A stretch of DNA of 64,000 bases from a virus (Duplodnaviria > Caudoviricetes), in the IMG/VR virus record IMGVR_UViG_3300037067_007801, positions 23,604-87,603 of that record, one strand, 5' to 3'. Each line of letters begins with the position of its first letter. The first letter of the stretch is position 1. Below, in pieces: positions 1-64,000 of this stretch. Position numbers and translations under genes: made by a program. The notes under the pieces were generated by a model, which was given only the letters and a program-made list of their open reading frames with translations, was not told the origin of the DNA and made no database searches.

Positions 1-9
1 GGGCGACGG

Positions 10-426
10 GTGATGGAGGAAGGTATGAGCACACTATTCGAGAAGCGAGGCAGTCGCTACTACCCCGTGCGTGACACGATGGCATGTGACGGGCTCGGGC
101 TCGGGTCGCACGTCGTGACGGTGATGAAGTCGGATGACGGGTGCACGCTGACCTCATACCGAGGGCCGATCATTCCGGCGTTCGCTTCCGTGCTCGCGAC
201 GATACCGTTCGCGCGAGAGGCGATGCTCCACGCGATGACAGAGCGAAACAAGGTCGAGCGGCCCGTGAACCGGCCGATGACTGCGAAGCAGAAGCGCGCG
301 TGGGCCGCGTATCAGGCCGTGATGGCCGAAGACAAAGATGTACCGATGGCGTTCGAAGGTGTGTCCATGCACGACATTGTGGACGCGGGAATCAAGGCGC
401 TTGAAGCGCAGATGGGAGTTAAGTGA
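10..426 (+). CDS. hypothetical phage protein
   Basis: ORF 138 aa, abuts next ORF at 427; no recognisable motif. Confidence 0.7.
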   Translation: MMEEGMSTLFEKRGSRYYPVRDTMACDGLGLGSHVVTVMKSDDGCTLTSYRGPIIPAFASVLATIPFAREAMLHAMTERNKVERPVNRPMTAKQKRAWAAYQAVMAEDKDVPMAFEGVSMHDIVDAGIKALEAQMGVK

Positions 427-693
427 ATGCCGATCGATGTTAAGAAGCACTGCCATGGGTCACCGTTCTTCGAGCCCGACGCGCGGGTTCCTGCGACGAG
501 CGCGATCGAGGCGCCGACCGAAGATGGCAGCATCCAGTTCCGCGTGGTCTCCGACAAGCTGACGCCGGTGCTCGAGTTGAAGGCGAACGGCGACATCCTG
601 GTCCGCGGGAAGCTCATCGAGAACGACAAGGAACTCGTGGACGGGCTGCGGGAGTGGTTCCGGCTCGCGAAGATCGAACGGGGCAAGGAATGA
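427..693 (+). CDS. hypothetical phage protein
   Basis: ORF 88 aa, tightly packed, ATGA overlap with next gene. Confidence 0.7.
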   Translation: MPIDVKKHCHGSPFFEPDARVPATSAIEAPTEDGSIQFRVVSDKLTPVLELKANGDILVRGKLIENDKELVDGLREWFRLAKIERGKE

Positions 694-902
694 ACATGCT
701 CGACGTCACGGCCGGCGGTCACCATTTCGAGTTGACGCTCGACCAAGCGCGAGCTCTGATTCGTGCATTGGCACAGGTGCTCGGCGAGCCCATGGTCTGC
801 GGGATGCGCTCGACGTGTGCGCTGTACCCGAAGAACGCGGTGGCGTATCACGACGATGGGGCCGTGGACCCTACCGTGGTCGTGAGTGTGAGGGAAGACT
901 AG
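690..902 (+). CDS. hypothetical phage protein
   Basis: ATG at 690 overlapping upstream TGA, preceded by AAGGA; in frame with track ORF 654..902. Confidence 0.6.
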   Translation: MNMLDVTAGGHHFELTLDQARALIRALAQVLGEPMVCGMRSTCALYPKNAVAYHDDGAVDPTVVVSVRED

Positions 903-1202
903 ATGGACGATGAGATCCAAAAGGTTACGACTCCTCAACTGTCCCCATCGGGCGAAGCAATCATCGAGGCTCGCTTGGAGCGGCATCTCGTCGAGCAACT
1001 GATTTCCGATACGGCCTGTAGTGACATCTTGGCGTTCGAGGACGACAATAGCGACCAGTTGAAATACCACGGCTACGTTGTGGTCATGGCTCGAACCGAG
1101 AAGGATTGGAAGCGACTCGCCAAGTTGATGCTGTTGGATAAGAAGCATCGAGCGGGACAGGTTGTGGACGCGGATTTCCTGATTGATCTGTTCGAGAAGT
1201 AG
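903..1202 (+). CDS. hypothetical phage protein
   Basis: ORF 99 aa directly after upstream stop. Confidence 0.65.
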   Translation: MDDEIQKVTTPQLSPSGEAIIEARLERHLVEQLISDTACSDILAFEDDNSDQLKYHGYVVVMARTEKDWKRLAKLMLLDKKHRAGQVVDADFLIDLFEK

Positions 1203-1247
1203 ACGTGATAACCCGGGCGCGAGTGCCCAGAAAAGTGAGAGAACACA

Positions 1248-1652
1248 ATGACGAAAAAGGACAAGACACCGAAGACACCGAAACCGGCACGCGACCCGAA
1301 CGCACCCGCTGTGAAGCGCCCGCGCGCTGGATGTTGGACTCCGGTCACGCGCCAGATTCCTATTCCAGGTTCGCAGGACGCGGATGGGAAAGCACTCACG
1401 CTGGATGCGGAAATGTACAGCGTCGAGTTCGCGGGCGAGACGATCGAAGTGCTCAAAAACCGCGACGGAGTCAAGCGAGCGAACGCTTGGATCAAGGGGA
1501 TCAAGAATCGCGGCGAGGAGTCGTTGCACATTGACAAGATCAGCCGGCAACTCGAGGCCCTGTCCGAGTCCGCATCGAGCCAGGAGATGACGGCCCGGCT
1601 GTACAAGGCGGCCCAGGTGTTGAAGGGCGAGCGGGTCGAGGGAGGTGCCTGA
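1248..1652 (+). CDS. hypothetical basic phage protein
   Basis: ORF 134 aa, Lys/Pro-rich N-terminus, ends just before promoter at 1663. Confidence 0.7.
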   Translation: MTKKDKTPKTPKPARDPNAPAVKRPRAGCWTPVTRQIPIPGSQDADGKALTLDAEMYSVEFAGETIEVLKNRDGVKRANAWIKGIKNRGEESLHIDKISRQLEALSESASSQEMTARLYKAAQVLKGERVEGGA

Positions 1653-1662
1653 AAAAAAGGAC

Positions 1663-1691
1663 TTGACACGGTAAACCATAAGGTTTATACA
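1663..1691 (+). promoter_or_regulatory. sigma70-type early promoter with palindromic operator (class E, copy 1)
   Basis: TTGACA-17bp-TATACA; spacer contains inverted repeat TAAACC-ATAA-GGTTTA (1672-1687); same architecture at 33349, 52981, 63527. Confidence 0.85.
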
Positions 1692-1754
1692 TAGAGATAC
1701 AGCGTCGTTCAGCGGTGGCTCGCTGGACATGAAGACGAACCACAGGAGGGACCG

Positions 1755-2036
1755 ATGACGACCAACGAATCCACCGAGCGCGCGTACGAGAAGACGACTG
1801 TCGACCGCAGCGTCTACGGCAACTTCACGATTGCCGATCTTCACGCTGCGTTCAACCGGATCGCGCCGAAGAACTGGAAGGACCCGATCGCGTGCTCGGC
1901 GAATGGCGAGACGGTCAACCTCGTGTGTGCCGCCATCGCGTTCTTCACGGGCTCCATCCCGCGCGTTCAGGTGGACGTGCGGACGATGACTTACTACATC
2001 GAGGCGGACGGCTACTACGCGGCCTGCGGGTCGTAG
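1755..2036 (+). CDS. hypothetical phage protein
   Basis: ORF 93 aa with AGGAGG RBS. Confidence 0.8.
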   Translation: MTTNESTERAYEKTTVDRSVYGNFTIADLHAAFNRIAPKNWKDPIACSANGETVNLVCAAIAFFTGSIPRVQVDVRTMTYYIEADGYYAACGS

Positions 2037-2045
2037 GGAAGTCAC

Positions 2046-2249
2046 GTGGAAACCGAAACCATCTACGTCGCGTGTTGCCGCTGTCATAGGCAGCGAGTGA
2101 ACGGCATCTGGGTCGAGAACACGATCCCGGCTGGCGCGATGATCTCGCACGGCCTCTGTCCCGAAGATTTTGCAAAGCAGATGCGCGAGGCGGGTGTCAC
2201 TGAGGAAGAAATCGCGGCCGATTTGGCGGAAATGAAAGAGGAGGGTTGA
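2046..2249 (+). CDS. hypothetical protein (Cys/His-containing)
   Basis: ORF 67 aa, CCRC...HGLC motif, GTG start. Confidence 0.6.
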   Translation: METETIYVACCRCHRQRVNGIWVENTIPAGAMISHGLCPEDFAKQMREAGVTEEEIAADLAEMKEEG

Positions 2250-2250
2250 A

Positions 2251-2472
2251 GTGGAACGGAAAATCAAGATCGAGGAGTGCGGTGAGTTGATGATCGTCGC
2301 CGGTCCCGGTGCTGGCAAGCCGGCCCTGTGCTGCCAAGTTGCGCGCCTGTGCTACTCGCACTGCGCCGCGCTCGGAATCAGCAAGGGAAGTGCGGAACTC
2401 AACATCGCTCCTTCATTGTGCTGCAACGTCTCCGAGGTCAGGATCGGATACCTCGAGACGGTGACGCCGTGA
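2251..2472 (+). CDS. hypothetical Cys-rich protein
   Basis: ORF 73 aa with GAGG RBS, overlaps next start (GTGA). Confidence 0.55.
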   Translation: MERKIKIEECGELMIVAGPGAGKPALCCQVARLCYSHCAALGISKGSAELNIAPSLCCNVSEVRIGYLETVTP

Positions 2473-3251
2473 CCCGACGTGAGCGCATGGAGCGGCGACT
2501 CGAGAAGCGCGAGACGTGGGCAGACTCCGCGAGCTCCAAGTCGGCGACGGAATTTCAGAAGGCGCGTGACGCGACGAGAGGCATCGAACTTGGGCAGCCG
2601 ATCTTGGTTAATCATCACAGCGAGAATCACCATCGTCGAGCCGTCGAGAAGTCCGACTCGGCTATGCGCCGCGGTGTTGAAGCCTCCCACCGGGCAGCCG
2701 AGCACGCTGGCAAGGCGGCGAACCTCGCGAGACAACTGGACCGCACCGTGTTTTCGGACGACGAGGACGCAATCGAGAAGATCGAAGCGCGGATCGCGAC
2801 GCACGAGCGCCTTGCCGACGAGATGAACAAAATCAACAAGGCGTGGAAGAAAGCCAAGGGCACGCCGGACGAACGGGCCGCGCAGCTCATAGCGGACGGC
2901 GTGTGCAGCGAGAAGATCGCCACGAATGCCGCGCAGACCATGAGGCAGTTCGCCTGCCTCAAAGCGCCGCTCGACATGACGAACCTACGCGCCAGGATTC
3001 GCACGGACAAGAAGCGGATCGAAGAGGTGCGAGAATACAGGGCGCGGAACGATCGCGCGGTAGCGGCCGGCGGTGTCGTCATCGAAGGTGGCGAGTGGGT
3101 GCAGGTCACGTTTGCCAAGAAGCCGGATAACGAAGTGCTCGATGCCTTGCGTGAGGCCGGGTTCAGGTGGTCCGGTGGCGGATGGATAGGGAAGAAAGAG
3201 AACGTGCCGAGATGCGTCGCCGAGATGGCAACCAAGGAGAATCATCCATGA
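2469..3251 (+). CDS. DUF3560 domain-containing protein
   Basis: TRRERMERRLEKRETWA...GQPILVNHHSE..HRR motif typical of DUF3560; GTG start at 2469 inferred. Confidence 0.8.
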   Translation: MTRRERMERRLEKRETWADSASSKSATEFQKARDATRGIELGQPILVNHHSENHHRRAVEKSDSAMRRGVEASHRAAEHAGKAANLARQLDRTVFSDDEDAIEKIEARIATHERLADEMNKINKAWKKAKGTPDERAAQLIADGVCSEKIATNAAQTMRQFACLKAPLDMTNLRARIRTDKKRIEEVREYRARNDRAVAAGGVVIEGGEWVQVTFAKKPDNEVLDALREAGFRWSGGGWIGKKENVPRCVAEMATKENHP

Positions 3252-3403
3252 GCGCACCGTGGCCCGATGACCTGTGCTCTCACTGCCCGTATTCGGACAT
3301 GTGCGACTTGAACGACCCGGCGGAAGAACCCGGTGGTTGCCGCCGTGTCGACGAATGGAAGGAATCGCTGGAGAGCAGGTCGGAAAGAGACCGCGGAAAG
3401 TGA
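3248..3403 (+). CDS. small Cys-rich hypothetical protein
   Basis: ATG overlapping upstream stop; CSHCPYSDMC motif. Confidence 0.55.
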   Translation: MSAPWPDDLCSHCPYSDMCDLNDPAEEPGGCRRVDEWKESLESRSERDRGK

Positions 3404-3407
3404 GAAG

Positions 3408-3695
3408 ATGATGACGACCTACACGTTCAGAGGCTTTCACATTCCAGAGCACATGTTGTACGCGCTTCAGCAGTACGTTGCCACCCACCGGCCGGTTGGA
3501 CATTTTCTGACGGCGATCATCTGCAACGATTTGAAAGAAGCGGTCGCGCGAGCTGATGACGAGAACCTGACGAATCTCCCGGCCTACGTGGGCTACCTGT
3601 ACAACGAGTGCCCGTCCGCGTGCTGGGGCTCGAAGAAGAAGATGGACGACTGGCTGTACCCTCCGGAGAAAGAAGGAGAAGGAGAAGGGCGATGA
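3408..3695 (+). CDS. conserved-type phage hypothetical protein
   Basis: MMTTYTFRGFHIP...GHFLTAIICNDLKEAVARAD...CWGS; resembles a small family common in environmental phages. Confidence 0.7.
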   Translation: MMTTYTFRGFHIPEHMLYALQQYVATHRPVGHFLTAIICNDLKEAVARADDENLTNLPAYVGYLYNECPSACWGSKKKMDDWLYPPEKEGEGEGR

Positions 3696-3949
3696 AGATC
3701 TACAACAACAACCCGGCGTTCGGCGACTGCGGCCCGTTCGACATCGATGCGCCGACGTTCCTCATGGCGTGTTCGCAACTCGCGAACGAGATGCAGCCGA
3801 ACTTCAAGACGTGGGCGCAAGAGCAGGAGGACCGACACGCGGCAGACGTCATGTTCAACCCTGGCCTGCCCGAGTTCATGCCGCGTGAGAAACGGATCGC
3901 CGAGATGCGGCGCGAGTTCCTGAAGGGGCTGACGGAGGTGCAAGAATGA
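3692..3949 (+). CDS. hypothetical phage protein
   Basis: ATG 3692 overlapping upstream TGA, purine-rich RBS. Confidence 0.65.
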   Translation: MKIYNNNPAFGDCGPFDIDAPTFLMACSQLANEMQPNFKTWAQEQEDRHAADVMFNPGLPEFMPREKRIAEMRREFLKGLTEVQE

Positions 3950-4338
3950 CACCGTGGACATGGGAGGAACTGCACCAGATCGAACGTGAGCGTGGGGACA
4001 ACTTCGTCATGTTTCTGGCGATCTACGGATTCATCGGAGCGCTCGCGTTAAAGTTGACCAGGACGATGAAGGATAAGATGCACGATCGGAACATTAGTTG
4101 CGAGGCAGAACCACTGTACCCAAACAGGTGTGATGGATGTCCGTTGCGACACAGCAATTGTGAACCGTTCGATCCATTTGCAAAAGAGGAAATGACGGAT
4201 CTCTATGGGGAGTTGCTTTTGCACAGTCGTTTCCGACCAGAGGTACCGTACACACCAAAAGAGTCTGTCATGTTGCGTCAAGAAGCTATCAAACGGGTGA
4301 TGGAGAAGGTGTGGCCGCAGAAGGCGCGAGGAAGGTGA
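3946..4338 (+). CDS. hypothetical protein
   Basis: ORF 130 aa, ATGA overlap, locally lower GC. Confidence 0.6.
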   Translation: MTPWTWEELHQIERERGDNFVMFLAIYGFIGALALKLTRTMKDKMHDRNISCEAEPLYPNRCDGCPLRHSNCEPFDPFAKEEMTDLYGELLLHSRFRPEVPYTPKESVMLRQEAIKRVMEKVWPQKARGR

Positions 4339-4503
4339 ATCCGTGAACTCGAAGACGAAAGCGCAGAAGAAGTCCGACCGCCTCGCGCTCGATGAACTGT
4401 CCGACGGTATCGAGCCGTTGGAGCCGGTGAAGAAGCGAGTTCCGACGTGGCTTCCGAAGCTCGGAGACGTGTGGAAACCGGTTTCCGACAAGGAGGTTGG
4501 CAA

Positions 4504-4752
4504 GTGAGCAAACTATATGTGATTCTCAACCGCGGCCCAGTCGTCGGCAACTGCGCATTGTTCTGGCGCGAAGGTGGCCACGGGTACACCTGCAACCTCG
4601 ACGATGCGTGGAAGGTGGAAGCGGCGAAGGCGCAGGACATCTGCCACGACCGGCCGGATGAGGACTTCATTATCTCGTTGGACTTCGCCGCTGAGAACAG
4701 CGAGCGACACTGTCACGCGGACGTGTTGCGCGACAATGTGGTGAAACCGTGA
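4504..4752 (+). CDS. hypothetical phage protein
   Basis: GTG at 4504 after GGAGG; GNCALFWREGGHGYTCNLDDA motif seen in small phage proteins. Confidence 0.6.
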   Translation: MSKLYVILNRGPVVGNCALFWREGGHGYTCNLDDAWKVEAAKAQDICHDRPDEDFIISLDFAAENSERHCHADVLRDNVVKP

Positions 4753-5234
4753 CCTGGTACCACGGCGGCATCGGCAAGATGAAGGTCGGCGATACGCTCG
4801 TCCCGTCGTCACCTCACGTTGAGGACGGCTGTCCGATCTGCGAGGCCCGTGCCGCTGGCAGGGTCGTGACCGTTGGAGAGTACCGCGCTTGGCTGAGACA
4901 GCAAGGTCCTCGTGCGCTGCCGGTGTTGAAGATGCTGGCAGACGCACCCGACGACGCGCCGATTGATCCGCCGACAGGGAAACGAGCCATCTACTTCACG
5001 ACCGATTTGATGTACGCTCGGTGGTATGCCGCAAGGAGTCGAGGTGATCTGTACGAGGTGCGGCCGGTCGGTCCAGTCGAACGCTCGAAGGAAGATGCCT
5101 TCCCAACATGGACGGCAGGGGCTGCGATCGTGTCGAGAGTCGTCGAGCGCAAGGTCCGGCTGACCAGGGCCGACCGCCGAGAGATGACCCGTAGGTGGAA
5201 GAAGAAGGACAAGGAACGAGAGGCGAATCGATGA
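4749..5234 (+). CDS. Arr-like (rifampin ADP-ribosyltransferase fold) ADP-ribosyltransferase
   Basis: N-terminal WYHGG..MKVGDTL and IYFTTD..YA..YA...GDLYEVRPVGPVE motifs resemble the Arr/H-Y ART pattern. Confidence 0.6.
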   Translation: MTWYHGGIGKMKVGDTLVPSSPHVEDGCPICEARAAGRVVTVGEYRAWLRQQGPRALPVLKMLADAPDDAPIDPPTGKRAIYFTTDLMYARWYAARSRGDLYEVRPVGPVERSKEDAFPTWTAGAAIVSRVVERKVRLTRADRREMTRRWKKKDKEREANR

Positions 5235-5346
5235 AGTCCGTTCCAGCATCGCACCGGCTCGACGATCTGGCGCAGGCAGCCAACCTGCAACCCTCCCCAG
5301 ATCGCCGGGCCGGTCAGGTGCTGGAGCGTTGAAAAGGAGCAAGCAG

Positions 5347-5676
5347 ATGAGCGACCATTGCCAGAATTGCACGGTACGTGGCGACCTAGAAGCGTGCCGA
5401 ACCGTGTGTGAGCGCGCGACAAGCAATCCGTGCGATGTACCGACATCGTGGGGTGCTGCGTCTCGTATTGCCGAACTCGAAACCGATAACACTCGACTTC
5501 GGGATGCACTGGAAATCGCGACGGTGTCGTTGACCGCCAAGTATCCCGAAGACTTCCGAGCTGTGTTCACCGACTCCGAAATATTGGCCATGATCGATCG
5601 CCATAACAAGGGGGCTGATTTTAAAATCGAAGATGTCATTCGCGCCGCCCTTTTACCCAGGGAGACCGGGAAGTGA
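5347..5676 (+). CDS. hypothetical phage protein
   Basis: ATG 5347 after GGAG; CxxC motif, short coiled coil. Confidence 0.6.
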   Translation: MSDHCQNCTVRGDLEACRTVCERATSNPCDVPTSWGAASRIAELETDNTRLRDALEIATVSLTAKYPEDFRAVFTDSEILAMIDRHNKGADFKIEDVIRAALLPRETGK

Positions 5677-6017
5677 AACGGTCACGACTGCTCGACGGTG
5701 CTCAGAACTTCTGCGGTCCAGTCGGAGAGAAAATCCGAGCACGCATTCGCGCCTACCTCGCGGCGCCCACCGAGGACGGATGGTCGGATATTGCTGGTGT
5801 GATCATCACTCCGAGCACGTGTTGCGGTAGCCTCTTGGAGTGGGTTCAGTCGGTTGACCCGACGTTGCCGAAAATCGAACCTCACTACGATCCACTCTTG
5901 AACAAGTTGACCGGCTGGCCTCGTATCCCCGATCCTGTTCTGCTTGCGCGCGCCATACGAGCCGCGATAAGGTCGTTGGGCTCGACATCGACCGACTGCA
6001 AACTCGAACTGAGGTGA
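5673..6017 (+). CDS. hypothetical phage protein
   Basis: ORF 114 aa, GTGA overlap. Confidence 0.65.
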   Translation: MKRSRLLDGAQNFCGPVGEKIRARIRAYLAAPTEDGWSDIAGVIITPSTCCGSLLEWVQSVDPTLPKIEPHYDPLLNKLTGWPRIPDPVLLARAIRAAIRSLGSTSTDCKLELR

Positions 6018-6220
6018 ACATGCCGACGTCCAGGATTCCAACCTACGAATCGATCATCGCTGCGTGCAAGGTCGGTTGCTTTTGTTGCGGAGCTCTACTC
6101 GACCCGTCCGAAGTCAAGCCGCAGAAAGGTACGACGAAGTTGAACGCGCGATACGTTGTGACCTGTCCGTCCTGTGGAGACCCTACGATGTTTGCCGTTC
6201 GATCTCCCGAGCGCCGTTGA
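6014..6220 (+). CDS. small zinc-ribbon protein
   Basis: CFCCG...CPSCG motifs. Confidence 0.6.
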   Translation: MNMPTSRIPTYESIIAACKVGCFCCGALLDPSEVKPQKGTTKLNARYVVTCPSCGDPTMFAVRSPERR

Positions 6221-6261
6221 ACCCTTCCAATCCGTCCGCTGAACAGAATTTCATGTAGTTG

Positions 6262-6290
6262 TTGCATGTCGTATTCGGAGGAGTTACAAT
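6262..6290 (+). promoter_or_regulatory. putative sigma70 promoter upstream of nuclease/sigma4/terminase genes
   Basis: TTGCAT-17bp-TACAAT in an intergenic gap. Confidence 0.55.
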
Positions 6291-6314
6291 ACAGTTGTGG
6301 CAAGGGTTAATACA

Positions 6315-6503
6315 ATGCGGCGAGAACAGCACATCGACGTCGATGATTCGGCGTCTCGTCGAAATAGAGCGATGGTCAGCCTGCTTCGCTGCGACGAGTG
6401 TGACTACGAGTGGAGGGCCACCGGCCTCGTAGCGCTGCTCTGCCCTGTCTGCGGTTCGTTCGAGGTCGAAAAGAAGGTAGACCTCGGGCTCGACCTCATC
6501 TGA
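6315..6503 (+). CDS. small zinc-ribbon protein
   Basis: CDECD...CPVCG motifs. Confidence 0.6.
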   Translation: MRREQHIDVDDSASRRNRAMVSLLRCDECDYEWRATGLVALLCPVCGSFEVEKKVDLGLDLI

Positions 6504-6504
6504 G

Positions 6505-6912
6505 ATGAGACGCCGTTCATTCACTGCCGTACCTCTTGAACACGATGAACAGAAAGCCGTTGTCGATTGGTGCCGCGACTACGCCCGGTTACGTTGGCCG
6601 CATCTCTGTCTGCCGAATGGTGACTTCGCGATCTATGCTACGCCGAATGGGGGCGAGCGGAACATCATCGTCGCGACTCGACTCAAGCAGGAGGGAGTCA
6701 ACACTGGAGTTCCCGATCTGCACGTGCCCGGGTTGCGTCTCTGGATCGAGATGAAGAGGCTCAAAGGAAGCAAGACGAGCGACAAACAAACCGACTGGCA
6801 CGCCTATCTGCGGAGCATCGGAGACACCGTCGTTGTGGCCAAGGGAGCGACCGAAGCCATCGCTGCGATCACTGCCGCTGCGAAATTGGTCTTGAAGCCG
6901 ACCGGCCTGTGA
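6505..6912 (+). CDS. VRR-NUC domain nuclease
   Basis: EHDEQ...YATPNGG...GVPDL...WIEMK...Q..WH PD-(D/E)xK pattern. Confidence 0.9.
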   Translation: MRRRSFTAVPLEHDEQKAVVDWCRDYARLRWPHLCLPNGDFAIYATPNGGERNIIVATRLKQEGVNTGVPDLHVPGLRLWIEMKRLKGSKTSDKQTDWHAYLRSIGDTVVVAKGATEAIAAITAAAKLVLKPTGL

Positions 6913-6927
6913 GAGTATCGTAGGCGA

Positions 6928-7338
6928 ATGCTCGGCTACCACAGGTATCACCCAAGTCGCACGATCCCAATTAGAAAACCTTGTGCCGAACTCGCCAGCG
7001 TGTACGAGACGGACTTGCCGACGGACCACTGGAGACCGCGGTTCAGAAGTGAGTGCATCGATGCACCGCGCCCGTGTCCATATTCCTCCTGCCGTCATCA
7101 TCTTTTTCTCGACGTGAACTCGGCCGGTGGCATCGTACTGAACTTCCCAGACAAGACCATCGACGACCTGGAGGACACGTGCTCTCTTGACGTGGCCGAT
7201 CGCGCGGGACATACGCTCGACGAAGTTGGTAAGTTCCTTGACCTCACTCGCGAACGAGTCAGGCAGATCGAGACTCAGGCGATGCGAAAGTTCCCGCCCG
7301 AGTTGTTGGAATACTTGAGGCGAAGCCACGATGACTGA
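6928..7338 (+). CDS. sigma70 region-4 HTH protein with Cys/His N-terminal domain (putative late regulator)
   Basis: TLDEVGKFLDLTRERVRQIETQAMRK is a sigma70 r4 signature; RPCPYSSCRHHL upstream. Confidence 0.85.
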   Translation: MLGYHRYHPSRTIPIRKPCAELASVYETDLPTDHWRPRFRSECIDAPRPCPYSSCRHHLFLDVNSAGGIVLNFPDKTIDDLEDTCSLDVADRAGHTLDEVGKFLDLTRERVRQIETQAMRKFPPELLEYLRRSHDD

Positions 7339-8974
7339 ACCGTTCAGCAAAAACGACTTGAAGTTGTTGGCTCGCGCTGTCGCACGCCGGGAGAGGGAAG
7401 CTCGGCGCGACCCGGCCGAGTTCTTCGAGATGGTAGTTCGACATGAGACGACAAAGAAGCCGTTGCACGTGGCCGCGCATCAACGTGTGCTGTTCTCATT
7501 CGCGCTCGCTCACCAGCAGTGTGTGATTCGATTGCCCATAGATCATGGAAAAAGCTTTACGATGGCCGCGCTTGGATTGTGGCTCACTGGAAACGACGTC
7601 ACACAGCGCGGAGCGATCGTCTCTCACTCCGTTGAGCAGTCGAAAAAAATCCTGCGCATGTTCAAGGACTACCTCGAAGACGAGGATTTAGGGTCAGCAC
7701 TGCGCGATGTGTTTCCGCACCTGAGACGTTCGACCAGGGTAGGCGATCCTTGGACCCAAGATCAAGTATCCGTTGAACGTCCGGCAGGAATCCGAGACGC
7801 GACAGTTAGGGCCATCGGCATTGGTGCGAAAATCAGTGGTTCGCGTCTCAGTTGGGTTCTGACAGACGACCTCGTGGACGACACGAACTCGACTTCACCG
7901 GGAGAACGGAACGAACTCGAAAAGATTTTCACGAGTCGTATCCTGAGCCGTATGGATCCCGACCCGCTTCCCTCGCGAGTTGTCGTCACAAACACGCCAT
8001 GGGACCGTGAAGATTTGACGTTCTATCTTGAGCGCGAGATGGGATTCGCCACCCTCACCATGGACATCGACGGCTACATCCGGTGGACGAACGCCGATGG
8101 CAACTGGGTTCGTCACGCGCTCGACAACTACCTGCGCCCGAGCGTCACGCGGTGTAGTGGCAAGCACGATTGGTACAGGTTGCGCGCCCACGATCCGGAC
8201 CCAGACGAGGTTGTCCCACTGTGGCCCGAGCGGCGTTCGCGGGAATCGATCGAAGTGCTCAGGCGCACCTGGCTGCCTCATGAGTTCGCCCGTCTATGCA
8301 TGTGCGAGCCGTTCGCCGACGACCAGATGCGGTGCCAGCGCGAGTGGATTGAACGGTGCAAGGCTCGCGGAGCCGGTACCAGCATGGTCAGTCGGTACGA
8401 CGGTGAACGACCTGTGTACACTGGCGTCGACATGGCGATCGGCAAGAAAAAGAAGAACGACCTGACCGTGTTGTTCACGATCGCCATCGAGGAAGACCAG
8501 TCACGGCGTGTGCTCAACATCGAGTCCGGTCGGTGGACTGGCCCCGAGATCGTCGATCGCATCCTTGGAAACGCAGATGCCTACGGCGCCACGATCGCCG
8601 TCGAGTCGAACGCAGCGCAGGACTTCATTCGACAGTTCGCCATCGAGAAACGTAAAGACCTCCGCATCATTGCCCATTCTACGCAGGGCGGAAACAAGTC
8701 GAACCAGGAGTTTGGCGTTGAGGGAGTCTTCGCCGAGTTGCAGAATGGCGGCTGGATCATCCCGTGTTCGGAAGATGGCCGCTGCGATCCCGAGGTTCAG
8801 TCTTGGATCGACGAGTGTCTGTACTACCAGCCGCAGGCGCACAGTGGTGACAGGCTCATGGCCGGCTGGATCGCCTGCGAGGCTTCCCGCAGAAATCGCC
8901 GTGGCAACACCGGTAGGAGTACGTGGGTCGGCAACGGTGCGTCTCGTGAAGGATTGAAGATGGGAAGTTACTAG
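7331..8974 (+). CDS. terL: terminase large subunit
   Basis: Walker A-like LPIDHGKS, Walker B-like VLTDDLVDD, VVTNTPW, C-terminal nuclease GVDMA...AVESNAAQ...GDRLMA. Confidence 0.9.
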   Translation: MTEPFSKNDLKLLARAVARREREARRDPAEFFEMVVRHETTKKPLHVAAHQRVLFSFALAHQQCVIRLPIDHGKSFTMAALGLWLTGNDVTQRGAIVSHSVEQSKKILRMFKDYLEDEDLGSALRDVFPHLRRSTRVGDPWTQDQVSVERPAGIRDATVRAIGIGAKISGSRLSWVLTDDLVDDTNSTSPGERNELEKIFTSRILSRMDPDPLPSRVVVTNTPWDREDLTFYLEREMGFATLTMDIDGYIRWTNADGNWVRHALDNYLRPSVTRCSGKHDWYRLRAHDPDPDEVVPLWPERRSRESIEVLRRTWLPHEFARLCMCEPFADDQMRCQREWIERCKARGAGTSMVSRYDGERPVYTGVDMAIGKKKKNDLTVLFTIAIEEDQSRRVLNIESGRWTGPEIVDRILGNADAYGATIAVESNAAQDFIRQFAIEKRKDLRIIAHSTQGGNKSNQEFGVEGVFAELQNGGWIIPCSEDGRCDPEVQSWIDECLYYQPQAHSGDRLMAGWIACEASRRNRRGNTGRSTWVGNGASREGLKMGSY

Positions 8975-8984
8975 AGGAGAACGA

Positions 8985-9362
8985 ATGAACGACCAACGTA
9001 CTGACGTCGTTAACGTAAAGCTCGAAGGTGCCGATCTTGAACTGCTACGAGCTGGACAAGCGCAAGGCGAGTCGGCCGGAATCAAACAGGCCGTCGATTC
9101 CATCAGAGAAGCGTTGCAGGCTTGGAAGGTTGAGGCCGACAAGTTGGCTCCGGATCGTTCGACTGAGATCGGTGCGTTCGTGTCTTCGTTCGACCCACTC
9201 CTTGGCTCACTGTCATCGAAAGCGGAGGCGCGATCGGTGGACGGTCGTTCGTCGTTGGCTCGAGCCGTTGCGACTGGTGCAGGTAAGCCGCGGGCGGTTG
9301 GTTTGCGGAAGCGGGCGAGCGCGGTTATGATGAGGGCGGCTCGTAAGCTCGAAGGGAGCTAA
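8985..9362 (+). CDS. hypothetical protein
   Basis: ORF 125 aa with GAGGAG RBS between terL and portal. Confidence 0.75.
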   Translation: MNDQRTDVVNVKLEGADLELLRAGQAQGESAGIKQAVDSIREALQAWKVEADKLAPDRSTEIGAFVSSFDPLLGSLSSKAEARSVDGRSSLARAVATGAGKPRAVGLRKRASAVMMRAARKLEGS

Positions 9363-9365
9363 CCG

Positions 9366-12257
9366 ATGGCGCGACGCATCATCTCGGCGGAACAATCTGG
9401 GCCGCTCGCCCTGCGCAACTACGCGCCTGTCAAGGCCGCGCCGCCCATCCCGGTCGCAGCGTTGCAGAAGATCAATCTTGCGAGCCCCGACGCTTCGCAG
9501 ATGCAGCGCACGCGGTTCGGCCGTTCGATCTCCGCGGACATGATCGAGATCGTGTTGAAGCGTGCGGCACTTGGCCAGATGCGCGACCTGACCGACTTGA
9601 TTCGCGAGAGCATCTTCTACGACCCCCACTACGCTGGCGTGCTCCGCAAGCGTCTCGGAACCGTTGCTGCTCTCCCGTGGGAGGTTCGATCAGCCGAGGG
9701 TCCTGACGTCGACAAGGACTTGGCTCGAGACTACGCAGCGATCGTCCGTGCTCAGATCTGCAACATGGTGAACTTCCGCGACTTCCTTCAGGACCTCGCG
9801 TGGGGTGTTGTCGATGGCCGCGCCGCGAGTGAGCTTGACTGGATGCCGATCCAGCCGATGACTGTTGGCAAGAGCACGGCGTCCATGGCCATTGCGCGCA
9901 TCCTGTACATCCACCCGAGGCGTCTGAACTTCGGTCCGACTCGGTATCTCGTCGTGACCGACGACTCGAAGTCTGGGTCTGGAGCTCGCTTCTCGACTGA
10001 AGGTTACTCACTGGATCCGGTCGAGTTGAAGAAGCAGAAATTGTACCGCAAGTACGTCCAGTGGATGCCGCGTCAGTTCGGCGACTACCAGGAGATGGAG
10101 GGAATCGGCTGCCGGTCTCTCATCTGGGCGTTCTTCAAGCGGTTCGCACAACGCGACCGCATGCAGCTTCTCGAACTGTTCGGTAAGCCGTGGCGTGTCG
10201 GAGTTCCAGGAGATGACAGCGACACGAGTCAGGAAGATCTGATCGCCGCCAAGGCTGCGATCGATGGTCTCGGTTCCACCTATAGCGCCCTGCTTCCGCG
10301 TGGCGTCGACATCAAAGTTCTGGCCCCTGGAGACACGGCCGGGAACGTTCACAAGGACGTGATCGCTGAGTGCGACCGGCAGATCTCGAAGCTCGTTCTC
10401 GGACAGACTGGCACGACGGACAACATGGCCGGTGGTCTCAATACATCACAGGCCAGCGTCATGCAGGACGAACAGTTCGCCATTCTGACGAACGACGCAC
10501 TGACAATGGCACAGGTCATCGAAGACCAAGTGACTGATGCGATCATCGAGGTCAACTTCGGTGCCGACCAGTTGCCGAACGCTCCGCACTTCGTGTTGCG
10601 CAGCGATCTGCCTCCGAATCGAAACGCGGAGTTGGATCGTCTCGACAAGGCGTTGAAGGCTGGGCTCGAGGTAGAGGTTGACGAAGCGTACGAGGTGTCC
10701 GGATTCCGACGTCCGGAGGAAGACGCCACGGTCATCAAGATGGACCAGCCTCCGAGTTCGCCCATGTCGCCGGTTCCACCTGCACCGCGGCCTGTCATCG
10801 TGTACCCGCCTGGAGCCTCGCCGGCCGTTGGAGAACAGCAACCGATCGCCGAGACCGCGGACGTGGGAGAGGGGAGTCGAACGTCTCCAGCTGGGCAGGC
10901 TGGAGTTTCCGATGTCGCGAGCATCGTCACTGTGAACGAAGCTCGTGCAGGTCAGGGCTTGCCGCCGTTGACGACGCCAGATGGTGCTGAAGATCCGGAC
11001 GGCAACCTGACGATCGCCGAGTTCAACAAGAGACGAGCACCGCAAGAACCAGTTGTCCCTCCTGTCGAACCGGATGCCGAACCAGAGGTTGAGGAGGACG
11101 AGGACGAGGACGAAGACGACAAAGACGTGTCAGAGATTGCCGCGTCTTCATTCTCGTCTCGCCGCTTCCCGGAACTGGACAGCGAGGAGTCTGTACTGAA
11201 CGTTGTGCGCGCAGAAATGGAACTGGACGACGCCGCAGAGATCGTGCGCGTTGATCGTCGTATTCTCCTTGCGAACGAGCATGGCGAACCCGAGACCGTT
11301 TTCGGTTCACCCGACGAGATCGTGAAGCGTGGCGAGCGCGAACTGTACGGCGCGACGAACGCATGGGCCGACCACTTCGAAGCGGCTGTACGTGACCAGT
11401 CCACGGCTGTTGGAATCTACAACGCCATGGTGCGTGCGTCCGAGAAGTTGGACCTCAATCTCTATGCGCGCCCGCTCGAGAGACGGATGCGACAGGGTGC
11501 GGCACTCGGCTGCCTGGACAACGCGCTCGAGGTCGGGCAGATCGACGCGGATGGTGACGAGAAGACCGGTTGGAATCTGAGCGCATCGCCGGACATCATG
11601 GTCGTCGAGCGTCTGTCACTAGCGATGAAGACGCCGTTCGCCAAGATGCCGTTCAAGGACGCGATGAACTGGTTCAGGGCGCGCAAGGTACTGCCGCGAG
11701 CCAAGTTCGAGGCCATGACGGCAGACGTGCGGCGCCGTTCATTCACCGTCGCTGGCGTCCAGTCCACTGAGATGTTGACCGTGTTGCAGGCCGAACTTGC
11801 ACGTCAAGTTGGTGAAGGTGGCGACCTGCGCGAGTTCTCGAAGTTCATGAAGAAGCGGCTCGTGTCGGCTGGAATGGTCGCGAGCAAGCTGCCCGAGTCC
11901 GGAGCGTTGAGCGCGAGTCACATTGAGAACGTGTTCCGCACAAACATGGCGAACTCGTATCAGGCAGGTCGGTACACGCATGCTACACAGCCCGAGGTGA
12001 TGCGCGCACGGCCGATCTGGCAGTGGCGCTCGTTGCAAGATTTCCCTCGCGCTCGAGCAACACACGCTGCGGCGAATGGAAAGATGCTCTACGCATCCGA
12101 CCCGTTCTGGCTGACGTGCTATCCGCCGGCCGGCTTCCAATGTCGTTGCCGTGTCATCACGCGCGACAAGAGTTACGCGAACCAAGTTGGTTCTCGATCC
12201 GACTTCGCTGGACTTCCTGATTCCGGATTCACGTCCGGTGTTTCTTCTCTGCTGTAG
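9366..12257 (+). CDS. Mu gp29-like (DUF935) portal protein fused to MuF/gp30-like minor head domain
   Basis: N-half: ...ELFGKPWRVG...ISKLVLGQT; C-end: SFTVAGV...IENVFRTNMANSYQAGR...WQW...RATH...YPPAGFQCRCRV (MuF signature). Confidence 0.85.
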   Translation: MARRIISAEQSGPLALRNYAPVKAAPPIPVAALQKINLASPDASQMQRTRFGRSISADMIEIVLKRAALGQMRDLTDLIRESIFYDPHYAGVLRKRLGTVAALPWEVRSAEGPDVDKDLARDYAAIVRAQICNMVNFRDFLQDLAWGVVDGRAASELDWMPIQPMTVGKSTASMAIARILYIHPRRLNFGPTRYLVVTDDSKSGSGARFSTEGYSLDPVELKKQKLYRKYVQWMPRQFGDYQEMEGIGCRSLIWAFFKRFAQRDRMQLLELFGKPWRVGVPGDDSDTSQEDLIAAKAAIDGLGSTYSALLPRGVDIKVLAPGDTAGNVHKDVIAECDRQISKLVLGQTGTTDNMAGGLNTSQASVMQDEQFAILTNDALTMAQVIEDQVTDAIIEVNFGADQLPNAPHFVLRSDLPPNRNAELDRLDKALKAGLEVEVDEAYEVSGFRRPEEDATVIKMDQPPSSPMSPVPPAPRPVIVYPPGASPAVGEQQPIAETADVGEGSRTSPAGQAGVSDVASIVTVNEARAGQGLPPLTTPDGAEDPDGNLTIAEFNKRRAPQEPVVPPVEPDAEPEVEEDEDEDEDDKDVSEIAASSFSSRRFPELDSEESVLNVVRAEMELDDAAEIVRVDRRILLANEHGEPETVFGSPDEIVKRGERELYGATNAWADHFEAAVRDQSTAVGIYNAMVRASEKLDLNLYARPLERRMRQGAALGCLDNALEVGQIDADGDEKTGWNLSASPDIMVVERLSLAMKTPFAKMPFKDAMNWFRARKVLPRAKFEAMTADVRRRSFTVAGVQSTEMLTVLQAELARQVGEGGDLREFSKFMKKRLVSAGMVASKLPESGALSASHIENVFRTNMANSYQAGRYTHATQPEVMRARPIWQWRSLQDFPRARATHAAANGKMLYASDPFWLTCYPPAGFQCRCRVITRDKSYANQVGSRSDFAGLPDSGFTSGVSSLL

Positions 12258-12267
12258 TTCACAGTCC

Positions 12268-12302
12268 AAGATTTCGACATCAAACTGACGTTGCCGCATA
12301 GT
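12268..12302 (+). promoter_or_regulatory. putative late promoter (class L, copy 1)
   Basis: AAGATTTCGACA-17bp-CATAGT; recurs at 14632 and 24499. Confidence 0.75.
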
Positions 12303-12367
12303 GGTGTCGAACATGGCCCCACCTCCGCGACATTGTGTCGCGTGGGCAACCAGCCAGGGAGGACCCA

Positions 12368-14578
12368 ATGACGACACCCGGACTCGGAAGGCATCGAGCA
12401 CTGAAGCGTCTCACCGACGCCCACATCGCGAACGTCAGCAACCCGCACAGCGTGACCGCTGCGCAACTCGGGCTCACTGGTCCGATGGACTACAAAGGAA
12501 ACGTCGCGGCTGCGGCGAACTTCCCGACTCCCGCCACCGTTTTGAACGGTGATACCTACAGGTGCTCGTCCCCGTGCACCGACAACGATCCGACGAAGAC
12601 CAATACCGGGCAGACATTCGTGTACGGCGAATTGCTCACCTGGAACGGCACCGGGTGGGATGTCTTCGAAGGTGATCTGACTCCGGCGGCTCAGACGGCT
12701 GGTGCTGGCGCGGTCGGTGTCGCGATTCCGATCACGGCTGGTGCTGGTTCTGCGGCTGCGGCTGCGGTTGCTGGTGCGCTCGGTGGCGCTCTCACGATGG
12801 CTGGTGGCGCTGGTGGTGCCTCGGATGGTACCGATCTCGCTGCGGCCGGTGGGACCGCCTCTCTCACGGGTGGTGCTGGTGGTGCCGCGCACACGGCGGT
12901 TGCCGGTGCGAATGGCGCAACTGCCACGCTCGCTGGCGGTGTCGGTGGTCTCGGTTCTGCTGGTGCCGCGGCTGGCAACGGTGGAAACGCCGTCATGAAC
13001 GCAGGTCACGGAGGGGCCACTGGTGGTGGTGGTGCCGGTACCGATGGCGTAGTTCAGATCGGTTCTGCCAACACCTCGGCTGTCCAGATCGGAAACACGA
13101 CCGACAACCCGGCAACTACGTTCCTCGGAACTGGTACCGTCACGATCCCGACCTTCCTTGCCAATGGTCGCGCGAATCAGGCGATTACTCCGGCCGCACA
13201 GGTTGCTGGCGCTGGCACGGTCGGCGCGAATGTCACGGCAACGGCTGGCGCCGGTTCTGCGGCGGTCGGTGCTGCGGCTGCCGCAGTCGGTGGTGCACTT
13301 GCTGCAACTGGCGGTGTCGGTGGTGCGTCTGATGGTACGGGCGCTGCGGCGAATGGCGGGACAGCTGCACTTCGCGGTGGTGCCGGTGGCGCTGCGCATA
13401 CCGCCATCGTCGGTGGGATCGGTGCGACGGCAACGGTAGCCGGTGGTGCCGGTGGTGCTGGGTCTGCTGGCGCAGCCGGTGGCGCTGGCGGAAACGCTCT
13501 GCTCAACGCCGGTCCTGGTGGTGTGACTGGTGGTGCTGGTGCTGGCGCGGATGGGAACGTTCAGATCGGCTCGGCTGATACCGCCGTGATTCAGATCGGG
13601 AACGTCACGGATAACCCGGCTACCACGTTCCTCGGCACGGGCATCGTTACGATTCCGACGCTGCTGGTCAACGGACTGGCGAATCAGGCCATTACGCCCG
13701 CTGCGCAGACCGTTGCCGGGACCGTCGGTGCGAATGTCACCGCGACTGCCGGTGCCGGTTGCATCGCTGGCGGTGTCGCTGGTGCGATGGGCGGTGCGTT
13801 CGCGGCGGCTGGCGGTGTCGGCGGCGCTTCGGACGGTGCTGCTGCTGCTGGTGATGGTGGAACGGCAGCCATGACGGGTGGCGCGGGTGGCGCGGCTCAC
13901 ACGGCCATCGTTGGCGGTGTTGGCGCAACAGCGACGGTCACTGGTGGCGCGGGCGGCGCTGGTTCGGCTGGCGCGGCTGGCGGGGCCGGTGGCAATGCCG
14001 TCTTCAACGCGGGCGCTGGTGGCGTGACGGGCGGCGGTGGTGCTGGTGCGAACGGCAACGTGCTCGTCGGGTCGGCGAACACCGCGGCGATCATCCTCGG
14101 CAACGTCACGACAAACCCGGGTGTCCAGCTTCTCGGCACCGGGAACATCAACCTACTCGGCGGTGGCGCGATTCTGCACCCCGACCTCGTTCGCGTGACG
14201 ATCGTCGCGACTGGTGGCGTCGGTGGCGCGACGGCCGGGACGATCAGCGTCCAGGTCAGCGACCTCGCCGGGACCGCGATCGGCCGGGCCGTCAAGCTCC
14301 GGCTCGACTCGAGTCTGACGCAGTTCGGTGGTGGTGTCGGCGCGACTGGCACCGCGTTCTTCGGTGCTGCTACGACTGGCGTGATCAACCACGGGACGGG
14401 CACCCTGTATGCCATCGTCACGACCGACGCTACCGGGCTCTACGAGGGTGCGCTCGCGGACAACGCCGATGAGACCGCGTGGTTCAGCGCGACGCACGCC
14501 TGTGGCGGGTTCGCGAACGCCGCCGAGGGCTGCATCGTTGTCGAGTGCGTACCGAACGACGCGACCTGGGCTGCGTAG
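12368..14578 (+). CDS. Gly/Ala-rich virion protein with ~169-aa internal triplication (head fibre/decoration candidate)
   Basis: TPAAQ...GGASDG...GGAAHTA...QIGSA.T...GN.TDNPATTFLGTG blocks start near 12679, 13186, 13693; ATG 12368 after GGAGG. Confidence 0.75.
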   Translation: MTTPGLGRHRALKRLTDAHIANVSNPHSVTAAQLGLTGPMDYKGNVAAAANFPTPATVLNGDTYRCSSPCTDNDPTKTNTGQTFVYGELLTWNGTGWDVFEGDLTPAAQTAGAGAVGVAIPITAGAGSAAAAAVAGALGGALTMAGGAGGASDGTDLAAAGGTASLTGGAGGAAHTAVAGANGATATLAGGVGGLGSAGAAAGNGGNAVMNAGHGGATGGGGAGTDGVVQIGSANTSAVQIGNTTDNPATTFLGTGTVTIPTFLANGRANQAITPAAQVAGAGTVGANVTATAGAGSAAVGAAAAAVGGALAATGGVGGASDGTGAAANGGTAALRGGAGGAAHTAIVGGIGATATVAGGAGGAGSAGAAGGAGGNALLNAGPGGVTGGAGAGADGNVQIGSADTAVIQIGNVTDNPATTFLGTGIVTIPTLLVNGLANQAITPAAQTVAGTVGANVTATAGAGCIAGGVAGAMGGAFAAAGGVGGASDGAAAAGDGGTAAMTGGAGGAAHTAIVGGVGATATVTGGAGGAGSAGAAGGAGGNAVFNAGAGGVTGGGGAGANGNVLVGSANTAAIILGNVTTNPGVQLLGTGNINLLGGGAILHPDLVRVTIVATGGVGGATAGTISVQVSDLAGTAIGRAVKLRLDSSLTQFGGGVGATGTAFFGAATTGVINHGTGTLYAIVTTDATGLYEGALADNADETAWFSATHACGGFANAAEGCIVVECVPNDATWAA

Positions 14579-14631
14579 TAGTTCTCCGTCTCACTCCAAA
14601 ATAAACAAGTCGTGTTGACGCTCGCTCAACG

Positions 14632-14666
14632 AAGATTTCGACAGCGATTCGACGTTGCTGCATAGT
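14632..14666 (+). promoter_or_regulatory. putative late promoter (class L, copy 2)
   Basis: AAGATTTCGACA-17bp-CATAGT, shares GACGTTGCxGCATAGTGGT with copy 1. Confidence 0.75.
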
Positions 14667-14703
14667 GGTCTCGAAAGACGCTACGAACTGGAGCGCATAA
14701 CCA

Positions 14704-16293
14704 ATGACCGAAGCCACGCGCAAGTTGTTCCGAGTTCCCGCCGTGCAGTTGGACGGGATGTCGGAACCGAACGATCGTCCGAAGTGGCAGCATGTCGCGA
14801 CATCTGGCACGTACGCTGGGTACGTCAAGGCAGGCGGTCAACTGTCGTTCGAGTTCACGCGCAAGACGTTTGAGGAGATGGTCGCGAACCTTCGCGCGAT
14901 GCCAGAGTACCACAAGGGTGCGGACGGCTTCGGTGACAAGGATACGATCCCGTGGGACTTCGAGCACGCGACCGACGCATTCGCGTCTGAAGTTGCGGTG
15001 ACCGGAGCACCGGCACAGGGATGGGTGCTCGATCTCGACATCCGAACTGGTACGGACGGCACAGTACAACTCTGGGCTCTAACCCGGTGGCTTCCGACTG
15101 CGGAACAGTACGTGCGCGACGGCGCTTACAAGTGGGCATCGGTGTCATGTCTCTTCAATGCGGTCGATCCGAAAAGCGGACAGCGCGTTGGCGCGAAGGT
15201 CTACGCCATCGCGATCACGAACACGCCGTTCATTCAGGGCTTGCAGCAACTCGCCGCGTCTCGTCTGAACGGTTGGTTCGAAGCTGTGTCGACTCCGTTA
15301 CAGGCCGTTGCCGCACTCAAGGAAATGCTCGGGCTGAAAGAGACGGACGACGTTGGCGCGGTCATGGCCGAAGTCGCTCGCATGCGGCAATGGCTCGAAT
15401 TAAACGCGGTCCCGCTCGGTGTCGACATGGAAGGGATTATCGGCGCGATCCGCAAGGTGCTCGTGCTGCCGGCCCTGACGCCGGCCGCGTCTGTGTTGGA
15501 TGAAGTGTCAAGAATCGCGAGCGCGTTGCTTGCCGAACAGGCTGCCACGACTCGACAGCAAACCGGGCCGACGATGGCCTCGACAGAAGGAGACATGGAA
15601 ATGCTGAAGACTCTCTCGAAGGAACTGGGCGTTCGCGAGGGGGAAACCGAGGTCGTCGCGGCCGTGAAGGACTCGGTGTCCCTGCGCGCACAGGTGAAGG
15701 CGGCGATCGGCGCCACGAAGGACACCACTGAGGCGCTCTGTGCCGAGGTGGTCGAGCTGACCGCGGACCGCAAGGGGCTCGTGTCCCTGCGCAAGGCGCT
15801 CGGCGCTTCGACGCACGAGGACGCCGTGTCCCGCGTGGCGGTGCTGCTCGAGGCCGAGAAGAAACTCGGCGAGCTCGAGCCGAAGCACAAGGCGCTCGAG
15901 GCCAAGATCGCGGAGCAGGACAAGGCGAAGGCCGAGACCGAGGTCCGCGAGGTTCTGGCCGCGCGGCGTCTGTCCGACGACATGTTCGACGCGCTGCTCG
16001 AGCTGCGACTGAACAAGCCGGAGAAGTTCGTCGAGCGGTTCCCGAAGCTCGGCGACAAGGCCGTGTTGACGCAGCCGGGTGTCGCGGGCAAGCCGGTCAT
16101 CACGGCTCCTGCCGCTGGTGCCACGGATGACGCCACGGTCATCGATCTGACGGCGACGAAGGGTCGCAACCTGACGAACCGCCTCATGACCTGGGTGCGG
16201 AGCAACGAGACGAACATGGCGACTGCCGATCACGACAAGGTGTGGCGGCGGGCCTGCGAACTGAAACGAACCGGAAAGGTAGTCGGTCAGTGA
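14704..16293 (+). CDS. Mu gpI-like prohead protease/scaffold
   Basis: IPWDFEHATD...PAQGWV...RWLPTAEQYVRDGAYKWASVS...AITNTPFIQGL; coiled-coil scaffold C-terminus. Confidence 0.88.
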   Translation: MTEATRKLFRVPAVQLDGMSEPNDRPKWQHVATSGTYAGYVKAGGQLSFEFTRKTFEEMVANLRAMPEYHKGADGFGDKDTIPWDFEHATDAFASEVAVTGAPAQGWVLDLDIRTGTDGTVQLWALTRWLPTAEQYVRDGAYKWASVSCLFNAVDPKSGQRVGAKVYAIAITNTPFIQGLQQLAASRLNGWFEAVSTPLQAVAALKEMLGLKETDDVGAVMAEVARMRQWLELNAVPLGVDMEGIIGAIRKVLVLPALTPAASVLDEVSRIASALLAEQAATTRQQTGPTMASTEGDMEMLKTLSKELGVREGETEVVAAVKDSVSLRAQVKAAIGATKDTTEALCAEVVELTADRKGLVSLRKALGASTHEDAVSRVAVLLEAEKKLGELEPKHKALEAKIAEQDKAKAETEVREVLAARRLSDDMFDALLELRLNKPEKFVERFPKLGDKAVLTQPGVAGKPVITAPAAGATDDATVIDLTATKGRNLTNRLMTWVRSNETNMATADHDKVWRRACELKRTGKVVGQ

Positions 16294-16307
16294 ACGGAGG
16301 AAGGAAA

Positions 16308-17624
16308 TTGACATCCACCGTCCGCTATTGAAGCGGGCGACTTCCTGGTGAAACGTGAGAAGCACGAGACAGAGCAGGTTGGTTCGCAGTTCGACGACCG
16401 ATGCGCGACTTGGCGAGGGCCTTGCCACGTCTTCTACGGTCTCCCTGCGCGTTTACCCTGTCGGAGTGTCCCTCCGCCAGAATGTTCTGTGCTGCGTTCT
16501 CGTCACGGTCGTGTACTGCCCCGCACTCTGGGCAAGCCCACTCACGGACGGAGAGCGGCAAGCGTTCGACGATGTGCCCGCAGTCGTGGCACCGTTTGCT
16601 GGATGGGAAGAAGCGATCCACCTTGGCGAGCGTCTTCCCGTAGCGGTCGCACTTGTACTCCAGGAGTCGCGCGAACTGGCCCATCGAAGCGTCACTGAGA
16701 GCGCGGGCGAGACAGTGGTTTTGGACCATACCGCACACGTTCAAGTCTTCGATGCAGATCGTGTCGAACCGGCGAACGATGTCGGTGGTGACCTTGTGCA
16801 TGTGGTCGAGACGCGAGTCGGAGATCTGCGACTGAATGCGGGCGACCTTGATACGTTGGCGATCTCGTCGGTGACTTCCTTTCTTGCGTCGCGCGAGCAC
16901 GCGCTGTGCCTTGGCGAGTTTACGGGCCTTTTTCTGGGACAGACGCGGGTTGACGACGTGTTCGCCGTTGGACAGGGTGGCGAGCCGGTTGATACCGAGA
17001 TCGATGCCGATGGACTCGCCGGTCTTCGGCAAGGGGGCAACTGGTTCATCGAGAACCAACGTGATGAAGTACCGTCCATCGCTGCGCTTGGTTATCGTCG
17101 CAGTAGTGGGAGTACTCGTGAAGGTTCTCGACCAGTGGACATCGAGGAGACCGAGTTTGGCGATAGTCAGGTTGCGGTTGGCAGCGTCATACTTGAAGGC
17201 GCTCAACGTGTACTCTGCGGCCTGTGGACCGTGCTTTTTCTTGAAGGACGGGTAGCCGGTGCGCTTGCCGAAGAAGTTCCGGAACGCGGTTTGAAGATGC
17301 CGAAGCGCCTGTTGCGTCGGGACGCAGGAGATCTCGTTGAGCCATGCAGTTCGCTTCTGCTTCTTCAACTGCGTGAGGGCGGAAGACGAGGCGTTGTAGT
17401 TTACGTTCTCTCCGACGTGGTGAGCATCGGTGCGAGCGCGGAGTGCCCAGTTGTAGACGAAACGACAGGCTCCGAAGGTCCGCGCCAGCACGCGCTCTTG
17501 CGGCGGAGTTGGGTAGAACCGGAATCTGTAACGGATTTTCACAATATCAACCGTACTCGTGTGAAAGACGCGAGTCAAGAAAGGATTGACGCTTCCCCTG
17601 TCGTTTGAAAACGACAGCATCTGC
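16308..17624 (-). mobile_element. non-autonomous IS200/IS605-family (IS1341-like, tnpB-only) element
   Basis: Right end (minus strand) ...CGCCCGCTTCAATAGCGGACGGTGGATGTCAA ends at 16308; left-end hairpin CTGTCGTT-TTCA-AACGACAG at ~17598-17617; no tnpA; left boundary uncertain. Confidence 0.8.
16325..17542 (-). CDS. tnpB: RNA-guided endonuclease TnpB (IS605 OrfB)
   Basis: YRFRFYPT HTH start, GIDLG (RuvC-I), IEDLNV (RuvC-II), CHDCG/CPECG Zn finger, DRDENAA (RuvC-III); GTG start at 17542 inferred. Confidence 0.95.
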   Translation of the reverse strand: MKIRYRFRFYPTPPQERVLARTFGACRFVYNWALRARTDAHHVGENVNYNASSSALTQLKKQKRTAWLNEISCVPTQQALRHLQTAFRNFFGKRTGYPSFKKKHGPQAAEYTLSAFKYDAANRNLTIAKLGLLDVHWSRTFTSTPTTATITKRSDGRYFITLVLDEPVAPLPKTGESIGIDLGINRLATLSNGEHVVNPRLSQKKARKLAKAQRVLARRKKGSHRRDRQRIKVARIQSQISDSRLDHMHKVTTDIVRRFDTICIEDLNVCGMVQNHCLARALSDASMGQFARLLEYKCDRYGKTLAKVDRFFPSSKRCHDCGHIVERLPLSVREWACPECGAVHDRDENAAQNILAEGHSDRVNAQGDRRRRGKALAKSRIGRRTANQPALSRASHVSPGSRPLQ

Positions 17625-17639
17625 GTCAAGGAGGAATCG

Positions 17640-18038
17640 ATGACCGAACTTACCAGAGTGGTTCCGGACAAGGGCATCCGCCAGGTGTACAACGGCACCG
17701 GCGGCACGCTGTTGCAGGGCAGCTTCGTCAAACTGAAGGCGGCCCCCACGTACAAGAACCAGATCGAGGCCGCGGACGGCAACACCGATGCGTATTACGG
17801 TGTGCTGACGGCAGACCTCGCCGACCTCTCCTACGGCGACTGCCAGATCGAGGGTGTTGCTCTCGTGCTCGGTGGCGAGGCCGTCGCTGTCGGTGCCAGG
17901 GTGATGCCTGGTCTTACCGGCACGGGGTTCACTTGCACGGCGGGAAACAGCGTTGTCGGCATCGCCGTCACGCTCGGGGCTGCTGCAACTCTGTTCGAGG
18001 TCGAACTGGCCAAGGGCAGCGCCAGGATGCCTGGCTAG
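17640..18038 (+). CDS. head decoration/cement protein (DUF2190-like)
   Basis: 132 aa, between protease and capsid, AxxGxxxxYGV...GxxVxVGAxV pattern; GGAGG RBS. Confidence 0.7.
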   Translation: MTELTRVVPDKGIRQVYNGTGGTLLQGSFVKLKAAPTYKNQIEAADGNTDAYYGVLTADLADLSYGDCQIEGVALVLGGEAVAVGARVMPGLTGTGFTCTAGNSVVGIAVTLGAAATLFEVELAKGSARMPG

Positions 18039-18057
18039 GCCAGGAAGGAGCAATCAG

Positions 18058-19107
18058 ATGAATTCCAACAGCATGTTCAAGCTCTCTGGCATCAACGCCG
18101 GTTTCAACGGCGGCTCGGTGCAGGCGATCGACGTCCAGACGGGGCAGCGCGTGTCGCTGTCTCTGGCGCCGTCGGACGTTCACGACGCGAGCGAGGTTCC
18201 GGAGCTTCTCCAGAGCTACAAGTCCATGAAGTTCCGGGCGGATGAGATCTGCCCGGTGATTCCGGTGGATCAGCTCTCGGACAAGTACCGGATCTTCTCG
18301 AGCGACAACGCGTTCCAGCCCGTGGTCGTGAAGACCTCCGGCGAGGCGGCGGTTGCCGAGGTGGATCCCGAGTCGGCTCTGTCCACCTACACCTGCGTGC
18401 TCCGCGCGATCGGTTGCTTCATTTCGGCCCAGACCGAGATGAGCGCCGAGTTCGACGTGAAGGCGCGTGCGGCGAAGCGGTGTGCGGACGCCATCTACCG
18501 TGACATCGAGATCGACGTCATGACGATGCTCGGCACGAACACCAACTGGAACGCCGCGGTTCGCACGGCGGCCGGCACGGCGTGGGATCAGGCTGGCTCG
18601 ACGCCGATCGTCGATCTCCAGACCGCGATCCGCAAGTCGTACCAGGAGGTCAAGGCGATCGCCATCAACCTCCAGACGGCTTTCGCGCTGATCAACCATG
18701 ACGACACGAAGGACCTGATGCGGCAGTTCAAGGGCGACCTGCCCGTGAGCGACGCGCTGAACCAGATCGCGAAGGCGCCGATGTCCTCGATCGACTTCAC
18801 GATCCCGACGCTGCCGCCGTTCAAGGTGGTCGGGTCGCAGTACGTGAACGGCGCCGGCACGAAGGTCGACACGCTCGGCAAGGTTGCCGTGCTCATCTGC
18901 GGGCCGGACATCCCGATGCCGGATGAGATCATGTCGGCGGCGTCGTTCCGCTGGCGCGGGCCGTCGGGCACCGGCTGGAGCTCCCGCGAGTTCACGGTCG
19001 ATGCGCGCGGTCCTTGGGGCGGCACCATGATGGTCGTGAGCGAGGCGTCGGCTCAGGTGATGGTTGCCAACATCGCTGGCGGCATCATCACGAACACCGC
19101 GACGTAG
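18058..19107 (+). CDS. major capsid protein
   Basis: ~350 aa, position after protease/decoration, FRADEICPVIPVDQLSDKY...TPIVDLQ...HK97/gpE-like pattern; AGGAG RBS. Confidence 0.8.
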   Translation: MNSNSMFKLSGINAGFNGGSVQAIDVQTGQRVSLSLAPSDVHDASEVPELLQSYKSMKFRADEICPVIPVDQLSDKYRIFSSDNAFQPVVVKTSGEAAVAEVDPESALSTYTCVLRAIGCFISAQTEMSAEFDVKARAAKRCADAIYRDIEIDVMTMLGTNTNWNAAVRTAAGTAWDQAGSTPIVDLQTAIRKSYQEVKAIAINLQTAFALINHDDTKDLMRQFKGDLPVSDALNQIAKAPMSSIDFTIPTLPPFKVVGSQYVNGAGTKVDTLGKVAVLICGPDIPMPDEIMSAASFRWRGPSGTGWSSREFTVDARGPWGGTMMVVSEASAQVMVANIAGGIITNTAT

Positions 19108-19114
19108 TAGCAGT

Positions 19115-19180
19115 CGCGGGAATGGCCGGGAGTTAGGGTCCCGGGCAACCCGCCCGCCTATCCTCCCGGTCGCACCCGCG
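19115..19180 (+). other. GC-rich nested stem-loop downstream of capsid gene (terminator/attenuator or small structured RNA)
   Basis: CGCGGG/CCCGCG, GGCCGGGAG/CTCCCGGTC and TAGG/CCTA nested pairings; no U-tract. Confidence 0.5.
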
Positions 19181-19194
19181 GCATGGAGGACAAA

Positions 19195-19959
19195 ATGCGA
19201 TCTCTCGATTTTCTTCTGGATGTCGCCAATGGTGGCGTTCCCGGTCTCGAGCACGTCCACGTGTTTGGGCAGAACCCCGACGTGGATACCGGCACGGACC
19301 CCGAAGACGTGTGGGATGGAGAAGGCCTGTACAACTACACGGCTGCCGGTGGAGCTCCGTACTTCATCTCGTCGAGCAACAACGGTGACGTCATCGCCGT
19401 CACGTTGACGCTGCTGACTGAGGACTCCTTGGGTGCCTGGAATGAGGAGACGTTCAACGTCACGCTGGTCGGGCAGACCAAGACGGCGATCGTTACTCCG
19501 AGTGGCGACGACCCGGTGCGGTTGCAGTCCATCGTCAACGCCACGGGCACGGCACTGGCCGGCGACGTCTACGTGTACGAGGACTCCGTGGTAGCGGCTG
19601 GTGTTCCGGCTGACCCCACGAAGATCCGCGGCAAGGTGCTGATCGGAAACGAGCGCACGCTCATGGCTCTGTACACGGTTCCGTCCGGCAAGACGGCGTA
19701 CCTGTACGGGCGTGAGGTCGGTATCACCAGCGTTGCGGCAACCACGATGGACGCACGGTTCTACAAGCGGCTCGTCGGCGGGTTGTTCACGCTCGAGCAA
19801 CGGGCGTTCGTGAGCAACTCCATCCTGGCCCGCTATGAGGACAGGCCGCCCATGCCTCGGTCGTATGCTGCGAAGACAGACCTGCGAGCCACGGCGTTCG
19901 CCGTGACCGTCGACAACACCGCTGTCGTCGCCGAGTTCGACCTCCTCCTGCTCGGGTAG
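19195..19959 (+). CDS. hypothetical (probable virion) protein
   Basis: ORF with GGAGG RBS; HVFGQNPDVDTGT.PEDVW motif, beta-rich. Confidence 0.75.
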   Translation: MRSLDFLLDVANGGVPGLEHVHVFGQNPDVDTGTDPEDVWDGEGLYNYTAAGGAPYFISSSNNGDVIAVTLTLLTEDSLGAWNEETFNVTLVGQTKTAIVTPSGDDPVRLQSIVNATGTALAGDVYVYEDSVVAAGVPADPTKIRGKVLIGNERTLMALYTVPSGKTAYLYGREVGITSVAATTMDARFYKRLVGGLFTLEQRAFVSNSILARYEDRPPMPRSYAAKTDLRATAFAVTVDNTAVVAEFDLLLLG

Positions 19960-19962
19960 TGG

Positions 19963-19991
19963 TTGCACTCCCGACACGTTGCTGGTATCTT
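19963..19991 (+). promoter_or_regulatory. putative promoter for second tnpB (possibly leaderless)
   Basis: TTGCAC-17bp-TATCTT, ATG 8 nt downstream. Confidence 0.5.
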
Positions 19992-19998
19992 CAGGATA

Positions 19999-21183
19999 AT
20001 GATCCGCACATGCAAAGTGAAGTTGGGTCGAGCACAGAAGCAGGAAGAAAAACTGCAACGGGTACTTGGGCTTTGCTGCGCTCTATACAATGCGGCCTTA
20101 CAGCAGCGACGCGAGTCGTGGCAGCGTCAGAGCATTTCGCTTTCATTCTACGATCAGTGCAAAGAGTTGACGCAGTTACGGGCTGACGATGAAGATTACA
20201 AAAATCTTCCAACTCAGATGACACGGGCGACTTCGTTGCACCGTTTGGATGGGGCGTTTCAGGCGTTCTTCCGACGAGTGAAGAGTGGAGAGAAACCAGG
20301 ATTCCCGCGTTACCGTAGTCACAATCGGTTTAATACGTTGACCTTCACGGCACATGACTGGTACATCGACAGGAAGAAACTCGTCCTGAAAATTGGGAAA
20401 GAACCTATCACGTTTCAGATGCGAAACGCAATTCACAGAGAAGGTGAGATCAAGGGTCTGCGGATCGTAAAGAGTGCGGCGCGTTGGTGGGCTCACTTTC
20501 TGGTGGACATCGGTCCGACACCGATGGTGAAGGAATCACGGAACGGCGTCGGCATCGACGTCGGACTGCGAACGTTCGCAACTCTGTCGGATGGAACGCA
20601 GGTTGAACATCCACGCTTCCTGCAAAAGAGTCTTGATAAACTACGCGAGGACGGTCAGTCGGTCAGTCGAAAGAAGAAGGGTTCTCAGAACAGGGGTAAG
20701 GCAAAATTGGTGCTTGCCCGCTCGCACGAGAAGATTGCGAATCGACGCCGCAACTTCATCCATCAGACGGTAGCGACGCTGGTCAAACAGTACGACGGTT
20801 TCGCGGTAGAGAAACTCGACGTGCGTGAGATGTCGAACACGGAGAGCGAGCCGGATGGGATGACGAAGAAGGGAGCCCGCGGCTTACGACGCGGGATTAT
20901 GGATTCGGGCTGGACGATGTTCGGGACGCACCTCGCAGCCAAAGCGGAAGAAGCTGGGCTGCCGTTCGTGCGCGTGAATCCGAGAGGGACCAGTCAACGG
21001 TGTTCAGGATGCGGGAGCACGGTACGAAAGACGCTGCGTGACAGGACTCACTGCTGCGTTGCATGCGGCTTGGTGCTAGACCGTGATGAAAACGCTGCGA
21101 GGAATATCAAACAACTTGCGAACGACCTGGGATGCAGGTCGGCGACCAGAGACGTGAGAGTCAAAGGCGCGGAGGTCTCCTAA
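19999..21183 (+). CDS. tnpB: second TnpB/Cas12f-like RuvC nuclease, no clear IS ends
   Basis: IRTCKVKL...LYNAALQQR, GIDVGL, AVEKL, CSGCG/CVACG, DRDENAARNI; flanked by structural genes with only 1 nt to next ATG. Confidence 0.92.
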   Translation: MIRTCKVKLGRAQKQEEKLQRVLGLCCALYNAALQQRRESWQRQSISLSFYDQCKELTQLRADDEDYKNLPTQMTRATSLHRLDGAFQAFFRRVKSGEKPGFPRYRSHNRFNTLTFTAHDWYIDRKKLVLKIGKEPITFQMRNAIHREGEIKGLRIVKSAARWWAHFLVDIGPTPMVKESRNGVGIDVGLRTFATLSDGTQVEHPRFLQKSLDKLREDGQSVSRKKKGSQNRGKAKLVLARSHEKIANRRRNFIHQTVATLVKQYDGFAVEKLDVREMSNTESEPDGMTKKGARGLRRGIMDSGWTMFGTHLAAKAEEAGLPFVRVNPRGTSQRCSGCGSTVRKTLRDRTHCCVACGLVLDRDENAARNIKQLANDLGCRSATRDVRVKGAEVS

Positions 21184-21184
21184 A

Positions 21185-21934
21185 ATGGGATCACAACCAA
21201 AGGCACAACTCATCGAGCGCGCGAAAGCGCTCGGTCTGAAAGTCGGCGACGACTGGACGCATCGTCAAATCAGAGATGCGATCATCATTGCCGAAACCGA
21301 AGCAGAGATCGAGCGGGAGGACACGGACGAACGTCTCGGCGACTTCACCGCGTCATCCGATCCGATGATCCCTGAACCTCCAGTGTCTGATACGGCTTCG
21401 CTCCCGGTGGCGTCGGAGCCTGCCCCCATCGTGGCTCCGGCGCCGCCCTCAATTCCAGTGGACGCGCCGAAGGTCGAGACGCCGGAGCAGTTCACCAAAG
21501 AAGACATGACACTCGCGGCGCGGGCTTTCGCGAGGAAGTCTCTCGCCGATGCGTCTTCGTATGACCCGAATCGTCCTCGCATCGGAGCCGGTCGCTACCA
21601 CGTCCTGTGGACCGTGACGCTGTCAGGTAAGGCGGTGGACAATGGCATCGTGGATTTGAACGACGCCCAGGCCCGCTCGCTGGTTGCGCAGGGCGCGGTC
21701 GTTCACGTGGACGACTACGAGGCGTACCTCCGGCACAACGCCAGCACGAAGGCAGTGGCGAAGCCGCAGACGCATCCCACGAAGATCCCATCCGTTGCCG
21801 GACGCTACCGCACCATCGGTGGCGTGATGAAGAACGGCAAAGAGATCCCGCACGGGACCGTGGCCGAGTTCACCGCGACTGAAGTGGCCTCTCTTACCAA
21901 GCCCGGGATGATCGCCATCGAGTTCGCCGACTAG
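21185..21934 (+). CDS. hypothetical head-associated protein
   Basis: N-terminal HeH/Rho-N-like KAQLIERAKALGL; Pro-rich linker; two GRY repeats. Confidence 0.7.
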   Translation: MGSQPKAQLIERAKALGLKVGDDWTHRQIRDAIIIAETEAEIEREDTDERLGDFTASSDPMIPEPPVSDTASLPVASEPAPIVAPAPPSIPVDAPKVETPEQFTKEDMTLAARAFARKSLADASSYDPNRPRIGAGRYHVLWTVTLSGKAVDNGIVDLNDAQARSLVAQGAVVHVDDYEAYLRHNASTKAVAKPQTHPTKIPSVAGRYRTIGGVMKNGKEIPHGTVAEFTATEVASLTKPGMIAIEFAD

Positions 21935-21978
21935 CCCTGCGCTCGGTTCTCTGCTACTCTGACTTTCGGAGGTAGCAC

Positions 21979-22263
21979 ATGGCCAAGAAATCCATCTGCG
22001 TGAACTGCGTCAACTTTCAGAAGCAAGCTGGCATCGGAGTCGTTGGTTCGGACGGCGAGCGCCGTGACACTGGGTACTACCACTGCTGTCAGGTGGCGAT
22101 CGATACGGTGAAGAAACCGGACTACGTGCTCGGTGACTACTCCGTGGTAGAGGCCGATCTCCCGTCCGTGTTCTGCAAGGCGTGCAACGTGGCTGGCGAG
22201 TGCAAAGACTACGACGAGATCAAGGGTAAGACCCCGGTGTCGTTCGCGGAGAACGCTGGTTAA
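21979..22263 (+). CDS. Cys-rich hypothetical protein
   Basis: CVNC, HCC, CKAC..GEC; GGAGG RBS. Confidence 0.7.
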   Translation: MAKKSICVNCVNFQKQAGIGVVGSDGERRDTGYYHCCQVAIDTVKKPDYVLGDYSVVEADLPSVFCKACNVAGECKDYDEIKGKTPVSFAENAG

Positions 22264-22281
22264 GACGTAGAGAGGTGGCCC

Positions 22282-22872
22282 ATGGCAGCCCCGGATTTCC
22301 TCGTACTAGACGATCTGTACACACGAGTCGGCACGCGCAGAGTCATCGAACTTTTCGACGACGATAACGATGGCGACATCACCGGAACCTCCGAGGTCGC
22401 GGCGTATGAAGCCGTCATGTGCGAGGCCGAGTCCATCCTGTACTCTCGACTGCTGCGGTCGTACGCCGATAAGGCATCGATCGTGCTACTGGCCCAGAAC
22501 GACGCGATCCTTCGAGGGCACTGCGCATGGGTCGCCATGGAGATCGCCAGCGAGCGTCGGTCGTTTGCTGCTGGTCGAGATGGCCGTGGTGCTTTCGTCT
22601 TCCAGTACGAGCGTGCGTTGCAAGAGTTCGACCTGTTGAGCCGTGGCCGGTCCAGGTCCAAGGGTGAGGCAGTGGCCGGTGTGTCCGGGAACGTCGGTGG
22701 TGTGGTGCAACCAACCCTTGCAACCGGTGAGAGTCGGTTCACGTTTGCAGACGAGATCGGGACGGACGGAACGAAACTCAGTCACGGTGGATACGCTATC
22801 CTTCCACCCATTCTGCTACTCGGACTTGGACAGGACATCGTGGATCTGGCCATGAGGCTTTTGAATGGCTGA
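22282..22872 (+). CDS. Mu gp36-like (DUF1320) head-tail adaptor
   Basis: DLYTRVG...IELFDDD...EAESILYSRL..Y...; YERALQ; synteny. Confidence 0.75.
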   Translation: MAAPDFLVLDDLYTRVGTRRVIELFDDDNDGDITGTSEVAAYEAVMCEAESILYSRLLRSYADKASIVLLAQNDAILRGHCAWVAMEIASERRSFAAGRDGRGAFVFQYERALQEFDLLSRGRSRSKGEAVAGVSGNVGGVVQPTLATGESRFTFADEIGTDGTKLSHGGYAILPPILLLGLGQDIVDLAMRLLNG

Positions 22873-23311
22873 GATTGTCACCGTCAACGTCGACATGCGG
22901 AAGTTGCAGAAGGCGCTTCGCGACTTCGATCAACGTGCCGACGCGGTGAACGTGGAAGGCATCGTGGCTGAAACGGTGCTCACCGCCATGGACGATTTGA
23001 TGGAGTCGAACGGAAACGGTCAGTGGCCACCGTTCTCCGAGGTCACGTTGAGAATTCACCCGCGCCGTGTCGGTGGGGAGTTGCTTCGCGACACAGGCTT
23101 GCTCGCCGCGTTTCAGCCGAGTTCCGGTCCAGGGTGGGCAGAGGTTCGGAGCCCGGCACCGTACGCCGAGTACCACCAGAAGGGAACGAAGAAGACGCGC
23201 GGGCTGGTCTACAGCGATGACGGCATACCGAAGCGCGACTTCACCGGCATCGATATGAAGGCCACGCTCGACGAGGCTTGCACTGCCATCGCGGAGGCGA
23301 TCGTAAGATGA
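22865..23311 (+). CDS. Mu gpG-like virion morphogenesis protein
   Basis: GQWPP...LLRDTGLL...PYAEYHQKG...IPKRDFTG motif. Confidence 0.85.
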   Translation: MAEIVTVNVDMRKLQKALRDFDQRADAVNVEGIVAETVLTAMDDLMESNGNGQWPPFSEVTLRIHPRRVGGELLRDTGLLAAFQPSSGPGWAEVRSPAPYAEYHQKGTKKTRGLVYSDDGIPKRDFTGIDMKATLDEACTAIAEAIVR

Positions 23312-24495
23312 GTTCAATCGTCACAGCGGCTCGAGACTTGCTGGCGATCATCTCTCCCATGACCGGCACGCGGGCGACCGGCGTTGTCCATGTTCACGCG
23401 ACAGCAGCGAAGTCCGGCACGTACACGTGGGTTGCGAACGTCGTGACGGTCACTTGCGCTGCGCATGGGCACTCGGTTGACGACATCGTCACATTGGACT
23501 TCACGAGTGGTGACGGCACGCCGGATGGAAACTACACGGTCGTGACCGTACCCGGAACCGGGTCGTTCACGGTTGCGTTGACCGGTGCTGGTGCTGGCGG
23601 AAACGTCACGATAGGCCAGAACGTAAGGGTCTACGAGGGCGAGTATGCCATCCCTGTTCTCGGTAGCTCGTACCGAGATGACCTCGTCATCAAGGTTGGT
23701 GCTGGCCCGAACACTGCAACCGACGGCCGAACATATTGGCTGGTGGCAAGTGCCGGAACCGACGTGACGTTTAAGTCCAACCTTGGTGGCGTGCGGCACA
23801 ACACGATCGTGCTGCCGACAACCGGGGACACGGTCATCGCGTTCGACCCACCTCTGGACAACATCGTGTCAGCCGTTCTCAAGACGAACTTCACCGGAGG
23901 TCTGGACGCCAGTGGCCTCGGCTGGTTGCGCGATGCCTTCATGTACGAGCAGTTCGAGGGCGACCCGACAGATCTTGGCCGAAGCAACCTCAACCAGTTG
24001 CCCGGCGTGCTCATCGTGTGGAAGGGCAGCGATGCTGCGGACGGGTCCAGCGTCTCACAGGTCTCACGCATGAGGATGAGTTCAACGCAGACCATGATGA
24101 AGGAAACGTTCGACCTGATGATCTTCGTCGAGCGTGCCGAGAGCGACCACCTTCGTCGGTTGCAAGGGCTCTACCTGTCAGATCTCGCCGCTGGTTTCTT
24201 GACCGACCGCGTCATGATCGACGGCAACGTGGTCAGTTCCCCGTCCGGTGTGCAGGTGCAGCGCCGGTTTAAGCTGGGCATCCGAAATCCAGAGGGCTAC
24301 ATCAACACCTACGCCTATGGGATGACACTCTCGGTTATGCGGCCGTACGTGATGACAGACATGAGGACGTTCACGGATCTCAACACATTCGTTCTCGACA
24401 TGGTGAAGCCGTTCACCGTGGCCGAGGGTGGCGACATCCCGGTGGTCGGTGACGGACTGCCTGGGGATCCCGGCCTCAAGTTCAGCAACACGTAA
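23308..24495 (+). CDS. putative tail terminator/completion protein with beta-rich N-terminal insert
   Basis: VTVTCAAHGHSVDD...GNYTV...SFTV FCCH-like module; C-half PGVLIVWKG...YAYGMTL; synteny before sheath. Confidence 0.6.
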   Translation: MSSIVTAARDLLAIISPMTGTRATGVVHVHATAAKSGTYTWVANVVTVTCAAHGHSVDDIVTLDFTSGDGTPDGNYTVVTVPGTGSFTVALTGAGAGGNVTIGQNVRVYEGEYAIPVLGSSYRDDLVIKVGAGPNTATDGRTYWLVASAGTDVTFKSNLGGVRHNTIVLPTTGDTVIAFDPPLDNIVSAVLKTNFTGGLDASGLGWLRDAFMYEQFEGDPTDLGRSNLNQLPGVLIVWKGSDAADGSSVSQVSRMRMSSTQTMMKETFDLMIFVERAESDHLRRLQGLYLSDLAAGFLTDRVMIDGNVVSSPSGVQVQRRFKLGIRNPEGYINTYAYGMTLSVMRPYVMTDMRTFTDLNTFVLDMVKPFTVAEGGDIPVVGDGLPGDPGLKFSNT

Positions 24496-24498
24496 ACC

Positions 24499-24533
24499 AA
24501 GATTTCGACAGTCACACCGCGATGGGTTAGATT
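24499..24533 (+). promoter_or_regulatory. putative late promoter (class L, copy 3)
   Basis: AAGATTTCGACA-17bp-TAGATT upstream of tail genes. Confidence 0.7.
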
Positions 24534-24555
24534 GGCCGTGAAGGAGCACACTTCA

Positions 24556-24870
24556 ATGGCCGAAATCACGTTCCGCTACTTCCGATCGGTCGAAGGCAAG
24601 GTGGTCCCGCGCTACGGCACGGCCACCTTCATCGGCGTCAAGCGCGACAAGGTTCAGGGCTGGGTTTGGAACACCGATCTCGTGGTGCGCATTCCCGAGT
24701 CCGAGACGACGCGCTACCTGCGGGAGTACAGGCGGGCGCTGGAAGATGACTCCATGACCGAATGTGCGCGCGTGGACTACGAGGCGCAGAACACAGAAGT
24801 GCGTACCGAAGTGCGCGAGGAACCCACCGAGGTCGTACGCCGTCGCCGCCAAAAGGGCGAGGAGGATTAG
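24556..24870 (+). CDS. hypothetical tail-region protein
   Basis: ATG 24556 after AAGGAG; position equivalent to small Mu pre-sheath gene. Confidence 0.7.
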   Translation: MAEITFRYFRSVEGKVVPRYGTATFIGVKRDKVQGWVWNTDLVVRIPESETTRYLREYRRALEDDSMTECARVDYEAQNTEVRTEVREEPTEVVRRRRQKGEED

Positions 24871-24873
24871 CCA

Positions 24874-26406
24874 ATGCCCGTTACGCCAGTTGTCGCCCCG
24901 TCGGTTGTCACACCGGGTCTGTATTTGTCCGTCAACCTCCTCGCCGGTTCTCAGAGCACCGGGTCCGGAAGTCGGCGCATCGCCATCCTGGCGAGCAAGA
25001 GTGCCAGCGGGAACCTGACGCACGACACCGAGCGCCGCACGATCACCAGTTCGGACGATGCTTCCACGGCGTTCGGTCCCGGAACGTTGGGCCATCTTGC
25101 TGCGAAGATCATCTTCGCCAAGTGGCCGGCCGCTCCGGTGGACGTCGTTTCCCCGACTCCTGGTGCGACTCTGGCGACGCTGGCGGTTACCGCTGCCGGT
25201 GCTCCGACGGCCGCGAGCGTTGCGGACGTCGACATCTGCGGGCGCACGACCCAGATCACCTGGGAAGTTGGCGAGTCGCCGACCGAGTTCGCCGCCAAGA
25301 TCATCGACTGGATCCTCGGTGAGAACGACGACCTTCCGGTCACCGCCGCGGCTGGCGCTGCCGGTGTCCTGAACATCAACTCGAAGGTCACCGGGAACAT
25401 CGGCAACGACGTGATCGTGGAGTGCAAGCTCCGCTTGCAGACCGGTACGGAGACCCTGACCGGTGCGGCTACGCCGACGCATCTTGCCGGTGGCACCACG
25501 GACGGCGCTCTGACTACGGCGCTGACCGCGCTCGTCGGGCGCACGTACCGCTACATCATCCCGTGCATCAGCAACGCGGATGCTGCTGCCACTGGTGCGG
25601 CGAACGGAATCAACAAGGTGCGCACGCACATCAACCTCTACAACACCGGCCTGGACGCTCGACTCCAGCAGCAGGTTGTCGGGTTGACGACTACCGCGGC
25701 TGCGGCCATCGCCACGACACCGCACACCAACAGCGGTGGGAACGACGGCACGGGCGAGATGATTCTGTGCATCGGTGGGCGGTCCATGCCCGCGGAGTTT
25801 GCGGCTCGTGAGTGCGTCGGTCGCGCCTACGCCACATCGCTGGATCCGGCCGCCAACCGCATCGGCGAACTGATGGACATGGTCTACGGATCGCACGACA
25901 TCGTGGCCGACAAGCCGACGTCTGCCGAGGCCGAGCAGGTTATCGGCGGCGGGTGTTCGTTGGTGTCCTACAATGCGCAGGACGCCATGTTCCTGATGCG
26001 CGCCGTGACCATGCACTCGCAGACGACGACCGGTGGCGCCGACCGGCGCCTGCTCGACACGCAGAACGTGGACGCGGTCTACGACATCGCGGAAGACCTG
26101 CAATCGGCTCTGCCGCAGGAGTTCCCGAACTCCAAGATCACGGCCGACAGCGACAGCCCGACCGACCCGCTTCCTCCGCGGACGATCACGCCTCGGGACA
26201 TCAAGGCGTTCATCGTGTCGCGCATGTTCACCTGGGCGAAGCTCGGGGTCGTGGATCGAACGAAGCTCCAGACGGCGGTCGATGCCGGCGACTTCATCGT
26301 GGAGATCAACAGCACGGACGCGAGTCAGGTGGACATCGTAGTTCCGGCGTCCATTCTGCCGCCGCTCGCGAAGATGGGCGTTCAGGTCAACCGCGTGCCG
26401 GCCTAG
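24874..26406 (+). CDS. tail sheath protein (Mu gpL-like)
   Basis: TPGLYLSVN...AFGPGTLGH...NDDLPVTA...GNIGN...MRAVT...LLDTQ; 510 aa. Confidence 0.92.
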   Translation: MPVTPVVAPSVVTPGLYLSVNLLAGSQSTGSGSRRIAILASKSASGNLTHDTERRTITSSDDASTAFGPGTLGHLAAKIIFAKWPAAPVDVVSPTPGATLATLAVTAAGAPTAASVADVDICGRTTQITWEVGESPTEFAAKIIDWILGENDDLPVTAAAGAAGVLNINSKVTGNIGNDVIVECKLRLQTGTETLTGAATPTHLAGGTTDGALTTALTALVGRTYRYIIPCISNADAAATGAANGINKVRTHINLYNTGLDARLQQQVVGLTTTAAAAIATTPHTNSGGNDGTGEMILCIGGRSMPAEFAARECVGRAYATSLDPAANRIGELMDMVYGSHDIVADKPTSAEAEQVIGGGCSLVSYNAQDAMFLMRAVTMHSQTTTGGADRRLLDTQNVDAVYDIAEDLQSALPQEFPNSKITADSDSPTDPLPPRTITPRDIKAFIVSRMFTWAKLGVVDRTKLQTAVDAGDFIVEINSTDASQVDIVVPASILPPLAKMGVQVNRVPA

Positions 26407-26427
26407 ACCGGACGTTAGGAGAAACGC

Positions 26428-26802
26428 ATGTCGATACCTACTCCCGAAATCTTCCCGAAGGGGCAAGTCGCAATCGGAAACGGCCAGTGGCAGCACTGCA
26501 CCGGCTGCAAGTTCAGCTACGAGAACGGCGCGGAAGTCGTCGACACGTTCGGCGGCTCCGGGTTCACGACTGGACCGCGGAAGGGCAGCGCGTCGTTCGA
26601 GACCGCGATCGGCGTCAACGGGCAGGACCTCGACACGCTCAAGAAGATCAAGAACGGCGAGCCCGTGCAGGTCCGTTTTCACTTCCCGGCCGGGCGCACC
26701 GTCACGATGACCGGCGTGTTCGACAAGACCGACTTCGACTTCTCGATGGACAAGCCGATCACCGAGAGCCTCTCGATGAAGGGCGTCGTGGAGTTCATCT
26801 AG
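26428..26802 (+). CDS. tail tube protein
   Basis: 124 aa directly after sheath, beta-rich. Confidence 0.8.
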   Translation: MSIPTPEIFPKGQVAIGNGQWQHCTGCKFSYENGAEVVDTFGGSGFTTGPRKGSASFETAIGVNGQDLDTLKKIKNGEPVQVRFHFPAGRTVTMTGVFDKTDFDFSMDKPITESLSMKGVVEFI

Positions 26803-26805
26803 TCC

Positions 26806-27396
26806 ATGCCACTGACAGAAGACACGCATCCGCACGTGATCGAGCAACTGCTCGGCCGAGACTGGAAAGGTCTCGAGGTGCTGGAGAGCGACGGTCGGCT
26901 GCTGTTTCCCGACAAGATCTACAAGCGCACAGTCGACGGCTCGTTCATTGGACAAGACGTGTTGCTCCAAGTTCCGCGCGAGCCCGATCTTCGATGGGCG
27001 CGTCTCGAGGCACGACGAATCGCAGCGGCGAGTGACCCGCCGTTGAACCCGGAGCTCGACCGCGACCTCATCGAAAACCTCGAAGCCATGTGTCTGGTAT
27101 CTCGGTGTATGCGCGATCCCAAAGTGCCGACGCGAGAGTTCGACCCTGACCCAGAACACCTGGAAGCGGCGTGGGACAAGGGTGCACTGACTCAGATCTA
27201 TGAAAAGCTCGATCGACTCGCACAGGTCGTGGACCCACGACCGGAATCGCTCGGCGAAGATGAAATGTTCGCCGTCGTTGCTGCCATCGTCAAGGCGCGC
27301 AACATCCTCCCTTTAGCCGTATACGGGCCGGCTGCGCAGAATATCTGCGTAGTTACTATGGCCGACCGGCTTGTGACCTTACTGGCGTCGAAGTGA
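26806..27396 (+). CDS. tail assembly chaperone (gpG-equivalent)
   Basis: Between tube and tape measure; slippery C CCT TTA at 27309-27315. Confidence 0.75.
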   Translation: MPLTEDTHPHVIEQLLGRDWKGLEVLESDGRLLFPDKIYKRTVDGSFIGQDVLLQVPREPDLRWARLEARRIAAASDPPLNPELDRDLIENLEAMCLVSRCMRDPKVPTREFDPDPEHLEAAWDKGALTQIYEKLDRLAQVVDPRPESLGEDEMFAVVAAIVKARNILPLAVYGPAAQNICVVTMADRLVTLLASK

Positions 27397-27653
27397 TCAT
27401 GGGCCTCGTTCGAGGCCTCGATTCCGGAGCGATACCACTTGCGCGTCCCAGCGACCTTGCGATGGCCGCATGGGGCGGTGAGTACGAACTCATGGGCCAC
27501 GTGAAGGATCTGCTGTTCGGCGCCGACCTATCGATTCTGGAAGGCATCTGGAGTAAGATGCAGGAGCGTGGCGAGCGCACTGACGATCGGCGCGAGACAG
27601 CACGGCAGTGGCATGACGAATTGGCCAAGCTCGGGCAGCACTTGAAACCGTAG
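27309..27653 (+). CDS. -1 frameshift extension of tail chaperone (gpGT-equivalent)
   Basis: -1 frame from CCCTTTA is open (CCC TTT AGC CGT ATA ...) and continuous with ORF 27393..27653. Confidence 0.75.
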   Translation, partial: PFSRIRAGCAEYLRSYYGRPACDLTGVEVIMGLVRGLDSGAIPLARPSDLAMAAWGGEYELMGHVKDLLFGADLSILEGIWSKMQERGERTDDRRETARQWHDELAKLGQHLKP

Positions 27654-27660
27654 GTGAGAC

Positions 27661-29715
27661 ATGGCGACCGAAGAAGCGAAAATCGTCGTCAACATAGAAC
27701 GCGGTGCGTTCAAGACGGCGCTGAAGGGCATGGAGGGCGAGGTCGCATCCAGCGGCAGGCGCATGAAGTCGTCCCTCTCGGGCGCGTTCAGCGCTGGTCT
27801 GGGCAACGTCAAGAATACGATCAAGGGCATGTTCTCCGGTATCGGTGGCCACATGAAGACGATCGCGACATTCGGTGGTGCCATCGGCGCAGGAGTGCTG
27901 ATCAAGGACGCTCTGCATCTGCAAACGCTCTACCGCAACATCGCGTACAACATGAGCAAGATTCCTGGCCAGGCGATGCGGTGGCAGGATGTGCAAGCTG
28001 TCGTCAATAAGACGGTTGAGAAAACAGGTGCGAAGGCCGAAGACTTGGCGACCACATTCGGGAACCTGTCTCAAGAGATGGATCTCGAATCTGCGAAGAA
28101 AACTCTTGAAGCCATCGCGACCATGTCCACGGCGACCGGGAAATCGATGGAGAGTTTCACGGACGTCGCCATTCGTGGTGTTGAGAAGTTCAAGATCTCT
28201 ACGAATGATTTGCCCGAGGCCCTTGCGCAGTTCGAATCTCTCACTGACATTGGTGGTCCAAAACTCGAAGAACTCGGACGCAAGTTTGGGTTATTGGCGG
28301 GAGCCGCATCGGATGCTGGTTTCGTCGGTGCCGAGGGTATGAAGTCGCTTATGAACATGATGATTCAAGCCGATGATGTCATCGGTGAGAATTCAGAGAG
28401 AGCTTTTAAGAACATATTCTCGGTACTGAGAGAGGGCGGATCTGGATTGGCCGGTATCGAAAAGAAGATGGGTGGAAAGTTTGCGAAGGGCACCGGGGGC
28501 AAGGAGAAGATGGAGGCCATTCTGGCCAAGGGCGGTGGTGCTCGCGGTGAATTTGAAAAGAAACTCAGCGCGGAAGGATTACTCGCGTTCAAGCAGTTGG
28601 TTCCTATTTTCGACGACACGATGAAGGAAGCACTCGCGGCGGGCAAGTCTAGACAGGAGGCCACGACTCTTGCTGTCAAGGCTTTCGATGATAGCATCAC
28701 AGGAGCCAACAAGAAGACGCGGACCTACGCGCAAAATTTGGAAGCCGCCACGAAGCGATTGAAGGAAGATCCTGCTCTGCAACTTCAGAAGGCCATGAAC
28801 AAGTTGCAGGAAGTCATGACGTCTCCGAAGGCGCTGGCCTCGATCAAGAAGTTGATGGACATCCTTCCTCCGTTGGCCGAGAAGATTGCGGCCTTGCTCG
28901 GCGTTGTCATGGATCATCCGTTGCTGTCTGGCGCCGGCGCTGTCGGTGGAAAGCTCGGAGCGTCACTTGTCGGTGGCATGGTTTCCAGAACGCTTGGTGG
29001 TGGATTCGGTGGCGGTCCTGGTGCTGCTGGATCTCCTGGCATGGCACCTTCGGCTGCTGGACTTTCGGCTTCGCAGATGGGCATGACTCCCGCGAAGATG
29101 ACGATGACCGGTGGCGGGAAGATGATCGTCACGCCTGGAACCGGCTGGCCTATGGTTCCACCTGACTCTACCAAGATGGGGTTGACTGGACAGCAGATCG
29201 GTACTGGCTTCGCTGGAGCTGTCGCTGCGCTCGGAGTCGGTGTGGCGATCGGAACTGCGATCTCCGGTGTGCTGCAAAGCGCTGCCGATGACCTCATCAA
29301 TCGAGAGAACAAGTCGAGAAAAGCTTACGACAAGATTCGTGCAGATGCAGCCAATCTTGGCGATATCAATACGCCACAGAAAATGACAGGCGCGAGAAAA
29401 ATAATTGAGAGGACCGTGGATACGACAGCCTATGAAGCTGAAAAGCTCATGGGTGTCGAGGGCACAATCAAATCACTGGTTGGGACTCTCAGTGCTCTGT
29501 TTACTGGTGGCGACGATCCGTTCACGGTCTTCAAAAATAATGTGGCACGCCAGACGATGGTCTTCGATGAACTCAATAAGAGCGTAAAAGCTCCGAAGAC
29601 TTCACTTGAAGACTTCTCGAAGACCCTTGATAAAATCAACAATGGTGGAACGTCGCGCGGCCCCGTGACCAAACCTCCGCCGACACCCGGTGCTGCACCG
29701 ACTCCAGGAAAGTAG
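27661..29715 (+). CDS. tape measure protein
   Basis: 684 aa Ala/Gly/Lys-rich helical protein after chaperones. Confidence 0.85.
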   Translation: MATEEAKIVVNIERGAFKTALKGMEGEVASSGRRMKSSLSGAFSAGLGNVKNTIKGMFSGIGGHMKTIATFGGAIGAGVLIKDALHLQTLYRNIAYNMSKIPGQAMRWQDVQAVVNKTVEKTGAKAEDLATTFGNLSQEMDLESAKKTLEAIATMSTATGKSMESFTDVAIRGVEKFKISTNDLPEALAQFESLTDIGGPKLEELGRKFGLLAGAASDAGFVGAEGMKSLMNMMIQADDVIGENSERAFKNIFSVLREGGSGLAGIEKKMGGKFAKGTGGKEKMEAILAKGGGARGEFEKKLSAEGLLAFKQLVPIFDDTMKEALAAGKSRQEATTLAVKAFDDSITGANKKTRTYAQNLEAATKRLKEDPALQLQKAMNKLQEVMTSPKALASIKKLMDILPPLAEKIAALLGVVMDHPLLSGAGAVGGKLGASLVGGMVSRTLGGGFGGGPGAAGSPGMAPSAAGLSASQMGMTPAKMTMTGGGKMIVTPGTGWPMVPPDSTKMGLTGQQIGTGFAGAVAALGVGVAIGTAISGVLQSAADDLINRENKSRKAYDKIRADAANLGDINTPQKMTGARKIIERTVDTTAYEAEKLMGVEGTIKSLVGTLSALFTGGDDPFTVFKNNVARQTMVFDELNKSVKAPKTSLEDFSKTLDKINNGGTSRGPVTKPPPTPGAAPTPGK

Positions 29716-29724
29716 GAGGACGAC

Positions 29725-30717
29725 GTGGCAAAGACGTTCCCCAATGACAGCAGCGACTACACGTTCGTCGACTACTTCAAAGAGTACGGTCCGGCGACAT
29801 GGACCGTCGGTGGCACGACGATCGGCTTCCCGGTGATCAGCATCTCAGAGGACGGTGGTAACCGTATCGTTCGTCACGAGCGACCGCGGCGCGATGGCGC
29901 CAAACTCGACGACATGGCCAGTAAGCCGCGGATCTTCTCGTTCGAGGCCATGTTCGACAACGGGTTGCTGGCGTTCCCCGATGCCGAGCTCGTCCTGAAC
30001 GACGTCAACGGAGGGATGTCACTTTATCCCGACGTCCTGAACGCGCTCTTGGATTCGTTCAACGTACACGAGACCGGGGATCTGTTCGTTCCGACGAGAG
30101 GCAAGGTGCGTGCGCGTGCCGAGTCGTATAGCCGAAACGAGAACGCCAACGTGCGCAACAACGCGCGAGTTCACCTGACGTTCGTTGTGGACAACGAGGA
30201 CAGCCTGGACGCAGCCGGGTTCCAACCTCCGGCAGTATCGGCGTCGGCTATCGCAGTGGCGACCGTTGCCGAGGAGGAAGCCGAGAAGACCGGCGCGTGG
30301 GATGGTTCGATCTCCGACCTCATGGAGATGGCGAACAACATCGAGGGACTCGCGAACGCTCCAGGCGATTTCCTGAGCGATGTAGAGGAACAAGCCGGTG
30401 CGCTCAAGGCGGCCGTCGACAAGGTCGTGAAGGCACACTCGGACGCGACGACAGAGGGGCGCGACCTGATGTTGGACCCCGAGAGTTCGACCCTTGGAAA
30501 GCACCTCGCGTCCATGAAAGAAATGGCAGGTCAAGCCATCGAGAAAAGCCGACGCGGCGTTCCTGGTTTTCAGACGTTCACCTACGCCACGCGCATGTCG
30601 ATCTTCGATATCGCCGCTGCGGTCGGTGTGGATGCTTCGACGTTGATGCAGATCAACTCCCAGATTGAGGACCAGTTGGACATCCCGGCCGGGACCGGTG
30701 TCAGGGTTCCGGTGTAA
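29725..30717 (+). CDS. Mu gpN-like DNA circularization/tail protein
   Basis: GFPVISISEDGGNRIVRHERPRRDG...GDLFVPTRG; C-terminal LysM-like LMQINSQIEDQLDIPAG. Confidence 0.85.
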   Translation: MAKTFPNDSSDYTFVDYFKEYGPATWTVGGTTIGFPVISISEDGGNRIVRHERPRRDGAKLDDMASKPRIFSFEAMFDNGLLAFPDAELVLNDVNGGMSLYPDVLNALLDSFNVHETGDLFVPTRGKVRARAESYSRNENANVRNNARVHLTFVVDNEDSLDAAGFQPPAVSASAIAVATVAEEEAEKTGAWDGSISDLMEMANNIEGLANAPGDFLSDVEEQAGALKAAVDKVVKAHSDATTEGRDLMLDPESSTLGKHLASMKEMAGQAIEKSRRGVPGFQTFTYATRMSIFDIAAAVGVDASTLMQINSQIEDQLDIPAGTGVRVPV

Positions 30718-30720
30718 CCC

Positions 30721-31833
30721 ATGGCAGGCGTCGTCGACAAGGTGCACATTGAGGCTGTCGGAACTGGGATCATCGACAACCTCACGTCGTTGCAGGTGAC
30801 GAACGACCTCAATGCTCCGAGCGAGGGCGCCTTCGAGATGGGGAACGAGGGCACGTGGCCAGCGATCGTCGACCAGGTGAAGCACGGAACCGAGTACAAA
30901 GTGTTCGTCAACGACCTGTTGCGGCTGAGTGGTCGCATCGAATTTACTGACCAGCCTACCGACGCACAGGCTGGTTCGACCGTGAGACTCACCGTGCGTA
31001 CGAAACTTGCCGACGCGCAGTACGCATCGGCGCCTCCGAACGTGAAGGTCAAGGACACTTCGATCAAGGAGTTCCTGCTCAAGTTGTACGCGCCGCTGGG
31101 ATACACCGAGGCCGACTTCGAGTGGTCACAGGCTACAGGGCGTGATCTCCTAACTGGAGAGGGGAGCAAGGGCGCTGGCGACACCGTCGACCTTGAGCCG
31201 ATGACGGCACAGGACGCCAAGGTCAATCCTCCCGAGACGGTTTTCGATGCTGCCGATCGGCATCTTCGACGGCACGGTCTGATGCACTGGGATTCGCCTG
31301 ATGGCAAGATCATCGTTGGGTCGCCGGCCGCGGACGGTTCCGCTCTGTACCGGCTCATCATGAACGTGGATGGCCGAGGCAACAACATCCTTGCGTGTAC
31401 GGCATCGCAGGACTGGTCCGGAGTTCCGAGCAGCGTCACCGTGGTCGGGTCGCAGAAGAAGAGTGGAACCTCACGCAAGAGGGTCACGGCGATCGAGATC
31501 GACAGCGACGTCAGCGCCGCCGGGTTCTATCGGCCCGTCGTGATTCCTGCCGAGGGCATCGGATCTGTGGACAAGGCGAAGCGGGCCGCGGCTCGAGAGA
31601 TGTCCGCACGTCGCAGGAACATGGACGCCTGGGACATCGAAGTCGATGGCTTGTCCTGGTGGGATGGGGACCACGGTGTGAACTGGGCCACGGACACTTT
31701 CGTCGAGATTGAGAGCGATCTCATCGGACGGCCGACCGGCCTGTACTACATCCACCGGGTGATGTACCGGCGCGACATCAGTGGCGACAAGACGAACCTG
31801 AGCGTGATTCGTAAAGGGCTGTGGGTGCTGTGA
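30721..31833 (+). CDS. Mu gpP/gp44-like baseplate hub
   Basis: VNPPETVFDAADRHLRRHGL.HWDSPDGKIIVG...GNNIL; synteny. Confidence 0.85.
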   Translation: MAGVVDKVHIEAVGTGIIDNLTSLQVTNDLNAPSEGAFEMGNEGTWPAIVDQVKHGTEYKVFVNDLLRLSGRIEFTDQPTDAQAGSTVRLTVRTKLADAQYASAPPNVKVKDTSIKEFLLKLYAPLGYTEADFEWSQATGRDLLTGEGSKGAGDTVDLEPMTAQDAKVNPPETVFDAADRHLRRHGLMHWDSPDGKIIVGSPAADGSALYRLIMNVDGRGNNILACTASQDWSGVPSSVTVVGSQKKSGTSRKRVTAIEIDSDVSAAGFYRPVVIPAEGIGSVDKAKRAAAREMSARRRNMDAWDIEVDGLSWWDGDHGVNWATDTFVEIESDLIGRPTGLYYIHRVMYRRDISGDKTNLSVIRKGLWVL

Positions 31834-32648
31834 TGAACTTGGTAGGACTAGGCTCACAGGTACTTGCCGACATGGTGCTCCAGTTCGCGAAGGTCGTCGG
31901 GAGCTCGATAGCCGAGGGCTCGAGTGGAACGAAGCGGCCGGTGCAGTATCGCATCGTCGGCATGCCCGGGTGGGACCTGGACAGCGACGAGATCGCCATC
32001 GACGAGAACGAGAACAACAGCGAGTCGACGGACGACGCCGACGTGTACGGGTCTCTCGGAATCACCGGGCGTCCTTTGCCACCCGACAACGCGGCCGGTA
32101 TTGAGGAACACGCCGAGGTCGTTTGCGTTCGCACTGCTGATGGCCTGGTGCCGATCGCTGTCCGCGACGTCCGTCTGCGGATGGGTGGAAACGCGCCGAA
32201 CGAGGGCACGGTGGCGTTCGTCGGATACGGTGGTGGCTATCATTCGATCTCACCGGTTGACAACACCGACATGAAGAAGGGCGCGATCCAGGTGATCTAC
32301 TGCGGGTACGACTTCGATTCGTCTGGAGTCGCTGGGAAGGCGCACACGATCATCATTGACCCGACTTCTGGGAACGAGTCTATCAGCATCATTCACGCCG
32401 AAGGTCAGGCCGTGTTTCTCCAAAAGGACGGCTCGATTCAGATTCAGACGGATGGCGTACCGGCCGGGACCGGCTCGACGGTTCAGCAGTCGTTCATTAA
32501 ACTCGAGCCTGGGAAGATCACGTTGCAAGGTGACCAGGTCGTGTTCAATGGAAGCGTCTACATCGGCTCGCCGTTGACCGGAGTTCCGCTACTTCCAGGC
32601 GTCGCATCTGGCCCCTGTCCTCGGCTGTTCATTTCGCCGACACCGTAG
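31833..32648 (+). CDS. baseplate spike (Mu gp45-like)
   Basis: YGSLGITGRP...AEVVCV...NEGTVAFVGYGG; beta-helix-like C-terminus. Confidence 0.75.
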   Translation: MNLVGLGSQVLADMVLQFAKVVGSSIAEGSSGTKRPVQYRIVGMPGWDLDSDEIAIDENENNSESTDDADVYGSLGITGRPLPPDNAAGIEEHAEVVCVRTADGLVPIAVRDVRLRMGGNAPNEGTVAFVGYGGGYHSISPVDNTDMKKGAIQVIYCGYDFDSSGVAGKAHTIIIDPTSGNESISIIHAEGQAVFLQKDGSIQIQTDGVPAGTGSTVQQSFIKLEPGKITLQGDQVVFNGSVYIGSPLTGVPLLPGVASGPCPRLFISPTP

Positions 32649-32658
32649 GAGGTTCGCG

Positions 32659-32982
32659 ATGGCGATGGTACCAGGCAGCATCACGATCGACCCGGGAACG
32701 GGTGCCGACAGCGGGACTGGTTGCTCCTACGAGTTGTTTCAAGACTTCAACGCGAAGGTCGATTACGGAACAGCGACCGGTACGACGTTGGCCATTGCCA
32801 AGCAGCAGGTCGCCGACCTGTGCGAGAGCATCGGACAAGTCATTGTCACGCACATCGGTGTCAACGCCAAGGCCAAGGTCACGGCGACCGACGCCGGTCT
32901 CCAGTTGCTACCCGCGGCACCGATGGCTGAGGATGACGAGTGCAAGGCGCCGGCCGCTACCAAGTACCTGGGCATCGAGTGA
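32659..32982 (+). CDS. hypothetical baseplate-region protein
   Basis: ORF 107 aa with GGAGG RBS. Confidence 0.7.
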   Translation: MAMVPGSITIDPGTGADSGTGCSYELFQDFNAKVDYGTATGTTLAIAKQQVADLCESIGQVIVTHIGVNAKAKVTATDAGLQLLPAAPMAEDDECKAPAATKYLGIE

Positions 32983-32985
32983 GCC

Positions 32986-33291
32986 ATGACGTACTGTGCC
33001 TTCCCACCGATACCGATCCCTGCGTTCGCGCTCCCTGCGATTCCGCTTCCCGCACTTCCGAGCTTCGTCATCCCGACGTTGCCAAATCTGCCAGGGCTCC
33101 CGATGATAGCGATCCCGGCGTTCACTTTGCCAGCGATACCGATCCCGGGGCTGCCGAGTTTTTCCATCCCATCATGGTCAAGCCTGCCGGGTTTGCCGAT
33201 GATTCCGATCCCGGCGTTCGCTCTGCCTGCCATCCCCTTCCCGGCACTCCCTAGTTTTACGATCCCGTCTCTGTTTTGCGTTCTGGACTAG
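32986..33291 (+). CDS. Pro-rich hydrophobic repeat protein (32-aa unit x ~2.8)
   Basis: IPIPAFALPAIPLPALPSFVIPTLPNLPGLPM-type repeats, terminal Cys at both ends. Confidence 0.65.
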   Translation: MTYCAFPPIPIPAFALPAIPLPALPSFVIPTLPNLPGLPMIAIPAFTLPAIPIPGLPSFSIPSWSSLPGLPMIPIPAFALPAIPFPALPSFTIPSLFCVLD

Positions 33292-33320
33292 AAACGATAC
33301 AGAAAAAACAGGTCAGTTTC

Positions 33321-33377
33321 CCCACCTACAAACCCTAAACTTTATCACTTGACACCATCAACCAAAGGGTTTATATA
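33321..33377 (+). promoter_or_regulatory. early-class promoter/operator driving Cas7-like/array cassette (class E, copy 2)
   Basis: TTGACA(33349)-17bp-TATATA with TCAACC-AAAG-GGTTTA; upstream CCCACCTACAAA..AAACTTT shared at identical spacing with 52953-53009. Confidence 0.85.
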
Positions 33378-33409
33378 CCTCTCATGGTCATCTAACAGGA
33401 GGGTACGAA

Positions 33410-34075
33410 GTGGCACACAGAACGAAGAGGGTAACACTCACCGGGTTGACTCCGCTCATCATGCACAAGGACGGGATGGACTTCGAGGGTCGCATCAAGT
33501 CGTGGCGCATGAACCCGGCGAACAAAGACTTGCAGGTCAAGGGCGACGACCGTTCCCCCGCGTGGACGTGGATTGGCAGCGTCTACCACGACGGGAAGAT
33601 GGTCGGCATCCCGAGCGACAACATCATGACGGTGTTGCGAGAGGGCGGAACGAAGGTCCCGACCGGCAAGCGACAGGGGACGTTCAAGCGCCAGTCGCAG
33701 ACGGGAATCATCGTCATGGAACCGCTATGGCTGTTGACGACGGCGGAAGGAAACCAAGTCGAAATCGCCGACATCAACGTCATGCTCGACGAGACCGATT
33801 TCGACAAGCAGGTGGAGGCGGCGCGCAAACTCAACATCTCCCTGTTCGTCAAGCGCGCAAAGTTGGCGACCTCGAAGAACGTTCGCGTGCGTCCCATGTT
33901 CGCAGCCGGGTGGAATATCAGCGGGACGGTCAGCATCACGGACAACAGCATCACGGACAGCGTGTTCTCGGACATCCTCATGATGGCCGGGGACCTGAGC
34001 GGCCTGTGCGACTGGCGTCCGAGTTCTCCGAAATCGCCGGGACCTTACGGAAGGTTCACGGCGGAGGTGAAGTAG
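33410..34075 (+). CDS. Cas7/RAMP-like protein (putative VIPR effector, Vipr)
   Basis: N-terminal VTLTGLTPLIMH (RAMP tPl strand), IPSDNI, C-terminal G-rich loop AGDLSGLCDWRP...GPYGRF; AGGAGG RBS; immediately followed by GGY-NN array. Confidence 0.8.
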   Translation: MAHRTKRVTLTGLTPLIMHKDGMDFEGRIKSWRMNPANKDLQVKGDDRSPAWTWIGSVYHDGKMVGIPSDNIMTVLREGGTKVPTGKRQGTFKRQSQTGIIVMEPLWLLTTAEGNQVEIADINVMLDETDFDKQVEAARKLNISLFVKRAKLATSKNVRVRPMFAAGWNISGTVSITDNSITDSVFSDILMMAGDLSGLCDWRPSSPKSPGPYGRFTAEVK

Positions 34076-34081
34076 ACACGC

Positions 34082-34766
34082 GGTTCTCGGCGCGGCCAGG
34101 CACGGCGAGCCGGGGTGTGGCACGGTCCGGCAAGGCAAGGAGCGTGGTCCGGATGGGCATGGCACGGCGAGTCGAGGCACGGCGAGGCACGGTTCCTGGC
34201 AAGGCAGGGCGAGGCCGGGCGCGGTCCGGCAAGGTGAGGATCATGGACGGCAGGGCATGGCGGGTCCAGGTGCGGCGAAGCAGGGCCGGGCGTGGCAAGG
34301 ATCGTGACACGGCGCGGTGCGGTGAGGTTGTGCGTGGCAAGGCGAGGTTCCAGGTAGGTCTGGGCCAGGTGCGGCGTGGCTGTGCTAGGCGAGGGTTAAG
34401 GCATGGCAGTGCGCGGCAGGGTCGGGCATGACACGGTGTGGCAAGATTTGGATAGGTTGGGAATGGCAAGGTTGGGTAGGGCGAGGCAAGGAACTGGGTG
34501 TGGCGCGGTGTGGCATGGTCGGGTCCGGTACGGAGCGGCCTGGCAAGGCGAGGATCGTGGCGTGTCAGGGTTAGGTAGGGCACGGTGTGGTGAGGCGAGG
34601 AACGCGGTGCGGCGGGATCAGGTTAGGCATGGTGTGGCCTGGCGCGGCGAGGAACGGGGTGAGGCATGGTTCGGTGCGGCACGGCAGGGCGGGGAAAGGC
34701 GAGGATCCCGGCAAGGTGGGGTGAGGCGTGGTCAGGCAAGGCAAGGTGTGGCGCGGCAAGGAACAT
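34082..34766 (+). ncRNA. GGY-NN pentamer array (putative VIPR guide-RNA array), 12 units
   Basis: Manual parse: 118 pentamers, 100 begin GGC/GGT with variable last two bases; units of 8-11 pentamers (one 18) separated by 7-nt junctions GGA-N4/GGTTC-N2/GGGTTAA. Confidence 0.85.
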
Positions 34767-34790
34767 GGTACAATTTCTAAGGAGGAAAAC

Positions 34791-35246
34791 GTGAGCAAGT
34801 CGAAAATGTACTTCGGTGGTGTTCCGACGGAGCCGGATGTTCGGCGACTGTTGGACAGATATGGGCGTCCGCAGCAAGGCCAGGTGATGGCCTACGACGA
34901 GGTGGCAACCGTCGTCGGGATTCGGCGCGAAGACTCTCGGTTCAAGACCGTGACAAATGCTTGGCGCAAGGCCATCTATTCGAGCTACAACATCGTCATC
35001 GGCACGCGACCGGGGGTTGGATTCGTCGCCCTACAGGAACCGGAGAGACTGGACTACGGCTCGCGGAAGTTTCGGTGTGGAATTCGCCAGATCAAGAGAT
35101 CGCACGGCGTGATCTCCGGGTGTGACGAAATGAAACTCACTCCGGAACAACGCGGCCACAAGCAGCACGACGAGATGGTTTCGGCTCACTTGATATTGGC
35201 CGGGCGTCTGGAAGCCAGACGCTTGCAGTCATCGAGTGGAAAGTAG
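34791..35246 (+). CDS. small basic accessory protein downstream of array (possible wHTH)
   Basis: GTG 34791 after GGAGG; 151 aa Arg/Lys-rich; YDEVATVVGIRREDSRF helix-turn-helix-like segment. Confidence 0.75.
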   Translation: MSKSKMYFGGVPTEPDVRRLLDRYGRPQQGQVMAYDEVATVVGIRREDSRFKTVTNAWRKAIYSSYNIVIGTRPGVGFVALQEPERLDYGSRKFRCGIRQIKRSHGVISGCDEMKLTPEQRGHKQHDEMVSAHLILAGRLEARRLQSSSGK

Positions 35247-35255
35247 AGGGACCCA

Positions 35256-36119
35256 ATGGACTGGTTCAAACTCCCGATTCTCATCCTCATCCTAGGCCTC
35301 CCCACGTGCTCCCCAATCGATTTCCAGGCCGGACCCCTCCCACCCATACAAGACGGTGGTTCAGACGACTCCACGGACTCCCAAACCGACACCATTGAGG
35401 ATTCCGGGACCGACGGTGACAGCGATTCGGACACGGACGTGGACAGCGACACGGACACGGGGCCGGATACTGGCACCGAGACTGACACCGAGAGTGAAAC
35501 TGGAAGCGACACGGACACCGACGTCGACACAGACACAGACACAGACACAGACACGGACTCGGATACCGATACCGATACCGATACCGAGATCCCGGACCCG
35601 TGCACTGGTCCAGGCACATGGCTCGACGATGGTTGGTGGTTCGACTTCCTCCCGGACTATCCGGGCGGCGATATGACGTACCTTGGCACCCGTTGTTGGC
35701 AGGACCCGCCGGCTCCGGAACTCATGGAGTGGACCGCGGCCGTGGACTACTGCGCTGACCTCGTGCTCGCCGGGTACGACGACTGGATCCTGCCCGACGT
35801 CAACCAGCTCCGTTGGCTCGGGCGGCCGACCACATGGGAGTGTGCCGACTGCGGGCTGATTGCTCCTGACCATCTGGCCGAGTCGGACATCGAAGACTGC
35901 GAGGCGTGCCTGCCGTTGTTCGGTGGGGCTGGTGCTGGAGGATGTTACTGGGATCCTGCACTGGGCGGAACATGCTCCTACTACTGGAGTTCTTCGGAGC
36001 AGTCCGGGTATCCACTTAACCGAGTATGGGGCTGGTCGTTCGCCGGAAATGACCCCGGACTCGTCGCGTCCAACAAGACCGGATCGCTTGGCTACACTCG
36101 CTGCGTGAGGTCGCTGTGA
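35256..36119 (+). CDS. putative lipoprotein with Asp-Thr repeat linker and DUF1566/Lcl C-terminal domain
   Basis: Hydrophobic N-terminus ending LGLPTC; (DT)n; WTAAVDYCADLVLAGYDDWILPDVNQLR...YYWSSS...VWGWSF...TRCVR. Confidence 0.85.
   Translation: MDWFKLPILILILGLPTCSPIDFQAGPLPPIQDGGSDDSTDSQTDTIEDSGTDGDSDSDTDVDSDTDTGPDTGTETDTESETGSDTDTDVDTDTDTDTDTDSDTDTDTDTEIPDPCTGPGTWLDDGWWFDFLPDYPGGDMTYLGTRCWQDPPAPELMEWTAAVDYCADLVLAGYDDWILPDVNQLRWLGRPTTWECADCGLIAPDHLAESDIEDCEACLPLFGGAGAGGCYWDPALGGTCSYYWSSSEQSGYPLNRVWGWSFAGNDPGLVASNKTGSLGYTRCVRSL
35395..35590 (+). repeat. hexamer tandem repeats encoding Asp-Thr/Ser linker
   Basis: GACACA/GACACG/GATACC runs. Confidence 0.9.
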
Positions 36120-36343
36120 AGCCCGCTCCTTCTCTCGTTGCCGCAGCCCTCGCCGACGTCGCATCCTGGCCTTCTGACCTGCGAGAAGACTTCGAGGAGC
36201 GATCCGCAATCATGGAACATGACGGCGGTCTGCCACGCGACGAAGCTGAGGTTTCAGCGTGGCGTTTGCTCCGAACTCGACTCGCTCCGCGCTGAACTCC
36301 GAGAATCGCCAAGCCTCTGAACATCTGCTAGAGTGTGGCCGAG

Positions 36344-36787
36344 ATGCCTGTCTTTGTCGCACTTCCGTCAACAGTCGGCCCGATTGGGTCGTCTGTCGCT
36401 GTGACTCTTCCGGTTGGGACGTTCTCCCCAATCACGGCAGACTTCATCGATCCGGCCACTGGTAACTACTCCAGCATGGTATCCGGGATCGATCCCATCG
36501 ATGCGCAGGTCGTCATCGCCATGAACACGGTTCGCGGTTCTGGCGCTTGCGTGACCGAAGATGGTTGCAACCTGGAGAACATCCGCAAGATTCGAGAGAC
36601 CGTACAGCGCGAAATAGAGAGCGAGATACGTGTCGCGTTGAAGCGCCTCATCGACAATGGAGACATCCGGCTCCGCTCGTTCGCATTCGACGTGCAGAAA
36701 GAAAATCAGTACGTCGGCGTGGTCGTGGAGTACAAGAATGTGCGGGCGAGCGGGTGGCGGTCTGTAACGTTGGTGATCACGAACTGA
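36344..36787 (+). CDS. Mu gp46-like baseplate wedge protein
   Basis: ...REIESEIRVALKRLIDNGDI... pattern; precedes baseplate J. Confidence 0.75.
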   Translation: MPVFVALPSTVGPIGSSVAVTLPVGTFSPITADFIDPATGNYSSMVSGIDPIDAQVVIAMNTVRGSGACVTEDGCNLENIRKIRETVQREIESEIRVALKRLIDNGDIRLRSFAFDVQKENQYVGVVVEYKNVRASGWRSVTLVITN

Positions 36788-36798
36788 ACGAGGTAAGC

Positions 36799-38403
36799 AT
36801 GGCGACCTCTGACGAACGCATGTTCCCGATCTTCCGCCGCGGTCAAGTGCGCGACGAGGCACTGTTGCGGGCGTTCCGTAACCATCTCCGCGATCTCATC
36901 GACCCGGATACGGGAGCGTTGTTCACCGAAGACAAGATCAAGACGATCACGCAGCGCGGCTCACGGTTCTACCTGGAAGCCGACGCCATCGACTTCGTTG
37001 GCCTTGCGCTCCAAAAGCGTGCGCGCTGGATGGCGAACCAGACTCGTCCGAAGTGGGCGAACACGGAGTACCTCGAGCAGGTGCATGGGCCGCTATGGAT
37101 CCCTACTGGTCGACTTCCGGCTACCGGAGGAAGTGGACTCGCGACCGCAACCGCGGCTGCCGGCGCCGTGTTTCCAGGGTCGACCGTGCTTGGAGCACCT
37201 GCCGCGGCCGTTGCCGTGTCCGAGGACGGGTCTCAATTCCAGGTGCTCGTCACCGAGACGGTGCCGGTTGGAGCGACGACGGTCGTGCTGACCCTCCAGT
37301 GCATCGACACCGGCATCAACACCAACCCGGAGGCCGGTGCGACGCTGACATGGGATAAGAACTTCCCCGTCTCTGCGGAGTTGACCTTCCCCGTGTTGAG
37401 CGACTTCACTGGTGGGTACGACGAGGAGACCGACGCTGAGTTCGCCGACCGCATCGAAGAGGTGATGAGCCATCGCCCGGCATGTGGCAACGGTGCTCAC
37501 TTCCTCGCGTGGGCGCGTGAGTGTTCGACCGCCATTGAGACGGCCTTTATCTATTCCTGTGCTTGGCACGCCGGTTCGGTGCTCGTGTGCATCACGCAGA
37601 AGCGCGGAGACACTGAGGGACCGAACGCGCGAACGGACGTAGCCCCGGGTACGCTCATCGCTGCTCGGAACTACCTCGTTCCTCCGGCGAGTCCAGTGGT
37701 TGCCGAGCGTGCGCACGTTGTTGTGGTAGCTCCGAACGAGCAGCCGGCCGACCTCGCGTTGCAGGTCAGTCTCGGATACGGAACCGTCGGCGGCTGGAGC
37801 GATGTTGATCCGTGGCCGACCTACACCGTCGGATACCCGGCCGGAGTGATCGTCACGAGTATCATCAGTGCAACAAAATTCACGGTCGCTACAAATTCAC
37901 CTCTTCCTGGGGTTGGCGCTGGGGTGTTGACCGGAGCCGACGCGCCGCAACTCATGATCTGGGATGAGGCTCACAGCGCGTTCATCGAACTCGATGTGAA
38001 GTCCGTTGACACGACTGTTGCACTGGTTGCGACCATCGAACTGAACACCGCGCCGACTGGATACACCACGGCGACTGGCGATCTCATCTCTCCGCACACG
38101 GATAGGCTCGACATCCTGGCTGGTTCGCTGACAGCCTACTTCGATGGGCTCGGGCCTGGTGAAGTGGTCGACCTGGACGTGGACCCGCGTGGCGGCCGTG
38201 CATACCGCTATCCGACACCGGCACAGCAGTATCCGATGCGTGCTGGCGAGGCTGTCATCACGCGCGTGCTCGAGGCACTCGGTGGCGTGGCCCCTGATGC
38301 CTCGTTGCCGTACATCTCAATCAATGAACCGACTCTGCCAGGTGACGTGGTGGATGGTCCGAACATCGTGACGCTCGGTGAAGTGGGCGTCTATCCGCTG
38401 TAG
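36799..38403 (+). CDS. baseplate J-like protein (Mu gp47)
   Basis: FTGGYDEETDAEFADRI...GNGAHFLAWA...AGSVLV. Confidence 0.9.
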   Translation: MATSDERMFPIFRRGQVRDEALLRAFRNHLRDLIDPDTGALFTEDKIKTITQRGSRFYLEADAIDFVGLALQKRARWMANQTRPKWANTEYLEQVHGPLWIPTGRLPATGGSGLATATAAAGAVFPGSTVLGAPAAAVAVSEDGSQFQVLVTETVPVGATTVVLTLQCIDTGINTNPEAGATLTWDKNFPVSAELTFPVLSDFTGGYDEETDAEFADRIEEVMSHRPACGNGAHFLAWARECSTAIETAFIYSCAWHAGSVLVCITQKRGDTEGPNARTDVAPGTLIAARNYLVPPASPVVAERAHVVVVAPNEQPADLALQVSLGYGTVGGWSDVDPWPTYTVGYPAGVIVTSIISATKFTVATNSPLPGVGAGVLTGADAPQLMIWDEAHSAFIELDVKSVDTTVALVATIELNTAPTGYTTATGDLISPHTDRLDILAGSLTAYFDGLGPGEVVDLDVDPRGGRAYRYPTPAQQYPMRAGEAVITRVLEALGGVAPDASLPYISINEPTLPGDVVDGPNIVTLGEVGVYPL

Positions 38404-38412
38404 GAGGTTCCG

Positions 38413-39123
38413 ATGGCAGGCTTCCCGACACGAGCGAACCGCGTTGCTTTCGGGCCGACGCGACAGGACTACAAACCCGTCACCGACCCGGTGCGACAGA
38501 ACTCGGCCGCTGACTTCAACCTCGCGTACTGGCAACTCGCTGGCATCGGTCGAGTCGCTCCGCGTGCAGTGCTTCGTTGCACAGTAGCCGGTGGCGTCGT
38601 CACGACGGCTGAGCAACTCATCGCGTGGGACTCCAACGGCGCGTTGGGCCCGTTGACCTGGACCTATCGCGGTGTCGGCTTCTACGAGTTCGCGTTCGCT
38701 TCGCAGTATCCGAACGAACTCGGAAGCAACACCAGCCTCGTGCTGATGTCTGGTCTCGCGTCGCTGAATCCGATCAAGTCGACGACGAGGACCGGAGCCC
38801 ATGACGGTGCGAACAACCAGCCGCAGTTGGACGACAGCACGAAGGCGTGGGTCGTCAATAGCTTGGTTGGCCTCATGGTGATGAACATCACCGACGGGTC
38901 GCACGGGATCATCACTGCGAACACCGCGGTGCAGTGCTCCGTTGGCGCTGGCATGAGCGGTGGCGTCGACAACGATTTCGATACCGGCGACCTGTACATC
39001 ATATCGGACGTGCCGCGGTTGTTCCGAGTTCAGTTGACCTCGGACATCGCCGGCTACGTCATCTGTTCGGATGAGACTGGTGGCAAAGCGGACCCGGAAG
39101 GGTTCCTGTTGGAGCTCTGGTAG
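38413..39123 (+). CDS. hypothetical baseplate/tail protein
   Basis: ORF 236 aa, GGAGG RBS; shares GANNQP..NxTDGS.G.ITANT module with 41606 ORF. Confidence 0.75.
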   Translation: MAGFPTRANRVAFGPTRQDYKPVTDPVRQNSAADFNLAYWQLAGIGRVAPRAVLRCTVAGGVVTTAEQLIAWDSNGALGPLTWTYRGVGFYEFAFASQYPNELGSNTSLVLMSGLASLNPIKSTTRTGAHDGANNQPQLDDSTKAWVVNSLVGLMVMNITDGSHGIITANTAVQCSVGAGMSGGVDNDFDTGDLYIISDVPRLFRVQLTSDIAGYVICSDETGGKADPEGFLLELW

Positions 39124-39127
39124 AACG

Positions 39128-39853
39128 ATGATCGGTGGCAGCAATCCCATACCGGAAGACATCGGCGGTGGCCGATCGCTTCCTGAACGCATCTACTGGG
39201 CGCTGCGGTCCTCAGTCGGCGAGCACAACTACGCTCGCGAGGACGTGCCAGGAACTACGGTAGAGGGCGCGTGGCGTTGGTGCCGTGCCATCGCTCTGTC
39301 GGCCATGCAGGGAGACGAGAGGGCCACGACGGACACGTTCTTCTCTCGATGCACCGACACGCTGCCAGTGTTCGAGAACCTTCTCGGTATCACGGCCCTT
39401 GCCGCGGCGAGCGACGAGGAGCGGCGACAGGCGATCATCGATCTGGTCGTGCGTGGTGCCACGGCGATTCACGAGACGCTCGAAGACGAATTGCAGAGCA
39501 TCGATCCTCTGTTCACGATCGTCTACGCGCCGCGCGATTGTGCCGACATCACAGAGAATGGGCGGGCCTTCGAGGATTACCTTCCTGCTGACCCTGCTCA
39601 TTGTGGACCTGCATTCGGTGGTGGTCGCTCGTCTACGGGTTGGCCGAACTACTCGTCGGACTACATCTGCCTCGTTCAGTACGGCGTGGCCATCGGCGCG
39701 ATCTCGGCAGAGCAGAAGAGACGGATCGAAGATGTGAAGGCTGTGCTGAACCGCGCGCTTCCGAGTTGGGTTGACTACATGATCGTCGCCGACCCGACTG
39801 GTGGATTTATCCTGGATCTCAGCATCCTGGACCTAGGGAGTTTTGGACCATGA
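39128..39853 (+). CDS. Mu gp48/YmfQ-like baseplate protein
   Basis: LPVFENLLGI...EERRQAI...LNRALPSWVDY pattern. Confidence 0.75.
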   Translation: MIGGSNPIPEDIGGGRSLPERIYWALRSSVGEHNYAREDVPGTTVEGAWRWCRAIALSAMQGDERATTDTFFSRCTDTLPVFENLLGITALAAASDEERRQAIIDLVVRGATAIHETLEDELQSIDPLFTIVYAPRDCADITENGRAFEDYLPADPAHCGPAFGGGRSSTGWPNYSSDYICLVQYGVAIGAISAEQKRRIEDVKAVLNRALPSWVDYMIVADPTGGFILDLSILDLGSFGP

Positions 39854-40200
39854 CAATCAACTATGCGACAAGCACGGTGGCGATGTCCATCTACAACTGG
39901 ATCGCCGTCAACGGTCGGCTGGTTCATGCCGCGGACTGTTATCTCGAACTGGCTCGCGGTCAACTTCCAGGACTGGAGCGGGAATCATTCGACAAGGCTC
40001 TCGATGAACTCGTACATCGCAAACTTCTAGTTGGCGACATCCTCGACGTGATTGATGAACGCCGCCTGATCTTCATCGCTCGCGATCGGTCAGATGCCGA
40101 AGTCGACGAGGAGACCGGCGAGATCACAGGCGGATGGAACGGGTGGGTTCCCTATGACAGAATATTGGGAGCCTGCGTGCTCCGGGAGGCGCGGCCATGA
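39850..40200 (+). CDS. hypothetical protein
   Basis: ORF 116 aa, ATGA overlaps at both ends. Confidence 0.65.
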   Translation: MTINYATSTVAMSIYNWIAVNGRLVHAADCYLELARGQLPGLERESFDKALDELVHRKLLVGDILDVIDERRLIFIARDRSDAEVDEETGEITGGWNGWVPYDRILGACVLREARP

Positions 40201-41609
40201 CTTTCGTGCGATCAAATATTTTGGGTTGGGCTATGTTCGAGGTCTTGACGAGTTTGCAGCAAAACGCGCTTGATTTGGACCACAGCAGGGCCTTGGATGC
40301 GTACGCAGGCGGCACGTACAACCCCAGTGCGTTCATCCAAATCAATCAAGAGTTCGTGATCGATACCACGACCGTGGTTGCTGCGAATGCCACCGGCCTC
40401 ACTGTCACCGGCAAGGGCGTCGGGATTGGTATCCAGGCCACTGGTGGAGTGACGGGTGGCACTGGTGTCGTCGGCTTCGGTGGAACAGATGGTCGTGGTG
40501 GCATCTTCTACGGCAACACAACGAAAGAGGGAGTCCGTGGAATCGGTGGCGCCACCGCTGGAACCGGAGTGTCCGGCAAGGGTGGGGCGACGGATGGAAC
40601 CGGGGTCACTGGTGAGGGTGGCGCGGTCAACGGCATCGGTGTCAGCGGTCTAGGTTTAGGGACAGGGTACGGCGTCTTCGGTACAGGCGGAGCGGCCAAT
40701 GGCATCGGAGTTGGTGGGCAAGGCACCGGCAGTGGCGATGGAGTGTACGGAGTCGGTGGGGCTACCAACGGGGCTGGCGTCGTCGGTCTCGGCATCGGAA
40801 CTGGCGCTGGAATTCAAGGCGTCGGTGGAGCGACCAACGGACCCGGACTCAAGGGATATGGAACTGCCGTTGGTGTCGGTGTCTATGGCGTTGGTGGTGA
40901 CACCGGAGCTGGCGTCTACGGCGTCGGTGGTGCAACAAGCGGAGTCGGTGGATCGTTCCTTGGCAAGGGCGCGAGCAACGGCGTTTCCTCAACGGCCGGA
41001 ACCACTGGAGGCATCGGCGTTGAAGGAACTGGAAGTACCACGAGCGGCAACGGCACTGGCGTCAAGGGCACCGGCGGTCTGGACGATGGCGATGGCGTTC
41101 AAGGCGTCGGGACCGGGGCTGGTCTCGGTGGAGCTTTCGCTGGTGGTAATGGAACACCAGTCGTCGACTACGATTGTTCGGGCGTGCAAGCCTTCGGTGG
41201 CACGCATGCTCCCGCGATGGGTGGTGTTGGTGATTGCAGCGGCGTAGTCGGAATCGGTGGATCTTCCGGTGGCTCACGCATTCAGTGTGCTGGCATCTAC
41301 GGGAAAGGTGGAGCCGCTGGTGGATGCGGGGTGATCGGGGTATGCGTCACCGGAGCAAATCATCATGGTGTTTATGGTGTGGCTGGAGCCGGTGCTGCGA
41401 GTAGTGGCGTTTGTGGAAATGGAGATGACACAGGGTACGGTGTGTTTGCGTTTGGTGGTGGAGCCAACGGAGCTGCATTCCATTTGGATCCGCAGGCGGC
41501 AGATCCTGGAGGTCCTGTAATTTCCGATGGTGACATGTGGATCACAGGTGTCGGTGTGAATATGCATCTCTACGTTCGTCTGAATAGCGTTACGGTGTTG
41601 GTGGCATGA
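40197..41609 (+). CDS. Gly-rich tail fibre-like protein
   Basis: ~13-aa G.GV.G.GG repeats over ~350 aa. Confidence 0.75.
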   Translation: MTFVRSNILGWAMFEVLTSLQQNALDLDHSRALDAYAGGTYNPSAFIQINQEFVIDTTTVVAANATGLTVTGKGVGIGIQATGGVTGGTGVVGFGGTDGRGGIFYGNTTKEGVRGIGGATAGTGVSGKGGATDGTGVTGEGGAVNGIGVSGLGLGTGYGVFGTGGAANGIGVGGQGTGSGDGVYGVGGATNGAGVVGLGIGTGAGIQGVGGATNGPGLKGYGTAVGVGVYGVGGDTGAGVYGVGGATSGVGGSFLGKGASNGVSSTAGTTGGIGVEGTGSTTSGNGTGVKGTGGLDDGDGVQGVGTGAGLGGAFAGGNGTPVVDYDCSGVQAFGGTHAPAMGGVGDCSGVVGIGGSSGGSRIQCAGIYGKGGAAGGCGVIGVCVTGANHHGVYGVAGAGAASSGVCGNGDDTGYGVFAFGGGANGAAFHLDPQAADPGGPVISDGDMWITGVGVNMHLYVRLNSVTVLVA

Positions 41610-42886
41610 CCAGTTTCGTCGCCAAGATTCGCCGAACCTACGCCGACATGGACGGCCTGATGCTGGACTGTCGTCAAGACGGTCTTGCGACGGACGGTTC
41701 GCTGTGGACGAACGTCGCGCCGACGAGGACTCCGCTTCTCGGCACGCACACTGGCGCGAACAACCAGCCGATACTCACGGACGCGAACGCTTGTTTTGAA
41801 ACTGACGTGCTCGTCGGTCGAAACATCTACAACTTGACCGACGGCAGCCAGGGAGTCATAACTGCGAACACGGCGACCACGGTAACGGCAACTCTTGCTG
41901 GTGGCGCTGACAACAACTGGGACACCAACGACTCGTATCGCGTCTCGACTCCGCGATTCGGAAATCCGTATCAGGATGTCGCAGCGCAACGACCGACCGT
42001 GACAAAGCCTGGGTCGTACTACCAAGCGTTGTTCTCGCGGGCGAGTTCGGACAACTTCAAGATCCCGCTCGTCGATTCCGTTGCGGCGACTTGGTGGACT
42101 GTCGCCTACGAGTACCTGACCGTGGCAGTATCGGCGGCGAACAACCATCCGATCGTCGTCTTCCCGAACCTGTCCGTATGGCGGCAGAACGCCGCTGGGA
42201 ACTACAAGTACAAGCACGGGGCAGTGGACGTGGCCGGCGCTGGTGACATGGCGGCTGGCACGTGGCTGCTTCACAGCCCGGATGTCGTCGGCGGAAGTCT
42301 GTTGCGGAACGGTGTCGCTGCTCTCGCTGGGACGTTCTCGACTCAGGCGATCGCGGCTGCTGACCCGGCTGGCTACATCGGAACGGACGGCGCTGGGAAC
42401 TACTGCGACATCATCCTTCGGTCGATGCAGATTTGGAATCGAGCCGCGTCTCCGCTCGAGGTGGACTTCGCCTACCAGTCGTTGAGTTGCGAGTTCGACT
42501 ACAACACGCACGTGCGGACGACTCAGGCCATCGGAACATGGACGGACGAGACCGGGGCAACTCCGCAGGAAGCGTCGCGGATCAACTACAGCGTGTACGC
42601 TCCGCAGCAGTTCCATCTCGGCAATTTCCCGAGTGGTGGCATGGCGCGCGTCCAGATCGCGGCGGCTGTCGATGGGCTTGTCCTCCCTGACACCATGCTC
42701 GGCGGCCTGTTGTTTGACATGCACTGCGAGGAGTACCCGAGTGCTGGTCACCCTGCGGTCTACCAGAACGCGGGCTGGTCTGGCGTGTGGGACGTGTTGA
42801 TCAACACCATCGGGCACTACACGTTCATCGTGCATCGGGCCGGTTCCGGAAGTCAGGTTCTCCACCTGGACATGGAAGAGGTGTGA
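41606..42886 (+). CDS. virion protein with LamG/concanavalin-like domain
   Basis: GGSLLRNGV...YIGTDGAGNYCDIILRSMQIWNRA.S..EV pattern. Confidence 0.65.
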   Translation: MTSFVAKIRRTYADMDGLMLDCRQDGLATDGSLWTNVAPTRTPLLGTHTGANNQPILTDANACFETDVLVGRNIYNLTDGSQGVITANTATTVTATLAGGADNNWDTNDSYRVSTPRFGNPYQDVAAQRPTVTKPGSYYQALFSRASSDNFKIPLVDSVAATWWTVAYEYLTVAVSAANNHPIVVFPNLSVWRQNAAGNYKYKHGAVDVAGAGDMAAGTWLLHSPDVVGGSLLRNGVAALAGTFSTQAIAAADPAGYIGTDGAGNYCDIILRSMQIWNRAASPLEVDFAYQSLSCEFDYNTHVRTTQAIGTWTDETGATPQEASRINYSVYAPQQFHLGNFPSGGMARVQIAAAVDGLVLPDTMLGGLLFDMHCEEYPSAGHPAVYQNAGWSGVWDVLINTIGHYTFIVHRAGSGSQVLHLDMEEV

Positions 42887-42887
42887 C

Positions 42888-43265
42888 GTGCCAGCAACAG
42901 TTGACATGCTCGCCCCGACCTACGTCAGCGAGACTCGAATCGACTTGGCGTTGCTTCCAGACCAGGAGCCGCTACGGCCGAACGTGCCGATCACTGTCAG
43001 CGTGAGCTACGCGCGCACGGCTCCGAATGGAATCGCGCTCCCACTGGTGTTTGTCGTTCAGCCGTCCGGTGCTGGTGGGGCTGCTGGCGGATACAAGGAA
43101 GTGTACTACCGAGTGGTCGCACCGGATGCGCTCACGTTCACCGTTCCCGGTCCCGGAGAGTATCTGGTCAGTCTGACCGAAGTGTTTCACAATCGTTGGC
43201 AGGGCCGCCTGGTGGTCAACGTCACCGGAGACGGGTACGGCGCCACCATCATACGAAGCAGGTAA
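42888..43265 (+). CDS. hypothetical Ig-like tail protein
   Basis: ORF 125 aa; FTVPGPGEYLVSL (PKD/Ig-like). Confidence 0.6.
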   Translation: MPATVDMLAPTYVSETRIDLALLPDQEPLRPNVPITVSVSYARTAPNGIALPLVFVVQPSGAGGAAGGYKEVYYRVVAPDALTFTVPGPGEYLVSLTEVFHNRWQGRLVVNVTGDGYGATIIRSR

Positions 43266-43268
43266 AAG

Positions 43269-46200
43269 ATGAGCACCGTCAATCAGGCACGCTTCACCAT
43301 CGATGCGACGCCGTCTGAGGATCCTGTCACTGGCGATCCAGGATACATCGCTGCGTTCAACCAGACGCTCGACTTCACGCTCGAGACCAGCCCGAGTTCC
43401 GCGCTGTCGGTGACGTACTCTGTCTTCGATGCGGCCGACACGAGCTCGCCGTTGTCCAGTTACGGCGCGACTGCCCTGACGTTCGTTGGTTCTGGAACTG
43501 CATCCGAGACGCTCGTCAACCCGAACGGCACTGCACAGATCATCATGCCCGCGTTCGGCGTGGCGTCGTACATCGTTCGTTGCTCCGTCTGCATGTCCGA
43601 TGCAACACATATCTACGAGCGCCTCGTCGTGCTGGAGGCAGGCACCACACCTGCACTCAGGAAGACTGTTCCGGCTGAGACCGACCAATACTACAAGCGC
43701 GGGTGGAGCGATGAGCAGAATAAGATGGTCGAGGCCATCCTCGGTGCAACCGGCTTGTACTGGGGTTCGGCTGGGACGTACCAGAACACGTGGGTGACCG
43801 ACATCGGTGGTGGCAGCATCGCCGTCCTGGGAGGTACTGGATACCTTAGAACGACCCCATCTGTTGTTGGCGTCATCACGGCTGTCACGTGGGCCGCGGT
43901 CGCAGGCGTGGCGATTCCGGCGAACACGACTCGGTACGTTGGCGTCGAGTACAACGGTGGAGCTCCGCAGGTGATCGTCCGTGTCGCAAACACGTTCAAC
44001 GGGTTCGACGACTTCCTGCTGGCCACGGTCTACAACGAGGCCGGGACGGTTCACATCCTCGAGCACGAGCAAGCCACGATGGACGGAGTGCATGGAAGTT
44101 ACGCTCGGTTCTTCGGCAACTTCCCGCTGTCGCGCGCTGAGAGAACAGGTGGCTTGATCGTCGGCGACACTGGCGTGCGCAACCTCACGATGTCCGCTGG
44201 CGTCCTGTACGACGGCCTGAGTTCGTTGACCATCGCTGCGTTCGATTCCAGTGGCGCGAGTCTGTTCGACTACTATTTTAGAGACGGCGCTGGCGGATGG
44301 ACGAAAGAGGCGGCGAAATCTCAGTACACCAGTTCGCGCTACGACGATGGTACCGGAGTGTTGAATGCCCTGACGGCTGCACACTACGGAATCACGTGGT
44401 GGTATCTCGAGAGCGATAGTCACGTCGTCGGGTTGTACGGATGGGGCAACTATGCGACCTTGGCAGAGGCAGAGGACGCGACACCTCCGTCGTCGGTGCC
44501 AGAACGGATCACTGCGCATGGGCTTCTGATTGGACGGACGATCGTGTTGCGTGGTGCTGCATCCGCCACAGAGGTTGAATCCGTTTTCTCGGTAGAGTTC
44601 GGTCTGACCGCCGTCACCAGCCACAACTCGCTGGCAGGGCTTCAAGGTGGAGTGGCCGGAGAATACTACCATCTAACTTCGGCGCAGCACACCGACCTGA
44701 CGGATGGACTGACGTGCACCTCGCACGTGCACACACTCGACCAGACATATCGTGCCGCTGTCGCGACTGTGACTGCCGACGTTCACGACGTGACGTGGAA
44801 TCTCACCGGGGCGTACTCGTTCGTTCTCGGGCTCGCTGGATGTACCGGGGCGGCAGATGGTTTTCAAATCACAAACGGAACGGACTTCCTCTCTGTCCTG
44901 CGCGCTGATGTCGATAACATGGCTTGGACGTCCGAGTTTGAGACATTCGATCTGAATGTTGAACGTGACATACACATAGACTCCTTGATGTCGGTTGGTA
45001 TTACTACTGGTGCGACCGGGTTCACGGTCAACACCACGCAACTGGTTATGGACCAGACCACGGGCTATCTCGGGCTCGGTGTTGCTGTTCCGTCTGGCAT
45101 GATCGCGATGAACGGTGAGGCGAATCGGCAGATGGGAATGGAGCGGCGCACTGCCGCTGACACCGCTGGAAAGAATCTCGCCTTTGCTGCCGGTGGGGCG
45201 ACGATTGGAGCGACAGACAAAAACGGTGGGGACCTGAATCTCGCTAGTGGCATTTCCACTGGTACAGGTTCGAGTGGTTTCAATCTCTACTGCTATCCGG
45301 CTGGTGCCGCGGGCATCGTTGACAATACACCGATTGCCATGATTCAAGGCACCGCCGCGCTCCTAACGCTCGGAGATACGACTGGGGCGACTGCTACAAC
45401 GGTGCGTGCCGGAACTGGAGCGCTCTTGCTCTCCGGTGCGGGCTTCATCAACTTCGTCGATGCGTACAAGGCGGCTGGTGGTTACGCTGGAGATTTCCAT
45501 CTTTCGCTGAATGCTGGTGAATGGACGTCATTCGAGACGAATTTCGGTGAGGTTAGTCTTCTCAACGCGATCAACCAATGCGCGGCGTTGGCTGTCGTCA
45601 CATTGGACGAAGCATACGATGCCGGTGGCGCTGGCGTCGGTCGAGCGATCACGGCAGACAGCGGCGCGGTTGACATCAGCGTTCCCGTACTGGTCAACGG
45701 TACGGCCCTGGCATTGCACCAACTCATGCCAGCCGCGACAGCGGACGTTTTCACCATCGAGAACCTTGGAACGAGCGGCGCAAGCATCGCGTTGACCGGA
45801 ACTCGACGGTTCATCGAGACAGACTCAGCGGACGCCACATTCGCACTGGTTGCCGCAGACGCGAACAACTACTACCTGCACCTCTCTGCGTCGAATGGAG
45901 GAGCAGGAACGGCTGGAATAGGCATCGGAGCGGATGACAACATTGACATTATTTCGTCTGCCGGTTGCCTGACCCTACATGGATACAGTTCTGCTGGTGT
46001 CGGCGTTGAAATTGAGGCGACTGCCGGTGGTGGGACCGTCAACATCTGCGCCGTGAACCTGCCGAACGCACTCAACATCGGAACGGCTGGAGCGCGCGAC
46101 ATCGACATCGGTTCATCTGCCGCGACGAGTATCACTGCCGAGGCAAAAGATGTCAGCCTCGGTGTCGTTGACAATGATGCTGCGGCACACACTTTTGCTA

Positions 46201-48935
46201 TTTCTGCGACGAATGCTGGCGCTGGGACAGCACTTCTTAACATCGATGCCGACGACGCCATCACCATCGATTCGTTGGCTGCTGGCATTTCTCTCGATGG
46301 CGTGACGGCTTCCAACTTCTCTGTGACCGGTGCGAATCTCACGTTGAGCACAATCACTTCTGGCGTGCTTGCGTTGACGTCTGCCGGACTGCTAACGTTG
46401 ACAGATGGTTTCAAGGCTGCTTCGACGTATGGAACCGATCTCGTACTGTCCGATGCTTCTGCCGAGTGGGACACGTTCGATACGAACTTCGGAGAGGTGT
46501 CACTCCTTAACGCGATCAATCAATGTGCTTCTACCGCTGTCACGCTCGATGAAGCCTACAATGCTGGCGCGGCGACGATCACGGTGGACGCCTACGACAC
46601 GACTTGGAACCTAACAGGTGCATTCTCCCATGTCATCAATGCTGCCGGTTGCACGGGCGTAGCGGACGGAGCTTTCGTAGAGGACGGCACGGACTACTGG
46701 CGGTTGACTCATGCCGGTGCGGACACGCTGAACCTCAGTGCGGAACTTGGGTCGGCAACGATTGGAACATCGCTCACGTTCGATCTGAATGCCGTCGGCG
46801 CAATCACTCTCGATAGCAGTGGCGGGACGATTGGGATCGGCGTCAATGCGGACGCTTTCGGAATCAACATCGGCACGGGCGCTGCGGCTCGCGTGATTAC
46901 GATTGGAAATCTTACAACGACCACGGCGGTGAATTTCAATACTGGCACGGGCGGATCGTTGATGACGCTCGCCAATGATGCGCAGTTCACCGTTCAGGGT
47001 TCTGCGACGGCAACGGTTTCTCCTTATGCCGCAATGCTACTCAGAAACCCGCAGGACAGCGGATCGGGTACTGATTACGACAACGAAGTGCATCTCCGAT
47101 TGTGGGCGGGTACGACTACCAGTCATCGCGCCTACATAAATTTTACGGACAACACCGGCACCGATAAGTGGATGACCGGACGCAACGCTTCATCTGTTTG
47201 GATCTTGTACAACTCCGAAACGTGCCATCGCTTGTGGTTTGAGAACGACGATACCGCGCCGTTTAATTCCGGGAATTCGTACATCAACGCAGGCGGTACG
47301 GGCATCGTTCGTTTTGGATACCATGCATCAGATAGCGTCGGGACAGGTGGGGCGGAGGTCTGGTCGGGAGGTGTTGCTCCCTCGTTATGGCACCAATTCA
47401 ACGGAACCAACGCCATATTAGGACGAAAAACCGGCATCGGTTGTACTCCAACGCAGATGCTTGATATTCAGTCCGGGGCCATACGCTTTGGCTATGTCGT
47501 GAAACCGATTGCACCGGTTGCGTCCCTAAGTGGGGCGGGGTCAGTAAATACTGCCGGGACGCATGTTGTAGCAGTAACGTATGGAACTGCTTTGAATGTT
47601 GGAGAGACGGAGCTAAGCGTTGTCTCCAATGTTGTTACTGTAACGGCAGCGCAAGAATACATCGATATCACGTTGCCGGTGAGCGCCGATCAGAATGTGA
47701 CTTATCGCAATGTGTACATGAGCAAGCAGGGTACGGTTACCCCGCTTTATCGTGTTGCGGCATCCCCTGTGGTCAACAACAACACGGGGATAACATATCA
47801 AATATCAGTGGCGGATGCGAGTCTTGTAACTGCGGGAAGCGCGACGGTAAATACTACTTCTGGACGAATTCACTGTGGATCGATTTCGTGCTTTGCCGTT
47901 GATTCGTTGGGCAATCTTGTGCTCGGAGGTAACGGTGGGACTGTTTACGCCTCTGGAGCAACACTTATTCTTGCCGGTTCTGTCGGTGTGACTGCATTCA
48001 AGTCGAATACCGGGGCTGCGTATTTCGGAGTTATGAATCAATATGGTATTGGTTCGCTCGGATGCTCGCCCGCTTCTGGTGAAAACTTCGCCATGCTCGG
48101 CACCTCCGCTGCGGGCGTCAAGATGCAACGTCACACCACCGCGAACACCGCAGGCAACTCGCTCAGCCTGATAGCGGGCGGGGCGACGCTACTTGCTACG
48201 GATAAAAACGGTGGCGAGTTGTTGCTCAAGCCGGGTCAAGCAACCGGCACTGGTTTCGCGCTGTCCTCCATGTGGTGCACTCCCGTTGGCGCGGCGGGCA
48301 CGACGACGAATGATCCGGTGAGGGTATTGACCTGTGCACCGTTGACAGGTGGCGCGGCTGGTAGTTTCGGCGTCGGCGTTGGAACGAGTACGCCGACTTC
48401 ACCATTTGATTTGGAGCGCGCTGGCACCGCGAAATCAGTTGTCGATTTTCTCGAAATCACGAACACTGTGAACGCGGCCGACATGGACGGCACGGGCACG
48501 GGCATCGTCTGGAATCAGTGGTACTACGACGCGGCAACACCGGCCGTAGCGGACGCGGGACGGATTGCCTGCATCACCGAGAACGATTGGACTTCTGTCA
48601 ATCAGGATTCTTGCTTGGCCTTCTATAACGCAGGCACCCGCGCTGTTGAAGAAAAGATGCGGCTGAATTCCAAGGGCACCCTGCAACTCATGGGAACGGT
48701 CACCAATGCAAACGCATACGGTGCACTCCATCTGTTCTACACGGGGACGGTTCCGATTGCTGCAACGGCCGACTCGATCCTGGCCTATGCAGTTGATTCC
48801 AGTGACAACACGGCCACACTTGGGTTGATGCTTGAGCAAGCAGTTGAGGCAATAGGCGCAGGGTTCACGCCCGACTTCAAGCTCAAGATATTGGTGGATG
48901 GTGTTGAATACAGGATAGCGTTGGAAGCAGTGTAG
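43269..48935 (+). CDS. long tail fibre / host-recognition protein (1888 aa)
   Basis: Gly/Ala/Thr-rich, HNSLAGLQGG..GEYYHLT motif, internal duplicated modules, last gene of tail module. Confidence 0.85.
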   Translation: MSTVNQARFTIDATPSEDPVTGDPGYIAAFNQTLDFTLETSPSSALSVTYSVFDAADTSSPLSSYGATALTFVGSGTASETLVNPNGTAQIIMPAFGVASYIVRCSVCMSDATHIYERLVVLEAGTTPALRKTVPAETDQYYKRGWSDEQNKMVEAILGATGLYWGSAGTYQNTWVTDIGGGSIAVLGGTGYLRTTPSVVGVITAVTWAAVAGVAIPANTTRYVGVEYNGGAPQVIVRVANTFNGFDDFLLATVYNEAGTVHILEHEQATMDGVHGSYARFFGNFPLSRAERTGGLIVGDTGVRNLTMSAGVLYDGLSSLTIAAFDSSGASLFDYYFRDGAGGWTKEAAKSQYTSSRYDDGTGVLNALTAAHYGITWWYLESDSHVVGLYGWGNYATLAEAEDATPPSSVPERITAHGLLIGRTIVLRGAASATEVESVFSVEFGLTAVTSHNSLAGLQGGVAGEYYHLTSAQHTDLTDGLTCTSHVHTLDQTYRAAVATVTADVHDVTWNLTGAYSFVLGLAGCTGAADGFQITNGTDFLSVLRADVDNMAWTSEFETFDLNVERDIHIDSLMSVGITTGATGFTVNTTQLVMDQTTGYLGLGVAVPSGMIAMNGEANRQMGMERRTAADTAGKNLAFAAGGATIGATDKNGGDLNLASGISTGTGSSGFNLYCYPAGAAGIVDNTPIAMIQGTAALLTLGDTTGATATTVRAGTGALLLSGAGFINFVDAYKAAGGYAGDFHLSLNAGEWTSFETNFGEVSLLNAINQCAALAVVTLDEAYDAGGAGVGRAITADSGAVDISVPVLVNGTALALHQLMPAATADVFTIENLGTSGASIALTGTRRFIETDSADATFALVAADANNYYLHLSASNGGAGTAGIGIGADDNIDIISSAGCLTLHGYSSAGVGVEIEATAGGGTVNICAVNLPNALNIGTAGARDIDIGSSAATSITAEAKDVSLGVVDNDAAAHTFAISATNAGAGTALLNIDADDAITIDSLAAGISLDGVTASNFSVTGANLTLSTITSGVLALTSAGLLTLTDGFKAASTYGTDLVLSDASAEWDTFDTNFGEVSLLNAINQCASTAVTLDEAYNAGAATITVDAYDTTWNLTGAFSHVINAAGCTGVADGAFVEDGTDYWRLTHAGADTLNLSAELGSATIGTSLTFDLNAVGAITLDSSGGTIGIGVNADAFGINIGTGAAARVITIGNLTTTTAVNFNTGTGGSLMTLANDAQFTVQGSATATVSPYAAMLLRNPQDSGSGTDYDNEVHLRLWAGTTTSHRAYINFTDNTGTDKWMTGRNASSVWILYNSETCHRLWFENDDTAPFNSGNSYINAGGTGIVRFGYHASDSVGTGGAEVWSGGVAPSLWHQFNGTNAILGRKTGIGCTPTQMLDIQSGAIRFGYVVKPIAPVASLSGAGSVNTAGTHVVAVTYGTALNVGETELSVVSNVVTVTAAQEYIDITLPVSADQNVTYRNVYMSKQGTVTPLYRVAASPVVNNNTGITYQISVADASLVTAGSATVNTTSGRIHCGSISCFAVDSLGNLVLGGNGGTVYASGATLILAGSVGVTAFKSNTGAAYFGVMNQYGIGSLGCSPASGENFAMLGTSAAGVKMQRHTTANTAGNSLSLIAGGATLLATDKNGGELLLKPGQATGTGFALSSMWCTPVGAAGTTTNDPVRVLTCAPLTGGAAGSFGVGVGTSTPTSPFDLERAGTAKSVVDFLEITNTVNAADMDGTGTGIVWNQWYYDAATPAVADAGRIACITENDWTSVNQDSCLAFYNAGTRAVEEKMRLNSKGTLQLMGTVTNANAYGALHLFYTGTVPIAATADSILAYAVDSSDNTATLGLMLEQAVEAIGAGFTPDFKLKILVDGVEYRIALEAV

Positions 48936-49001
48936 TAGCAGACGCACGAACGCTATCGGCGAGGCTCTTGACTGAGGTTGAACGCGACGAAAGGGAAGAC
49001 G

Positions 49002-49622
49002 ATGACCGACCACGATCTCGAATTCGCATTGAAGGACCTCACGAAGTCCGTCACGGATCAACGGTATGAACTCGGTGTAAAACTTGCCGTGATCACGACG
49101 AACGTCGGGACGTTGCAGACAGCACACGACGAGAACACCGTGAAGCTCGACAAGGTGCTCGCCCTTGAATTGTCCTGCCCCGCTCGCGCTGGATTCAAGG
49201 GAACGAACGCACGTCTTTCTAAACTGGAAACAACTGACCGCGTTCGTATCGAGTCTGAACTCCAACAGGCTCGTGACGAGATCACTGGACAGCAGGACGT
49301 CGAACGTACCGAGAAAACCGAGGCTACTATCCGCCGACGTTTTGGAGACAACGGCGGGACGTTCTTCAAGGCACTCGTCTGGAAGGCCCTACCGTATGTC
49401 CTGTTCGGCTGCGTTGCTCTCGGTGCCTATCTCGTATCTGGTGGGGATACCGACGCCACCACGCGGGCGCTGCGGGCCGTCTCTGATGCCGTTGCCCGGG
49501 TGGACGGGAAGATCGAGAAGGTCGAGAAGAAAGTCGACGAGGTGGTCGCCGACACCGACCAGACGGATGAGGAAGAACCCGGCGTGCCGATGGCTCCGCT
49601 ACCCGCTGCAATTCTACCTTGA
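49002..49622 (+). CDS. coiled-coil membrane protein (holin/spanin-like candidate)
   Basis: One TM segment ALPYVLFGCVALGAYLV flanked by coiled coils; after tail fibre. Confidence 0.55.
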   Translation: MTDHDLEFALKDLTKSVTDQRYELGVKLAVITTNVGTLQTAHDENTVKLDKVLALELSCPARAGFKGTNARLSKLETTDRVRIESELQQARDEITGQQDVERTEKTEATIRRRFGDNGGTFFKALVWKALPYVLFGCVALGAYLVSGGDTDATTRALRAVSDAVARVDGKIEKVEKKVDEVVADTDQTDEEEPGVPMAPLPAAILP

Positions 49623-49647
49623 CACCTTGATTTCTTCGGCCTATCTT
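49619..49647 (+). promoter_or_regulatory. putative sigma70 promoter
   Basis: TTGACA-17bp-TATCTT without the class E palindrome. Confidence 0.55.
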
Positions 49648-49695
49648 TGGGCCTCAATGTCGCGAAAGAAAATCAAAAGCAAGAGGAGGAATCGA

Positions 49696-50127
49696 ATGCG
49701 AATCGATCTGTCGAAAGAGATCACCGGGCTCGATGACAAGCCGTTCACGACCGGGGAAGTCACGCTGGTTCAGAAGACGGACGACAACGGCGATCCCGTG
49801 GTATACGCGAACGGCAACCCGGTCATGGTGAACAAGCCCGTCGCCCTGACCATTCGCAGTGCGCTGATCATGGCGTACGTCAACCCGCCGTCGCCGCAGG
49901 CGCCCATCAACCTCACCGAGAAGGTCGCTCGCGGCTCGATGGCGGTCAGATTGCACAGCGCGAAGGATCACATCGACCTGACGGCTGAGGAGGTCGCCAA
50001 GGCCAAGACGCTGCTCTCCGAAGTGATCGGCTCTCCGGTCGCCATGCTGCGGCTGGTCGAGATCCTGGACCCGGCGTCGATTCCGCGCGAGCCGCTCGCT
50101 GCGGTCGAGGACGAGCCCAAGGAGTAG
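49696..50127 (+). CDS. hypothetical protein (tail-fibre chaperone-like)
   Basis: MRIDLSKEITGLDDKPF...EKVARG.MA...IDLTAEEVA; GAGGAGG RBS. Confidence 0.7.
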   Translation: MRIDLSKEITGLDDKPFTTGEVTLVQKTDDNGDPVVYANGNPVMVNKPVALTIRSALIMAYVNPPSPQAPINLTEKVARGSMAVRLHSAKDHIDLTAEEVAKAKTLLSEVIGSPVAMLRLVEILDPASIPREPLAAVEDEPKE

Positions 50128-50128
50128 C

Positions 50129-50368
50129 GTGGGACTCCGGTCCAACGTCACATGCTTAACCGCGTCCGACGACCCACGCGGGATGCTCGTCGAAGCCATC
50201 GAGCGGTGGGGCGGCCGGCTGAACTGGGTGGCTCACGACCTCGGTATCGATCGCAAACGACTCTACCTCGCTGTCGAGAAGTTGGGCCTGTGGCCGACCG
50301 TGAATCACGCCCGCGAGAAGCGTCACGACGAACGGATGCAACGGAGGGCTGCATGTCCTATCACCTAA
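50129..50368 (+). CDS. Fis-type HTH protein
   Basis: AIERWGGRLNWVAHDLGIDRKRLYLAVEKLGL. Confidence 0.7.
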   Translation: MGLRSNVTCLTASDDPRGMLVEAIERWGGRLNWVAHDLGIDRKRLYLAVEKLGLWPTVNHAREKRHDERMQRRAACPIT

Positions 50369-50583
50369 CGCAGCAAGGTAGTGAGGTGGTCCTCCAGCCC
50401 GAGCGGGCGTCTCGAGTCCTGTCCGCTCTGTTCAAACGGTTCCACGGCCGCACCGTTGACGTTGCGTCGTATCTCGGAGTCAGCACGTCCACGGTGAAGA
50501 GGTGGGTTGCTCTGCTGGACGAAAGAAATTTCACGCTTCGAAATGAAATTGATTCGTTTCGCCAGCGGAGAACAGATGGCTAG
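50353..50583 (+). CDS. HTH DNA-binding protein
   Basis: FHGRTVDVASYLGVSTSTVKRWV. Confidence 0.7.
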   Translation: MSYHLTQQGSEVVLQPERASRVLSALFKRFHGRTVDVASYLGVSTSTVKRWVALLDERNFTLRNEIDSFRQRRTDG

Positions 50584-51574
50584 TTTGAACATGAACCGCG
50601 TCCACCGCGACACCGTGGATCGGTATCTTCGGTACTACAAGCTCAACCCGATGGGCGGTCTTGCCGATCGCTGCATGAGGTTGCAGGCGAGGTTCACCAC
50701 ACTTGCCGCGAGTCACGAGATCCAGTTGTCCGAGTGCGACGGCTGTGGTGGGCGGAGTGACGCGGCGCTTCCCGTCTGTCCGTTCTGCGGTGAAGGTGGG
50801 CTTCTCGGGCCGGACACCGCGGCGCCGGAACTACCGCCACTCGGACCCGACACCGAAACGACGGCCATCGTGGTCGCGACTGTCGAAGGTGCTACTCCTG
50901 CCGAACGGCTCGACCGTTGCATGTCCGAGCTCGCCACGTGTGCCCGGGTGCACCGGTCGAACCTGTACCGGGTCGGATGTCTGCTTCGGCAGATTCGCGA
51001 CGAGGAGTTGTGGCGACATCGGTTCGACGGCCGCGGGCTTCCACTGTACACCGGGTACGCGGCGTTCATTGAGTCCGAGGTGCATGTCACTCGACAGCAG
51101 GCCGTCAAGTTGATCCGCTGCGTCGAGGAGTTCCCGCCCGAGGAGTTCGAGAAGTGGGGAGCATCTCGACTCTACTTCTCGCTGCGGCTGCCCGAGGACG
51201 AGCGCGGGAAGTTCCTGGAGGAGACAAAGGGCTTGCCGAATGACGAGCTCGCGGCTGAGGCCAACCAACGAAAGAAGACGGTCGCCGAGTCGGGTCCGTT
51301 CCCGCGGATGCCGAAGTCAAAGCGAGTCGTGCAGGCGATCCCGCTGGGTCACGTCATCGCCAGGATGTACGCTCGGCCGACGCGCAATCATCCTGTCGGC
51401 GTGCCCACCCGTGATGCCGTGTCGTTGACCGACGAGCCGTGGACACAGATTCAGATCACCGATGATCTATGGGCGCGGCTGACTGTTCGACAGCTCACCG
51501 ACGGCACGGGAGCACTTGCGATCGGGTTCGAACTGAGACAGGGCACGCTCGTGCCGAGAAAGGATGGAAGATGA
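50576..51574 (+). CDS. Zn-finger hypothetical DNA-binding protein
   Basis: CDGCG...CPFCG; YTGYAAFIESEVHVTRQQAVKLI helical motif. Confidence 0.7.
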   Translation: MASLNMNRVHRDTVDRYLRYYKLNPMGGLADRCMRLQARFTTLAASHEIQLSECDGCGGRSDAALPVCPFCGEGGLLGPDTAAPELPPLGPDTETTAIVVATVEGATPAERLDRCMSELATCARVHRSNLYRVGCLLRQIRDEELWRHRFDGRGLPLYTGYAAFIESEVHVTRQQAVKLIRCVEEFPPEEFEKWGASRLYFSLRLPEDERGKFLEETKGLPNDELAAEANQRKKTVAESGPFPRMPKSKRVVQAIPLGHVIARMYARPTRNHPVGVPTRDAVSLTDEPWTQIQITDDLWARLTVRQLTDGTGALAIGFELRQGTLVPRKDGR

Positions 51575-52341
51575 AATCGTCTGAATCATGTTTGAAGCTA
51601 GAAGATTTTTCTAGTTTCCTTGATGGATACACACCACCTGGCTATCGAGCAAACGAAGTGGCACCGGTAACCGTTAGATCTATTCCGAAGAAACTATTTC
51701 CGGTAAAGCGCGAAATAAGCGCTTTGTTTGATCCTAGCAATGAAGGCTCTACATTCGGAGCACTTAGGGCATGCGCAAGTGCAATCCACATGGACCGTGA
51801 GGTCGACATGTGGGCAGAGGTTTCAAGATTGGGTTCTCATTTCAAGGCCATCATCCCGTGGAAACAATACGACGCCGTGTGTTTTTTAGATCTTGAGAAC
51901 GACACTGGAGGTCACGCCTGGATGGGTGGCGATACGTTTGGTTTGTTGATTGATAGAAGCAAGGAAATTATCGGAGAAGATGAGATCCAAAAGTGTCTCG
52001 AAAACATGAGAAGCCCTGTTTTGAATCCTCAGGTTTCTAAACACTCCATAAACATCGATCTATCATCCTGGAATATTTCTCTTCCGAGGGTTCACCTTCT
52101 GCTGAACAAATACATTCCGATCGATGGGAAACGATTGCGCTACATAATGGATGACGTCGTCGCATTCATCAATCCAAACTCCGGTAAGACTTATCGACAA
52201 AAACAGCCCGATGGATCGGGATGGAAGGTCGAGAAATTTCCGGCGAATGAACACGATTCCAGAGGCATCGAACGACTTGTGATATCCATGACCGAGGCTG
52301 TCATACTGCCAGAAAATATAATCATTTTGGAAACAGCATGA
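51571..52341 (+). CDS. hypothetical protein (lower GC)
   Basis: ATG 51571 overlapping upstream stop; AT-richer codon usage. Confidence 0.7.
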   Translation: MKSSESCLKLEDFSSFLDGYTPPGYRANEVAPVTVRSIPKKLFPVKREISALFDPSNEGSTFGALRACASAIHMDREVDMWAEVSRLGSHFKAIIPWKQYDAVCFLDLENDTGGHAWMGGDTFGLLIDRSKEIIGEDEIQKCLENMRSPVLNPQVSKHSINIDLSSWNISLPRVHLLLNKYIPIDGKRLRYIMDDVVAFINPNSGKTYRQKQPDGSGWKVEKFPANEHDSRGIERLVISMTEAVILPENIIILETA

Positions 52342-52928
52342 GCGACGAACCGAAAGAACCTGTCGATTTGCACCTCGTCACGGACGACGACGAGCCGAAC
52401 GCGCCGGCTCGTATCGATCAGAGCCCAGGTTTGTACCCGCACGTGACGCCGCAGGAGTCGGCACAGCGTCAGCAGGTGCTCGCTCGGCTGTTGGTCTCGT
52501 GGTATTCGAGCGAGGAAATCTATGCCGTCATGTCCAAGAAGTTCGGCATGACGAACAAGGCGGTTGACCTGCTTGAGGTAGAGATCTGCAAGTCGTGGGC
52601 TAGTGAAGACAACAGGCGCAAGCCGTACTTCAAGAACGCGGCTCGTCGTCGTCTTCTGCGGCACGTCGAGAAGGCAGCCGAGGACCACGCCTGGGGTGGT
52701 GTCTTCAAGGGCGAAGAGTTGCTGTCGAAGATCGAGGGCACGCAGGCGCCTCTCGCTGTCGACGTTCACACCTCCGGCGAGATGCACCACACACACGCGC
52801 TCGCCCGCATGATGAACGACATGCCGCAAGACGAGTTGCGAGCACTCATCGAGGCCGAGCGCAAGCTGATCGGCGACGGAAGTGATGCGCCCATCGATGT
52901 TGAGGTCACCCCGATTGCGGACGACTGA
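52338..52928 (+). CDS. putative terminase small subunit-like protein
   Basis: N-terminal HTH-like (IYAVMSKKFGMT..AV), helical core, ELLSKIEG..AP.AVDV tail; inference only. Confidence 0.45.
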   Translation: MSDEPKEPVDLHLVTDDDEPNAPARIDQSPGLYPHVTPQESAQRQQVLARLLVSWYSSEEIYAVMSKKFGMTNKAVDLLEVEICKSWASEDNRRKPYFKNAARRRLLRHVEKAAEDHAWGGVFKGEELLSKIEGTQAPLAVDVHTSGEMHHTHALARMMNDMPQDELRALIEAERKLIGDGSDAPIDVEVTPIADD

Positions 52929-52952
52929 GCGGCTCAAGAATGGGCCGATTTT

Positions 52953-53009
52953 CCCACCTACAAATCACAAACTTTTCCTATTGACACCCTAAACCACAAG
53001 GTTTATATT
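52953..53009 (+). promoter_or_regulatory. early-class promoter/operator (class E, copy 3)
   Basis: TTGACA(52981)-17bp-TATATT with perfect TAAACC-ACAA-GGTTTA; ATG 8 nt downstream (leaderless). Confidence 0.85.
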
Positions 53010-53016
53010 CCTTTCC

Positions 53017-53226
53017 ATGACACAACGCTATCAGCCTCAAGACTTCTCGCACCTCGTGCGAGAGCAGATGGCCCGGCGCGAGTTGAGCCTCGCTGAACTC
53101 GCTCGCCGAATGAGCGCGTCGAGCCAAGCAGTCATCCGCATCCTGACGCGGAACAACCCGAGGGTGAGCACCGTGCTTCGCGTTGCGTTCGCGCTCGGCG
53201 TCGACCCGCGGGAGCTCGTGCCATGA
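53017..53226 (+). CDS. XRE/Cro-family HTH regulator
   Basis: LSLAELARRMSASSQAVIRIL..NNPRVSTVLRVAFALGVDPREL. Confidence 0.9.
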   Translation: MTQRYQPQDFSHLVREQMARRELSLAELARRMSASSQAVIRILTRNNPRVSTVLRVAFALGVDPRELVP

Positions 53227-53404
53227 GTGACGACGATTTCAAGCAGTGTGGAGTGGTTCGTGAGGATCGACCGATATTCGTCTGGGCATGTCTCAGGTGT
53301 GGTTGCGTAGTGCGATCGAATCAGATGCGTCAGGAATATTGTGACGACTGTGAGTGGCAAATGTGCACGCGGTGGTTACACGTTGAGGCAGTGGAGGATT
53401 GAAG

Positions 53405-54697
53405 ATGAACGACAAGACAAAGAGTTCGGCGCACCTCATTCGCGCCGAGGTTCAGAACGTGCTCGGCATCCGTCTCGCCGAGGTGAAGTTCGATCCCGAT
53501 GGCGGCCTGATCGTCGTTGGCGGTGAGAACGGCGCTGGCAAGTCATCTCTACTCGATGCGATCCGGTGGGCTCTCGACGGAGTGAAGCCTAAGGGCAAGG
53601 AACTGCTACACCATGGCGCGGACAAGGGCGTGGTGACGCTGGACCTCGCGGGAGAGGTGGTAGAGGTACGGCGCGCGGTCACCGAGAAGGGCACGACGCT
53701 CAAGGTCACAGGGCCGGACGGAAGTGACCTCAAGAAACCGCAAGGCGTGCTCGACGCGCTATGCGGTCGGTTCGGTATCGACCCCACGGAGTTTCTGACC
53801 CTCAACGATGAACAGCAAACGAAGCGTGTTCAAGAGGTCATGGGTGTCGACTTCTCTGACCTAGACGCCAAGCACAAGCGGCTGTACGAGGAGCGGACCA
53901 ACGCGAACCGCCGCGTGCGAGACGCCGAGGGAGAACTCCGCAACCGACCACGCCCAGAGCCCGGCGACCCCACCGAAGAAGTGGTGCTGTCGACGTTGCT
54001 GAAAGAAATCGCTGAGGCCGAAGAGTGGGAACGCTCTTTCAAAAAAGATGAGGCCGAACTCGAGGAACTCCGAGTAGACGCGGCTTCTATCAAGGCTGAA
54101 ATTAGTCAGCTAGAGAACCGCACAAAGGAACTAACAACCCAGCGCGCGCAAATCGTGGAATTGGGCAAGGCGCTCAAAGAAAAGTTCGACTCACGCGTCC
54201 CGACGCTTGCTGAGACGCAGGCGAACGGTTCCGACGCCGCATCTCTGCGTGCCAAACTCACAAACGCCGAGACCATCAACGCGCGTGTGGCCGTCGGCAA
54301 GCGACGTGCCGAAGCCGAAGACAAGGTCCGCACGCTCGGCATCGAAGCTGAGAAGGTGGACAAGGCACTCGCCGACGTTCAATCCGAGCGCGCGAAACGC
54401 ATAGCGGAGGCACCGCTGAGAGTTGACGGGGTGGACATCCGGGACGGAGTGGTCTGCTACAACGGTGCTCCGTTGTCAGAAGCGTCGGACGGACAGCGGT
54501 TGCGAGTGGCGTTCGAAATCGCATCGGCTGGCAATCCGGACCTTCGTGTGCTGTTCCTACGACACGGCGCGTTGCTCGACTCGAAGAACAGAAAGACGGT
54601 GGCGGAGTTGGCTTGTGAGCGCGGATACACCGTCGTCATGGAGGTTGTCGGAACGTCTGGTATTGACGTGTTCATCGAGGACGGAGTGTCGAAATGA
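53405..54697 (+). CDS. SMC/RecN-like AAA ATPase
   Basis: GENGAGKSSLLDAI Walker A, long coiled coil, ASDGQRL signature, LLD, VVMEVV. Confidence 0.88.
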   Translation: MNDKTKSSAHLIRAEVQNVLGIRLAEVKFDPDGGLIVVGGENGAGKSSLLDAIRWALDGVKPKGKELLHHGADKGVVTLDLAGEVVEVRRAVTEKGTTLKVTGPDGSDLKKPQGVLDALCGRFGIDPTEFLTLNDEQQTKRVQEVMGVDFSDLDAKHKRLYEERTNANRRVRDAEGELRNRPRPEPGDPTEEVVLSTLLKEIAEAEEWERSFKKDEAELEELRVDAASIKAEISQLENRTKELTTQRAQIVELGKALKEKFDSRVPTLAETQANGSDAASLRAKLTNAETINARVAVGKRRAEAEDKVRTLGIEAEKVDKALADVQSERAKRIAEAPLRVDGVDIRDGVVCYNGAPLSEASDGQRLRVAFEIASAGNPDLRVLFLRHGALLDSKNRKTVAELACERGYTVVMEVVGTSGIDVFIEDGVSK

Positions 54698-55137
54698 ACA
54701 TGTTCGACTTACCTATTCCTGAGAAGGTAGTTCTGCTTAATGGGAAACTTCTATCCATGTCTCTGTCGGGAGAATGGATTGATGCACAAGCAGACATCGT
54801 AATTACCATGGACACATGTATTCTTTGCGAAATAGTCCCGAGTCCATATCGATTTCAACACGAAAATCCTTGGGGAAAAATAGTCGAACGCATGGAGAAA
54901 TTTAGAGGTTCCGAGATAGGTGTGAAATTCACAAATCTAGGCGGTGCGTTGCAAGATGGAATACTTTTATCGTGCTCCATAATCAAAGCGGAATCACAAC
55001 TCGAGAAATTTTGGGAGAACAGATATTATCCCGAGCCCGCTGGCGCTGAGGTTCCAAATTCCGGGAAAGAGATAGCGTGTTACGTGACAACAAAAATCGA
55101 ACTCGTCGCGGATAAATTCGTGGTCTGTAATTCATAG
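54694..55137 (+). CDS. hypothetical protein (low GC)
   Basis: ORF 147 aa, ATGA overlap. Confidence 0.65.
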   Translation: MNMFDLPIPEKVVLLNGKLLSMSLSGEWIDAQADIVITMDTCILCEIVPSPYRFQHENPWGKIVERMEKFRGSEIGVKFTNLGGALQDGILLSCSIIKAESQLEKFWENRYYPEPAGAEVPNSGKEIACYVTTKIELVADKFVVCNS

Positions 55138-55153
55138 AGGATGGAGTTTCGAA

Positions 55154-55591
55154 GTGAACGAAACGTGTAAGGATTGCGAATATTGGGGTCTCATGTATGC
55201 GAACGAAATGAAGCGTTCCGAACGTGCCATATCCGAACTGCGAACGGCCCTGGAGGAAAACCAGCGTTTGCGGACCAAGGCTGGTGAACTCCCACAAATC
55301 ACGGTTGGTTGTTCCGTCTGTGGCGACGATGTTGAGATCTCGGAAGTCGGCGCAAACGAAGATGGGAGCATCTGGATAACGGTCAGCGGTGTCTGCTCTC
55401 GAGAGACCAACTCGCGAATCGAAGAGGCCAATCACAGAGCGCGCCAGGAACGGGTAGAAGCCAACCGACGGCTCGAAAACGAGCGGCGGGAATGCGAACA
55501 GCAACGCGAGACTGACCGATTCATATCCAGACAGAGAGAAGAGAAGGCCGAGGAACAAAGACGTTGGGACAGAATGCTTGGAAGGAGATAA
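55154..55591 (+). CDS. hypothetical Zn-binding/coiled-coil protein
   Basis: CKDC, CSVC motifs; charged C-terminal coil. Confidence 0.65.
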   Translation: MNETCKDCEYWGLMYANEMKRSERAISELRTALEENQRLRTKAGELPQITVGCSVCGDDVEISEVGANEDGSIWITVSGVCSRETNSRIEEANHRARQERVEANRRLENERRECEQQRETDRFISRQREEKAEEQRRWDRMLGRR

Positions 55592-55596
55592 GCGAG

Positions 55597-55788
55597 ATGC
55601 AAAATCCTGATACCGGACTAATGGAGATGATCACACCAGAGCGTGCCATAGAGATTAAGAAGGAGGGGAAATATGCTGTATTTCGCGTTGGTGAGATTGT
55701 TGATCTGCATGGCGGCCGGTTTCGGGTCCGCAAGATCACGAAGAAAGACATCATCCTGCGCGGTATTCCGATGAACGAGAAGGAGTAG
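55597..55788 (+). CDS. small hypothetical protein
   Basis: MQNPDTG...FRVGEIVDLHGGRFRVRKIT. Confidence 0.55.
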   Translation: MQNPDTGLMEMITPERAIEIKKEGKYAVFRVGEIVDLHGGRFRVRKITKKDIILRGIPMNEKE

Positions 55789-55790
55789 AG

Positions 55791-56690
55791 ATGACCGAAG
55801 ACAACAGCAAGTTTTTTCCCGATGCCATCTCCGGGACTGAGGCCGTCGTTGCCTGTCTTGGCGAGCACTACGGCCGCACGCGCTACAGCGTGTGGAAGTC
55901 GAAGATGGAGAAGAAGGGCGCGGTCGTACCCATCAACGGCGACATGCGCCGCGGTCTCACGCTTGAGCCGATGGTGCGCGACATGTACCGTGGCTTGCAT
56001 CCGAACCTGACCGTGACCGGCGAGGCTCTGATACGACACCCGTCCGAACCGTTGGCTGGCCATGCTGACGGTCTTGTTGACGACGACGGCGTGCTCGAGA
56101 TCAAGTGCCCGCGTGCCGGTCGTTCTCGCAAGCTGCTCGAGACGGGAGAACTGCCCGAGGCGTGGGTCATCCAGGTGACTCATTATTTGCGGATCACTGC
56201 CCGTCAGTGGGCAGACGTCGCGGTGTTCGATGGCGACAACTGGGAGCCGGTGATCGCCCGAGTCGAGTACAACCCGGAACTCGGAACGGTCATCGCGGAA
56301 GCCTGCCTCAAGCTGTGGGATTGCGTGTTGACGCGCACTCCGCCGGACGGGTACGGGATTGTGGCACCCAGTGGAAGGAATGTGGAGATCGAGGTCGTCG
56401 ACAACCCGGCACTCATCGCTGCGGTGAACGAATACCGCGTGGCGTCCGAGATGATCAAGACTCTCGAAGAAAAGAAGGAAGACGCGAGGAGAAACGCGCT
56501 GGCCATCATGGACGAACGTGTGGTCGCGAAGTTGCCGGACAACACGCGCGTCTCGGCTGGCTGGACAGAAGGAAGAGAGACGATCGATGGCCGTGCAATC
56601 CTGCGCGACCATCCTGAAATCGACGCAGAGAAGTACACGAAGAGAAGTGAGCCGACCCGCGGAATGCGGATAACAGGAGGGACGAAGTGA
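55791..56690 (+). CDS. YqaJ-like (lambda exonuclease family) recombination nuclease
   Basis: SGTEA...MRRGLTLEP...LAGHADG...VLEIKCP...QVTHYL. Confidence 0.92.
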   Translation: MTEDNSKFFPDAISGTEAVVACLGEHYGRTRYSVWKSKMEKKGAVVPINGDMRRGLTLEPMVRDMYRGLHPNLTVTGEALIRHPSEPLAGHADGLVDDDGVLEIKCPRAGRSRKLLETGELPEAWVIQVTHYLRITARQWADVAVFDGDNWEPVIARVEYNPELGTVIAEACLKLWDCVLTRTPPDGYGIVAPSGRNVEIEVVDNPALIAAVNEYRVASEMIKTLEEKKEDARRNALAIMDERVVAKLPDNTRVSAGWTEGRETIDGRAILRDHPEIDAEKYTKRSEPTRGMRITGGTK

Positions 56691-57997
56691 CGACGAACGC
56701 TATCGAGAAGGCCACCGAACAAGGCATCGAAGCCATCGACGCGCCGACGGTTCGCAAGTTCATCTGCGCGAACGCGTCCGACACGGAGATTGGCTTGTTT
56801 CTCCAGATCGCGAAGGCGTACGACCTAAACCCGTTCAAGCGGGAGATCTACCTCGTCAAGTACGGCAGCTACCCGGCGGCGACGATCGTCGGGTACGAGA
56901 CCTACCTGAAGCGAGCCGAGCGCACGGGCAAGCTCGACGGTTGGGACATCGAGATCGATGGTGACCCACCGGAAGCGAGCGCGACGATCACGATCTACCG
57001 CAAGGACCGCGGCCGACCCATCAAGTGGACGGCCTACTTCGAGGACGCGGTCAAGTTGACCCGGGACGGCGCCGTCACCGAGATGTGGCGGAAGTGGAAG
57101 TTCATGCTCCGCAAGGTCGCCATCGCCCAGGGGATGCGGCTGGCCTTCCCCGACGAGCTCGGCGGGTTGCCGTACACCGAGGATGAGCTGGACGCGAACG
57201 CCCAGGTGACAACGGCGGTGGTCGTCGAGACGGGCACGCTGACCGAGAAGATCAAGGCCGCGTCGACCGTCGTAGAGCAGAAGAAAGAGCCCAAGGCGAC
57301 CGACCTGTGCACGCCCGATGACCGGCGTCGGCTGTTCTCTGCCTGCAAGGCCGCTGGCTACTCGGAGGAAGATGTTCGAGACGCCACGGTCAAAATCCTC
57401 AATGACCCGAACGGTTCGACGAAGAGCCTGACCGTCGCCCAGGTCAACCAGCTCTGCGCGGCGGCCGAGGCGAAGACGCTGCTGCCACCCACGGCGCCCG
57501 CTGACGGCTCCGACGAGGCTCATGGCACGGATACGCCACCTGACGCCGAACCCGAGCCCACGGGGCAGCAGGACGACGACATCCCATTCGGCGACCCGAA
57601 CGGCCCGACGGCCGACGTCATGAAGCAGGCTGGAGAGTTCATCGAGAAGGTTCGCAAGCCGACCTCGAAGAAGCAGGATTCGGCACCCGTCTCCGCCAAG
57701 GCCGCTCTGGGGCGCTACGTGGCTCGGGCGCGGGCTGACGCTGGCGTGGCTCCTGCCATCCTGGCCAAGGCACTCAGCGTGACACCGGCCGTCCTGAGCG
57801 GCCTCGAGCAGGGCCAGGTGGCGTTCACGAAAGAGCAGGCGCTCGCCGCGGCGAAGTGCTTGGACCTGCATCCCGACGACATCCTGGCGATCGGTGGGTT
57901 CGCTGTCGAATCCGACAATAAGCCGGACAATCAGCCGGGCAAATCGCACGAGTCGAACGGCAAAGATTCTCAACGGGGGCTGTCGTTTAAGAGGTGA
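56687..57997 (+). CDS. bet: phage recombination protein Bet (single-strand annealing) with C-terminal XRE-like HTH
   Basis: EIGLFLQIAKAYDLNPFKREIYLVKY...IVGYETYLKRAER...MLRKVAIAQGMRLAFP. Confidence 0.92.
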   Translation: MTTNAIEKATEQGIEAIDAPTVRKFICANASDTEIGLFLQIAKAYDLNPFKREIYLVKYGSYPAATIVGYETYLKRAERTGKLDGWDIEIDGDPPEASATITIYRKDRGRPIKWTAYFEDAVKLTRDGAVTEMWRKWKFMLRKVAIAQGMRLAFPDELGGLPYTEDELDANAQVTTAVVVETGTLTEKIKAASTVVEQKKEPKATDLCTPDDRRRLFSACKAAGYSEEDVRDATVKILNDPNGSTKSLTVAQVNQLCAAAEAKTLLPPTAPADGSDEAHGTDTPPDAEPEPTGQQDDDIPFGDPNGPTADVMKQAGEFIEKVRKPTSKKQDSAPVSAKAALGRYVARARADAGVAPAILAKALSVTPAVLSGLEQGQVAFTKEQALAAAKCLDLHPDDILAIGGFAVESDNKPDNQPGKSHESNGKDSQRGLSFKR

Positions 57998-58019
57998 TTC
58001 ATAAACCAGATTGGAGGGA

Positions 58020-58466
58020 ATGATGCACGCTGGAGCGATTGATAATCCGAAGTCGGCGGCTGGGCGCGTCTACAAGATTCTGTTAGAGGACGTCGGCTGC
58101 TGGTTCTCTGGTTGGGACCTGACGGTGCAGGCTCGTGTCACCGCGGTCGGCACCCGGGTGAGTGAAGTTCGACACCAGTTGCCGGCGGGGCAGTGGATTG
58201 AGCACAGAGACACGTTCGGTGAGCAGCGAGGGAGCTGGTACCGGTTGGTTGTCGACGTCGAGCCGTTAGAGTCAGACTTCCCGGCCGGCCGTGACGTGAA
58301 GAACTGTCCGTGTACCCTCGTGGCGATCGAGGAGCCCGGCGCCCCACTCGTTTTCACAGAGGCCGGCGAGGCGCTTCGTGAACGGGCGCGGCTGCTTGCC
58401 GACCGTGGTACTGGACAACTCGGGACGGTCGCGCCGCAGATGAAGTTGGACATCCAAGGGACTTGA
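58020..58466 (+). CDS. hypothetical protein (wHTH-like)
   Basis: GGAGG RBS; AVGTRVSEVRHQL..G..IE...WYRL. Confidence 0.65.
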   Translation: MMHAGAIDNPKSAAGRVYKILLEDVGCWFSGWDLTVQARVTAVGTRVSEVRHQLPAGQWIEHRDTFGEQRGSWYRLVVDVEPLESDFPAGRDVKNCPCTLVAIEEPGAPLVFTEAGEALRERARLLADRGTGQLGTVAPQMKLDIQGT

Positions 58467-58491
58467 CTTTTCGCGGTGACTTCGATAGGGT
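58463..58491 (+). promoter_or_regulatory. putative promoter of replication operon
   Basis: TTGACT-17bp-TAGGGT in intergenic gap. Confidence 0.45.
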
Positions 58492-58619
58492 AGAAATTGC
58501 GATGCTCGAAAATGTGATTCACCTTTTGAACTCGGGGTACGTGTGTGCAAGGCCCTTCCTAGCCGAGCATCGCAGCATACGTGCCTCGAATTCAGGAGGT
58601 GAACCATTTGGAAGGTGCC

Positions 58620-59030
58620 GATATGTCCGAGTCTCAATCTGAAATCCAAGCACAACTCGAGGCGGCAAACGCGCGACTAATGGAGCGGCGTCGGGAGATC
58701 GCGCAGATGGAGAGAAGTGCGCGGAGAATAGAAATTGAACGCTACCTCACCGAAGAGGGACACTCATATACACAAGCGGACATCAACAGAATTTTAGAAA
58801 ACGAAGGGCCAAAAAGCGTTAGTGACATCGGGGCGGCCGTGCTCGCCGATATGGCACGGGGAGTGGGCTCCGATGCTTTCTTTCGAACATCTTGCAGATG
58901 TCCCCGCTGTGTTTTTAACACGCTCACTAAACTCACCGATCTCACTGTGAGAGACGGTTGCCCTCCAACCGCGGACGAGCTGGATGCACCAAACGAGACC
59001 TTCTACACGCCGGAAGATGAGGCGCTTTGA
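58620..59030 (+). CDS. hypothetical protein
   Basis: ORF in frame with 58581..59030; GGAAGG upstream of ATG. Confidence 0.6.
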   Translation, partial: DMSESQSEIQAQLEAANARLMERRREIAQMERSARRIEIERYLTEEGHSYTQADINRILENEGPKSVSDIGAAVLADMARGVGSDAFFRTSCRCPRCVFNTLTKLTDLTVRDGCPPTADELDAPNETFYTPEDEAL

Positions 59031-60289
59031 TGGCAGGTAGAATCAGAACGATAAAACCCGAGTGGCTTGAGGATGAAAAACTGCTCGCGTGCAGCGAGAG
59101 GGCACGCCTGCTCTCGGTTGCTTTGATCCTCATGGCAGACGATTACGGAAACGGACGAGCAAACCCGCTGTTTGTCCGCGCCCAGGCGGGTCTTTACTTG
59201 GCGACTGTTGATGAGATAGGGACAGCCATGTCCGAGTTGGAGAGCGCGCACTTCATCATCAGGTACGAGAATGAGGAACAGAGGTATTACTCTATCCGCA
59301 ACTGGGGGAAACACCAACGAGTAGACAAGCCAGGGAAACCCAGGGTTCCTGGACCCGGCGACGGCCAAACCACCTTGGTCAAGGGAGCCCTGAAATCCGC
59401 ATACTTTATCCGCGGAAAGGTCACAGGGCTGATCAAGATTGGTGAGTCCATCGACCCGATTTCGAGGTTAGCCGACCTGGCGGCGTGTGGCTCAGAGGAA
59501 CTCGAACTTCTCGCTATAGGCGGCGTAGAGTCGGACCTTCACGCGGAGTTCTCAGGGTTCAGGGTTCATGGTGAATGGTTCGAGCCGTGCCAGGAAATCC
59601 TCGCGAGGATTCGTGAGCTTTCTCCGAGATATCCTGTACCGCTCGCATGTGCTGGATATGAATCAGGAAAGCGCACACTTGATAATGTTCCCGGGAACAT
59701 TGATAATATTACCGGGAATCCCGGGAATATTCCTGGGATTCCCGGTACTGACCTCCGACCTCCGACCACGACCACGATCCCGATGGGAGGCACGGAGGTG
59801 TCAGGTCGCGAAGAACGCGACCCGACCGGCGACCTCTCTCTTGGCTTCTCAGAACCGGACAGGACACCCGACCAAGATGCCGGACACCAACTACCGCCGG
59901 ACGCCTCACCCGGGCTGCTCGCCATCGTGGAAGCCATGCAGCGAGTTGAGTTCGACGTACCAGGGAGGGGACCGGAGACAATCTGGAAGAACGCGAAACG
60001 TCCTGCCCAACTGGCTGCGAACCTCGAGAAGTCATGTCCCGCTGTCGACGTCCCGGCCCTCATCGGAAAACTCGCCGGGTGGACCGTCGCCAACCCGGGC
60101 CGTGCGAAACGCGATCTCGGGAAGTTCCTGTGGAACGCGGCCACACGCGAGCAAGACAACCCGCGGCCGGCTGGTCAGTTTCAGCAGCAATGGAGGGGAG
60201 GGCACAACGAAGTTGAACAGCCTCCACGCAAGATTGTCGACCTCACGGAAGTCGTCGCGAAGATGGCTGATAGGTTGGGACGCGAATGA
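59030..60289 (+). CDS. phage replication initiator with inserted T5orf172/GIY-YIG-like domain
   Basis: MAGRIRTIKPEW...LILMADDYG...YYSIRNWGKHQRVDKP; insert AYFIRG...LIKIGES..RL...HGEWFEP. Confidence 0.85.
   Translation: MAGRIRTIKPEWLEDEKLLACSERARLLSVALILMADDYGNGRANPLFVRAQAGLYLATVDEIGTAMSELESAHFIIRYENEEQRYYSIRNWGKHQRVDKPGKPRVPGPGDGQTTLVKGALKSAYFIRGKVTGLIKIGESIDPISRLADLAACGSEELELLAIGGVESDLHAEFSGFRVHGEWFEPCQEILARIRELSPRYPVPLACAGYESGKRTLDNVPGNIDNITGNPGNIPGIPGTDLRPPTTTTIPMGGTEVSGREERDPTGDLSLGFSEPDRTPDQDAGHQLPPDASPGLLAIVEAMQRVEFDVPGRGPETIWKNAKRPAQLAANLEKSCPAVDVPALIGKLAGWTVANPGRAKRDLGKFLWNAATREQDNPRPAGQFQQQWRGGHNEVEQPPRKIVDLTEVVAKMADRLGRE
59685..59746. repeat. palindromic CCGGGAA repeats, putative replication origin
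   Basis: Perfect palindrome ATGTTCCCGGGAACAT (59685-59700) and near-perfect 36-bp palindrome 59711-59746 inside initiator gene. Confidence 0.6.
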
Positions 60290-61728
60290 GTGAGCAGAAT
60301 ACACCGCGCCTCACCGAAGGGCGCGTGCCTCCTTATAGCAAGGAAGCCGAAGGTGCCGTGCTTGGTGCCATCCTGCTGAACAACGAAGCGATGAGCATCG
60401 TTCAAACGATATTGAGCAGCGAGTCGTTCTACATCGAGGCGCATCGTCGCATTTATGCCGCCATGCTTCGATGTGAGGCGGAAGGGTTTAGGGTTGATCA
60501 TGTCACGCTCGGCAACCAACTCATTAAGAATGGCGAGGTTGAAAAAATTGGTGGGTTGGTTGTTCTCGATGACCTCACCGAGAGGTGTGCCACCGTCGCC
60601 AATGTAGAACACTACGCGCGAATCGTTGCCGACAAGGAGACGGTGCGCCGGATGATCTACGCGGCACAGCAGGTAGTTGCCGAAGGGTTTGGCGATCATG
60701 ATGAGGCCGCGACTTATATTACAAATTCGCAAGCCCGAGTTGCGGCTGTTGAGATGCGGCATGCGGTGAAGCCGGAGACGCTACGGGCCGATCTCCATCA
60801 AGCACTTACAGAGATTGAACTAGGAAAGAGACCCGAGGGTGTCATTCCAACCGGGATAGAGGGGATAGACAACGCCCTCGGTGGACTATGGCCCGGCATC
60901 ATGACGATTCTCGCGGCGAGACCCGCCATGGGGAAGTCGTGTCTTGGAGAGAACATCGCCGTGAATGCTGCGATGTTGGGCCATCGGGTGTTGAGGCTCG
61001 ACCTTGAATCGACGCGACAGATTGCAGCGCGGCGTTTGATGGCGCGGTTTGCCGAGGTTGACCTGTTGGACCTCACTCTCAACCGTTCCACACTGGAAGA
61101 ACGTTCACGAATACTTGATGCGTGTTCAAAACTCTCGCGCCTCACTACGTTGTGGGTGAAGGATATGCCGCATCGCACGACAGAGGACATTCGTTCGGCC
61201 GTGATGACGCATAAGAATCAGAACGGGCTTGACCTGCTGGTTATCGACCACCTTCGAAAGATTCAAGGGAAAGGGAAATCGCCAACTGAGATTACGAGCG
61301 ACGCGAGCGATGCCATGTCGCGACTTGCCCAGGAGTTGAACGTCCCGCTGTTGATGCTGGCACAACTCAGCCGGGCGAATGAGGGACGACCAGACAAGCG
61401 TCCAGTGCTTTCAGATCTTCGACAGTCTGGCACCATCGAAGAGGACGCGCGCACCGTCATCTTCCTGTACCGCCCAGGCTACTACAGTCAAAAGGCTGAC
61501 ACCGATCGGCGCTGCGAAGCGATTGTCGCAAAGGCGTCAAATGGAAAGATAGGAACAATCCCGTTGTGGTTTCGTGGTGAGTATCAACAGTTTCGTTCAT
61601 GGGATGCGAGTGAAGACGGCGCGTTTTGGGATTCGAACGAGAAGCCGAAAGAGAAGGAGAGCGCACAAAGAGAAACTGGTTTCTTCGAAAAGAAGCGTTT
61701 CGCATCGGGAGATAAGGAGTGGGAATAA
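60286..61728 (+). CDS. dnaB: replicative DNA helicase DnaB
   Basis: PPYSKEAEGAVLGAILL, AARPAMGKS, IDHL, LAQLSR...RPVLSDLRQSGTIEEDA. Confidence 0.97.
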   Translation: MSEQNTPRLTEGRVPPYSKEAEGAVLGAILLNNEAMSIVQTILSSESFYIEAHRRIYAAMLRCEAEGFRVDHVTLGNQLIKNGEVEKIGGLVVLDDLTERCATVANVEHYARIVADKETVRRMIYAAQQVVAEGFGDHDEAATYITNSQARVAAVEMRHAVKPETLRADLHQALTEIELGKRPEGVIPTGIEGIDNALGGLWPGIMTILAARPAMGKSCLGENIAVNAAMLGHRVLRLDLESTRQIAARRLMARFAEVDLLDLTLNRSTLEERSRILDACSKLSRLTTLWVKDMPHRTTEDIRSAVMTHKNQNGLDLLVIDHLRKIQGKGKSPTEITSDASDAMSRLAQELNVPLLMLAQLSRANEGRPDKRPVLSDLRQSGTIEEDARTVIFLYRPGYYSQKADTDRRCEAIVAKASNGKIGTIPLWFRGEYQQFRSWDASEDGAFWDSNEKPKEKESAQRETGFFEKKRFASGDKEWE

Positions 61729-61976
61729 TGGCTTTCAAACTCGCAGACAGAGAAGTGGTTCTCGCAACGCACGCGGAGCATGCTACCGGCCCAGGTTGGA
61801 CGAACGACTGGCTCAACGTGCTTGTGTTCAACGCGGACGGTCAGAAAATTCGAGAGATTGGTCTCCAGTGGTTTGAGATGACCGACGAGATACGACACCT
61901 GTTCAAAGTGTGCGCGGCGGCGAACAAAGAGATGCTCGGTGCGGTGCTGCGATTAGCGAATAAGGATGGAAAGTAG
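61728..61976 (+). CDS. hypothetical protein
   Basis: MAFKLADREVVLAT.AEHATGPGWTN; TAATG overlap. Confidence 0.65.
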   Translation: MAFKLADREVVLATHAEHATGPGWTNDWLNVLVFNADGQKIREIGLQWFEMTDEIRHLFKVCAAANKEMLGAVLRLANKDGK

Positions 61977-62035
61977 GTGCCAGCGAAAGGCGAATTCTCG
62001 CGAGGCGTGGTAGGGTGGCCGCAAGGAGGTGCGAT

Positions 62036-62938
62036 ATGAAACGATGCACCACAGCGGCGAGCCTAGTTGCGGCAAGCCTGATTGCGGCGGCGCTTGCGTT
62101 CATCCTGGCGGCATCCACATCGGTTGAGATGAGCCCGCCGCCCGAGAGCCAGGTCGTGGAAGTCAGGTCGTCCGAATCGTTCGAGGACGTCGGTGAATTG
62201 TTCGGCGTTGATCCGTACTCAACGACAGAGATGGAGGAGGAGAAGCCGGCGGCGTTGACAGCAGAGCAGGTTGAGAGGGTTCGGCTCATCGGACGAATCG
62301 CGGAAGGCGTGCGGAAGGTCGGCAAGTGGAAGGGCGGCGGTCGTTGGTGGGAGTGCGGGACGACGTACACCGAGGAGGAGGAAGTCGGCGCGGCAATCGA
62401 GTGGGCTCACCGTATCGTCTGGCTGGCGTCGGAGTACTCTGACCGTGGCAGCGTGAACGGCATCCAGTTGAACCCGTGGGAGATAGCCGGGGTTGCTGCG
62501 AACGAGTGCGGGTTCGACAGGTGTGCGCTCGGGAAGTATCCGCGCAAGTGGGGGTATCAGCACGGGACGTTGAAGCGTAGTCGACTCTGCATCTCTCACA
62601 CCTACGCGGACATCGCGAAGACGCTGAACGACCCACGAGGTGCTGTTCAGTTCAACACCTCTGGGCTCGATGGAGCTCCGCTTCATGTCCTTTGGCGCTG
62701 CGACAAGGGCATGTGCCGACCGAAGTTCAACAAGGAGGGGTTGCCGCCGATACCGATGGCCGAGGTGTTCTCGCTTGGGATGGGCTTCGAGTACAACGTG
62801 CGCGAGTTCAAGAAGAGAGCGATCGACAACCGGACCAGCACACCGAGTCTGTACTGGAAGGGCTATCGGTGCGAGTGGTACCGCGCGAAGATCGTGAACT
62901 GGCAGAAGCGCCTAGGCGCGAAGACGAGCGAGATATGA
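62036..62938 (+). CDS. secreted/signal-anchored protein, possible lytic transglycosylase
   Basis: N-terminal Ala-rich hydrophobic segment; IAGVAANECGFD resembles SLT catalytic Glu motif; AGGAGG RBS. Confidence 0.5.
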   Translation: MKRCTTAASLVAASLIAAALAFILAASTSVEMSPPPESQVVEVRSSESFEDVGELFGVDPYSTTEMEEEKPAALTAEQVERVRLIGRIAEGVRKVGKWKGGGRWWECGTTYTEEEEVGAAIEWAHRIVWLASEYSDRGSVNGIQLNPWEIAGVAANECGFDRCALGKYPRKWGYQHGTLKRSRLCISHTYADIAKTLNDPRGAVQFNTSGLDGAPLHVLWRCDKGMCRPKFNKEGLPPIPMAEVFSLGMGFEYNVREFKKRAIDNRTSTPSLYWKGYRCEWYRAKIVNWQKRLGAKTSEI

Positions 62939-62939
62939 C

Positions 62940-63173
62940 ATGGGCGACAAAGTTTCATTTGTGGCCGTCGTCATCATGCTCTGGACGCTCGGGATCATCA
63001 TGTTGGTGGCCGCTGTTGTAGAGTTCGCCATTTGGGTTAGATACGGATGGCACACGTCGGCCGGATGGACAAGGTCAGTGCGCGCATCTCCGATCGTCGC
63101 GGCCGTTTGGTTCATTCTTGGAGCAGCCATCCTGTTGCTGTTGTACCTTGTCGCAACGGAGCAAGTGACGTGA
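62940..63173 (+). CDS. small two-TM membrane protein (holin-like)
   Basis: 77 aa, two hydrophobic helices. Confidence 0.6.
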   Translation: MGDKVSFVAVVIMLWTLGIIMLVAAVVEFAIWVRYGWHTSAGWTRSVRASPIVAAVWFILGAAILLLLYLVATEQVT

Positions 63174-63481
63174 TGCCAGTGCGTGACCGCGACTTTCTTT
63201 CCTGGGCGAAGCGGCAAGGCGGGAAGTGCTGTCTCTGCTGGCGGCTGACTGGCGACCGCGTTCCCGGTTGTGAGCTCCACCATCTAGGTGACCACGGACT
63301 CGGGCAGAAGGGCAGTGATCACGTCGTCGCTCGTGTCTGCCGAAAGTGTCACGACGGCGTGCAGGGGAAACGGCGGATCGCGTTCATGAGAGAGGGGCAG
63401 TTCGAGACATTGGCTGCGTTGCAAGAGGACGCGATCGAGTTGCTGTCTGGTTTCGTGGAGCATCTCACCTCGAAGGAGTAG
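63173..63481 (+). CDS. DUF968/NinG-like Zn-binding HNH-type protein
   Basis: FLSWAKRQ..CCLC...ELHH...GLGQKGSD...VCRKCHD. Confidence 0.75.
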   Translation: MPVRDRDFLSWAKRQGGKCCLCWRLTGDRVPGCELHHLGDHGLGQKGSDHVVARVCRKCHDGVQGKRRIAFMREGQFETLAALQEDAIELLSGFVEHLTSKE

Positions 63482-63526
63482 ACTTTGATGCTAGTTTTCA
63501 CGGCTACGGACTCCATATTTTACCCC

Positions 63527-63555
63527 TTGACAATGACAACCCAAGGGTTTATACA
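63527..63555 (+). promoter_or_regulatory. early-class promoter/operator (class E, copy 4)
   Basis: TTGACA-17bp-TATACA with ACAACC-CAAG-GGTTTA. Confidence 0.8.
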
Positions 63556-63588
63556 CTCTCTATGACATCAAAAAGCAAGGGGGATGAG

Positions 63589-64000
63589 ATGAAGAAAATC
63601 ACAGGCGACGTGACTTTCAATCCGAGCGACGATTACTCCGAAGTCGAGGAGATAACCGGCTCCCTCTATTGCCGCGGCGCGGACACGAAGGCGTCGTTCC
63701 CTCGGCTGAGCACGGTGGGCGGCTGGCTCGATTGCTACGGCGCGGACACTCGGGCGTCGTTCCCTCGGCTGAGCACGGTGGGCGGCTGGCTCTATTGCCG
63801 CGGCGCGGACACGAAGGCGTCGTTCCCTCGGCTGAGCACGGTGGGCGGCTGGCTCGATTGCCGCGGCGCGGACACGAAGGCGTCGTTCCCTCGGCTGAGC
63901 ACGGTGGGCGGCTGGCTCGATTGCCGCGGCGCGGACACGAAGGCGTCGTTCCCTCGGCTGAGCACGGTGGGCGGCTGGCTCGATTGCCGCGGCGCGGACA
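63589..64000 (+). CDS. 21-aa tandem-repeat (LRR/L-domain-like) protein, truncated by window edge
   Basis: MKKITGDV...then (GADTKASFPRLSTVGGWLDCR)n; absent from ORF track because no stop in window. Confidence 0.85.
   Translation, partial: MKKITGDVTFNPSDDYSEVEEITGSLYCRGADTKASFPRLSTVGGWLDCYGADTRASFPRLSTVGGWLYCRGADTKASFPRLSTVGGWLDCRGADTKASFPRLSTVGGWLDCRGADTKASFPRLSTVGGWLDCRGAD
63662..64000 (+). repeat. 63-bp near-perfect tandem repeat, at least 5 copies
   Basis: GGCGCGGACAC recurs at 63676, 63739, 63802, 63865, 63928, 63991. Confidence 0.97.

What the first reader, a model, noticed from the sequence alone, without database searches (positions are those of the whole stretch)
33321..35246. Phage RNA-guided system candidate: Cas7/RAMP-like gene + GGY-NN pentamer array + accessory gene (VIPR-like)
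Seen: a dedicated promoter, a 221-aa ORF with RAMP/Cas7-like hallmarks (N-terminal TGLTPL strand, C-terminal G-rich GLCDWRP...GPYGRF loop), then within 7 nt of its stop a 685-bp array of 5-nt units with constant GG(C/T) and variable NN, then a small basic ORF. There are no other cas genes and no CRISPR repeats. Established: Cas7-family RAMPs polymerise along guide RNAs with a fixed nucleotide periodicity. Recalled, not verifiable here: recently reported phage VIPR systems (a Cas7-ancestral Vipr protein plus GGY/NN RNAs, where the NN pairs read a gapped dsDNA target skipping every third base, giving repression of competing phages). Inference: this is a complete, multi-guide instance of such a system, possibly in a new host lineage.
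Basis: partly seen in the sequence, partly recalled or inferred. Interest (0 to 1): 0.97.

Follow-up and report, generated by a model that had tools for sequence, protein, structure and literature searches.

The report
Phage VIPR guide-RNA system, known kind

Summary

**Protein.** The ORF at 33410..34075 (221 aa) is a sequence homologue of the solved SUSP1 Vipr protein:
- a profile search of PDB sequences gives E 5.4e-18;
- hhalign gives 99.3% probability over the full length;
- the GGY-reading residues are conserved (H19, R161, D201-W202-R203);
- a confident model (pLDDT 93.8) matches Cas7/Csm3 best.

**Array.** The stretch 34082..34771 is a real GGY-NN pentamer array.
- 74 GGY pairs sit exactly 5 nt apart, against 6.2 in shuffles.
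- It is the only such array in the genome.
- It splits into about 13 units of 7-11 repeats.

**Accessory gene.** The 151-aa gene at 34791..35246 is a conserved partner.

**Relatives.** Across 112 related loci:
- 108 have co-oriented GGYNN arrays beside vipr, and none has one elsewhere;
- 93 have the accessory gene.

**Local features.**
- Units end in a 7-nt GGAAC-type junction, not the roughly 40-nt structured tail of SUSP1.
- A sister phage (Vipr 94% identical) has an entirely different array between conserved flanks.
- The cassette lies inside the baseplate module, behind a promoter/operator shared with the phage's Cro-like gene.

**Not settled.** I found no natural targets, and host, expression and VIPR type remain untested. 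VIPR is published in three 2026 preprints, and this scan has noted it in at least 207 other genomes. This is a new member of a known kind.

The parts
33349..33377 (+). Promoter (TTGACA, 17-nt spacer, TATATA) with an operator-like inverted repeat TCAACC-N4-GGTTTA in the spacer
   Evidence: Four copies of the composite motif in the window against 0 in shuffles. It is conserved, with a perfect palindrome, before vipr of the sister phage. The copy at 52981 precedes a Cro/C1-type HTH gene. Promoter function is inferred.
33410..34075 (+). vipr: 221-aa Vipr (minimal RAMP/Cas7-like) protein
   Evidence: Profile against PDB: SUSP1 Vipr 36pp_D, E 5.4e-18. hhalign against the SUSP1 ORF: 99.3%, E 2.6e-20. 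AF2 pLDDT 93.8. Foldseek top hits are Cas7 of type VII and Csm3. phrog_4652, E 9e-15.
34082..34771 (+). vrRNA array: about 125 GGY-NN pentamers (some degenerate) in about 13 guide units
   Evidence: Co-oriented arrays lie next to vipr in 108 of 112 related loci.
34089..34145 (+). unit 1: 10 repeats plus junction GGAGCGT
34146..34197 (+). unit 2: 10 repeats (2 degenerate), ends GGTTC plus a 2-nt register shift
34198..34248 (+). unit 3: 8 repeats plus junction GGATCATGGAC
34249..34310 (+). unit 4: 10 repeats (2 degenerate) plus junction GGATCGTGACAC
34311..34454 (+). units 5-7: 8, 8 and 9 repeats with irregular junctions (2-nt and 1-nt shifts, GATTTGGATA). This is the least regular part of the array.
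34455..34496 (+). unit 8: 7 repeats plus junction GGAACTG
34497..34558 (+). unit 9: 11 repeats (1 degenerate) plus junction GGATCGT
34559..34605 (+). unit 10: 8 repeats plus junction GGAACGC
34606..34657 (+). unit 11: 9 repeats plus junction GGAACGG
34658..34709 (+). unit 12: 9 repeats plus junction GGATCCC
34710..34766 (+). unit 13: 10 canonical repeats plus junction GGAACAT
34791..35246 (+). vap-like accessory gene, 151 aa, basic, no known domain
   Evidence: A homologue lies beside vipr in 93 of 112 loci. Alignment A3. hhalign against the ORF next to SUSP1 vipr: 70.6%, E 3.9e-5. No Pfam, PDB or PADLOC match. Atlas neighbours are viral hypothetical proteins.

Best explanation
This is a complete phage-borne VIPR system: vipr, a multi-guide vrRNA array and a vap-like gene, transcribed rightward from their own promoter.

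Inferred from the published SUSP1 work: Vipr protomers polymerise along each guide unit, one per pentamer. They bury each GGY (the first G by H19 and D201, the second G by R161 and W202, the pyrimidine by R203, D70 and N71) and expose the NN pairs. The NN pairs read double-stranded DNA while skipping every third base, and binding represses transcription of competing mobile elements.

Specific to this clade, and also inferred: guide units are delimited by a 7-nt junction (GGC-R-A | GGAAC-R-N) rather than a long structured tail. The purine at the Y position and the 2-nt register shift would end one filament and start the next.

The cassette is probably switched on with the phage's early, Cro-type regulon.
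For: Shown here:
- Homology to the solved SUSP1 Vipr (E 5.4e-18, 99.3% over 188 columns).
- The GGY-contacting residues named in 10.64898/2026.04.26.720927 align with invariant residues of this clade: H17/H19, R138/R161, D177-W178-R179/D201-W202-R203.
- RAMP fold: the model has pLDDT 93.8, and the best matches are Cas7 and Csm3.
- The array periodicity is far above chance and unique in the genome.
- 108 of 112 related loci carry arrays, all on the vipr strand and adjacent, none elsewhere.
- The accessory gene is present in 93 of 112 loci.
- The sister phage has Vipr 94% and Vap 93% identical, but a different array (about 370 nt against about 700 nt, no shared guide) between conserved flanks.
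- A clade-wide junction logo and unit periods of 42-67 nt.
- No self-target in the 87.6-kb genome, as the papers report for other VIPRs.
- The promoter/operator is shared with a Cro-like gene.
Against:
- No natural target was found for any of the 13 guides. Scans covered the genome, 1.45 Mb of related phage loci, seven exact gapped scans of IMG/VR and one of JGI metagenomes.
- The skip-1 rule could not be verified for this clade. Among 304 guides against 1.48 Mb, skip-1 matches were no better than other skip rules or shuffles.
- The 5' half of the array has irregular junctions and degenerate repeats, so some units may be decayed.
- SUSP1 K33 aligns with M34 here.
Confidence: 0.85

Rival explanations
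1. A genuine VIPR locus whose guides act on something other than rival phages or satellites, for example host genes or the phage's own timing. The output could differ from simple repression and be mediated by the uncharacterised Vap-like protein.
For: No phage targets were found in IMG/VR or in related loci. The Vap-like protein has no recognisable domain. The cassette is tied to the phage's own operator system.
Against: No match above chance in the phage's own genome. Published VIPR targets are overwhelmingly mobile elements. The exact-match scans are insensitive, because published targets are accepted at 80% NN identity or more.
Confidence: 0.1
2. The locus is VIPR-derived but partly or wholly decayed in this phage, with an array that is no longer used.
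For: Units 2-7 have degenerate repeats and irregular junctions. No targets were found.
Against: - vipr and vap are intact and are the best-conserved genes of the region against the sister phage: 94% and 88% nt, compared with 70-75% for neighbouring structural genes.
- All invariant residues are present.
- Units 8-13 are regular.
- Internal degeneracy is described as common in vrRNAs.
Confidence: 0.04
3. Not an RNA-guided system: an orphan Cas7 remnant next to a G-rich simple repeat, for example a G-quadruplex-forming or protein-coding low-complexity stretch.
For: The array is 48% G, and GG every 5 nt could form two-tetrad quadruplexes. Long open frames cross it.
Against: A period of 5 is incompatible with a repeated peptide. 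The association with vipr is strand-specific and position-specific in 108 of 112 loci from many phyla. The protein is a homologue of a structurally solved Vipr and keeps the GGY-reading residues. No Cas model matches it.
Confidence: 0.01

Closest known systems
Type II VIPR of Escherichia phage SUSP1 (Vipr + vap1 + vrRNAs; bioRxiv 10.64898/2026.04.26.720920, .720927, 10.64898/2026.10.15.759431; PDB 36pp)
   Same: - A homologous Vipr protein with the same GGY-contacting residues.
- GGY-NN pentamer guides on the same strand.
- A small accessory gene of about 150 aa beside vipr (146 aa in SUSP1), with weak profile similarity.
- Phage-encoded, with no cas genes and no CRISPR array.
- No self-targets.
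   Different: - Vipr is only remotely similar: tblastn finds nothing in cultured phages, and only profile methods detect it.
- The G-loop is 7 residues longer (SSPKSPG).
- SUSP1 vrRNAs are separate genes of about 100 nt, each with a structured pseudoknot tail of about 40 nt. Here 13 units of 7-11 repeats abut one another through 7-nt GGAAC-type junctions.
- Gene order here is vipr-array-vap.
- Targets here are unknown.
'Staggered' vrRNA arrays mentioned for other VIPR types (fig. S18 of 10.64898/2026.04.26.720920)
   Same: [quoted passage not shown] No Rfam hit, and in particular no hammerhead.
   Different: The figure and the type tables are not held, so I could not check identity with that architecture, the junction motif or the VIPR type.
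CRISPR Cas7-family RAMPs (type III Csm3/Cmr4, type VII Cas7)
   Same: RRM core, thumb hairpin and glycine-rich loop. They are the best structural matches (Foldseek E about 1e-6, TM about 0.5).
   Different: - 9-16% sequence identity.
- No PADLOC Cas model matches.
- 5-nt rather than 6-nt periodicity.
- No CRISPR repeats, no Cas6, Cas5 or large subunit, and no adaptation genes.

Membership tests
VIPR system | Vipr protein: a minimal single-RRM RAMP homologous to described Viprs | tested here: met
   Profile A2 against PDB: SUSP1 Vipr, E 5.4e-18. hhalign: 99.3%, E 2.6e-20, full length. Model pLDDT 93.8 with Cas7/Csm3 as best folds.
VIPR system | Residues that read GGY (SUSP1 H17, R138, D177, W178, R179; Y-pocket E71/M72) | tested here: met
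   They align with H19, R161, D201, W202 and R203, all invariant or nearly so in 76 relatives. E71/M72 align with D70/N71, which are at least 90% conserved. SUSP1 K33, a backbone contact, aligns with M34 and is not conserved.
VIPR system | Tandem GGY-NN (YNNGG) repeats, at least 4 units, adjacent to and co-oriented with vipr, with conserved GGY and variable NN | tested here: met
   74 GGY pairs at 5-nt spacing against 6.2 in shuffles. 108 of 112 related loci have such arrays. All 16 NN are used clade-wide. The sister phage array has different NN content.
VIPR system | Minimal locus without cas genes or a CRISPR array, usually with one vap gene | tested here: met
   The neighbours are baseplate genes. 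No CRISPR-like repeats. No PADLOC hits. A conserved 151-aa partner gene.
VIPR system | The array is transcribed, processed to vrRNAs and bound by Vipr | not testable with these tools
There are no RNA data.
VIPR system | Guides match natural DNA targets under the 1-nt skip rule | tested here: inconclusive
   No hit above shuffled-guide or other-skip nulls. Exact scans were empty or at chance level. One exact 16/16 match in wobble register came from a related phage's guide; about 0.2 were expected by chance.
VIPR type II (SUSP1/P. fulva architecture) | Each vrRNA ends in a conserved structured 3' tail of about 40 nt | tested here: not met
   Units are separated by 7-nt GGAAC-type junctions, here and clade-wide. 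The SUSP1 tails were read directly for comparison.
VIPR type II (SUSP1/P. fulva architecture) | A vap1-family accessory gene | tested here: inconclusive
   hhalign of A3 against the ORF beside SUSP1 vipr: 70.6%, E 3.9e-5, 101 columns. That this ORF is vap1 is my inference from its position.
CRISPR-Cas (class 1) | A CRISPR repeat-spacer array and further cas genes | tested here: not met

The most novel reading that the evidence does not exclude
In this large Vipr clade, guide length and guide boundaries would be set by a bare 7-nt junction, GGC-R-A | GGAAC-R-N.

A purine sits where the Y pocket excludes purines, and the register shifts by 2 nt. Filament assembly itself, rather than a structured tail, a ribozyme or a dedicated nuclease, would then define each vrRNA.

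Whole arrays are exchanged between conserved flanks in sister phages, and the cassette is governed by the phage's Cro-type operator.

This may simply be the 'staggered array' type that is already sketched in print.
Probability: 0.3. Interest if true: 0.5.

Novelty: new member of a known kind. Interest (0 to 1): 0.3.

Why it matters
It adds a well-resolved example of VIPR in a complete genome of an uncultured contractile-tail-type phage from an unknown, GC-rich host. Three details could guide experiments on the non-SUSP1 clades:
- a simple sequence rule for guide boundaries;
- clear evidence that arrays turn over completely while vipr and vap stay nearly identical;
- a link between the cassette and the phage's early regulatory operator.

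It does not change what is known about the class.

Tried and rejected
- **Single-sequence AF2 fold of Vipr.** It gave pLDDT 31 and was useless. I redid it with an alignment.
- **Complex prediction of Vipr with the Vap-like protein.** No verdict. This is not evidence either way.
- **Target search for the 13 guides.**
  - Own genome: nothing above shuffles.
  - 0.22 Mb and then 1.45 Mb of related loci: nothing above shuffles.
  - Exact gapped scans of IMG/VR with 9-10 repeats of units 13, 9, 1, 4 and 2: 0 hits.
  - 8 repeats of units 11 and 12: 5 hits each, in unrelated genes, at chance level.
  - Unit 13 with 9 repeats in JGI metagenomes: 18 hits with no convergence.
- **Unit 11 against vipr.** It matches the AG.Y.GL.D region of vipr genes in two loci at 15/18, which is within the shuffle range, so I dropped it.
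- **Decoding guides as peptides.** No recognisable motif.
- **Clade-wide test of the skip rule.** No enrichment in a 1.48-Mb database, which is too small.
- **Host inference.** The TnpB gene is 82% identical to one in a Terriglobia MAG, but the capsid was not found in 301 Acidobacteriota genomes, and there are no cultured-phage relatives. The host is left unknown.
- **GGTTC + 2 nt as a second junction type.** It is not clade-wide.
- **Rfam.** No hammerhead or other family in the locus.
- **VIPR type assignment (I-VII).** Impossible, because the supplementary tables are not held.

Full report
**What is there.** The window is the right-hand 64 kb of an 87,603-base IMG/VR virus record that CheckV rates complete. 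Nearly all long ORFs lie on the + strand. In order they encode:
- a large terminase;
- a portal/MuF-like fusion, a protease and a major head protein;
- a tape measure and baseplate hub proteins;
- further on, a baseplate wedge subunit, a RecT-like protein and a DnaB-type helicase.

The finding lies between the baseplate hub/spike genes (30721..32982) and a phrog_6 baseplate wedge gene (36805..38403). Its parts, in order, are as follows:
- a TTGACA-17-TATATA promoter at 33349..33377;
- a 221-aa ORF with a GTG start at 33410 behind AGGAGG, and a stop at 34075;
- six bases later, a G-rich array running to 34771;
- a 151-aa ORF (GTG 34791 behind AAGGAGG, to 35246).

**Is the array more than chance?** Of 107 GGY trinucleotides in 34076..34770, 74 are followed by another GGY exactly 5 nt later. 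Dinucleotide shuffles of the same stretch give a mean of 6.2 and a maximum of 15. No other run of four or more GGYNN exists on either strand of the whole genome. The period of 5 rules out a repeated peptide.

**The protein.** Pfam and PADLOC find nothing. PHROGs gives only an unannotated family, phrog_4652. A search of 5.8 billion proteins returns more than 1,270 relatives, nearly all 217-226 aa and unnamed.

A profile of 76 of them hits one solved structure, 'SUSP1 Vipr protein' (36pp_D), at E 5.4e-18. hhalign against the SUSP1 ORF itself (KT454805.2, 28477..29061, minus strand) gives 99.3% probability and E 2.6e-20 over 188 columns.

The cryo-EM preprint names the residues that hold GGY: H17, R138, D177, W178 and R179, with E71/M72 lining the pyrimidine pocket. 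In both alignments these fall on H19, R161, D201, W202, R203 and D70/N71. All are invariant or at least 90% conserved in this clade. SUSP1 K33 aligns with M34, so that contact is not conserved.

With the alignment, AlphaFold2 gives pLDDT 93.8. The only soft block lies over the glycine-rich loop, which here is 7 residues longer than in SUSP1. Foldseek against the PDB ranks Cas7 of type VII complexes and Csm3 first (E about 1e-6, TM about 0.5, 10-16% identity).

**Do relatives carry arrays?** I collected 112 loci with a vipr homologue: 23 from genomes and MAGs of many phyla, 80 from IMG/VR, and 9 fetched by exact protein identity.
- 108 have clusters of GGYNN runs directly upstream, downstream or on both sides of vipr, always on its strand.
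- No such cluster occurs anywhere else in 1.4 Mb of flanks, or on the opposite strand.
- Three of the four exceptions have a truncated contig or a partial match.

**The accessory gene.** A homologue of the 151-aa protein lies beside vipr in 93 of the 112 loci, sometimes before it and sometimes after. The family shares an N-terminal FGGVPTxPDV motif and an invariant R...W-R core. It has no Pfam, PDB or PADLOC match, and its language-model neighbours are viral hypothetical proteins.

Against the 146-aa ORF next to SUSP1 vipr, presumably vap1, hhalign gives 70.6% and E 3.9e-5. That suggests remote homology but does not settle it. A complex prediction of Vipr with this protein gave no verdict.

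**Array grammar.** The array splits into about 13 units of 7-11 pentamers. Units 8-13 are regular. Each ends with GGC-A/G-A followed by a 7-nt junction (GGAACTG, GGATCGT, GGAACGC, GGAACGG, GGATCCC, GGAACAT). Units 1-7 have longer or odd junctions, and some repeats have lost GGY but keep the 5-nt register.

The same grammar holds across the clade:
- Gaps between repeats are mostly 5 nt (284, degenerate repeats) or 7 nt (260).
- The non-5-nt gaps begin GGAAC (179), GGATC (37) or GGAGC (23).
- The repeat before them carries AA or GA.
- Unit periods peak at 42-67 nt, that is 7-12 repeats plus 7.

This differs from SUSP1. There each vrRNA is a separate gene of about 100 nt ending in a structured tail of about 40 nt. 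No ribozyme or other Rfam family is present. [quoted passage not shown] This locus probably belongs there, but the figure and type tables are not held.

The SUSP1 structure shows a Y pocket that excludes purines. From that I infer that GGA plus a 2-nt register shift ends one Vipr filament and begins the next. This has not been shown.

**Turnover.** A sister phage was recovered on at least eight contigs from one set of samples. It has the same gene order, with Vipr 94% and the accessory protein 93% identical. Its array is about 370 nt instead of about 700 nt and shares no guide with this one. The sequences flanking the array, and the promoter with its operator, are conserved.

vipr and vap (94% and 88% nt identity) are better conserved than the adjacent structural genes (70-75%). 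A more distant relative (Vipr 62%) carries the same vipr-array-vap trio in a different phage context, so the trio moves as a module.

**Regulation.** The composite motif TTGACA-N5-AACC-N4-GGTTTATA occurs four times in the window, at 1663, 33349, 52981 and 63527. None is expected by chance. An inverted repeat, TAAACC-N4-GGTTTA, fills the spacer.

The vipr copy and the 52981 copy also share about 30 nt upstream. The 52981 copy sits 8 nt before the start of a 69-aa Cro/C1-type HTH gene. The inference is that one phage regulator controls the VIPR cassette together with early genes. No tyrosine integrase was found.

**Targets.** Under the published rule (NN, skip one base, NN) none of the 13 guides matches the phage's own genome above the shuffled-guide level. 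This agrees with the reported absence of self-targeting.

I also found no target elsewhere:
- Nothing stands out in 1.45 Mb of related VIPR-bearing phage loci.
- Seven exact gapped scans of IMG/VR and one of JGI metagenomes gave either nothing or chance-level, non-convergent hits.

These scans need perfect matches, whereas published targets are accepted at 80% NN identity. The negative result is therefore weak.

A clade-wide test with 304 guides showed no excess for skip 1 in the small local database. One guide of another phage (L087) matches a P-loop ATPase ORF of a further VIPR-bearing phage (L107) at 16 of 16 positions, with every skipped base at codon position 3. About 0.2 exact hits were expected by chance, so this is suggestive only.

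The host is unknown. A TnpB gene in the head module is 82% identical to one from a Terriglobia MAG. However, the capsid was not found in 301 Acidobacteriota genomes, and no cultured phage is close.

**Verdict.** Four things are not established:
- expression and Vipr binding of the array;
- the targets;
- the VIPR type;
- the role of the junction.

VIPR was described in April-June 2026, with follow-up in October 2026. A genome-language-model survey recovered 99 clusters of 5-nt-period arrays. This scan already holds 292 notes on it in at least 207 genomes. I therefore rate it a new member of a known kind, of modest interest.

Noticed in passing
window 19963..21183: A TnpB / IS605 OrfB-type gene (PF12323, PF01385, PF07282; phrog_506) sits in the head-gene module, after the major head protein gene. 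Its best named relative is 82% identical, from a Terriglobia (Acidobacteriota) MAG. This is a second RNA-guided-nuclease-family gene in the same phage and the only host hint.
   Followed up: partly
window 1663, 33349, 52981, 63527: Four copies of one promoter with an inverted repeat (TAAACC-N4-GGTTTA) in its spacer. The 52981 copy precedes a near-leaderless 69-aa Cro/C1 HTH gene (53017..53226). The 33349 and 52981 copies share about 30 further bases upstream.
   Followed up: partly
window 33009..33266: A 96-nt tandem repeat (2.7 copies, 72% matches) lies inside a proline-rich ORF (32986..33291) immediately upstream of the vipr promoter. Whether it codes for protein is unclear.
   Followed up: no
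window 35256..36119: The gene after the accessory gene encodes a lipoprotein-like N-terminus, a long D/T/S-rich linker and an Lcl C-terminal (DUF1566-type) domain (Pfam E 6.4e-09). It is only 54% identical to the sister phage's copy, while vipr is 94%. It is absent from other VIPR loci, so it is probably a separate fast-evolving moron.
   Followed up: partly
window 56687..57997: A RecT-like annealing protein (residues 11-256) carries a C-terminal part that matches a PHROG 'transcriptional repressor' family (residues 327-428).
   Followed up: no
window 9366..12257 and 43269..48935: A portal and MuF-like minor head protein are fused in one 963-aa ORF. A 1,888-aa ORF has no PHROG match and is possibly a tail fibre.
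   Followed up: no
L087:~9761 (guide) and L107:8280..8302 (target): A guide from another IMG/VR phage of this Vipr clade matches a P-loop ATPase ORF of a different VIPR-bearing phage at 16 of 16 positions under the 1-nt skip rule. All skipped bases fall at codon position 3. About 0.2 exact hits were expected by chance in that test.
   Followed up: partly
phrog_4652 (family), hit at window 33410..34075: The PHROG family phrog_4652, labelled 'unknown function', matches this Vipr over its full length (E 9e-15). It probably corresponds to Vipr proteins, which could serve as an annotation update.
   Followed up: no
G000, whole record: No tyrosine integrase (PF00589) is found in the complete 87.6-kb record. 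The phage may be lytic or use another lifestyle, although it has a Cro-like gene and operators.
   Followed up: partly

What the first reader, a model, noticed from the sequence alone, without database searches (positions are those of the whole stretch)
34082..34766. Array grammar: 12 guide-sized units separated by 7-nt phase-breaking junctions; decoded NN strings
My manual parse gives junctions GGTTCTC(34082), GGAGCGT(34139), GGTTCCT(34191), GGATCAT(34238), GGATCGT(34299), GGTTCCA(34346), GGGTTAA(34393), GGAACTG(34490), GGATCGT(34552), GGAACGC(34599), GGAACGG(34651), GGATCCC(34703), GGAACAT(34760). Units contain 10,9,8,10,8,8,18,11,8,9,9,10 pentamers (100/118 start GGY) and almost all end in GGCAA/GGCGA. 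NN strings: U1 gc-ca-ac-ga-gg-gt-ac-cc-aa-aa; U2 cc-tg-at-ac-ga-ga-ac-ga-ac; U3 aa-ag-ga-cg-gc-cc-aa-ga; U4 ag-at-gg-ca-gc-ga-ag-cg-gt-aa; U5 ac-gc-gc-ga-tg-gt-aa-ga; U6 ag-tg-ca-gc-gt-tg-ta-ga; U7 at-ag-gc-ag-cg-at-ac-gt-aa-tt-ta-tg-at-aa-tg-ag-ga-aa; U8 gt-gc-gt-at-cg-cc-ac-gc-ct-aa-ga; U9 gt-ag-ta-ag-ac-gt-ga-ga; U10 gc-gg-ca-ta-at-gt-ct-gc-ga; U11 ga-at-tc-gc-ac-ag-gg-aa-ga; U12 aa-gg-ga-gt-ca-aa-aa-gt-gc-aa. Every unit differs, which fits encoded information better than slippage of a satellite. The junctions are inferred processing or filament-termination sites. U7 may be two fused units, and its AT-rich second half could target a promoter.
Basis: partly seen in the sequence, partly recalled or inferred. 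Interest (0 to 1): 0.9.

Follow-up and report, generated by a model that had tools for sequence, protein, structure and literature searches.

The report
Phage VIPR guide-RNA array
This 685-base stretch is a real array of about a dozen five-base-repeat guide RNAs belonging to a phage VIPR system, a CRISPR-related DNA-silencing system first described in 2026, so it is a new example of a published kind and not a new kind of element.

Summary
Window 34082-34766 (+) is the only 5-nt-periodic GG tract in the window.

The upstream 221-aa gene (33410-34075) is a Vipr protein. It has a Cas7-like fold, and its profile hits PDB 36pp 'SUSP1 Vipr protein' at E 7.6e-16. All five G1/G2-contacting residues and one of the five Y3-pocket residues are conserved. 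The downstream 151-aa gene is a winged-helix accessory (Vap-like).

53 of 57 IMG/VR loci with a homologue carry such arrays, always on the gene strand. This matches VIPR (bioRxiv 10.64898/2026.04.26.720920 and two companion preprints).

The 7-nt junction (GGWWC+NN, preceded by GGCRA) is conserved in 27 of 57 relatives, with spacings of 5k+2. It stands where SUSP1 has a ~40-nt pseudoknot tail. I could not tell whether this compact, tail-less layout is described in the preprints.

Relatives about 90-93% identical in the flanking genes carry unalignable arrays, and no two units share more than 2 NN. Simple duplication is therefore excluded.

No target was found: exact 1-nt-skip scans gave chance-level hits. 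No RNA data exist, so processing at the junctions is inferred.

This scan had already read the same stretch, and an earlier follow-up on the neighbouring gene also reached VIPR.

The parts
33410..34075 (+). vipr: 221-aa Vipr protein (stand-alone RAMP / Cas7-like)
   Evidence: AF2 model has pLDDT 88. Foldseek best hits are type VII Cas7, Csm3 and Cas7-11, E down to 2e-7. The profile of 22 homologues hits PDB 36pp 'SUSP1 Vipr protein' at E 7.6e-16; pairwise E is 4e-4. H19, R161, D201, W202 and R203 align with SUSP1 H17, R138, D177, W178 and R179. H17, D177, R138 and W178 contact G1 and G2; R179 is one of five residues forming the Y3 pocket.
34082..34766 (+). vrRNA array: 12 units (13 if U7 is split) of 8-11 GGYNN pentamers, bounded by 13 junctions
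   Evidence: It starts 6 nt after the vipr stop codon and ends 24 nt before the vap start codon. It has no Rfam match, and no sigma-70-like promoter or + strand terminator-like site lies inside it.
34082..34088 (+). First junction (GGTTC+TC). The others are at 34139, 34191, 34238, 34299, 34346, 34393, 34490, 34552, 34599, 34651, 34703 and 34760. Consensus is GGWWC+NN, usually preceded by GGCRA.
   Evidence: The motif and its +2 phase shift are conserved in relatives.
34400..34489 (+). U7, an 18-pentamer unit, probably two units joined through a degenerate in-phase junction (GATTT at 34445-34449). The second half is AT-rich, with purines at several Y positions.
   Evidence: This is inference from its position after GGCAA.
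34767..34790 (+). Short spacer with the ribosome-binding site (AAGGAGG) of the next gene. There is no structured tail after the last unit.
   Evidence: Sequence.
34791..35246 (+). vap-like accessory gene, 151 aa: N-terminal winged helix plus a long helical hairpin
   Evidence: A homologue lies beside vipr and the arrays in 46 of 57 related loci, in varying gene order. AF2 pLDDT is 94. Foldseek gives weak but consistent hits to OmpR/PhoB, CadC, ToxR, GntR and BirA winged-helix DNA-binding domains. No Pfam or PHROG family matches.

Best explanation
The tract is the guide-RNA (vrRNA) array of a phage-borne VIPR system made of vipr (33410-34075), the array (34082-34766) and a winged-helix accessory gene (34791-35246).

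Proposed mechanism, with the basis of each step:
- The three parts are transcribed together on the + strand. This is inferred from the 6-nt and 24-nt gaps and the lack of a promoter or terminator between them.
- One Vipr protomer binds each pentamer. Neighbouring protomers clamp G1, G2 and Y3 and expose N4 and N5. This is shown for SUSP1 Vipr and inferred here from conserved contact residues.
- Each unit of 8-11 pentamers therefore presents 8-11 dinucleotides. These pair with double-stranded DNA that carries the same dinucleotides separated by one skipped base, on either strand. Binding silences the target, presumably in a competing phage, satellite or prophage.
- Units are delimited by a conserved GGCRA-GGWWC-NN junction, not by the ~40-nt pseudoknot tail seen in SUSP1. 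The junction inserts two extra bases, usually with a purine where the pyrimidine-only Y3 pocket expects C or T. I infer that this breaks the 5-nt register, so that filaments stop and/or the RNA is cut there.
For: - Protein partner: Cas7-like fold. Profile hit to the solved SUSP1 Vipr, E 7.6e-16. The GG(Y)-contact residues are conserved (read against 10.64898/2026.04.26.720927).
- Array grammar: strong GG, weaker Y, free NN, as published for vrRNAs.
- Linkage: 53 of 57 IMG/VR loci with a homologue have period-5 GG arrays next to the gene, all on the gene strand and none on the other. The same holds for most of 23 prophage loci in named bacteria. Distant Cluster F mycobacteriophages pair a GGCNN array with a homologue carrying the DWRPSxPKS motif.
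- Accessory gene: conserved next to vipr in 46 of 57 loci, with a winged-helix fold, as reported for vap genes of types II, VI and VII.
- Junction: GGCRA-GGWWC occurs 208 times on the gene strand and 10 on the other. 105 of 124 spacings are 2 mod 5. GG follows GGWWC+NN in 179 of 197 cases. 27 of 57 loci share the layout.
- Information content: units are unrelated to each other. Arrays are replaced between strains with 90-93% identical flanks, and are identical in two independent metagenomes. Relatives with 88-96% identical Vipr have the same grammar with different NN.
- No self-target in the 87.6-kb genome above what 0-, 2- and 3-nt skip controls give, as the preprint reports for its systems.
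Against: - No natural target was found, so the guide function of these particular units is not demonstrated.
- Six of the 13 guides were scanned exactly against IMG/VR, and one of those also against JGI metagenomes. The hit counts fit chance.
- The one 18/18 match (L060) puts the skipped base on codon position 1, not the wobble position. Its flanking NN do not extend, and no other guide matches that 52-kb phage.
- Several units have only 6-7 clearly variable dinucleotides once the near-constant GGCAA/GGCGA pentamers are set aside. That is shorter than the 9-16 repeats described.
- There is no structured 3' tail, which SUSP1 vrRNAs have.
- Expression, processing and Vipr binding are all untested here.
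Confidence: 0.9

Rival explanations
1. The array is a decoy or competitor array. Its RNAs mainly soak up or redirect the Vipr protein of a rival phage and do not guide the phage's own Vipr, like the 'solo vrRNAs' of SUSP1 satellites and relatives.
For: Such solo arrays are described (10.64898/2026.10.15.759431). No target was found for any unit here.
Against: The array lies 6 nt after its own vipr gene, in one operon with vap. The same three parts travel together in most relatives. Solo arrays are defined by the absence of a nearby vipr.
Confidence: 0.04
2. The tract is a non-functional pentanucleotide satellite made by replication slippage or duplication. It persists next to the gene by chance or hitch-hiking.
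For: It is a tandem short-period repeat. Some pentamers are degenerate (19 of 119 are not GGY), and U7b looks decayed.
Against: Tandem Repeats Finder sees only two 2-copy 10-nt scraps. NN entropy is near maximal while GG is fixed. Units share no NN runs. Strand and position relative to vipr are conserved in 53 of 57 loci across many phyla. The sequence is identical in two independent metagenomes.
Confidence: 0.02
3. The tract is protein-coding. ORFs of 125-360 aa run through parts of it, and the equivalent tract in mycobacteriophage Donkeykong is annotated as gene 48.
For: Open frames exist on both strands because the sequence is poor in T and A. GenBank annotates the Cluster F tract as a hypothetical protein.
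Against: No frame spans the array. Unit lengths are 5k+2 and not multiples of 3. Conservation has period 5, not 3. Array length varies freely between close relatives. A strong ribosome-binding site appears only after the last unit.
Confidence: 0.02
4. The tract is a DNA-level or RNA-level structural element, such as a run of two-tier G-quadruplexes or an R-loop-prone G-rich tract. It would act in replication or transcription independently of Vipr.
For: GC skew is 0.34 over this kilobase. GG-N3-GG spacing could form two-tetrad quadruplexes. The RNA fold z-score is -2.7.
Against: This does not explain the pyrimidine at position 3, the conserved junction, the strict co-occurrence with a RAMP whose relative is solved on exactly this repeat, or the hypervariable NN.
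Confidence: 0.02

Closest known systems
Type II VIPR of Escherichia phage SUSP1 (Vipr, vap1, four vrRNAs; PDB 36pp; bioRxiv 10.64898/2026.04.26.720920, 10.64898/2026.04.26.720927, 10.64898/2026.10.15.759431)
   Same: Small stand-alone RAMP protein with the same GG(Y)-contact residues. GGY/NN pentamer guides on the gene strand. A small accessory gene predicted to bind DNA. Phage-borne, with no CRISPR-like repeat array within the examined 33000-36000 stretch (the whole window was not scanned for cas genes). No self-targeting.
   Different: The proteins are related only at profile level: tblastn does not find SUSP1, pairwise E is 4e-4 and profile E is 7.6e-16. The Vap has no BLAST-detectable SUSP1 relative. 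Here 12 guides are packed in 685 nt, with a 7-nt junction in place of a ~40-nt pseudoknot tail. Units are 47-62 nt against ~100 nt. The array lies between vipr and vap.
'Staggered' vrRNA arrays (fig. S18 of 10.64898/2026.04.26.720920). Probably the layout I see in Cluster F mycobacteriophages (Cheoctovirus Donkeykong, BobaPhett).
   Same: Tail-less, back-to-back units whose boundaries are marked only by a break in the 5-nt register. A Vipr homologue is adjacent.
   Different: In the mycobacteriophages the break is a 4-nt GGCA step (-1 phase, one shared G). Here it is a 7-nt GGWWC+NN step (+2 phase). The figure is not held, so I could not check which layouts it covers. The preprint says the staggered type lacks sRNA-seq confirmation.
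Hairpin-tailed arrays in other branches of the same Vipr family (e.g. L040, L044, L047, L055; Pseudorhodoferax sp. Leaf274 prophage L205)
   Same: Vipr 42-49% identical to the window protein, the same vap family, and GGYNN units of similar length.
   Different: Each unit ends in a short hairpin (GGGGCCGTATGGCC or GGGCGYCAATGGCGC) plus a spacer, not in the GGAAC junction.
Class 1 CRISPR-Cas backbone (Cas7/Csm3/Cmr4 filaments on crRNA)
   Same: Same protein fold. One protomer per repeat of the guide. A thumb flips bases periodically. Several guides are made from one array.
   Different: Period is 5, not 6. Three guide bases are hidden for every two exposed. There is no repeat-spacer array, no cas1/cas2, no Cas6 and no nuclease. 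The guide information is interleaved with the repeat and not placed between repeats.

Membership tests
VIPR system | Vipr protein: a minimal RAMP (RRM core, G-loop, thumb) homologous to characterised Vipr | tested here: met
   Foldseek to Cas7/Csm3, E 2e-7. hmmsearch of the family profile hits PDB 36pp SUSP1 Vipr at E 7.6e-16; pairwise E is 4e-4.
VIPR system | Residues that read G1, G2 and Y3 (SUSP1 H17, R138, D177, W178, R179) | tested here: met
   They align with window H19, R161, D201, W202 and R203, which are invariant or nearly so in 22 homologues. Residue roles are taken from 10.64898/2026.04.26.720927. H17, D177, R138 and W178 read G1 and G2. R179 is one of five Y3-pocket residues. Of the other four, E71, M72 and T175 could not be aligned, and SUSP1 C173 aligns with a serine (S197) in the window protein.
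VIPR system | vrRNA: tandem GGYNN (YNNGG) repeats with conserved GGY and hypervariable NN, beside vipr on its strand | tested here: met
   100 of 119 pentamers are GGY, and the NN positions carry 0.23 and 0.04 bits. The array starts 6 nt after vipr. 53 of 57 related loci show the same, and none has an array on the opposite strand.
VIPR system | 9-16 repeats per vrRNA | tested here: inconclusive
   Units have 8-11 pentamers (18 in U7). Once the near-constant terminal GGCAA/GGCGA pentamers are discounted, some have only 6-7 variable NN. The mature RNA ends are unknown.
VIPR system | Conserved structured 3' tail (pseudoknot in the SUSP1 clade) | tested here: not met
   Only a 7-nt GGWWC+NN junction separates the units, and only 24 nt follow the last unit. 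Rfam finds nothing. The preprint states that array architecture varies between types, so a tail does not define the family as a whole.
VIPR system | Small accessory gene (vap) with a predicted DNA-interacting fold | tested here: met
   The 151-aa gene is conserved beside vipr in 46 of 57 loci. It has a winged-helix N-terminal domain. Homology to a named vap1-6 could not be tested.
VIPR system | Targets follow the 1-nt-skip rule (NNxNNx) in other mobile elements | tested here: inconclusive
   Exact scans of six guides in IMG/VR and one in JGI metagenomes gave chance-level, unrelated hits. There was no skip-1 excess in 1 Mb of related loci.
VIPR system | No self-targeting | tested here: met
   Best skip-1 matches in the 87.6-kb genome are 61-83% of NN, the same as for the 0-, 2- and 3-nt skip controls.
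VIPR system | vrRNAs are expressed, processed and co-purify with Vipr | not testable with these tools
   No RNA run holds this DNA.
VIPR type II (SUSP1 / P. fulva clade) | Vipr phylogeny, vap1 and tailed vrRNAs of that clade | tested here: not met
   Homology to SUSP1 Vipr is only at profile level. tblastn finds neither the Vipr nor the Vap in SUSP1. There is no tail. Which of the seven types this clade belongs to cannot be decided without the preprint's data files, which are not held.
CRISPR-Cas class 1 | Repeat-spacer array, 6-nt guide periodicity and a cas operon | tested here: not met
   Period is 5. Within 33000-36000 there is no CRISPR-like repeat. The neighbours are tail and baseplate genes plus a lipoprotein. 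The whole window was not scanned for cas genes.

The most novel reading that the evidence does not exclude
The GGCRA-GGWWC-NN junction may be a boundary signal for vrRNAs that has not been described. It is a +2 break of the 5-nt register, usually with a purine in the pyrimidine-only Y3 slot. On this reading it stops Vipr filament growth and/or marks a cleavage site, replacing the pseudoknot tail and allowing a dozen guides in under 700 nt. The two bases after GGWWC would then be the first guide dinucleotide of the next unit. Together with the -1 (GGCA) break in Cluster F mycobacteriophages, this would make 'phase break as punctuation' a general rule for tail-less VIPR arrays.
Probability: 0.3. 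Interest if true: 0.5.

Novelty: new member of a known kind. Interest (0 to 1): 0.35.

Why it matters
The finding adds a complete, compact VIPR cassette from an uncultured 87.6-kb groundwater/landfill phage to a family described only in 2026.

It also shows that a large branch of that family (at least 1270 proteins in the collection, spread over many bacterial phyla) often uses tail-less arrays punctuated by a 7-nt register break. If the junction sets guide boundaries without a structured tail, it gives a simpler rule for building multiplexed synthetic vrRNA arrays. It would also explain how filament length is set.

The same grammar occurs in a prophage of the isolate Geothrix campi SG10, which makes the question testable at the bench.

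Apart from that, the result is confirmatory.

Tried and rejected
- Rfam scan of 33000-36000 at E up to 1: nothing, so no hammerhead-interspersed array.
- Pfam and PHROGs: only phrog_4652 'unknown function' for the Vipr, and nothing for the Vap.
- RNA evidence: no RNA holder was listed for this DNA, so small-RNA ends could not be mapped.
- Self-target search in the whole 87.6-kb genome under 0-3 nt skips: all at chance.
- 276 guides from 57 loci against about 1 Mb of related loci under 0-3 nt skips: identical score distributions.
- Exact 1-nt-skip IMG/VR scans:
  - U8 (18 specified bases): 1 hit.
  - U12: 0 hits.
  - U4: 0 hits.
  - U2: 0 hits.
  - U11 (16 specified bases): 5 hits.
  - U1 (16 specified bases): 4 hits.
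- JGI metagenome scan with U12: 18 hits.
- A 14-base core that recurs in relatives' arrays (CC-AG-GG-GT-TT-TA-AG): 117 hits.
- All these hits lie in unrelated genes. The flanking NN do not extend the matches, and no two guides hit one contig.
- The only 18/18 hit's whole 52-kb phage (G001) was fetched and scanned with all guides: nothing above shuffles.
- A 9-NN guide of the Geothrix campi SG10 prophage: no hit in its own genome with up to 3 mismatches, nor in 133 genomes of its family with up to 1 mismatch.
- NN dinucleotide composition against codon-phase models built from the phage's own genes: a uniform model fits as well, so this is uninformative.
- The VIPR preprint's supplementary files are not held, so the type (I-VII) and the exact 'staggered' layout could not be checked.
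- I first considered TRAP-like RNA sponges, ribosome standby sites, R-loop origins and G-quadruplex tracts. I dropped them once the protein linkage and the literature were found.

Full report

Yes. Within 34082-34766, 66% of GG dinucleotides have another GG exactly 5 nt downstream (58% at +10, 54% at +15). Other lags give 3-19%. A sliding scan of both strands of the 64-kb window flags only this tract.

The exception is U4, which is 54 nt: its junction is GGATC+A followed by an off-consensus TGGAC.

I count 100 of 119 pentamers as GGY. Information content is 1.72, 1.51, 0.81, 0.23 and 0.04 bits at the five positions. Ten of 12 units end in GGCAA or GGCGA.

Tandem Repeats Finder sees only two short 10-nt scraps here. 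The tract is periodic but not repetitive in the usual sense. No two units share more than two consecutive NN dinucleotides.

**2. Surroundings**

The tract starts 6 nt after the stop codon of a 221-aa gene (33410-34075). It ends 24 nt before the GTG start of a 151-aa gene (34791-35246), which has a strong ribosome-binding site. No sigma-70-like promoter or + strand terminator-like site lies between them. The contig is an 87.6-kb virus record.

**3. The clue from relatives**

A low-stringency blastn hit Cluster F mycobacteriophages. These hold a GGCNN array followed by a gene whose C-terminus (DWRPSxPKSxGxYGR) matches the window's 221-aa protein.

The family is large: at least 1270 proteins, with no Pfam domain. 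Of 57 IMG/VR loci encoding a homologue, 53 carry period-5 GG arrays directly beside the gene. All are on the gene strand and none on the other. Prophages in many bacterial phyla show the same pattern.

**4. Identification**

[quoted passage not shown] It describes VIPR systems:

- A small ancestral RAMP protein (Vipr) works with vrRNAs made of 9-16 YNNGG repeats.
- The NN dinucleotides pair with DNA that has one skipped base after every two.
- These systems are mostly phage-encoded and are aimed at competing phages and satellites.

Companion preprints give cryo-EM structures (10.64898/2026.04.26.720927) and infection biology (10.64898/2026.10.15.759431). A language-model survey recovers VIPR arrays by their 5-nt entropy period (10.64898/2026.10.21.760802).

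**5. Membership tests**

*The 221-aa protein.*
- The AF2 model (pLDDT 88) matches type VII Cas7, Csm3 and Cas7-11, with E down to 2e-7.
- The profile of 22 homologues hits PDB 36pp 'SUSP1 Vipr protein' at E 7.6e-16. The single sequence gives E 4e-4.
- The printed alignments place SUSP1 H17, R138, D177, W178 and R179 opposite window H19, R161, D201, W202 and R203. All are invariant or nearly so in the family.
- According to the structure paper, H17, D177, R138 and W178 hold G1 and G2, and R179 is one of five residues forming the Y3 pocket. The other Y3-pocket residues (E71, M72, C173, T175) were not confirmed here; C173 aligns with a serine.

*The 151-aa gene.*
- It has homologues beside vipr in 46 of 57 loci, in three different gene orders.
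- It folds (pLDDT 94) into a winged helix plus a long helical hairpin.
- This fits the DNA-binding vap genes reported for types II, VI and VII.

*Distance from SUSP1.* tblastn finds neither protein in SUSP1, so this is a distant branch. I could not assign the type because the preprint's data files are not held.

**6. The grammar of the array**

The junction is conserved. Across 58 loci the motif GG[CT][AG]A-GG[AT][AT]C occurs 208 times on the gene strand and 10 on the other.

In the 56 loci other than the window:
- 105 of 124 motif-to-motif spacings are 2 mod 5 (42, 47, 52, 57, 62, 67 or 72 nt).
- GG follows GGWWC+NN in 179 of 197 cases.
- The junction pentamer is GGAAC 152 times, GGATC 35 times and GGTTC 8 times.
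- 27 of 57 loci have three or more such motifs.

There are N+1 junctions for N units, so each unit is flanked on both sides.

Read in the preprint's YNNGG register, the junction is a WW dinucleotide inserted between GG and C-NN-GG.

Other branches of the same protein family end each unit with a short hairpin instead. Cluster F mycobacteriophages use a 4-nt GGCA step, a -1 shift. That is probably the 'staggered, 1-nt overlapping' layout of the preprint's fig. S18.

The window's compact +2 layout has no structured tail. I could not establish whether the preprint shows it.

The structure paper reports that two neighbouring protomers share each GGY and that the Y3 pocket excludes purines. A 7-nt step with A at position 3 should therefore interrupt the filament. 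That step is my inference, not a result.

**7. Information or slippage?**

- NN entropy is near maximal in the window and in 3460 pentamers of relatives.
- Phages with 88-96% identical Vipr keep the handle and change the NN. A few partly shared guide cores recur in different phages.
- Laying metagenome contigs on the locus shows the array is identical in an independent landfill sample.
- In two relatives about 90-93% identical in vipr and vap, the array does not align at all. One of them has about 390 nt where the window has 704.
- This is the behaviour of a guide cassette, not of a satellite.

**8. Targets**

This part failed.

- No unit matches the phage's own genome better than controls with 0-, 2- or 3-nt skips. 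That agrees with the preprint's report of no self-targeting.
- Exact 1-nt-skip scans of six guides in IMG/VR and one in JGI metagenomes gave 0-5 and 18 hits. These lie in unrelated genes and their neighbouring NN do not extend the match.
- A 14-base core from relatives gave 117 hits. That calibrates the chance rate at roughly 0.5 hits per 18-base pattern, which is what I saw.
- The single 18/18 hit puts the skipped base on codon position 1, and no other guide matches that phage.
- A guide from the Geothrix campi prophage found nothing in its own genome or in 133 genomes of its family.
They are weak, and they neither support nor refute targeting.

**9. Expression**

No RNA run holds this DNA, so processing at the junctions remains untested.

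**10. Verdict**

The locus is a new member of a known kind.

The part that may add something is the tail-less, register-breaking punctuation. It is conserved in about half of this protein family's loci and can be tested in a cultured carrier.

Earlier notes of this scan on the same genome reached the same identification for the neighbouring gene. I found the preprint independently. From those notes I took only the pointer to PDB 36pp, which I then checked.

Noticed in passing
L001:2880-3230 (Mycobacterium phage Donkeykong NC_051648, gene 48) and L002:2905-3160 (BobaPhett, gene 51): The GGCNN pentamer array of these Cluster F (Cheoctovirus) phages is annotated as a hypothetical protein. The next gene (gp49 / gp52) is a Vipr homologue. 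Units are separated by a 4-nt GGCA step (-1 phase). This is probably a mis-annotated VIPR locus in the early lytic region.
   Followed up: partly
H10/H11: Gordonia phage Trine MH271318, 32270-32824 (-), gene 41: This is the only cultured-phage tblastn hit of the window Vipr (26% identity over 97%, E 1e-4). It is a likely VIPR carrier among Gordonia phages. I did not look for its array.
   Followed up: no
L202:2630-2990 (Geothrix campi SG10, NZ_JANHMP010000002) and L205 (Pseudorhodoferax sp. Leaf274, NZ_LMNA01000029): Both are cultured isolates carrying prophage VIPR loci of this protein family. Geothrix has the same GGAAC+NN compact grammar (5 units). Pseudorhodoferax has units with long hairpin-containing tails. 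They are possible bench systems.
   Followed up: partly
L040:3700-4010, L044:3230-3700, L047:4660-5150, L055:4630-4950: In other branches of the same Vipr family each unit ends in a short hairpin (GGGGCCGTATGGCC or GGGCGYCAATGGCGC) followed by a 10-25-nt spacer. Array punctuation therefore differs within one protein family.
   Followed up: partly
L006:1742-2061, L009:5137-5833, L010:1219-1662: A guide core (GGTCC GGCAG GGCGG GGCGT GGCTT GGCTA...) recurs in several units of three phages with 92-96% identical Vipr, and twice within L009 with different 3' continuations. It suggests repeated selection for one target region, or unit duplication with divergence. No target was found for it.
   Followed up: partly
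window 33009-33266 (ORFs 32986-33291 + and 32763-33233 -): A 96-nt tandem repeat (2.7 copies, 72% match) lies just upstream of vipr. It is open on both strands: a Pro/Ile/Leu-rich 101-aa frame on + and a Gly/Ile/Ala-rich 156-aa frame on -. I did not resolve which frame, if either, is real.
   Followed up: no
window 35256-36119 (+): A 287-aa protein directly after vap has a long Asp/Thr/Ser-rich low-complexity stretch (a 6-nt repeat, about 23 copies, at 35428-35563) and a C-terminal Lcl_C domain (PF07603, E 6e-9). It looks like a secreted or lipoprotein-like cargo gene sitting between the tail and baseplate genes.
   Followed up: no
window 33300-35300, laid contigs of runs X3 (landfill) and X4 (wastewater): Relatives about 90-93% identical in vipr and vap exist in other habitats, with entirely different arrays that keep a GGTTC/GGAAC junction right after the vipr stop codon. 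An identical copy of the whole cassette is present in an independent landfill metagenome (X2).
   Followed up: partly
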